From contig CAXXVK010000071.1 of assembly GCA_963676915.2 (NCBI GenBank), positions 1-27,156 on the forward strand: a DNA stretch of 27,156 nucleotides, read 5' to 3'. Of this stretch, positions 1-27,156 are shown piece after piece; the stretch's first letter is position 1, and each line of letters starts with the position of its first letter. The DNA comes from Myxococcota bacterium (lineage in GTDB: Bacteria > Myxococcota_A > SURF-8 > G963663525). The notes beneath the pieces are model-generated. The model was given only the letters and a program-made list of their open reading frames with translations, did no database searches and was not told where the DNA came from. The position numbers and the translations under genes were made by a program.

Positions 1-209
1 TTCTCGAACGGATTCTGGAAAAACGGCTATAACGTGAACGTAAATGTGAAATCCAACATACTTTGAGTCTGCAAAGTGTCCTGTCTATTGAAACCCAGTA
101 TTTTCGGCTACCTCTGGCATGGCATCCCACCCAACCCATAACCTCCGTTTCGCATTCACATAACCCTGCGGAACTAGAAGAGTTTTCAACGGAAAATCGT
201 TCCAAAACC

Positions 210-237
210 TTGATCAAACGCGAAAACGTGGCATAAT
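210..237 (+). promoter_or_regulatory. Putative sigma70-type promoter of the sdh operon
   Basis: TTGATC (210-215), 16-bp spacer, extended -10 TG-g-CATAAT (229-237). GGAG RBS at 274-277 precedes ATG 288. Confidence 0.5.
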
Positions 238-287
238 CATCAGCGGAAAGGCCCAATACATTACCTTATTGCCGGAGAGCGAGATCG

Positions 288-688
288 ATGCGCATTCTCT
301 TCCAAATCCTCGATTACCGTTTCGAGGCAGGCATGATCGCCTGGGTGATGCACCGGCTGACGGGCATCGCGCTGTTTTTCTATCTCATCCCCCATGTGGT
401 CGTCACCGGACGGATGATCGCCGCCGCCCATATGGGTGACAAAGCCCAGGCGGTCGCCGCGTTCGAGGACATCTATGCGTTGTTGTCCGGCGATCTGGTG
501 GTGCTGCTGGAAATTCTTCTGGCGGGCTGCGTTTTATTCCACGCCATCAATGGATTGAGAATTTTGTTGATCGACTTCACGAGCCTCGTGCGCCGGGATC
601 AATGGCTGACCCGGTGGGCTTTCAGGCTGTGGGTGGTGTTTCGTTTGCCGTCGTCGCCGTACTGATGGCCTTGACGCATTGGGGGTGA
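288..688 (+). CDS. sdhC: Succinate dehydrogenase cytochrome b556 subunit (apparent frameshift near 3' end)
   Basis: Motifs HRLTG and FHAINGLRILLID with hydrophobic helices. The listed ORF stops at 665, but the last TM helix (SFAVVAVLMALTHWG*) continues in another frame to TGA 686-688, just before sdhD. Confidence 0.88.
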
Positions 689-693
689 ACGAC

Positions 694-1068
694 ATGAGAA
701 AGATCATCACGACCGAAGACTACCAAAAACGCTCCAGCGGTTCTTTAGGCTGGATCGCGCAACGGGTAACGGGATTTCTGCTGGCTTTCATTCTGCTGAC
801 CCACCTGTTCATGATGCACGTGCATCTGGGTGACGGTCCCGAGCCGGTCAGCGCCGAAGCGATGTGGGAGCGCTTTTCCACTCCGGGAATGCAGGCTTTT
901 TACTTGATTTTCCTGTACTTGGCGGTCTGGCACGGCGCCAACGGCCTCAAGAACGTCCTCGACGACTACCTGCACGGTCCGGCGGCGCGCTGGTTCAAGA
1001 CCGAGTTGGTCTGGCTGGTAGGGCTGGGAATCGCCGTGGCGGGGACGCTTTCCGTCTTCGCAAACTGA
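694..1068 (+). CDS. sdhD: Succinate dehydrogenase hydrophobic membrane anchor subunit
   Basis: W.AQRVTG, THL and WHGANGLKNVLDDY motifs, three TM helices, position between sdhC and sdhA. ATG 694 follows a GGGGTG SD-like sequence and is preferred over TTG 679. Confidence 0.9.
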   Translation: MRKIITTEDYQKRSSGSLGWIAQRVTGFLLAFILLTHLFMMHVHLGDGPEPVSAEAMWERFSTPGMQAFYLIFLYLAVWHGANGLKNVLDDYLHGPAARWFKTELVWLVGLGIAVAGTLSVFAN

Positions 1069-1142
1069 AACGAACCCGGAACGGTGAACGAAGGGATGTT
1101 TCCAGGGCTCCACCGTTCGATGATTTGAAAAGGGATTGCAAG

Positions 1143-2883
1143 ATGATCCATCGCAATGACGTGGTTGTTATTGGGTTCCGGGATGGCCGGGCTGAGGGCG
1201 GCTTTGGAAGCCTCCGAAAGCCTGGATGTGGCTGTCCTTTCCAAGCTTTACGTGCCTCGCTCCCACTCCGGTGCGGCTCAAGGGGGTATCGCCGCCGCCA
1301 TTGGGCAACCTCGAAGAGGACAACCCCGAGTGGCACATGTTCGACACGGTGAAAGGCTCGGATTACCTGGGAGATCAGGATGCCATCGAGGTGCTGACCC
1401 ACGACGCGCCGGAAACCATCATCGAGCTGGAGCATTTCGGCGTGCCCTTCAATCGTCTGCCCAACGGTCACATCGCTCAGCGGCCTTTCGGGGGGCATAC
1501 GCGGAATTTCGGTGAAGCGCCGGTCAAGCGCGCCTGCTATGCCGCCGACCGTACGGGTCATGCGATCCTGCACACCCTGTACGAACGCTGCATTTCCCGA
1601 AACGTCCGTTTTTTCGAGGAATTCCACGCTCTTGAACTGCTGTACGACGACCAACGTAACGCGCGTTTGCGGTGTCGTAGCCTACGAGTTGCAAACCGGC
1701 GAAAAGCATATTTTCCACACCAAAGCGGTGGTTATGGCGACCGGCGGTTATGGTCGTGCATGGTCCACGACGTCCAACGCCCACGCCTACACCGGCGACG
1801 GCATCGGCATGGTTTAACGACCGGGGATTGCCGCTGGAAGACCTGGAATTCATGCAGTTCCATCCCACCGGCCTGCACCCCATCGGTATTCTGATCTCCG
1901 AAGCGGCCCGTGGCGAAGGCGGTATTTTACGCAACGCCGACGGGGAACGCTTTATGGAGCGCTATGCTCCCAAAATCAAGGATCTCGCCCCCCGCGACAT
2001 GGTGAGTCGCGCCATTATGATCGAAATTCTGGAAGGTCGCGGCGTTGAGGGCAAAGACTACCTGCACTTGGATCTCAGCCACCTCGATCCAAAAATATTG
2101 GACCAGAAACTACCTGAAATCACCGGGTTTGCCCGCGCCTTTCTAGGCATCGAACCCAAAGTTGACCCCATTCCGGTTTGCGCCGACCGCTCACTATGCC
2201 ATGGGTGGAATTCCCACGAATATCCACGGCCAGGTGATTCGCAACGCACAGAACGAAGGCATCGACGGTTTTTATTCGGCCGGAGAGGCGGCCTGTGTTT
2301 CGGTGCATGGAGGCAACCGGCTGGGAACCAACTCGCTGCTCGATACGGTGGTTTTCGGGCGTCGCGCCGGAAAGCACATGCGCGAGGTGGTGCCGGAACT
2401 CGAATGGCTGCCGCTACCCAAAGATGCAGGTGAGCGGATGATGGATAAAATTTCCCGCGCACAGAAAGCGCCGGGAGAAACCACCGTCAAGGAAGTCCGC
2501 GACCGGATGCGCCGCACGATGATGGAACAACGTAGGCGTCTTCCGTACGGAAGAAAAAATGAAGCAAGCGCTCAAAGATCTCGACGAACTCAAGGCGATG
2601 TATCGCACGATCAAAGTTCGCGACGACGGAAAGATCATGAACACCGACCTTCTCGATGTGCTGGAGTTGGGTTTTCTGCTCGACATGGCGCAGGCGACGA
2701 CGGTCAGTGCGTTGGCTAGAACGGAAAGCCGAGGCGGTCATGCCCGGGACGACTACCCGAACCGGGACGACGCCAACTGGCTGGTACATACGCTGGCTTT
2801 CAAGGAAGGCGAGGGCGTACGACTGGATCACGATAAAAAAAGTCACAGTGACCCGTTTCGAGCCTAAAGAAAGAGTCTACTGA
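1143..2883 (+). CDS. sdhA: Succinate dehydrogenase flavoprotein subunit, split over 8 frame segments by 7 apparent +1 insertions
   Basis: Reconstructed colinear motifs: [25 protein letters not shown] (FAD-His), [96 protein letters not shown]. Confidence 0.93.
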
Positions 2884-2943
2884 AGTCTGCCGAATACGAC
2901 GGACGTTTTGGAAAACGTTTCGGTATCTTAAGGAGTTGGAATC

Positions 2944-3644
2944 ATGCTCGTGGAGTTTCGGATTCAACGTTTCAACCCGGAAAAAGACGTTAAACCGCAC
3001 TGGCAGACCTTTTCGGTGGATGTTGCGAAAACCGACGCCATTTTGACCGTGCTCAATCGCATCAAGGACGAACAGGACGGAACGCTGACGTTCCGTAAAT
3101 CCTGCGCCCACGGAATGTGCGGTTCTTGCGCGGTGGAGATCAACGGTCGCAATCAACTGGCCTGTATGACCGCTGGTACAGGACTGCAAAATGCCGATCA
3201 AGTTGGCTCCTTTGAAAGGTGCGTTGATCATCAAGGACTTGACCATCGATCAAGATCCTTTTTTCGACCGCTATCGGGCCATCATTCCCTATCTGGTCAA
3301 CGACGATCCCATTCCCGACGGAGAGCGGCTGCAATCGCCCGAGGAGCATGCATTGATCGAGGAATCGACCCAAGTGCATTCTCTGTGGAGCCTGTACGCA
3401 CTCCTGCCCCTCTTTCTGGGCAGATAATGACTACCTAGGTCCGGCGGCGCTTTTGAAGGCCTATCGTTTTGTGTTCGATAGCCGTGACACCGGCGCGGCG
3501 GCGCGTCTGAAAGTGCTGGACAACGCGAAGGGGCTGTTCAAGTGCTACACCATTTTCAACTGCGTGCGCGCCTGTCCCAAGGAAATCCACATCACCTCCC
3601 ACATTGCCGCATTGAAGAGGAAACTGATGGTAACCAAGCTGTAA
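2944..3644 (+). CDS. sdhB: Succinate dehydrogenase iron-sulfur subunit, with 2 apparent +1 insertions (near 3170 and 3370)
   Basis: SCAHGMCGSC...LAC (2Fe-2S), CILCGACTHSCP (read from DNA at about 3374-3410) and CYTIFNCVRACP. AAGGAG RBS upstream of ATG 2944. Confidence 0.93.
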
Positions 3645-3678
3645 CGAACTAGGTCTTCGGGAAAAATTTAGAAAAGCG

Positions 3679-3707
3679 CAGGCCGGATAAGGGTTTTATC
3701 CGGCCTG
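3679..3707. terminator. Intrinsic, probably bidirectional terminator between convergent sdhB and TSUP genes
   Basis: Perfect 12-bp stem CAGGCCGGATAA / TTATCCGGCCTG with a 5-nt loop. TTTGGTTT follows on + and A-runs precede it. Confidence 0.8.
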
Positions 3708-3759
3708 TTTGGTTTCTAAAACGTGCACGACGTAAACATCAGATCCGGTAATAAAAGTC

Positions 3760-4526
3760 TTATCCCCACTGCTGATAGACTACCGTAGCCAACAGCAGCA
3801 CCAGCACCACGACCATCAGTGGTCGAATGATTTCTTTCGCCCTTTTTCAACGCGAGACTCGATCCCAGCGCACTTCCGGCAATACCACCCAGTGCCGTGA
3901 ATAAACCCAATGGAAACAACACCTTGGAATGCAACAGAAATACCGCGAGCGCTCCGGCGTTGGAGGCGACGTTGGTCAGTCGGGCGGTGGCCGACGAGGA
4001 GACGAGATCTAGCCCGAGAATCCAGTAAAACGCCAGCGCTAAAAACGCCCCGGTGCCGGGACCGTAAAAGCCGTCGTAGGCTCCAACGATGCATCCGATC
4101 CCCAAGGATTTCAATGCGATAGCACCGGTTTCCGCTCCTGGAGTGCGAGACAGGCCCAGGCGATCCTGAAACAGGAAGAACACCAGCACCAGCGGCGTGA
4201 GGATCAGCACGACCGAGTGAATCACCGTTTCGCTCAACCAGAGCGCCAGTTGCGATCCTGCGGAGGAACCCACCAATGCGCCCGCCACGGCGACCAGACC
4301 AACGCGAAAGTTCAAACGTCGGGCCTTTCCGTAGCGAAGTGTCGCGGTCAGTGTTCCCAAAAATCCCGAAAACTTGTTGGTGGCGAGTGCGGAATGAGCG
4401 GGCAGTCCGGCGGCGAAATACGCGGGTAATGCGATTAAGCCGCCGCCACCCGCGATGGAATCGACAAATCCCGCCAGTGCGGCCGAAAAATACCAGAAAT
4501 GCCGTGGTGGCAAGATCGATCTCCAT
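3760..4526 (-). CDS. TSUP (TauE/SafE, YfcA-like) family membrane transporter, with 2 apparent +1 insertions
   Basis: AGFVDSIAGGGGLI, ALATNK and GAYDGFYGPGTG motifs. The N-terminus MEIDLATTAFLVF (ATG 4526) and C-terminus IIRPLMVVVLVLLLATVVYQQWG* (TAA 3762-3760) lie in neighbouring frames. Confidence 0.88.
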
Positions 4527-4673
4527 TCGTCCGCCGAAGTCCTTCCGTCACGCATCGATGATGCATCGTGTATAAGTTCTATCCTACCGAAATTACAGGG
4601 TATTGCATTCTTTCAAAACAAAACGTGTGGAGCAGGATACAATCCCAATGCAGTTGACTTTGGGCCTATTGGC

Positions 4674-4765
4674 GGGTGCCACGGTCTTCGATTCGAAGAA
4701 TCGATGGCCGTGCAACGTATTGGAATCTCACGGCCATTGCCCTCCTGGCAAAGACCGTGCCACCC
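4674..4765. repeat. REPIN-like inverted doublet of palindromic units
   Basis: Unit GGGTG(C/G)CACGGTCTT-[hairpin]-ATGGCCGTG at 4674-4712 (+) and 4729-4765 (-). Confidence 0.7.
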
Positions 4766-4839
4766 ACCTGAAAACAGTTTTTTCACGTAAGTCAATAGCA
4801 TTAAAATACAAACCTGCTGCATCGAAGTGGATTTTCGAA

Positions 4840-4862
4840 GGACGGGGATTGTATCCCCGTCC
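4840..4862 (-). terminator. Stem-loop downstream of gcdA (possible terminator)
   Basis: GGACGGGGAT-tgt-ATCCCCGTCC is a perfect 10-bp stem 30 nt after the gcdA stop. The U-tract is weak. Confidence 0.5.
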
Positions 4863-4892
4863 GCACGTTTTCATTCAAAAGTAGCGCAAACC

Positions 4893-6626
4893 TTACCCCT
4901 TGATGCTCCTTGGCAACAGCATTTGATGATGCGGGCAGATCGATGCCGGATTCTGGTAAGCCGCCCCCGCGAAAGCTTCGAGATAGCCGCGTAGATCCTT
5001 CAAAAACACCAACTCGTCCACGAGTCCGTAACGGGCGCAGAACTGAGGCCGGGAATTGTCGTGATACTGCTGGGCCAGCTCGTTCATTTTTTCGACGACC
5101 GGTTCCAGCGGATTTCCCGCTTTCTTTTCCTTGACCAGTCGCCGCGAATACGTTGCTACCGCCGCCGTTTCTCCATGCATGACGTAGATTTCCGTTGCCG
5201 GAGTTCCCAGCGTGAAGGCATTGTGGCGGTTGGCGTTGGGACCGCCCATCACGTAATGGGCCGCCGCGCTTCCTTTACGCAGCACGACGAGCATCATCGG
5301 CAGATCCGTTTGCTGGATCGAATAGATCAGCGATTGTCCCAGGCCCAGCAATTCGGCTCGCTCGGCGTCGTCGCCTACGTCGATGCCGCTGGTGTCCTGG
5401 AACCAGACGATCGGCACCCGGTCACGACCACAGAGGGTGACGAATTCATTCATTTTAATCAATCCCTGCCGGTACAGCTTGCCGCCGATGCCGGGATAGT
5501 CGGCGTATTCCGGGTAGCCTTTTCCCAAATATCCCTGCCGGTTGCCGATACAGCCGATCAACTGGCCATCGACTTTCACCAGCCCGGTGTAAACCTCGGG
5601 ACCGTAGTCCGGGCGAAACTCCATGTGCTCGCTGCCATCGACGAGCCGGGCGAGAATTTCCTCGAAAGAATAGACTTCCTTCTGATTGAACGGCAGCAGG
5701 GAATAGAGATCTTCGATGGGGAAACGCGGCGCTTTCGGTTCGGCGACACGGAAAATTTCCGGGTCGTAGGCCGGGAGTTTTTTCACATAGTCTTTGATCC
5801 CGTCGAGCACTTCCTCCTCTTTCTCGCAGACATGGCGGAAGAAGCCGGTTTCGTCGTAGTGAATTTCCGTGCGTCCCGGAGGCTTGACCTTGAATTCCAT
5901 GGCTTTCTTGATGATTTCATCCACGGTTTCCAGATCGAAATGTCCTTTGGGCGCCATTCCCGACACGATACCCACACCGCCCACGGCGATGTTGGCGTCC
6001 TTATGGGCAATCAAAATAGTAGGACTGATACCCTGATAACCGCCCCCCGCCGGGTTGGTGCCGTAGATCCCCGCGAGGATCGGCACACCGGCCTGATTGA
6101 GTTCCGCGTGCCGGAAAAACGGCGTCCCGGAGCCGCGCCGGTTGGCGTAAAACTTCTCTTGTTCCGGCAACTTGGCCCCGCTGCAATTGACCAGCCACAC
6201 CAGCGGAACACGCAGTCGTTTGGCCAGATCGGTGACGCGCAAAATATTTTCCGACTGCCCCGGCAACCAGGCACCGGCCATGACTTTGTTGTCGAAACCG
6301 ACCACGACCACCCAACGTCCCTCGATTTTGGCCAGGCCATCGATCACGTTGGTGGTGCCTTCCTTGTTGTCCAGCGGGTTGTAAAGCATGTGCAGGGGGC
6401 GCCACGTTCCCGGGTCGATCAGGTATTCCAGGCGCTGCCAGATGGTCATCCAGCCCCGAGCGTTGATTTTTTCCGTAGGAAACCCGGCTTGTTCCACGGC
6501 ATTTCGGGCTTCGACGATGGTTTGTTCCATCTCTTTGAGATGTTCGGCGCTTTCGGCGCTGCGTTTGATACGCCCCGGCTTCAATTCCTTGCCGAATTCC
6601 TGCATTTTTTCAAAATACGGTTTCAT
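4893..6626 (-). CDS. gcdA: Glutaconyl-CoA decarboxylase alpha subunit (biotin-dependent carboxyltransferase)
   Basis: Intact 577 aa with GcdA-type motifs YANRRG.GTPFFR.AEL, GTNPAGGGY, GGKLYRQGL.KMNEFVTLC.RDR.P.VW.QDT.GIDVG, AAAHYV.GGP and ICP.HQM.LPR. AGGAG RBS. Confidence 0.88.
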   Translation of the reverse strand: MKPYFEKMQEFGKELKPGRIKRSAESAEHLKEMEQTIVEARNAVEQAGFPTEKINARGWMTIWQRLEYLIDPGTWRPLHMLYNPLDNKEGTTNVIDGLAKIEGRWVVVVGFDNKVMAGAWLPGQSENILRVTDLAKRLRVPLVWLVNCSGAKLPEQEKFYANRRGSGTPFFRHAELNQAGVPILAGIYGTNPAGGGYQGISPTILIAHKDANIAVGGVGIVSGMAPKGHFDLETVDEIIKKAMEFKVKPPGRTEIHYDETGFFRHVCEKEEEVLDGIKDYVKKLPAYDPEIFRVAEPKAPRFPIEDLYSLLPFNQKEVYSFEEILARLVDGSEHMEFRPDYGPEVYTGLVKVDGQLIGCIGNRQGYLGKGYPEYADYPGIGGKLYRQGLIKMNEFVTLCGRDRVPIVWFQDTSGIDVGDDAERAELLGLGQSLIYSIQQTDLPMMLVVLRKGSAAAHYVMGGPNANRHNAFTLGTPATEIYVMHGETAAVATYSRRLVKEKKAGNPLEPVVEKMNELAQQYHDNSRPQFCARYGLVDELVFLKDLRGYLEAFAGAAYQNPASICPHHQMLLPRSIKG

Positions 6627-6780
6627 CGCATTTCTCCTGAAAAAAAAGACTTTGGGATCAAAATCGAAAATTCCCAGATAAAAAGAGTACCGTTTTTCGA
6701 TCTGGATGTGAAGGGGAATCCTATGGAGTGTATACGGAAGGGATGTGAAGCAAGGTTGGGAGAAGGAGCTGGTCGGAGAT

Positions 6781-6877
6781 TAGAAGTCATCCTAAAAAAA
6801 CCGACCGAGGATTTCGAGGCGAAGTCGACCGAAAGCGTCCGAAAGGCGACAGGAGTGTATTTTTAGGATGGCTTCTA
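6781..6877. mobile_element. MITE-like element (93 bp plus TA flanks)
   Basis: Terminal inverted repeats GAAGTCATCCTAAAAA (6783-6798) and TTTTTAGGATGGCTTC (6860-6875), 15/16 match, each flanked by TA. Non-coding, with a partial second copy at about 19.75 kb. Confidence 0.7.
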
Positions 6878-7162
6878 TTGTATTCATAACCTTCCATGCA
6901 TTCACAGTAAGCACCGTTTTTCCAATGCACTGTTTGTTGAGATTCAGTGACATCATAGATGAAAGATCGGTCTCCATTGCTTTTTCCAACCCAACTCTTT
7001 GGTCTGAGGATTTATGCAAGAGGCTCTGTAGAGTAGTAAATAATTCTCTAGGACTTGCATTCTCTAATCATTAATGAGAGGGTTCGGCTAAAATCAAACA
7101 TCTCGGAATCTTCATCAAGAATAACTTTCGTCGCCAAAGTTCACCTGTTGGGAGGTGGCAAT

Positions 7163-10100
7163 ATGAACCGACAAGCATTCAAAAAAAAACAAATTTTTAT
7201 TCTGACCGGATTTATCTGTTTTTTATTGCTGGTTCCATTTTTGTCGATGTCTCATGCAATCAGTTTTGATTATCCTCTATGCGACTCAGAGGTGGCTACT
7301 CGCCCTGAAGCCAAACTCTGCGACGTTGAGGAGAAACTCGATGGTGCGGGGTCGTGCCCGCAAGATATTTTCAAGGCATCGACGGTCGTTTGCAACCCCG
7401 GCTCCGGCGACATCTGCGATTCGGACGAAACCTGCACGAACTCCAGTGCAGATTGCCCACAAGATAGATTTCAACCCCAAACTAAGGTTTTCCTAGCCGG
7501 TTCAGGCGATCCCTACGACCCGGACGAACGGTGTACGGGAAATGCGGGGGAGGCTTGTCCGGCGGAGGCTTACGAATACGACGAAACGGAATGCGATGAC
7601 GGAAACCTTTGCACTTTCGACGACATCTTCACTTCCGGCGTATGTTCGGGAACACCCTATGCATGCAACGGACATGGAACCTGCCTTGGTGACGGCACAT
7701 GCGAGTGCGACAGCGGTTGGAACGGCGACAAATGCGATACGGCCATTTGCTCCCCGGCTTGCGTCAACGGTTCTTGCACCATGCCCGATACGTGCTCTTG
7801 CGATTCTGGCTGGTACGGGGACGTATGCGACTCGGCGGGCGAGACGATCGTTGTAACCACAACCACCGACGAACTGGGTTCCGGCGAGGATTGTTCTTTG
7901 CGCGAAGCCATTCAGGCGGCAAACACCAATGCTGCCTACGGCGGATGCTCGACCGGTGGCGGAACAGAAATCATCATCATCCCGGCAGGAACTTACATGC
8001 TTACCCGCTACGGGAAAGGTGAAGACAGCAACGCGACCGGAGATCTGGATATCCGTAATAGCATGACGCTCGTTGGGGACGACGAAGGCGGCACCATAAT
8101 AGACGGAGGTTACGGTACGATAGGTTCGCCGGACCGTGTCTTCCATGTCGTGTATTCAAGCTACGAGGTCGTCTTTCAGCATCTCACAATACAGAACGGA
8201 AGGCTGAACGGCACAAACGATGCGGGCGGTGGTATTCTGAATCAAGGTGAACTGACGCTGCAGTCTTGTATCGTTGAAAACAACTACGCCTACTTTGGTG
8301 GAGGTGGTCTGTACGGGAGCGATTATTATGCGATCCCCTCCTCGACCTATATTGAGGATTGCCGCTTCGAAGGCAACGCCACCCACGGGTACGGCGGCGC
8401 CCTCGGGATTACCTACAGTTCCGACGCGTATGTAACAAGCAGCTTTTTTACAAGCAACACAGCCACAAACGGTGCGGGAGCGATCCACAACTACACAGGC
8501 AGCCTGGAAATTGAAACAAGCTCTTTCGTGCAAAATACCGCTCCCAATGGCGGTGCTATCCTGTCCAATGGTTCACACGCCTATGTGGTTAACACCACCT
8601 TTAGCGGCAACGAAGCCACCTACCGTGGAGGTGCGTTTTACGGCGCTTCGGCGAACGGTGTCAAGCTTGCCATGGTAACGATATCCGACAACTATTCGGA
8701 GATTCTGGGTGGGGGGCTGTATTTGTCCGGCGGTTCGGCCACCTTGCACGGCTGCCTGATTTCGGGCAACCGCGCAACCAGCGGCCCGGACGTGTACGGC
8801 ACATTGACCGCAGTCTCCGATTACAATCTGGTGAGCGACACGAGCAATGCAAGCGGGCTGGATTGTGCAACATTGCACAATGTCTGCGACCTGGCCACGG
8901 CCAACCTGACATCGCTTGATACAAGCGCCGATCTGCCTTTCTTCGGTCTGCTGCCAAGCTCGCCCGCGCTGGATGCGGGCGACTGCCTGGATTACAATGG
9001 CAATCCCGTTGCCACCGACCAGCGCGGGCGCACGCGACCGTTCCCGGTCTTGGGTCATTGCGACATCGGAGCCGTTGAGAATGGGTTCGCGTATGGCGAT
9101 GATTGCGACAGCGATTCGGACTGCGACGGCATCGGGATTTGCACCGATAACGTGTGCTGTCCGCTTTGCACCGACAACGGGAGTTGCTCGATGGATACCG
9201 GCCTGTGCGCGTGCGACACTGGCTGGGCCGGAGTCCTATGCAATATCTGCGACGAAGGGTACTACGGCACCGACTGTGAATCCTGCCCCGCATGTTCCCA
9301 CGGAAGCTGCAACGACGGTAACGAAGGTGACGGTGGTTGTACCTGTGACGTCGGCTGGGAAGGGGATCTGTGCGACTCGGCGATTTGCGATCTGACGTGC
9401 ATCCATGGAAGTTGCACCGCTCCCGACACCTGCACCTGCCTCGAAGGCTACGATGGCGACACGTGCGAGGAATGCGCCGAGGGCTACAATAACTACCCGG
9501 ATTGCGTGATGGACCCCTGCTATGATGCCGACTGCTCTGAATTCGACAGGGATTGCACGGAAGGCGTCTGCATCGACAACGGCGATGGTACCCATCGCTG
9601 TGAAGCAAACCCGATCAACGTGGGGTTGGACTGCGGCGATGGTCCGACGGAGTGCTCCGGTCAAGATACTTGTGACGGATCGGGTACATGCCAGCCGAAC
9701 GATTTCGATACTTCCACGATGTGCGGTGACGCAGGTACGGAGTGCGTGAACCAGGACTATTGTGACGGCTCCGGTTCTTGTGCCGACCATGGTTTTGTTG
9801 CTGTCAACACGGCCTGTGGCAATAGTCCGACCGAGTGCTCTGGCCAGGATACTTGCGATGGATCCGGTACATGCCAAACCAATGATTTCGATACAAGCAC
9901 GACCTGCGGTGATGACGGAACGGAATGCGTAAATCAGGACTACTGTGACGGCTCCGGTTCTTGTGCCGACCATGGCTTTGTTGCCGCCAACACGGCCTGT
10001 GGCAATAGTCCGACCGAGTGCTCCGGCCAGGATACTTGCGATGGAGCCGGTACATGCCAACCCAATGATTTCGATACAAGTACGACCTGCGGGGATGACG

Positions 10101-11743
10101 GAACGGAATGCGTAAATCAAGACTACTGTGACGGCTCCGGTTCTTGTGCCGACCATGGCTTTGTTGCTGTCAACACGGCCTGTGGCAATAGTCCGACCGA
10201 GTGTTCCGGGCAAGATACTTGTAACGGAGCCGGTACATGCCAAACCAATGATTTCGATACAAGTACGACCTGCGGAGACGATGGCAACGAATGCACCAAT
10301 CAAGACTACTGTGACGGCTCCGGCTCTTGCGCCGACAACGGATTTGCCGAAAATGGAACGGAATGTGATGATAACAACCCGGATACCAGTAATGATCAAT
10401 GTTTAGATGGAATCTGCCTTGGAGAAACTTGCACATGCGCGGAAGTGAATTCCTGTTGTGACGGTTGTTTCATCATCAACAACGGCGAATCGTGTACAAG
10501 TGACAATCTGGACTGTACGACGGATATTTGCGATGCAGGGGTCTGTACTCATCTACTGGTTGCCGATGTTTGCCTGATCGACAACCTTTGCATAGATACT
10601 GGTGCGTTGAACTCAGACAACGATTGTGAATCATGCCAGCCCGATCAACGTACAGACGCGTGGTCTTTCGTAGTGCAAGATACGCCTTGCGGTGAAGATC
10701 CGACGGATTGCTCAGGGCAGGACATATGTGACGGATTAGGTTCTTGTCAGCCGAATCACCTTGCTGAAAACACCCCGTGCGATGATTCAGATCTTTGCAC
10801 GTATTCCGACCAATGCGATGGCGAGGGCTATTGTAACGGAATTCAACACCTCTGTGAACCGGGTATCTGCGAGGTAGAATCGAATTGTGACGGTATGGGC
10901 GGTTGCGAGATGGTTTATTCGGACAACGGCGTTTATTGCGATGTGGCCGAAGAGGGACAGGAGCGTTGCTACGATGGCCAATGCGTATCGATCAATGATG
11001 GTGAAGTCTGTGACATGCCAATTCAACTCCAGGTGGATTCTCCAGAGAACTTCACGACGGATGGGATGATTAACGTGTTCACTCCGGATGAGCCTTGCAG
11101 CGAAGAGGCGCTTTTTGGCCCGGACATATTCTTCGAAGTTGATTTGCAGCCCGGAATCTATTGGATAACCGTCGATCCTGAAGATACAGCAGACCTGGCG
11201 ATAGTATTGATTGACTCCTGCGATCCTATTTCTTGTACCTACAGCCTCAATGGCGCTGGTCTTGGCGAAATGGAGTCCTATGGTCCAATCGTGGTGAATG
11301 GTGATCGCAACGAATCAACGGCTTTGTTCTCCATCGATTCTGTTTCCTATGAAACGGCTGGAAGCTTTGAGATTCTAGTTGAGAAGGAAGCCATCGTCGA
11401 CGGAGACGAAGATTTGGACTTGGAACCGGAGCAGGATGCGGAGTTCGAAGACGATCTCGATTCGGAAGATGATCTTGATCTAGACGACGATTTCGACCTG
11501 GACGAGAATCTGGACGAACCGACGGAAGCGGATGTCCATGAAAGTAGTCCAGACGGTGATATCGAGGAGGACAGGGATAATACCCCCGATGGCGATCCAA
11601 ACAATGAAGATATCGCCGATTTGGATGATGAAGCTAGTGTCTTCGGTGGTGGCGGTGGATGTCATACAACGGAGAATGTAGGCGTATTGCTTCTGGGGCT
11701 TCTCTTATGCTTTGTCTGGATTTACAGAAGGCAATGGAGATGA
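7163..11743 (+). CDS. Giant secreted Cys-rich surface protein: disintegrin-like/EGF-like repeats, CSLREA domain plus beta-helix, choice-of-anchor Q-like motif, Cys-rich tandem repeats, PPC-like domain, acidic linker, GGGGGC-TM-basic anchor
   Basis: GGAGG RBS at 7151-7155 before ATG 7163, signal peptide MNRQAFKKK...SHA, DCSLREAIQAAN, GG(A/G)I and FxxN repeats, LLPSSPALDAG...DQRG..RP...CDIGAVE, C-terminus GGGGGCHTT-hydrophobic-RRQWR. Confidence 0.85.
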   Translation: MNRQAFKKKQIFILTGFICFLLLVPFLSMSHAISFDYPLCDSEVATRPEAKLCDVEEKLDGAGSCPQDIFKASTVVCNPGSGDICDSDETCTNSSADCPQDRFQPQTKVFLAGSGDPYDPDERCTGNAGEACPAEAYEYDETECDDGNLCTFDDIFTSGVCSGTPYACNGHGTCLGDGTCECDSGWNGDKCDTAICSPACVNGSCTMPDTCSCDSGWYGDVCDSAGETIVVTTTTDELGSGEDCSLREAIQAANTNAAYGGCSTGGGTEIIIIPAGTYMLTRYGKGEDSNATGDLDIRNSMTLVGDDEGGTIIDGGYGTIGSPDRVFHVVYSSYEVVFQHLTIQNGRLNGTNDAGGGILNQGELTLQSCIVENNYAYFGGGGLYGSDYYAIPSSTYIEDCRFEGNATHGYGGALGITYSSDAYVTSSFFTSNTATNGAGAIHNYTGSLEIETSSFVQNTAPNGGAILSNGSHAYVVNTTFSGNEATYRGGAFYGASANGVKLAMVTISDNYSEILGGGLYLSGGSATLHGCLISGNRATSGPDVYGTLTAVSDYNLVSDTSNASGLDCATLHNVCDLATANLTSLDTSADLPFFGLLPSSPALDAGDCLDYNGNPVATDQRGRTRPFPVLGHCDIGAVENGFAYGDDCDSDSDCDGIGICTDNVCCPLCTDNGSCSMDTGLCACDTGWAGVLCNICDEGYYGTDCESCPACSHGSCNDGNEGDGGCTCDVGWEGDLCDSAICDLTCIHGSCTAPDTCTCLEGYDGDTCEECAEGYNNYPDCVMDPCYDADCSEFDRDCTEGVCIDNGDGTHRCEANPINVGLDCGDGPTECSGQDTCDGSGTCQPNDFDTSTMCGDAGTECVNQDYCDGSGSCADHGFVAVNTACGNSPTECSGQDTCDGSGTCQTNDFDTSTTCGDDGTECVNQDYCDGSGSCADHGFVAANTACGNSPTECSGQDTCDGAGTCQPNDFDTSTTCGDDGTECVNQDYCDGSGSCADHGFVAVNTACGNSPTECSGQDTCNGAGTCQTNDFDTSTTCGDDGNECTNQDYCDGSGSCADNGFAENGTECDDNNPDTSNDQCLDGICLGETCTCAEVNSCCDGCFIINNGESCTSDNLDCTTDICDAGVCTHLLVADVCLIDNLCIDTGALNSDNDCESCQPDQRTDAWSFVVQDTPCGEDPTDCSGQDICDGLGSCQPNHLAENTPCDDSDLCTYSDQCDGEGYCNGIQHLCEPGICEVESNCDGMGGCEMVYSDNGVYCDVAEEGQERCYDGQCVSINDGEVCDMPIQLQVDSPENFTTDGMINVFTPDEPCSEEALFGPDIFFEVDLQPGIYWITVDPEDTADLAIVLIDSCDPISCTYSLNGAGLGEMESYGPIVVNGDRNESTALFSIDSVSYETAGSFEILVEKEAIVDGDEDLDLEPEQDAEFEDDLDSEDDLDLDDDFDLDENLDEPTEADVHESSPDGDIEEDRDNTPDGDPNNEDIADLDDEASVFGGGGGCHTTENVGVLLLGLLLCFVWIYRRQWR
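9632..10363 (+). repeat. Intragenic tandem repeat, 4 x 183 bp (61 aa)
   Basis: TGCCGACCAT recurs at 9781, 9964 and 10147. Unit is CG.SPTECSGQDTCDG.GTCQ.NDFDTSTTCGDDGTECVNQDYCDGSGSCADHGFVA.NTA. Confidence 0.95.
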
Positions 11744-12042
11744 GTTTGAAAATGATTGCTGCATAAGGCTTCAAGTAAACGCTCTTGAACTTTTTCGATC
11801 CAAAGTAAAAGATCCTTTGCTTTGAGGTTGAGATAGTTAAGAATGTTTTACTAAAGGAGGTCGCTTGAAACGGGTGACTGGACGATACGAAGAAAGCAGT
11901 GTTGCGGGCGAGACGGTATCTTTGCTTCGTCGGGTCGCGGTCATGATCTATTTGCCCTATTCGTCAAGAGCTTTCCCACATGGCATTCTATAGTTGATCA
12001 ATTCATGGATAGAAGCACAATCCTCTGCAAAATCGTCACAGA

Positions 12043-13101
12043 TCAACGTCCGCGCAATTGAAAAACTTTACCTTGGTAACGCACTCGTTTGTTTTCAGGA
12101 ATCTCGATTTCTTCAAGCTGCTCAACCCAAGGCGAATCGGCTAGTTTTTCCTTGATGCTTTCACTGACGAAAACGACATTATCGGTCTTTTTCGTCATTT
12201 TCGCAGCAAGTGAATAGAGTCCTGCCGCAGTATTGATATCTTTTCCGTATAACGCAGAGCGGTAGTGATACAAATCGCCATGATGGATGCCGATGGTTAA
12301 ACGGTTTTTTTCATATTTGGGATCGCCCTTGCGGAATTCATCCCATAGCTTGTCAATATTCGCGATCGCCTCCATAGCCAATACGGTTTCGGGAAACGTC
12401 ATGAAATAGCAATCGCCCATAATCAGCCGTATCGTTCCTCCGTGCTCCTGACAGGTTTGGGTATGCACACGATCCAGATTGTTGAGGATGTTTTCCACCT
12501 CGGAAACGCCATGTTCCAAGGAAAAAGTAGTGTAGTCGCTCATATCCGTAAATACAATGGCTTGATCTTTGACGATGCGGGTGCGGTGTTCTCGATTGAT
12601 GCGGAAAATCCGTTCCGGTTTGTTGATGCCTTTCAGGTTGTATTCCCCTACAAAGCGGGTTTGCACTTCAGCACGGTTCAACGACATCCAGGCCGCTTCG
12701 GAAAGATATACTTCATCGGCAGGTGTGAGGCTCTCGATTCTGGCCGTCATATTGACCGTTTCGCCAAAAATATCTTCGTCGGCAAAAAGGATATCACCAG
12801 CCGTGATAACGATCCGTACGGCAAGTCTGTCTTCATCGCCACGTCCTGCCTGCTGAGCCAAAAGATCGTCCTGAATTTCAAGTGCACAAATCGCAGCCTT
12901 GGTCACACTGGAAAAGACGATCCAAAACGAATCGCCTTCTCCCTTGATGATCGAACCTTCATACGCTGCTACTTTTTCACTGATGAAAGCCTTGTGTTCT
13001 TTCAGCAACTTCCCAAGATCGAAGGCATTCATCATACCGACCTTGGTGGTATAGCCACGAATGTCGGTCTTCATGACGGCGGATAGTTTAAGGCTTTTCA
13101 T
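12043..13101 (-). CDS. Class III adenylate/guanylate cyclase with two tandem catalytic domains and no sensor or TM domain
   Basis: Domain 1: TDIRGYT, KGEGDS, DIFGETVNMTARIE. Domain 2: FTDMSDYT, LIMGDC, IGIHHGD, LYGKDINTAAGL. GAGG RBS. Confidence 0.88.
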   Translation of the reverse strand: MKSLKLSAVMKTDIRGYTTKVGMMNAFDLGKLLKEHKAFISEKVAAYEGSIIKGEGDSFWIVFSSVTKAAICALEIQDDLLAQQAGRGDEDRLAVRIVITAGDILFADEDIFGETVNMTARIESLTPADEVYLSEAAWMSLNRAEVQTRFVGEYNLKGINKPERIFRINREHRTRIVKDQAIVFTDMSDYTTFSLEHGVSEVENILNNLDRVHTQTCQEHGGTIRLIMGDCYFMTFPETVLAMEAIANIDKLWDEFRKGDPKYEKNRLTIGIHHGDLYHYRSALYGKDINTAAGLYSLAAKMTKKTDNVVFVSESIKEKLADSPWVEQLEEIEIPENKRVRYQGKVFQLRGR

Positions 13102-13243
13102 GTTTTCTTTCCTCTCTTCAAGGATTGTTTACATGTAAGCGTTTGCTCTTTTTCTCCTTACTCTTCCACCATCGTAACAGCCATCACCTGTTGGAGTTTG
13201 TCGAAATCCGGTTGTACGGCCAATACGCCAGAGATTCTCTTGG

Positions 13244-16200
13244 TCAGTTATTTCTACAGCAAAGGACGCCCGCCACGTCATCGCTGATGTTTCCACAGCC
13301 GTTGGAAGAAGATCCTGTGATGTGTGTTTCTCCAGACCATAGACCGCTTTTGCAATCTCCTTCGCTAATATTGACTCCACATGCAATTGCTTCGGAACAT
13401 GAATTATTAGTTAGACAACCGTAAGGTTCGGTATAGCTGCATGTGCCGCTCGTGCAATGGGAAGACGCCGCCGCGAAAACACCCTCTCCCGCTGTATCCG
13501 AATTGCAATCATCTGCCGAAATCCTGTCGCTTAGGTCCGCGCTTAGGCCGTTTTTCATGCAGATATGCCAGCCTTCGGCGCAGAGATCCTCGGCAGTCGG
13601 GCATATCACATCCAGGCTGTTTCCGCATGTCGTGTTGCTTCGTGTGGCGCGTAGGTTGCGATCGGTGAAATCTCCGGCGCAGGAGGCGATGCCCGGAAAT
13701 TCCAATTCATTTACGAAACCTTCACGGGAGTTGTCGGAACAACCAGGATTAACCGCTGGAAAGATGATTTCAACCATCGGTTCTGCCTCTTCCAAGGGGC
13801 GCACATATATCCAATCTAGGTAGCATTCCGAATCCCATGGATTTCGGAATTCAATAGTTTGCCAGGGGCTTATCGCAGTCCAAGTTTTTGGCATAACTTT
13901 ACCACTCAAACTATCATCCTCTGAACTGATAACATGGGTTTCGGTTTCGTAAAAGGCATATTCCAAGCCGTGCCAGGAGCCTTCCGATCCCGGTGGGGGA
14001 ACCTCAGTAAAACTACAACCGAAGTCTGGGCATTCAGTGCCGTGCCAATCACCTTCATTATTTCCGGCGAGGAAGAAAACTGAAACATCATTGTTGCGAA
14101 GTTCGATCACGCAAGTAGTGTATCCATGTCCGCTGGTGTTTAATTGCTGTCGAAACTTTACAGCATTTCCAGGTACTTGCCATTCTGAAAAAGTGGTATA
14201 TGCTCCCTCTGCGGCGGTCTGCGTTTCAATGGTTAATTGAGTATTTTCCGTATCGACCAACAGTCCACTGCTTACGTTGTCTAATGGCACCCACTCCCCG
14301 CTTGCCAGCACGTCCGTGTCGAAATCCTCGAAATAGGTAAAAATCGCTTCCGGGTTCGGAGAGATCACCCCGCCCGTATTCCACCATAAAAGGAATTCCG
14401 TGCCGGTTTCCTGCATTTCGGGCGGGAGACCAACCCACACGGCGAACCCGTGTTCCGTCTCCGAAATCGCCTCCACCCAATAATCCATCGATTCGCTGAG
14501 GGCGATGTCAGATTTATCTTCCGGTAGCGGTTCGTCCGGTTGCAGGAAGATTTCGAGGCGCACGGGATACACCGCCTCCTGGACCTCCATGCCACCGATC
14601 GCCACTTTCCGAGCCGGTTTGCATCCCTGTATCGTAGTGAATCCCAAGACCGATTCGAGCGTACAAGTCGTTCCAACATCGATACACGCATCTCCGATAC
14701 CGTCGTGATCGAAATCCTCCTGTTCCGGGTTGGCCACCAGCGGGCAGTTGTCGTCGCAGTTTGTGTCTTCGGGACCATCGCACGGATGGTCGCCCGAGGC
14801 CAGCGAGCCGTCGCCGTCGTCGGGGATGCCGTCGCCGTCCGAGTCCAGCGGGTCGCCGCTTGGGTCGGTCAAGGCTCCCAACTGGTGGGACGCTAACGGG
14901 TAGTGCAGGAATTCGTCGGGGGCGAGGGCGCGGTTCATGATGCGGACGGAGTCGATGAGGCCATGGAAATGAAACGAATTTTCAACTTTTCCGAGATAAA
15001 TGGGTGTTGTTGTGAAATCGGGTTCGCCAGATTCGATTTCGTACGTTTCCATGATGTGATCTGTCGAAAGATAAAACGTATTCTGTTGATATCCACCGGA
15101 AATTGTGTGTGGATCTGTGTCCAAGACTTCCGAATACTCCCTGAAATAATCGCCATCGCTTTCATCTTCGAATTGAGTACGCCATGCTCCGGTATTGTTT
15201 GTTGACAGCATATAATTTCTGTGTTCCGTGGAACTGGCCCATAGCCCTTTATGCAAAATAATACCAATATCATTCATGAATGATTCGATATCGATAGCTG
15301 CTTCCATATTGAACGCTTTGAGGTTCAAAGAATCATCATGTGAGATGATGACCCCATCATCCACCCCATCGAACTCCAGAGCCGTTCCTTCACGCCCTGC
15401 CACCCACTGGGGCGGGCCATCCGTGCCTTCGAGCGTCCCGTTATTTTTATTCGTGCTCGAATCTACGGCAATGGTCCCCGCCCCCTCGTTAAACCGCCAC
15501 CAACCCGCGTAACCGGTGCATTCGGAGAGCAGGCCGGTGCAGGTTCGGAAATTTTCGCGGTAGGCGTGATGGGCGAGTTCCACCGGGCGCAGGCGGGCGT
15601 CGGGATCGGCCCAGTGCAGCGCATAACTCAGCCACGAAAAAGGCCCGTCGGAGCCACCTTGGGAGTCCAGAGGCTCCGTATGCGCCAGGAATCGCAGGGT
15701 CGGAAGGTTCGGGTGAGCGCGCCGGTAGATGTATTCCGGGGTTTTTGCAACCGAGTGGATGAGGAGATCGTCGATGGTTCCATGGAAATAATAACTATTA
15801 GTCGTTCTACAACCGATAGAAAAACGATCATCACTGATTAGTGGACCGGTTGGGTCACTACCGAGTATTGATTCCTCAGTTTCTAATAATTGTCCATCCA
15901 AATAAAGAATAAGATCGTTAAAATCAGTACGTACAAGCGCAACATGATGATAATGATTTTTTGAAAAGGTTATAGGATTTGAGTCAATCACTTTTTTGTT
16001 ATTATCGGTATCTCTAAAACCTGCCGATAGGTATCCATTGTTATCGTAAAGTATAAACAAATTGGCTCCATTTACGGGTAAACCACGATAAACAAGATCT
16101 TGGCGATTTGCATTCAAATCGAGTGTTTCTTTTGGCGAAAAATACAACTCAACGGTAAATTCCGTTAGACCGTTCATGATGTTTCCATCTAGGCCAATCT

Positions 16201-18442
16201 TTGAGTATTGTCCGTCGAATCCCATTCCTCCATTTTTATCCCCAAATCTTCCGTAGGTAGCGACAGCGCCGACATTGGTTCCATCATGCTCATTTCCACT
16301 CGAATCGACCCCATCCCCATCCAGTTTCCAATACCCCACAACCCCGCACAAATCCTCGCGGTCGGCGATGTGAGGAATTTCCGCCGGGTCGAGGTCGTCG
16401 TATTCCGCCGGGCAAGGTGTGTCGGAATGCGGACGCGGGCCGAGGATTTCATGAGGGACCAAATGCTCGTCGCTGGCCGCTGGTAGCTGGTCGCTGGTTT
16501 CGGTGATACGGAGGTCGTCGAAGTCGTCCTGTGCGCCGGGAACGTGTTTCGTGCCGTAGGGGGCGCGGGAATCGTAGTAGGCGCGGATTTCGTCAGGAGA
16601 AAGGGCGCGGTTGAAGAGGAGGACTTCGTCGATGGAGCCGTCTAGAGGTTGAGTAGAATCTGTCTTGCCTATTTTAAATGATGGAATACTTTCAGTTTGA
16701 TTTTGCAATGAAGAAAATTGGGCGAAATCTTTCTCAACCAAATTACCATTTACAAACCAGGATTGACTATTCTGATCTAGAATGACAGATATGTGATACC
16801 AGCGATTGAGTTCAAACTGATAACTTTCAACACCTACCTGAGTCCACTCAGCACAACCGTTATTACCAGAACAGTATCCAATTCCCAATTGAATTTCACC
16901 ATTTGAAGAGAAGAACAGTAACTCAAACATTCCATTTCCTGGACTAGCACTTCCTAAAAGTGCCGCATACTCCGAGAAATCATTCAAAAATACCCATAAA
17001 GATATCGAAAGATTCGACAAACCAAGGAATGTTTCATATGAGATATTTGTATCTAAGTACGTTGATTCTCCATCAAACACCATCGCCCCATCCGTATCCC
17101 CAAACGCGCCCTCACTTGCCGTCGGAGCGGGATCGGACAAGGTTCCATCATTCCCATTCCCCGAATAATCCCGAGCCTCGCCGTTATCCAACTTCCAATA
17201 CCCCACCACGGAATCGTCCAGAATCCCGTTGACGAGCGGCAGCTCCACCGGCTCGTTCGTGCGTCGCCAGGTGGAATTTTCTCCATTTTCCGAGAGTGTG
17301 ACCGACCGTTGTGCGCCGAATTCCGCGCTATAGGTACTCCAGGCTTCGCAAAGACTCGGATCGTTGTCCGGGTTCCAGACGGTCGGGCAGGTGTCGGCTT
17401 CGACAGGGTCGCAGTCCGGCGAAAAACACACGCCGTCGTGGTCGTAATCGGGTTCGGCTTCCAGGCAGTTGCCGTCATGCACGAACAACCCGGCTTCGGT
17501 GTCGCAGACCTCGCACAGATCGCCCGACCAGCGGTGATCGCAGCCGCTGCAGGTGCCGTCACCCGCGCAGGTGCCGCCGTGTAGGCAGGTATAGGAGGCT
17601 CCCTCGCACACTCCGCCGGTGCCACAGGCGTCGTCGGTGCTGCACGAGTTACCATCGTCGCAAGGTCCGGTAGTCAGTACCGTCCAGGCATCGTTGCGGT
17701 TGATCGGCGTGCAGATCCGGCAGGAATCGTCACCCGACAAGCCTTGCAGCGCGTTTTGTTCAACACAGGCGGAATCGATATAACAGCCGGAAAGGATTTC
17801 GTCCACCACGCAAGCCCCGGACTCGCAGACTTCGGCGACGCAATCCGTTCCATCGGCATCGCAGGTGTTTTGGTCGTCGTTGAGTTCCACGCAGTCGTTT
17901 TCGACGCACGCAAGGCTCGTACAGGGATTTGCATCCTCGGTAACATCCTCGCAGCCCGTCTCATCGATGCAATCGACACACGCCCCGCTCAAGCATTGGT
18001 CCTGCGCTCCACAGGCGGTGCCGTCCTCGACGGGCGAACAGCCGTCCGGGCAGCAGGTCGAAACACCGGAACAGGCGCATTCCGGCTCGATTTCTTCCGT
18101 TAGGTCATCGAGGTCAGCATCTTGTTCCGTCGTGTCGTCGGAGTCGTCTTCCGTGGCGTCGTCGAGATCGGTATCCGGGATTTCGTTCACATCCAAATCC
18201 GTGTCGGCATCGCTTTCACCGGGATCATCGGTTTCGTCATCCAGGTTTTCCAAATCCACGTCACCGTCACCCATGCAGGATTCCAGGCAAACACCCTCGC
18301 AGCAGGTTAAAGTTCCGTTGCAGGTATCGTTGCCGAAACAGGGATCTCCCAGGCCACCGTAGTCGCCAAGGCTCCAGGAGTCGCATGCGCTGAAAACCAG
18401 AAGATGAACCAACAGTACACAACAGACGATCGAAGTACGCAT
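13244..18442 (-). CDS. 1732-aa surface lipoprotein: acidic linker, Cys-rich repeats, thrombospondin type-3-like repeats, 3 LamG/concanavalin-like domains, DUF2341-like segments, Cys-rich C-terminal domain
   Basis: Lipobox FSA-C20. G(Y/W)W(K/R)(L/F)...D.S.N.N.GT...FDG...G.ID three times. DSDGDGIPD and DNCP.VANP.QED.DHDGIGDAC. DDLRIT, YWVE...VWV, FEDFD and DWIYVR motifs. Confidence 0.85.
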   Translation of the reverse strand: MRTSIVCCVLLVHLLVFSACDSWSLGDYGGLGDPCFGNDTCNGTLTCCEGVCLESCMGDGDVDLENLDDETDDPGESDADTDLDVNEIPDTDLDDATEDDSDDTTEQDADLDDLTEEIEPECACSGVSTCCPDGCSPVEDGTACGAQDQCLSGACVDCIDETGCEDVTEDANPCTSLACVENDCVELNDDQNTCDADGTDCVAEVCESGACVVDEILSGCYIDSACVEQNALQGLSGDDSCRICTPINRNDAWTVLTTGPCDDGNSCSTDDACGTGGVCEGASYTCLHGGTCAGDGTCSGCDHRWSGDLCEVCDTEAGLFVHDGNCLEAEPDYDHDGVCFSPDCDPVEADTCPTVWNPDNDPSLCEAWSTYSAEFGAQRSVTLSENGENSTWRRTNEPVELPLVNGILDDSVVGYWKLDNGEARDYSGNGNDGTLSDPAPTASEGAFGDTDGAMVFDGESTYLDTNISYETFLGLSNLSISLWVFLNDFSEYAALLGSASPGNGMFELLFFSSNGEIQLGIGYCSGNNGCAEWTQVGVESYQFELNRWYHISVILDQNSQSWFVNGNLVEKDFAQFSSLQNQTESIPSFKIGKTDSTQPLDGSIDEVLLFNRALSPDEIRAYYDSRAPYGTKHVPGAQDDFDDLRITETSDQLPAASDEHLVPHEILGPRPHSDTPCPAEYDDLDPAEIPHIADREDLCGVVGYWKLDGDGVDSSGNEHDGTNVGAVATYGRFGDKNGGMGFDGQYSKIGLDGNIMNGLTEFTVELYFSPKETLDLNANRQDLVYRGLPVNGANLFILYDNNGYLSAGFRDTDNNKKVIDSNPITFSKNHYHHVALVRTDFNDLILYLDGQLLETEESILGSDPTGPLISDDRFSIGCRTTNSYYFHGTIDDLLIHSVAKTPEYIYRRAHPNLPTLRFLAHTEPLDSQGGSDGPFSWLSYALHWADPDARLRPVELAHHAYRENFRTCTGLLSECTGYAGWWRFNEGAGTIAVDSSTNKNNGTLEGTDGPPQWVAGREGTALEFDGVDDGVIISHDDSLNLKAFNMEAAIDIESFMNDIGIILHKGLWASSTEHRNYMLSTNNTGAWRTQFEDESDGDYFREYSEVLDTDPHTISGGYQQNTFYLSTDHIMETYEIESGEPDFTTTPIYLGKVENSFHFHGLIDSVRIMNRALAPDEFLHYPLASHQLGALTDPSGDPLDSDGDGIPDDGDGSLASGDHPCDGPEDTNCDDNCPLVANPEQEDFDHDGIGDACIDVGTTCTLESVLGFTTIQGCKPARKVAIGGMEVQEAVYPVRLEIFLQPDEPLPEDKSDIALSESMDYWVEAISETEHGFAVWVGLPPEMQETGTEFLLWWNTGGVISPNPEAIFTYFEDFDTDVLASGEWVPLDNVSSGLLVDTENTQLTIETQTAAEGAYTTFSEWQVPGNAVKFRQQLNTSGHGYTTCVIELRNNDVSVFFLAGNNEGDWHGTECPDFGCSFTEVPPPGSEGSWHGLEYAFYETETHVISSEDDSLSGKVMPKTWTAISPWQTIEFRNPWDSECYLDWIYVRPLEEAEPMVEIIFPAVNPGCSDNSREGFVNELEFPGIASCAGDFTDRNLRATRSNTTCGNSLDVICPTAEDLCAEGWHICMKNGLSADLSDRISADDCNSDTAGEGVFAAASSHCTSGTCSYTEPYGCLTNNSCSEAIACGVNISEGDCKSGLWSGETHITGSSSNGCGNISDDVAGVLCCRNN

Positions 18443-18445
18443 AAT

Positions 18446-19309
18446 CTACCAACTTCCCCATAAACAGACCGAAACACCGTTTTCCATGGGGGATGCCCCA
18501 AAGTGATAGGCTTGTTTCGCCTCTTTTTTCTTGCCCGTAGCCTCGACGATCCACAGCGTCACCCCTGTAGCCATCAGTGCGCCACCAAGCGCGTAGCCTG
18601 TTGCCGCCATCCCTTTCCAGGTTGTATGGCGGCTTTTGGCGTCGGACTCTCCGGCAGCGTAATCGTCACGGACCTGGTTCATTTGCCAATGGGCGACGCC
18701 GCCGAACAACGTCAGCCCCACACCCGTAAAAAATGTGGCGTAAGCCGCCGTTGTCATGTTCGAGGAAGGCTTTTTGAGCGACTTGTGAGCTTTGGGTGGG
18801 GTTTGTGCCGTTTCGGGAGATGTTTTCTCGAACAGCTCCGCAACCGCTGAGGGAATCGCTTCGATCAGTCGGTTGATGTCTCCTTTCAACTGCACGCCCG
18901 AACGGGAAATCACTTCCGCCGAGCGGACGTTGATCCGTCGTAGGTTCAGAATCCAGTATTCGCCCAGGCGCCCGAGGTCACCGGATATCGCTTCGGGAAC
19001 TCCCAACGCCGCTCCGATCTCGGCAATGCAGCTTGCACTTTCCGCGCCGCATTTCTGGCGTTTTTCCTCACCCTGTAAAATGGTTAGAATATCCGCATCG
19101 GACAGCGCCGTACGACCGGAGCGCCGTTCGACTTCCAAGGTGATGAAACCGGAAATGGAGTCGATGTCTTCGATACTGACGCCGCTTTTCTTCTCCAGTT
19201 CCCACACCATGATGCCGGAACGTTCCTTTGTCTCGGCCATCGCCGGAGCGATCCATCCCGCCAGGAACGCGACCACAACAAAACCTGTCAGCCAAACGTA
19301 CAATTTCAT
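18446..19309 (-). CDS. Secreted protein with CsgG/TolB-N/DUF2380-like alpha/beta domain and hydrophobic C-terminal region ending in Trp
   Basis: Signal peptide MKLYVW...AMA from ATG 19309, C.....C.AEIG.ALG...I.G.LG.LG....LNLR.INV motif, two Gly-rich hydrophobic segments, terminal VSVCLWGSW. The stop is 3 bp before the lipoprotein ATG. Confidence 0.7.
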   Translation of the reverse strand: MKLYVWLTGFVVVAFLAGWIAPAMAETKERSGIMVWELEKKSGVSIEDIDSISGFITLEVERRSGRTALSDADILTILQGEEKRQKCGAESASCIAEIGAALGVPEAISGDLGRLGEYWILNLRRINVRSAEVISRSGVQLKGDINRLIEAIPSAVAELFEKTSPETAQTPPKAHKSLKKPSSNMTTAAYATFFTGVGLTLFGGVAHWQMNQVRDDYAAGESDAKSRHTTWKGMAATGYALGGALMATGVTLWIVEATGKKKEAKQAYHFGASPMENGVSVCLWGSW

Positions 19310-19389
19310 CGATATCAACCCTGTTCGTCTCCGAACGATCTTGAGAAGTAAGAATGCTGTTTTGTGCAATATCGCAATATGGTACGTCG

Positions 19390-19417
19390 AATATACCACA
19401 AAAGGGAAGGGCTTCAA
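19390..19417 (-). promoter_or_regulatory. Putative sigma70-type promoter of the partner-gene/LamG-lipoprotein operon
   Basis: Minus strand TTGAAG (19417-19412), 16-bp spacer, extended -10 TG-g-TATATT (hexamer 19395-19390), 80 nt upstream of ATG 19309. Confidence 0.55.
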
Positions 19418-19752
19418 GAAGATTCAGGCTCTAGTCAGCTTCAGGGAAATTTGCATAAAATGGTATATTCTCAGTTTTCTTGTGCTTTTTCCTCATTGGC
19501 ACAACTTTTCGACGGTTCGCCCAGGCTTCCTGCAGGTCTTCGAGACCGAGGGGCGTATAGTGGCATTACCGACGCCGGAGACCATGAAATCACGGTGGAA
19601 CACACGTTTTACGAGGATGGGAAAAAAGGACGCACCGAAATCATCTCTTTCGAAGTCGCTCGGGATGAACACGGCAAAGCTTACGCGTTGATGGGTCTTC
19701 CTCTGCTGATCGCGGGAAGGTCGTCGCCAACGACGAATTCGTCTCGAAATCA

Positions 19753-19792
19753 CCTCGAAATCCTCGGTCGGTATTTTTAGGATGACTTCTAA
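19753..19792 (-). mobile_element. Partial (one-ended) inverted copy of the MITE-like element
   Basis: Reverse complement TTAGAAGTCATCCTAAAAATACCGACCGAGGATTTCGAGG matches 6780-6819 at 39/40. Confidence 0.75.
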
Positions 19793-19817
19793 ACATTTTG
19801 AAATGCTTATCGCAGCT

Positions 19818-21251
19818 TTATTTTGCAGCAGTACATGAACCTTCTACACTCCATGAAGCGGGAGAACCATCCGGTGTATACTCGTCGTCCCATAGATATT
19901 TTTCAGCGTTTGAGTAGAATAAAATACTTGAGGTGTAGAGTGCATTCTCTGTGACAGGGAGAAATGTTATGTCAATTTCGTACGTCTCGCCTCGTTGTAG
20001 TATTAAATTCGGAAAAGGGTTCACTTCCTGAAAGGGTCTCTCAATGTTGTTAGGTGAAGCAGGCCCCCACGACATTGAACTGATATTCAATGGCATATCT
20101 CCACAGTTGCTAAGAGATAATGTTCGAGTTACCGGAGTATTCGGGGCTGTGTCGCCGAAATTGATACCAGGGCAGATCCCCAATCCCCAAAGACATGAAA
20201 CATCTTCCAAGGGGAGTATTTGCAAACATGGCAGCAGTAATTCCGGGCAGTAGATTTCGGTCGAATCTAATGCTGCACTACCCGAGTACCCTCCCGTAAT
20301 CGCAATGCATTTATCCGGCAGTAAACTTGCAGAATGAAGATATCGCGCCTGAAATAATGATCCCCCCTCCGACCAAGTGTTTGTTTCAGGATCGTAGATT
20401 TCACTTGATGCCAACGCCATCGACGACGATCTACCTCCGACAACCAACACACGATGATAAGGACTCTCCCATGCATACATCAATATCGTTGCGGTGTGAC
20501 TGGCTCGGGCTTCGTTCATCGGTTGAACGGCAGTAAATGTGTTCGTTTCCACGTTGTACGTATCGCAAGAGGCCACAGGCGTATTCTGGGCTTCTAAGCC
20601 CCCACAAATCAGCACATCCCCATCCTGTAACAGCACTGTTGTATGCCCGGCTCTAGCATGCTGCATAGTACCCGGAACAAGGGTAATGGTTTCAGCCGTT
20701 GGATCGTACAGTTCACACGTGTCCAAATACGTACTGAAATCGCTCTGTCCGCCGCAAATCAGAACTTTTCCATTATGCAGCAAATTTAGGGTAGGCACTT
20801 TACGAGCAGTACTCAAGCTCGGTCCGGCGGAGAAAATCCCCGTCGTCGGATCGAAAAGTTCGGTAGATGCCAGGTAGTCTCCACCCCCTTGGGGTTGACC
20901 ACCCACCACCCAGACGCTACCATTCTGCAACAAAACCGCGGCCTGGTTGAGTCTGTTTGTGGCAAGCGCTCCTGAAAATTGGGGATTCGTACCATTCTGA
21001 TCCAGAATTTCCGCTCTGGCATCTGTCGATCCACCAACAACCAGCACCCGACCATCGGTCAGGAGGGTTGCGGTGTGAGCCGAGCGATCAGCGTTCAGGT
21101 TGGTCGCTGCCAGCTCCATATGTTCGAGTTTGGATGTATCCGATACTTCGTCCTCCCTACCTAAATCCTGGGCTTCATTCGTGCAGGCGAAAATTGTCAT
21201 AATTGAAAACATACAAACGATTGTTTTCGTTGTTTTTTGAAACAATCCCAT
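19818..21251 (-). CDS. Kelch six-bladed beta-propeller lipoprotein with C-terminal Ig-like (choice-of-anchor D/ASH-like) domain
   Basis: ATG 21251 follows AGGAGAAGGA, lipobox IFA-C, six R..H.A.LL.(D/N)G.V.(V/I).GG repeats, INFGDT...TRTLSLSNCGDMPLNISS. Confidence 0.82.
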   Translation of the reverse strand: MGLFQKTTKTIVCMFSIMTIFACTNEAQDLGREDEVSDTSKLEHMELAATNLNADRSAHTATLLTDGRVLVVGGSTDARAEILDQNGTNPQFSGALATNRLNQAAVLLQNGSVWVVGGQPQGGGDYLASTELFDPTTGIFSAGPSLSTARKVPTLNLLHNGKVLICGGQSDFSTYLDTCELYDPTAETITLVPGTMQHARAGHTTVLLQDGDVLICGGLEAQNTPVASCDTYNVETNTFTAVQPMNEARASHTATILMYAWESPYHRVLVVGGRSSSMALASSEIYDPETNTWSEGGSLFQARYLHSASLLPDKCIAITGGYSGSAALDSTEIYCPELLLPCLQILPLEDVSCLWGLGICPGINFGDTAPNTPVTRTLSLSNCGDMPLNISSMSWGPASPNNIERPFQEVNPFPNLILQRGETYEIDITFLPVTENALYTSSILFYSNAEKYLWDDEYTPDGSPASWSVEGSCTAAK

Positions 21252-21300
21252 GGAATTCCTTCTCCTGTATCTACACTTGAGCAAATCACCCATTTGAGAC

Positions 21301-23139
21301 CTAAGAAGGGTCGATTGTGCCATCAGGTATTATTTCTATGTTTTCCGTATCGATTACACGAATCCAGCCAGCATTCCAATGCATTCCAGGTTCAATACCG
21401 CTTACAGTGTGTGGTGGACCATAAAGCAATGTTGCCATCAGGTTTCCATGGATCCACACCTTTACCTTCGCTTGATCGTTGTAATTTATTGTGGAGTAAT
21501 TTTCAACGGCAATCCGATAATCACCAGCCATCGCACCGGACATGATCATTACTTCAGGGCCGCTTCCTGAAATGTCGTCGAAAAGCAACATTGGGTCGTC
21601 AGACCGAAGACCTTGGATATTCCAATCGACGGCATTGAGAGGACCGGGGCATCCTCTTTCTGGGCAAGGCATTTCAGCCCCATTAGATGTATTGCAATTG
21701 CAATAATGACAATCGGAATCATTATTGTCACTGCAATCTCGCGAGAAGCTCCCCTCGGGTCGAATTAGGTGCAGATCGTAGTCACTGTTCGTCGACGTCC
21801 AGGTAAGCTGAATGTAAACATCTGGAACAGGAATTGCCTCAATAACAATTTCATCGGTGGTTGTTTCTTCACAACTGCCTACGAGATTACGTAACGTTAG
21901 TCTCAGTTCATATGTCCCTGGTGTTTCCGAATAAAAATGAATGTTTGAGTCACTTAGCCATTGACCCGCTACAGAATTGTTTTCTCCGTCTTGGATTATG
22001 GCCCTGTAAGCGTCATCCGGTTTGGTGATCCACTCCCATTTATATGCGATGTTTTCTTCACCCATATGAAAAAAACCTTGTTGATTGAGGTATATCGTTT
22101 TCAACGGTTCGACAATCTTGTCCTGTCCAGCATTTGCCACAGTACATCTGTTGAGTATCTCGACAGTAGCCAATCCGCCAGAACCAGAGTAACCTCCGGC
22201 AACCATTACTCGCCCATCGGACAACAAGCTTGCTGAATGCAAATATCTTGCCTGAGAAAGGGTACCGTCAGCTATCCAAATATTTTCAATCGGGTTGTAA
22301 ACTTCACTCGATGTCAAGGCTGATGAGGACGAGCGTCCACCTGCAACAAGTACCTGGCCATCGCTTAACACCGTCGCTGTATGGCTTGCTCGGGCTTCGC
22401 TCATCGGCTGAACGGCAGTATAGTCATTCGTATCAGTGTTGTAACGATCGCAGGTTAACGCTGGCGTATTCTGGGCGACCATGCCCCCACAAATCAACAC
22501 ATTCCCATCTTGGAGCAACACCGCCGTATGCCCGGCTCGTGTATGCTGCATAGCACCCGGCACAAGAGTGATAGTTTCAGCCATTGGGTCGTATAGTTCA
22601 CAGGTGTCCAAATACGTACTGAAATCGCTCTGCCCGCCGCAAATCAGAACGTTTCCATTTCTCAAGAGGTTCAGCGTTGGTGCCTTGCGAGCTACAGTCA
22701 AATTCGGTCCGGAAAAGAAGGCTTCCGTTGCCGGATTGTATAACTCGGTAGAGGCCAGGTAATTCCCGCCACTTTGAGGTTGACCACCGACCACCCATAC
22801 CTTGCCGTTGGGCAGCAAAATAGCCGCGTGGTTGAGCCGGTTTGTAGCCAGCGCACCGGTGAACTGTTGGTTTTCACCTGCTTGATCCAGAATTTCCGCT
22901 CTGGCGTCTGTCGATCCACCGACAACCAGCACCCGACCATCGGTCAGGAGGGTTGCGGTATGTGCAGTTCGCCCGGCATTCATGTTCGTCGTCGACAGCA
23001 CGAGCTGGTCCAGGTCCGTAGTATCATCGGTCTTTGCATCAAACGATGACTCTTGAGAACAAGACGAACAGCAAACGAGGACTAAAGCCAACACACTTGC
23101 GAAGATTTTATTTTTTACACGGTTCATATCTGAAACCAT
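21301..23139 (-). CDS. Kelch six-bladed beta-propeller probable lipoprotein with PKD-like and YfaP/DUF2135-like C-terminal domains
   Basis: Signal peptide ending VCCSSC, six Kelch repeats, VANAGQD...YKWE (PKD-like), IQLTW....DYDLHL...DD..G.GPE...GDYRI.V. The start overlaps the upstream stop (TGATG). Confidence 0.82.
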   Translation of the reverse strand: MVSDMNRVKNKIFASVLALVLVCCSSCSQESSFDAKTDDTTDLDQLVLSTTNMNAGRTAHTATLLTDGRVLVVGGSTDARAEILDQAGENQQFTGALATNRLNHAAILLPNGKVWVVGGQPQSGGNYLASTELYNPATEAFFSGPNLTVARKAPTLNLLRNGNVLICGGQSDFSTYLDTCELYDPMAETITLVPGAMQHTRAGHTAVLLQDGNVLICGGMVAQNTPALTCDRYNTDTNDYTAVQPMSEARASHTATVLSDGQVLVAGGRSSSSALTSSEVYNPIENIWIADGTLSQARYLHSASLLSDGRVMVAGGYSGSGGLATVEILNRCTVANAGQDKIVEPLKTIYLNQQGFFHMGEENIAYKWEWITKPDDAYRAIIQDGENNSVAGQWLSDSNIHFYSETPGTYELRLTLRNLVGSCEETTTDEIVIEAIPVPDVYIQLTWTSTNSDYDLHLIRPEGSFSRDCSDNNDSDCHYCNCNTSNGAEMPCPERGCPGPLNAVDWNIQGLRSDDPMLLFDDISGSGPEVMIMSGAMAGDYRIAVENYSTINYNDQAKVKVWIHGNLMATLLYGPPHTVSGIEPGMHWNAGWIRVIDTENIEIIPDGTIDPS

Positions 23140-26100
23140 CAGTGAATGCTAATGTGAAGCTTTTTACGGGTAATGGCTAATCCCAACCCGAAAAGAACTA
23201 TGAAAAGGAAGCTCACCCCCGAAGTACCTGAGGACTGGCAACCTCCGCCTCCGCCAACCGGCAAAACGTCTTCATCGCCATCCTGAGGGATTTCCTCATC
23301 AGCACCCGTAGAAGTATCTTCATCCGCTACCGGTTGATTTTCGCTTGTGTCATCGTCTGCATCAGCCAAATCTCTATCCGAAACGTCAATATCGTGATCA
23401 ACATCGGCCATTTCTTCGTCCTCGACTTCCTCGTCACCATCTACACAGGCGCCTTCAACACCCAAGCACTCTCCAGTAGACGTACATGAATCTTCCGATG
23501 TACATGGGTCACCATCGTCACAGACAGTTCCTTCGACCTCCAGCACAACATCGCAACCGCCGACTCCATCGCAAGTCGCAGAGGCCACACAAGGCCCTTC
23601 CTGGCTTTGGCAGGAATACGAAGAACCGATGCAGTCTCCGTTGGCATCACATTGATCAAAGGTTGTACAAGGATCACTATCGTCACAGGCGGTTCCTTCG
23701 ACTTCCAGTACGACGTCGCAACCACCAGCACCATCGCAGTCCGAGCTGATCACGCATTGCCGATCATCAGTGCAAGAATACCCGGTCCCAACACATAATC
23801 CGTTGTCGTCGCATTGGTCGTTGAACGTACAAAGACTCTCATCCGTGCAAGTGGTGCCGGTATCTGCCAACGGATAGGCACAAATGGGTTCTCCGGAATC
23901 CGGGTCGAAGGCAGGATAACCAGGCGTCAGACGGCAAGCAGCGCTGGGTTCCTGCAAGCAGTCCAATGAGATACCGCCGACGCATAACCCCGTAATCGGA
24001 TCGCATCCGCTATCGCAGGGGTATTGATGCTCTGGATACTCACACTCTCCGACCTGAGGATCACATTCACCATGGGCCTCGAACAGACGCATGTTCACGT
24101 CATCCATGCAATTGGGAATCAATGGTGTTACACAAGGCTTGAGTTCACCTTCGCAAACGCCTTCTTCCATGCAAACATCGTAAATCGTACACAGGTTGCC
24201 ATCGTTGCATTCTGTTCCCGTTTCTTTATATTCTCGAATACATCCTCCAAAACCATCGCATTGGGCTGAAATATCGCAGGTGCGTACCTCGCAAGCGTAG
24301 GTTGTACCCATACAAAGTCCAAAGCCGTCGCAGATATCGCTATGCGTGCAGGGATCTTCATCATCGCAGGCCGCGTCGAACGGCATGGGGGACCAGGCAT
24401 ATTGATTTTGACTGTCGGCACAAAGCTCGCATTGATTGTCTGGGTTTCTCGTACCATCATTAAAACAGACGCTTTGAATCAAGCAGGTGCCCGGCATCGC
24501 CTCATGGACACAGGCTCCTGACCCATTACAGACATCCGAAGTACAAGCGAGATCGTCTGTTGTACAAGCCTCTCCGTACGGCGTGTTGTCCGGTTCACAT
24601 CCACCGGCTCCATCGCAATTGACGGCCAATTCACATTCTTCTGGATCTCTACAGGTATAGGTCGTGCCCTGGCAAACGCCTGCACCATCGCAGACATCCG
24701 TATGCGTGCAGGCTTCTCCATCATCACAGGAAAAGCCGCTCTCTTGATACGTCACAGTACAATCGCCAAGACCGTCACAGGTTACGGTGTCCTCGCATTG
24801 CGTTGGTTCCGGGCAGGTGTAACCTGTGCCAGCACAATTGCCGGCGCCATCGCATTCGTCCGTATGCGTACAGGTTGTTTCATCATTACAGGCGGTTCCG
24901 TTCGGCTGGTATTCTCTGTTGCAACCACCTTCGCCATCACATGTGACATTGATCTCGCACTGGTTTGGATCATCGCAAGTATAATTTGTTCCGGCGCAAA
25001 CTCCTGCACCGTCGCAGATGTCCGAATGCGTGCAGTCCTCGCTATCGTCGCAAGTCGTGTCAACGGGTAAATTGCTCCAGGAAGAGTGGCTCTCGCTGGC
25101 TACACAGCCAATGCATTGCTCTCCTTGCTGGGCGGCACCATCGTCGTAGCAGGTATTGTCGATCAGACATTTGTTGAGCATCACAAGGTGCTCACAAGTC
25201 CCTGAACCGTTGCAGACGTCGTTGGTGCAGGAGAAGGCATCATTAGTACAGGCTGTGCCTTGTTCAAAGTCGCTCCAACCTTCCTGGGAGATCGCAGGAG
25301 CACAACCGACACATTCGTTGGTCGAGCTTTCCGCTCCGGATTCGTAGCAGGAACCATCGATCAAACATTTGTTCGTTTGGATTGGATGGGTGCAAGCCCC
25401 CATGCCATCACAGATATCGTTGGTACAAGAGAAACCGTCGTTCGTGCAACCCGTGTTCAGCGGCAAATTGCTCCAAGATTCTTGAGAATTTGCCGGGTTA
25501 CAGCCGACACACTCATTGGTGGGGTTCGCCAAACCCGAAACGTAACAGGTATCATCGATCAGGCATTTGTCGTTTTGCAGGTTATGCGTACAGACCCCTG
25601 CACCATCACACACATCGTTCGTGCAAGATAAGTTATCGGACGTACATCCATAACCCTGTGGATGATACTGGTGATTGCAGCCACCGTTACCATCGCAAGT
25701 CACTGCATTCTCGCAATCGTTTGGCGCTTCACAGCTATAATCCGTACCGCCGCAGTTTCCAGCACCGTCGCATTGGTCCGTATGTGTGCACGAGTTTCCA
25801 TCGTCGCACACGAAGCCATTTGATTTGTAAACCACCGTACAGTCCACACCATTGGGCGTCGAGCTTTCCTCGCATTGAGTAGGTGTACAGACATAGAAAT
25901 CTCCTGCACATCCACCTTGACCGTCGCAACGGTCATTGCGGGTGTTGTTCAATCCGTCGTCGCAGGTGGCTCCATTCTCCTTGTATGTCACCGTGCATCC
26001 ACCCAGTCCGTCGCATTCCACGCTTTCCTCGCACTGTGTCGGAGCTGGACAGGAGTACACCGTTGCACCCGCACAGATTCCCTCACCGTCGCAAATATCC

Positions 26101-27156
26101 CCGTAACTGCAGGCATTTCCATCGTCACAGCTATAACCGGCAGGTCGATTCAACCCTTCACAGTTTCCTGCGGAATCACAAGCCGTATCATAGGTACAGG
26201 CGTTCTGGTCGTCACAGACCGTTCCCACCGATTCCTGATCGTAACTGCAGGCACCTCCGGAACAGGTGCCGGTAGCCTCGAAGCAGAAAGTGTTCAGCGG
26301 TTCGTCGCAAACCACTCCACAACAGGGATCGCCGTTGCATAATCCTGTGATTTCATTGCAGCCACCACCGCAGCCCAGGGAGCAGTCCACTTCGTTGTAT
26401 GTGTAATCGCATTCACCATCATTACGGTCGCAGATCCCGATAGTGTTGTGGACAATGGAGGTATTGGCGTCCTGGCAATAGGCGATCGGCGGGGTGTCAC
26501 AAGCTTTCGGGGTTCCTACACACTGCCCACCGGAACATTCATCGGTGAGTGTGCATAGGTTGTCGTCATCGCAATCGGTTCCATCATCCACATTGGTAGG
26601 TGTACAACCTCCGAATCCGTTGCATTCGGAAGCTGTCTGGCATTGGTTGGGTTCACAGGTGTAATCCGTACCACCACACGTGCCATCGTCTTGACAGGTA
26701 TCAAAATAGGTGCAATTTACATCATCATTGCAGAATCTTCCTTCAACTACCGTTGGATCGCAGATCCCTGCATTACATTCGCCATCAACATACCCTTCCA
26801 TATATTCAGCGTTGTAGCAATTCCAATCTCCGAACTCATCAGTCCATTCTACAGAGCACTCTGTACCATTGTCCACTAAGGGGTATTCGCATTGTCCATC
26901 CAAACAAGTTCCATTTGCATCTCGACAAAAATACCGAGAAAAATTTGCATCCATTTGGCAAGCCTCATCGCAGGCACAGGCTTCCCCTTGACCGGCTCTC
27001 GTGATGGAAATCCCCTGCGTGTTGGAAAGCCCATGAACCGTCACGCCTAAAGAATAATAGTTGCTGAATTCGGTGTCGCAGGGAATCGTCACCTGAACGA
27101 AATCGTCATACCACATGACAGCAGGAAGGTAGATGGAAGGCTCGGCCTCGTAGCCC
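23139..27156 (-). CDS. Giant Cys-rich repeat surface protein with GGGGGC-TM-basic anchor (5' end outside the window)
   Basis: The frame stays open to the window edge (GYEAEPSIYLPAV precedes the listed Met at 27116). Many CDD.N.CT..D.CDG.G.C.G..Y.C repeats, an acidic linker, then GGGGGCQSS-hydrophobic-RKK. Confidence 0.88.
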   Translation of the reverse strand, partial: GYEAEPSIYLPAVMWYDDFVQVTIPCDTEFSNYYSLGVTVHGLSNTQGISITRAGQGEACACDEACQMDANFSRYFCRDANGTCLDGQCEYPLVDNGTECSVEWTDEFGDWNCYNAEYMEGYVDGECNAGICDPTVVEGRFCNDDVNCTYFDTCQDDGTCGGTDYTCEPNQCQTASECNGFGGCTPTNVDDGTDCDDDNLCTLTDECSGGQCVGTPKACDTPPIAYCQDANTSIVHNTIGICDRNDGECDYTYNEVDCSLGCGGGCNEITGLCNGDPCCGVVCDEPLNTFCFEATGTCSGGACSYDQESVGTVCDDQNACTYDTACDSAGNCEGLNRPAGYSCDDGNACSYGDICDGEGICAGATVYSCPAPTQCEESVECDGLGGCTVTYKENGATCDDGLNNTRNDRCDGQGGCAGDFYVCTPTQCEESSTPNGVDCTVVYKSNGFVCDDGNSCTHTDQCDGAGNCGGTDYSCEAPNDCENAVTCDGNGGCNHQYHPQGYGCTSDNLSCTNDVCDGAGVCTHNLQNDKCLIDDTCYVSGLANPTNECVGCNPANSQESWSNLPLNTGCTNDGFSCTNDICDGMGACTHPIQTNKCLIDGSCYESGAESSTNECVGCAPAISQEGWSDFEQGTACTNDAFSCTNDVCNGSGTCEHLVMLNKCLIDNTCYDDGAAQQGEQCIGCVASESHSSWSNLPVDTTCDDSEDCTHSDICDGAGVCAGTNYTCDDPNQCEINVTCDGEGGCNREYQPNGTACNDETTCTHTDECDGAGNCAGTGYTCPEPTQCEDTVTCDGLGDCTVTYQESGFSCDDGEACTHTDVCDGAGVCQGTTYTCRDPEECELAVNCDGAGGCEPDNTPYGEACTTDDLACTSDVCNGSGACVHEAMPGTCLIQSVCFNDGTRNPDNQCELCADSQNQYAWSPMPFDAACDDEDPCTHSDICDGFGLCMGTTYACEVRTCDISAQCDGFGGCIREYKETGTECNDGNLCTIYDVCMEEGVCEGELKPCVTPLIPNCMDDVNMRLFEAHGECDPQVGECEYPEHQYPCDSGCDPITGLCVGGISLDCLQEPSAACRLTPGYPAFDPDSGEPICAYPLADTGTTCTDESLCTFNDQCDDNGLCVGTGYSCTDDRQCVISSDCDGAGGCDVVLEVEGTACDDSDPCTTFDQCDANGDCIGSSYSCQSQEGPCVASATCDGVGGCDVVLEVEGTVCDDGDPCTSEDSCTSTGECLGVEGACVDGDEEVEDEEMADVDHDIDVSDRDLADADDDTSENQPVADEDTSTGADEEIPQDGDEDVLPVGGGGGCQSSGTSGVSFLFIVLFGLGLAITRKKLHISIH
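25053..25646 (-). repeat. Intragenic tandem repeat, 3 x 198 bp (66 aa), with a fourth copy at 24369-24566
   Basis: Unit CT.D..SCTND.C.G.G.C.H....KCLID..CY..G......C.GC....S...WS. Confidence 0.85.

Follow-up and report, generated by a model that had tools for sequence, protein, structure and literature searches.

The LamG gene described here, a single intact reading frame of an uncultured Myxococcota bacterium, consists of a frame and of cores with separate genealogies: breakpoints lie at the core borders, and cores are shared all or none. We consider it probable that the gene represents a conserved frame carrying interchangeable modules, with separate genealogies shaped by recombination and no dedicated enzyme. 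The window, that is, the whole stretch of DNA analysed, spans 27,156 nucleotides. Below, C71 denotes the contig with the studied gene and G000 its genome, which holds at least four paralogous loci, the studied gene included (C71, C59, C62 and C35). The parts of the gene and its upstream neighbour are as follows.

13244..18442, minus strand: whole gene, an intact ORF whose predicted product (1732 aa) is exported, multidomain and equipped with three LamG domains (ORF list, translation, Pfam, paralogues)
18383..18442, minus strand: putative signal peptide with a lipobox-like ...LLVFSAC end (translation inspected by eye)
17078..18382, minus strand: N-terminal GC-rich scaffold with an acidic stretch, Cys-rich EGF-like repeats and the first conserved LamG 1 strands (GYWKLD...SGNG)
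16625..17077, minus strand: core 1, AT-rich and hypervariable, from FDG to G.ID (aa 456-606)
16220..16624, minus strand: linker 1-2 (aa 607-741), made up of the last LamG 1 strand and helix, a ~70-aa spacer that is conserved, and the first LamG 2 strands
15767..16219, minus strand: core 2, the most AT-rich of the cores (aa 742-892)
15374..15766, minus strand: linker 2-3 (aa 893-1023)
14948..15373, minus strand: core 3 (aa 1024-1165)
14696..14947, minus strand: post-core-3 scaffold, the gene's GC-richest part, covering the LamG 3 end plus an Asp-rich thrombospondin-type-3-like repeat
13763..14695, minus strand: fourth variable region, orphan, weakly DUF2341-like (aa 1250-1560)
13247..13762, minus strand: conserved C-terminal Cys-rich domain
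18446..19417, minus strand: upstream 323-aa ORF, 3 nt from the LamG gene

Architecture and composition of the gene

Laminin_G_3 (PF13385) matched the protein in three stretches with 145.9 bits against a gathering cut-off of 27.6 (E 1.3e-42; Pfam), and a DUF2341 match in the fourth region reached 22.0 bits, under its cut-off of 23.4. From the translation, read by eye, the signal peptide appears to end in a lipobox, and the product is probably an exported multidomain protein with a lipid anchor. An AlphaFold2 model of the 905-aa triple module, built on a 6-row alignment, had a mean pLDDT of 52, with LamG parts at ~60-80 and linkers below 35; as a prediction, it would confirm three beta-rich domains and is otherwise too poor for fold search or surface mapping. 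The upstream 323-aa ORF matched no Pfam or NCBIfam family. It shares 79% nucleotide identity with positions 2212-3541 of locus L013, and both the C59 paralogue and the orthologue in G001, a congener assembled in four contigs, have related DNA directly upstream; via a common relative on contig C25, similar DNA was located at C71:18919-19217 and C59:73476-73684.

It had been proposed, from six 60-nt samples counted by hand, that base composition switches sharply within this one reading frame. All six counts proved exact (20, 17 and 19 G+C in the cores versus 38, 38 and 44 in the flanks), and the switches are confirmed, with GC3 running from 0.13 to 0.93 inside the 1732-aa ORF. In 30-codon windows, GC3 was 0.13-0.47 in cores and 0.6-0.93 in scaffold. 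Relative to their flanks, cores 1, 2 and 3 had GC3 of 0.30 versus 0.76, 0.28 versus 0.68 and 0.44 versus 0.81, respectively; GC3 was 0.5-0.87 in the N-terminal scaffold, 0.5-0.8 in linker 1-2 and 0.8-0.93 in the post-core-3 scaffold. A weaker fourth dip, suspected at about 13800-14300, is also real (GC3 0.27-0.5 over aa ~1390-1560). GC1 and GC2 were lower in the cores as well, altering their amino-acid make-up, and, because GC3 is not flat along the gene, amino-acid composition alone does not explain the dips. The GC3 range of the gene (0.75 in 60-codon windows) ranked first among the genome's 2538 ORFs with 250 aa or more, and paralogues took ranks 3 and 4.

With 120 nt compared against 120 nt, GC changes most steeply at nt 17085, 16654, 16251, 15726, 15361 and 14963; the FDG motifs have their starts at 17077, 16219 and 15373, and the G.ID motifs are at 16639, 15781 and 14962. 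Five of these six steps measure 0.25 or more, as happens at only 121 of 172,181 positions sampled genome-wide. Identity and composition switch together at the FDG and G.ID borders, where the original prediction had looked for breakpoints, with one correction: identity to relatives is already lost ~30 aa before FDG, after an 'SGNG' motif. GC falls gradually on the FDG side and rises abruptly past G.ID.

The contrast is not confined to this gene. GC3 of the core was below that of its flanks in all 26 full-length cores measured in G000, G001, G007 and G009 (genomes of 52-59% GC), seven of which had GC3 of 0.57-0.66; the dip was weak or absent in relatives with 60-72% GC, and it recurred across the FGE-sulfatase domains of the C35 paralogue. 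Ordinary 30-codon windows less than 35% identical to G001 (n=145) had a median GC3 of 0.57, with 0.7% of them at or below 0.33, and those at least 90% identical (n=490) had a median of 0.63, with 8.4% at or above 0.77. Cores and scaffolds are both compositional outliers after ordinary windows are matched for conservation. A general rule that conserved sequence is GC-rich was rejected as the cause, being real but small in effect (rho 0.32; GC3 from 0.55-0.58 up to 0.64). Within genes, the correlation between conservation and GC3 was 0.78 and 0.91 for C71, 0.45 and 0.48 for C35, and -0.04 and 0.29 for C62. Recent lineage-specific changes in the scaffold numbered 40 from G/C to A/T versus 6 from A/T to G/C, which indicates that the mutational equilibrium is AT-rich, like the cores. 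At four-fold sites the cores have the same composition as the 56 AT-rich ORFs of the genome, and, with A at 0.31 and T at 0.29, a deaminase-like strand bias was rejected.

Separate histories of frame and cores

Across paralogues and relatives, scaffolds and linkers were 55-94% identical and cores ~25% identical (19-35% in nearly all pairs). Compared with C59, scaffolds retained 88-99% nucleotide identity, with identical tracts of up to 129 nt, versus 8-30% amino-acid identity in the cores. pS was uneven across the scaffold (0.09-0.56; chi-square 61.8, 5 df, p 5e-12) and saturated in the cores (0.64-0.84). The excess of dS in the cores does not come from selection on the protein, because such selection cannot raise dS. 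When the segments were searched separately by BLASTN, the scaffold matched three other loci and the cores matched none in the genome. Uniform divergence across core and scaffold is therefore excluded, and near-identical scaffolds bearing unrelated cores, as the original prediction anticipated, were found both in the C59 paralogue and in contigs of a second study (cores 1 and 3).

The individual segments differ in the same way. From about aa 41, the N-terminal scaffold shared 76-99% nucleotide identity with C59 (pS 0.15 over aa 40-220 and 0.38 over aa 221-420); it was 63% identical overall, at the amino-acid level, to a fragment of the G001 orthologue, with unbroken identity over the last ~37 aa before core 1. 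Amino-acid identity of linker 1-2 across paralogues and relatives was 60-85%. Linker 2-3 was 90% identical to C59 (pS 0.24-0.25) and 94% to the G001 orthologue, and the post-core-3 scaffold was 92% identical to C59 in amino acids (pS 0.09), with a 126-nt identical tract. The C-terminal domain showed 71-72% amino-acid identity to C59 and G001, 60% to G003, and 81% nucleotide identity to C59. Core 1, in turn, was 25% identical to core 1 of C59 (pS 0.84), core 2 was 24-33% identical to every other position-2 core, and core 3 was 25-31% identical to other position-3 cores. FGE-sulfatase domains were present in C59, C35, C62, L013 and L017; between conserved flanks, the slot of the fourth region holds such a domain in the paralogues and the G001 orthologue, and an unrelated orphan sequence in C71. 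Segment trees disagree, an incongruence that the original prediction had named as support. The linker 2-3 tree pairs C71 with the G001 orthologue (support 83/86), and C59 joins the two in a larger clade (93/95); in the post-core-3 tree, the partner of C71 is C59 (94/99), with the G001 orthologue far off.

We found no sharing of cores close to home. Among C71, C59, C35 and C62, no core pair exceeded 33% identity, so the predicted swapping among this genome's paralogues was not seen. No core was common to G000 and G001, where the best cross-genome pair was 42% identical (40% over the trimmed interior); of the orthologous core pairs, the two GC-richer ones were 35% and 42% identical and the three AT-rich ones 24-29%. 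Same-position cores had an alignment score of 54 versus 31 for different-position cores (1.8 after shuffling), which suits in-place divergence from position-specific ancestors, and none of 242 cross-position pairs exceeded 32% identity. Exchange between the gene's own three core positions was rejected, the only repeats being 16-55 nt long and 63-88% identical and reflecting shared motifs. Synonymous sites between G000 and G001 are near saturation genome-wide (median pS 0.64), so neutral drift alone could also randomise orthologous cores. The sole measurable core pair, core 2 of L013 and L015, appears to be under purifying selection, because pN was 0.07-0.40 versus a pS of 0.41-0.82. Among 1.84 billion representatives, the best match to core 2 was 33% identical, and none of the matches listed exceeded 40%. 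For core 1, 361 word-sharing candidates (266-2000 aa) yielded nothing beyond a self-match, as did 1891 candidates (952-3031 aa) for the fourth region; both results are weak evidence. With no close relative of core 1, core 2 or the fourth region in these searches, recent import of a core from a sampled foreign donor was rejected.

A different picture emerged from the wider family. A search with linker 1-2 returned 86 other proteins at E<=1e-5 (87 with the query), 38-83% identical except for the weakest, a short partial match; those named by organism came from Myxococcota or similarly labelled MAGs. Scans of genome contigs and of metagenome contigs gave 11 and 9 loci, respectively, the latter distant relatives only. 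The 87 proteins yielded 265 cores and 151 linkers, and pairs at least 40% identical made up 94 of 34,980 for cores versus 5,020 of 11,325 for linkers, family-wide counts that use metagenome proteins in which allele, paralogue and orthologue are not told apart. Where linkers were 80% or more identical, 20 of the 24 comparisons of adjoining cores fell below 30%, one at 30-40%, none at 40-70% and three at 70% or above; a single linker pair may adjoin one core at 77-89% and another at 25-39%. Because retained cores (77-89%) are about as conserved as their linkers (81-87%), cores are not intrinsically faster-evolving, and their all-or-none identity indicates discrete replacement or recombination at the core borders, a pattern at odds with steady fast drift. 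Furthermore, 15 of the 50 core pairs with identity of 50% or more exceed one of their flanks in identity by 15 points or more, and in P0162, P0163 and P0164 core and flank relationships are incongruent. A literature search, at the level of listings, found no description of this family or of AT-rich LamG cores. Taken together, these results identify the LamG-core proteins as a widespread, hitherto unstudied family of large exported proteins.

The proposal that conserved flanks act as recombination arms for core swapping is thus borne out in part: cores are all or none beside similar linkers, but no core is common to the paralogues. In the reading that we prefer, the frame would comprise the Cys-rich repeats, the ~135-aa linkers with the first and last LamG strands, the Asp-rich repeats and the C-terminal domain. 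It would be held under strong purifying selection and exchanged by homologous recombination and gene conversion, both between paralogues and between genomes. The three LamG interiors of ~145 aa would be old, mutually unalignable lineages, and the non-homologous fourth region would behave like them. Recombination tracts that start and stop in the conserved flanks would keep a core whole or replace it whole, and cassette behaviour of this kind would require no dedicated enzyme. Homogenisation of the scaffold alone could give the same picture as import of cores, movement of a core not having been seen here. Non-recombining segments under AT-biased mutation would become AT-rich at every codon position, and the composition of the cores is probably a by-product of this kind. 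Unique cores, which have no homologue to pair with, may escape the recombination-linked or selective force that holds genome GC3 at about 0.6 and decay to the AT-rich mutational equilibrium, while much-recombined flanks would be pushed above the genome average. The cores may well determine ligand specificity.

More tentatively, and with rather more doubt, the family might amount to a pan-genomic library of binding cassettes, with recombination-hot linkers and LamG cores exchanged in frame between paralogues, strains and species. If so, other domain types would be exchanged too, at the fourth slot; the GC3 sawtooth (~0.9 after a core, ~0.2-0.4 inside) would be the footprint of recombination-linked GC enrichment against AT-biased mutation, and the gene would offer an unusually clean intragenic natural experiment on bacterial GC variation. 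In any case, the family's architecture, with LamG interiors replaceable in a fixed frame, suggests a repertoire for recognising prey, kin, phage or substrate. Domain borders that double as recombination borders in one frame would be a natural template for swapping LamG binding cores, and the locus could test whether recombination or selection keeps bacterial GC above mutational equilibrium. Such genes can also be mistaken for horizontally acquired islands.

Dedicated machinery and other explanations

The original prediction had noted that the window lacks a reverse transcriptase or recombinase, and this stands for the 14 main ORFs scanned (the target gene and 13 others). The dedicated exchange system that it envisaged found no support, as no silent cassettes, template copy or such enzyme turned up. 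BLASTN of cores 1-3 and the fourth region against the whole genome (word size 11) returned only self-matches. The genome has two RVT_1 genes, both distant (contigs C25 and C29); repeats within 12 kb of both showed mixed mismatch spectra among the matches listed, in which no RT-proximal repeat touches the LamG gene and no adenine-specific pattern was seen. A diversity-generating retroelement (DGR) was rejected on these grounds. In pilE/pilS and vlsE systems, an array of promoterless partial copies donates sequence to the expressed gene. No such array was found in a six-frame HMM search of the genome, and conversion of this type was rejected: LamG-like segments lay inside long ORFs of C71, C59, C62, C35, C17, C9 and C72 and otherwise only in two short frames truncated at contig ends (C9:1-486 and C35:148399-148902, of which the second extends the C35 paralogue). 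Invertase and shufflon switches use a site-specific recombinase and inverted repeats at cassette borders; with no recombinase in the scanned ORFs and only two weak inverted pairs in the gene (72% and 79% complementary), away from core borders, a switch of this kind was rejected too.

We also compared the gene with independently assembled contigs. The source MAG has 74 contigs, with 91% completeness and 3.8% contamination. In a source-like run, one 2102-nt contig matched scaffold, core 1, linker and core 2 with 0 differences. Contigs of this run break within conserved scaffolds (13584/13622, 14762/14921 and 15385/15712), so the order of core 3 and the fourth region relative to cores 1-2 is known from the MAG alone. 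No near-identical variant contigs covered cores 1 and 2 in that run, where contigs drop rare variants. In contigs of the second-study run, the scaffolds on either side of cores 1 and 3 are joined by unrelated sequence of 430 and 417 letters, similar in length to the cores. Runs X2-X4 were compared as assembled contigs only; in X2, one contig spans core 3 at about 87% identity, and cores 1, 2 and most of the fourth region had no cover at 85% or more, although contigs cannot show absence. The AT-rich core pattern also occurs in G007, a single-chromosome assembly, and in G001. As a separate observation, LamG-family genes break assemblies and attract insertion sequences.

Alternatively, ordinary point mutation under relaxed or diversifying selection might change the cores quickly and steadily where they are, no core ever moving; recombination would be restricted to scaffolds, and AT-richness would reflect mutational decay under weak constraint. 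We regard this as unlikely, even though several results agree with it: the lack of cores common to paralogues or to G000 and G001, the weak positional signal among cores, synonymous saturation that permits neutral randomisation between these genomes, the greater conservation of GC-richer orthologous core pairs (35% and 42% versus 24-29%) and the 40-to-6 AT bias of recent changes. It does not account for bimodal core identity beside near-identical linkers (0 of 24 at 40-70%), for retained cores as conserved as their linkers (77-89% versus 81-87%) or for the purifying selection on core 2 of L013 and L015. In addition, ordinary fast-evolving windows are not AT-rich (median GC3 0.57), and selection is unable to saturate dS in cores while pS in the flanks stays at 0.09-0.38. 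Selection for AT-rich core codons per se, whether through slow translation for folding, low mRNA structure or a silencing nucleoid protein, strikes us as very unlikely. It would explain why the dip is seen in 26 of 26 full-length cores from four genomes of 52-59% GC and over the FGE-sulfatase domains of C35, but not why it is faint or missing in relatives of 60-72% GC, why seven of the 26 cores have GC3 of 0.57-0.66 or why C62 lacks a link between conservation and GC3. GC1 and GC2 drop too, shifting the amino-acid make-up, and a four-fold composition equal to that of 56 AT-rich ORFs is expected of a general pressure, not of tuned codons.

That a dedicated machine rewrites the cores, be it a DGR-like retroelement, a targeted mutator or a site-specific cassette shuffler, seems highly improbable. 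In its favour, the borders are sharp and tied repeatedly to the same motifs, the genome has two RT genes at other loci, and FGE-sulfatase domains, which are named in the DGR literature, occur in paralogues. Opposed to these are the lack of any core copy in the genome or silent LamG fragment in six frames, the lack of an RT or recombinase among the 14 main ORFs of the window (the RTs being on C25 and C29), and RT-proximal repeats free of adenine-specific mismatches among the matches listed. Intragenic repeats are only short and weak, four-fold sites show no strand asymmetry, and cores 1-2 have no near-identical variant contigs, bearing in mind that contigs drop rare variants. Least credible of all is an assembly artefact in which AT-rich pieces of another organism were stitched between common conserved segments. 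The 74-contig MAG with its 3.8% contamination and the breaks of source-like contigs inside scaffolds would allow for it; the 2102-nt contig without a difference from scaffold through core 2, the reading frame intact across six switches, and the same pattern in the single chromosome of G007 and the four contigs of G001 all contradict it.

Comparison with known systems

Like DGR targets (PMC5758913), the gene confines hypervariability to a ligand-binding fold and has paralogues with FGE-sulfatase-type domains; unlike the ~100-nt near-copies of DGRs, its variable unit is about 450 nt and unalignable. With regard to composition, recombining genes have been reported to have higher GC3 than non-recombining ones in 11 of 14 testable bacterial groups, and recombination, through GC-biased gene conversion, has been proposed as a cause of composition heterogeneity within genomes (PMC4450053). 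By analogy, GC-biased gene conversion would be a candidate force behind the scaffold GC of the LamG gene. That work concerned whole core genes, whereas the contrast here would be intragenic and far larger; magnitudes like 0.3 versus 0.9 GC3 were not seen in the consulted portion of PMC4450053.

TraA of Myxococcus, a receptor for recognition at the cell surface, is polymorphic and has a variable domain (PMC6372800, PMC5562445). The LamG protein resembles it in phylum, in its predicted surface location and in placing hypervariable recognition domains on a conserved Cys-rich stalk, and differs in having three LamG cores where TraA has one such domain. TraA-type receptors combine a PA14-like variable domain with a MYXO-CTERM sorting tag. 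No PA14 match (Pfam, E<=0.1) and no TraA-type or MYXO-CTERM match (NCBIfam, E<=0.01) was found in the gene, which rules out membership of the TraA family. As a functional model, TraA nevertheless points to a possible role in self, kin or prey recognition.

O-antigen and capsule loci have a low-GC hypervariable centre of debated origin, with conserved flanking genes as recombination arms. The likeness lies in an AT-poor frame and an AT-rich hypervariable centre that is block-exchanged via homologous flanks; unlike these multi-gene loci, the LamG gene varies in frame, inside one ORF and at domain borders. Recombination has been described as a source of capsule diversity (PMC10433991).

Judged from its sequence, the gene belongs to the mosaic hypervariable surface-protein genes, having both conserved flanks and differing genealogies of flank and centre. 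For exchange between strains, the comparison covered a single congener genome and assembled contigs. The flagellin gene fliC is one of these, with conserved ends, a hypervariable middle and shuffling of hypervariable regions. In the Wolbachia surface protein wsp, hypervariable regions likewise lie between conserved ones (PMC2843615). As in these mosaics, conserved segments flank hypervariable ones with separate histories, breakpoints fall in the conserved parts and no dedicated enzyme is involved. Unlike in fliC and wsp, the variable unit here is the whole interior of a LamG beta-sandwich, present three times in tandem and joined by a non-homologous fourth module, in a family that is multi-copy per genome and extreme in its composition contrast (GC3 0.13-0.93).

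Composition and architecture of the LamG gene

The LamG gene (locus C71) encodes three LamG domains, each with an AT-rich interior (core, from the FDG to the G.ID motif) set in GC-rich scaffold. Its position and the order of parts in its product, after the putative signal peptide, are:

13244-18442, minus strand: LamG gene, single intact ORF, 1732 aa
Part 1: acidic stretch
Part 2: Cys-rich EGF-like repeats
Part 3: three LamG domains with linkers of about 135 aa between them
Part 4: Asp-rich thrombospondin-type-3-like repeat
Part 5: fourth variable region
Part 6: conserved Cys-rich C-terminal domain

In Pfam, Laminin_G_3 matched three stretches of the product (E 1.3e-42), and DUF2341 gave a sub-threshold match at aa 1317-1384. 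Read by eye, the N-terminus looks like a signal peptide with a lipobox-like end (...LLVFSAC).

The six 60-nt G+C counts behind the original prediction were all exact on recount. In 120-nt windows, G+C within the gene ranged from 0.275 to 0.717. Genome G+C is 52% (SD 5.2 points in 300-nt windows); about 1% of 300-nt windows fall to 0.37 or lower, and about 1% reach 0.62 or higher. Thus the gene switches between both tails of the genome distribution. The six largest steps (nt 17085, 16654, 16251, 15726, 15361 and 14963) adjoin the FDG and G.ID motifs, where the core borders had been placed, and five of them measure 0.25 or more; steps this large occurred at 121 of the 172,181 genome positions sampled. 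The change is asymmetric, falling gradually before FDG and rising abruptly after G.ID. The dip does not stem from amino acids alone: GC3 was 0.13-0.47 in the cores and 0.6-0.93 between them (30-codon windows). GC1 and GC2 were also lower in the three cores. The GC3 range of the gene (0.75, 60-codon windows) ranked first among 2538 ORFs of at least 250 aa, and two paralogues ranked third and fourth. Across four genomes of 52-59% G+C, core GC3 lay below flank GC3 in 26 of 26 full-length cores (at most 0.47 in 19, 0.57-0.66 in 7); in relatives with 60-72% G+C the dip was weak or absent.

Neighbours in the window include genes for succinate dehydrogenase, a TauE exporter, a carboxyl transferase, adenylate cyclase and two Kelch proteins, together with the following:

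1226-2433, plus strand: succinate dehydrogenase flavoprotein gene, as two overlapping ORFs in different frames (1226-1894, 1750-2433)
7055-11743, plus strand: very large flanking gene for an EGF-repeat protein, with EGF-like, CSLREA and choice-of-anchor Q matches
18446-19417, minus strand: 323-aa ORF without a family match, 3 nt upstream of the LamG gene
23139-27116, minus strand: very large flanking gene, 1325 aa, without any family match

The two flavoprotein ORFs cover consecutive parts of FAD_binding_2, and the split reflects a frameshift or else an error in assembly. The 323-aa ORF, which may be a conserved partner of the LamG gene, is 79% identical in nucleotides to DNA upstream of the orthologue in the congener genome G001; similar DNA, linked via a shared relative on C25, lies directly upstream of the paralogue on contig C59, and it also occurs on C22.

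A conserved frame around unrelated cores

At least four loci of this genome (C71, C59, C62 and C35) carry the LamG frame. Of 41 related genomes searched, 29 hold the family, this one included, and G001 has at least five loci. Where a relative bears an organism name, it is that of a Myxococcota MAG or of a MAG with a similar label. From about aa 41, the C71 and C59 scaffolds share 76-99% nucleotide and 82-100% amino-acid identity, whereas their three cores share 8-30% amino-acid identity, and the drop coincides with the GC3 switch points. By BLASTN, scaffold segments matched C59 (81-96%), C62 and C35 (69-80%); cores 1-3 and the fourth region matched only themselves in the genome. Among eleven modules of four genomes, linkers were 55-94% and cores 19-35% identical, which rules out uniform divergence; the exceptions were core 2 of the G001 loci L013 and L015 (64%) and core 3 of C35 and the G001 locus L014a (42%).

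The same pattern was seen between orthologues. C71 and L013 have common upstream synteny and a linker 2-3 that is 94% identical, yet core 2 is 29% and core 3 27% identical; at core 1, 37 identical residues run unbroken up to "...DYSGN", where identity collapses. The best match of core 2 was 33% identical, with none above 40% among the matches listed (1.84 billion representatives). For core 1 and the fourth region, no relatives besides themselves were found among word-sharing candidates within length limits, which is weak evidence. The fourth region (13763-14695, minus strand) is an orphan, and the same slot holds FGE-sulfatase domains in the G001 orthologue and in paralogues (one to four in paralogues and in the G001 and G007 relatives); this slot thus shows a non-homologous swap. 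In a run of another study, contigs carried scaffolds that were about 85-95% identical, and the positions of cores 1 and 3 were filled by 430 and 417 unrelated letters; one of these contigs retained core 3 at about 87%.

Using the conserved linker (aa 600-741) as query, we found 86 other proteins, and the 87 proteins yielded 265 cores and 151 linkers. Identity of at least 40% was reached by 94 of 34,980 core pairs and 5,020 of 11,325 linker pairs, pairs lacking a BLAST alignment across 60% of length being scored below threshold.

Table. Identity of cores adjoining similar linkers (number of comparisons)
Core identity: linkers at least 80% identical (24); linkers 70-80% identical (124)
<30%: 20; 87
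30-40%: 1; 20
40-50%: 0; 2
50-60%: 0; 3
60-70%: 0; 9
70-80%: 2; 2
At least 80%: 1; 1

LamG cores are either kept or replaced. For the same linker pair, one adjoining core can be 77-89% and the other 25-39% identical (e.g. P0162/P0164, P0007/P0182, P0158/P0168). Retained cores are about as conserved as their linkers, and therefore cores do not evolve intrinsically faster. Of 50 core pairs with at least 50% identity, 15 exceed the identity of one flank by at least 15 points. At one position of P0162, the core is 80% identical to P0163 vs 55% to P0164, while the flanks are 94/90% identical to P0164 vs 70/78% to P0163.

Several observations concern the integrity of individual copies. An identical 460-aa ISL3-family transposase gene lies inside an AT-rich core of three G001 paralogues and splits them (L013:5023-6402, L014:2332-3711, L015:3614-4993). 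At least 40 identical copies occur in G001 and none in this genome; since cores make up about 0.1% of G001 (a rough estimate), they appear to be preferred targets. The C62 paralogue (C62:26280-36167) consists of three ORFs with both breaks within LamG cores (HMM positions about 81-146), which could reflect a pseudogene, a phase shift or sequencing error in AT-rich DNA. Spacers of about 70 aa between the LamG domains (in 16220-16624 and 15374-15766, minus strand) are among the best-conserved parts of the family (e.g. ...IPHIADREDLCGVVGYWKLDG); despite this, their pLDDT was below 35 in a structure model whose quality was too poor for use, and they may fold solely with a partner, a metal or disulfide bonds.

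Separate histories and recombination at core borders

Between C71 and C59, pS of six scaffold segments was 0.09, 0.15, 0.25, 0.30, 0.38 and 0.56, a significant heterogeneity (chi-square 61.8, 5 df, p 5e-12), with identical tracts of up to 129 nt; in the cores pS was saturated (0.64-0.84). Synonymous divergence is not increased by selection on the protein, so either the common ancestry of the cores lies far deeper than that of the frame or their mutation rate is much higher. Trees of the individual segments conflict: linker 2-3 pairs C71 with its G001 orthologue, and the segment after core 3 pairs it with C59, the orthologue being distant. In core 2 of L013 and L015, the sole core pair alignable as DNA, pN was 0.07-0.40 vs pS 0.41-0.82, so purifying selection acts on established cores; in the linker upstream of this pair, pS was only 0.20-0.25.

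We firmly conclude that recombination has had breakpoints at the core borders. The original prediction that conserved flanks may serve to swap specificity cores among paralogues holds for the breakpoints but not for sharing, as the four paralogues have no core in common with each other or with G001. Import of cores and homogenisation of the scaffolds alone describe one kind of event from two sides, and the data fit both. Neutral drift, instead of exchange, could also have erased orthologous cores, because synonymous sites between the two genomes are saturated genome-wide (median pS 0.64, 99 reciprocal best pairs); furthermore, same-position cores slightly outscore different-position cores (54 vs 31; shuffled 1.8), which counts against core movement. 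That assembly produced the core/scaffold pattern is highly improbable. Independent contigs do end inside conserved scaffolds, and the MAG consists of fragments, but one 2102-nt contig runs without differences from scaffold through core 1 and the linker into core 2, the C71 frame stays open across six composition switches, and the same pattern is seen in a genome assembled as one chromosome and in a congener of 4 contigs. In run X1, summed contig depth was 157 at 15158-15331 vs 2.5-11 elsewhere, with loose ends at 15247 and 15280; this jump likely comes from a short match of an abundant unrelated contig.

Origin of the AT-rich cores and comparison with known systems

In ordinary orthologues (1841 windows), identity and GC3 correlated weakly (rho 0.32), GC1+2 was unchanged, and mean GC3 was 0.55-0.58, up to 0.64 with higher identity; this is too weak for conservation alone to cause the core/scaffold composition. 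In a second pass of 1832 windows matched by conservation, median GC3 was 0.57 below 35% identity (0.7% of 145 at or below 0.33) and 0.63 at 90% identity or more (n=490; 8.4% at or above 0.77, 0.4% at or above 0.87). Against these windows, C71 cores (GC3 0.17-0.43) and scaffolds (0.6-0.93) are both compositional outliers. Within the family the link between conservation and GC3 is uneven (rho 0.78 and 0.91 in C71, 0.45 and 0.48 in C35, absent in C62).

At four-fold sites, base frequencies in the cores (A 0.31, C 0.19, G 0.22, T 0.29) showed no strand bias and matched those in the 56 AT-rich ORFs of the genome. A six-ORF cluster (C55:16756-24987, GC3 0.24-0.30), the most AT-rich gene block of the genome, resembles the LamG cores in its four-fold-site composition. 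Recent lineage-specific scaffold changes comprised 40 G/C-to-A/T vs 6 A/T-to-G/C, which places an AT-rich mutational equilibrium near core composition. A recombination-linked or selective force may keep GC3 near 0.6 elsewhere in the genome; unique cores, having no homologue for pairing, would escape it, and flanks, as start and end sites of tracts, would receive a larger share of its GC-raising effect. This reading follows the proposal of biased gene conversion in bacteria (PMC4450053), although the contrasts reported in the portion of that paper cited here are far smaller.

In agreement with the original prediction, neither a reverse transcriptase nor a recombinase was present in the 14 main window ORFs scanned, the LamG gene among them. 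BLASTN of the genome found no template-like copy of the cores or fourth region, a six-frame search of the genome found no silent LamG fragments, and intragenic repeats were short and weak. The genome has two RVT_1 reverse transcriptase genes and no others (C25:26145-26831 and C29:24096-24725), and no adenine-specific pattern was seen among the repeats listed within 12 kb of them. Beside the latter, C29:21615-22683 and 25738-26609 are long and internally repetitive, and they align with each other in many registers at 71-76%. Lacking the defining features tested for DGR targets, silent-cassette systems and shufflons, the locus belongs to none of these.

A literature search of titles and abstract starts found no description of the family. 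The locus behaves like flagellin and wsp, which are mosaic surface-protein genes with hypervariable parts, and like polysaccharide loci in which conserved recombination arms enclose a low-GC hypervariable centre; TraA of Myxococcus, from the same phylum, may be a functional analogue of its product. New in this family is that entire LamG interiors form in-frame cassettes, with three of them in tandem and an extra slot accepting other domain types; the exceptional composition sawtooth is new as well.
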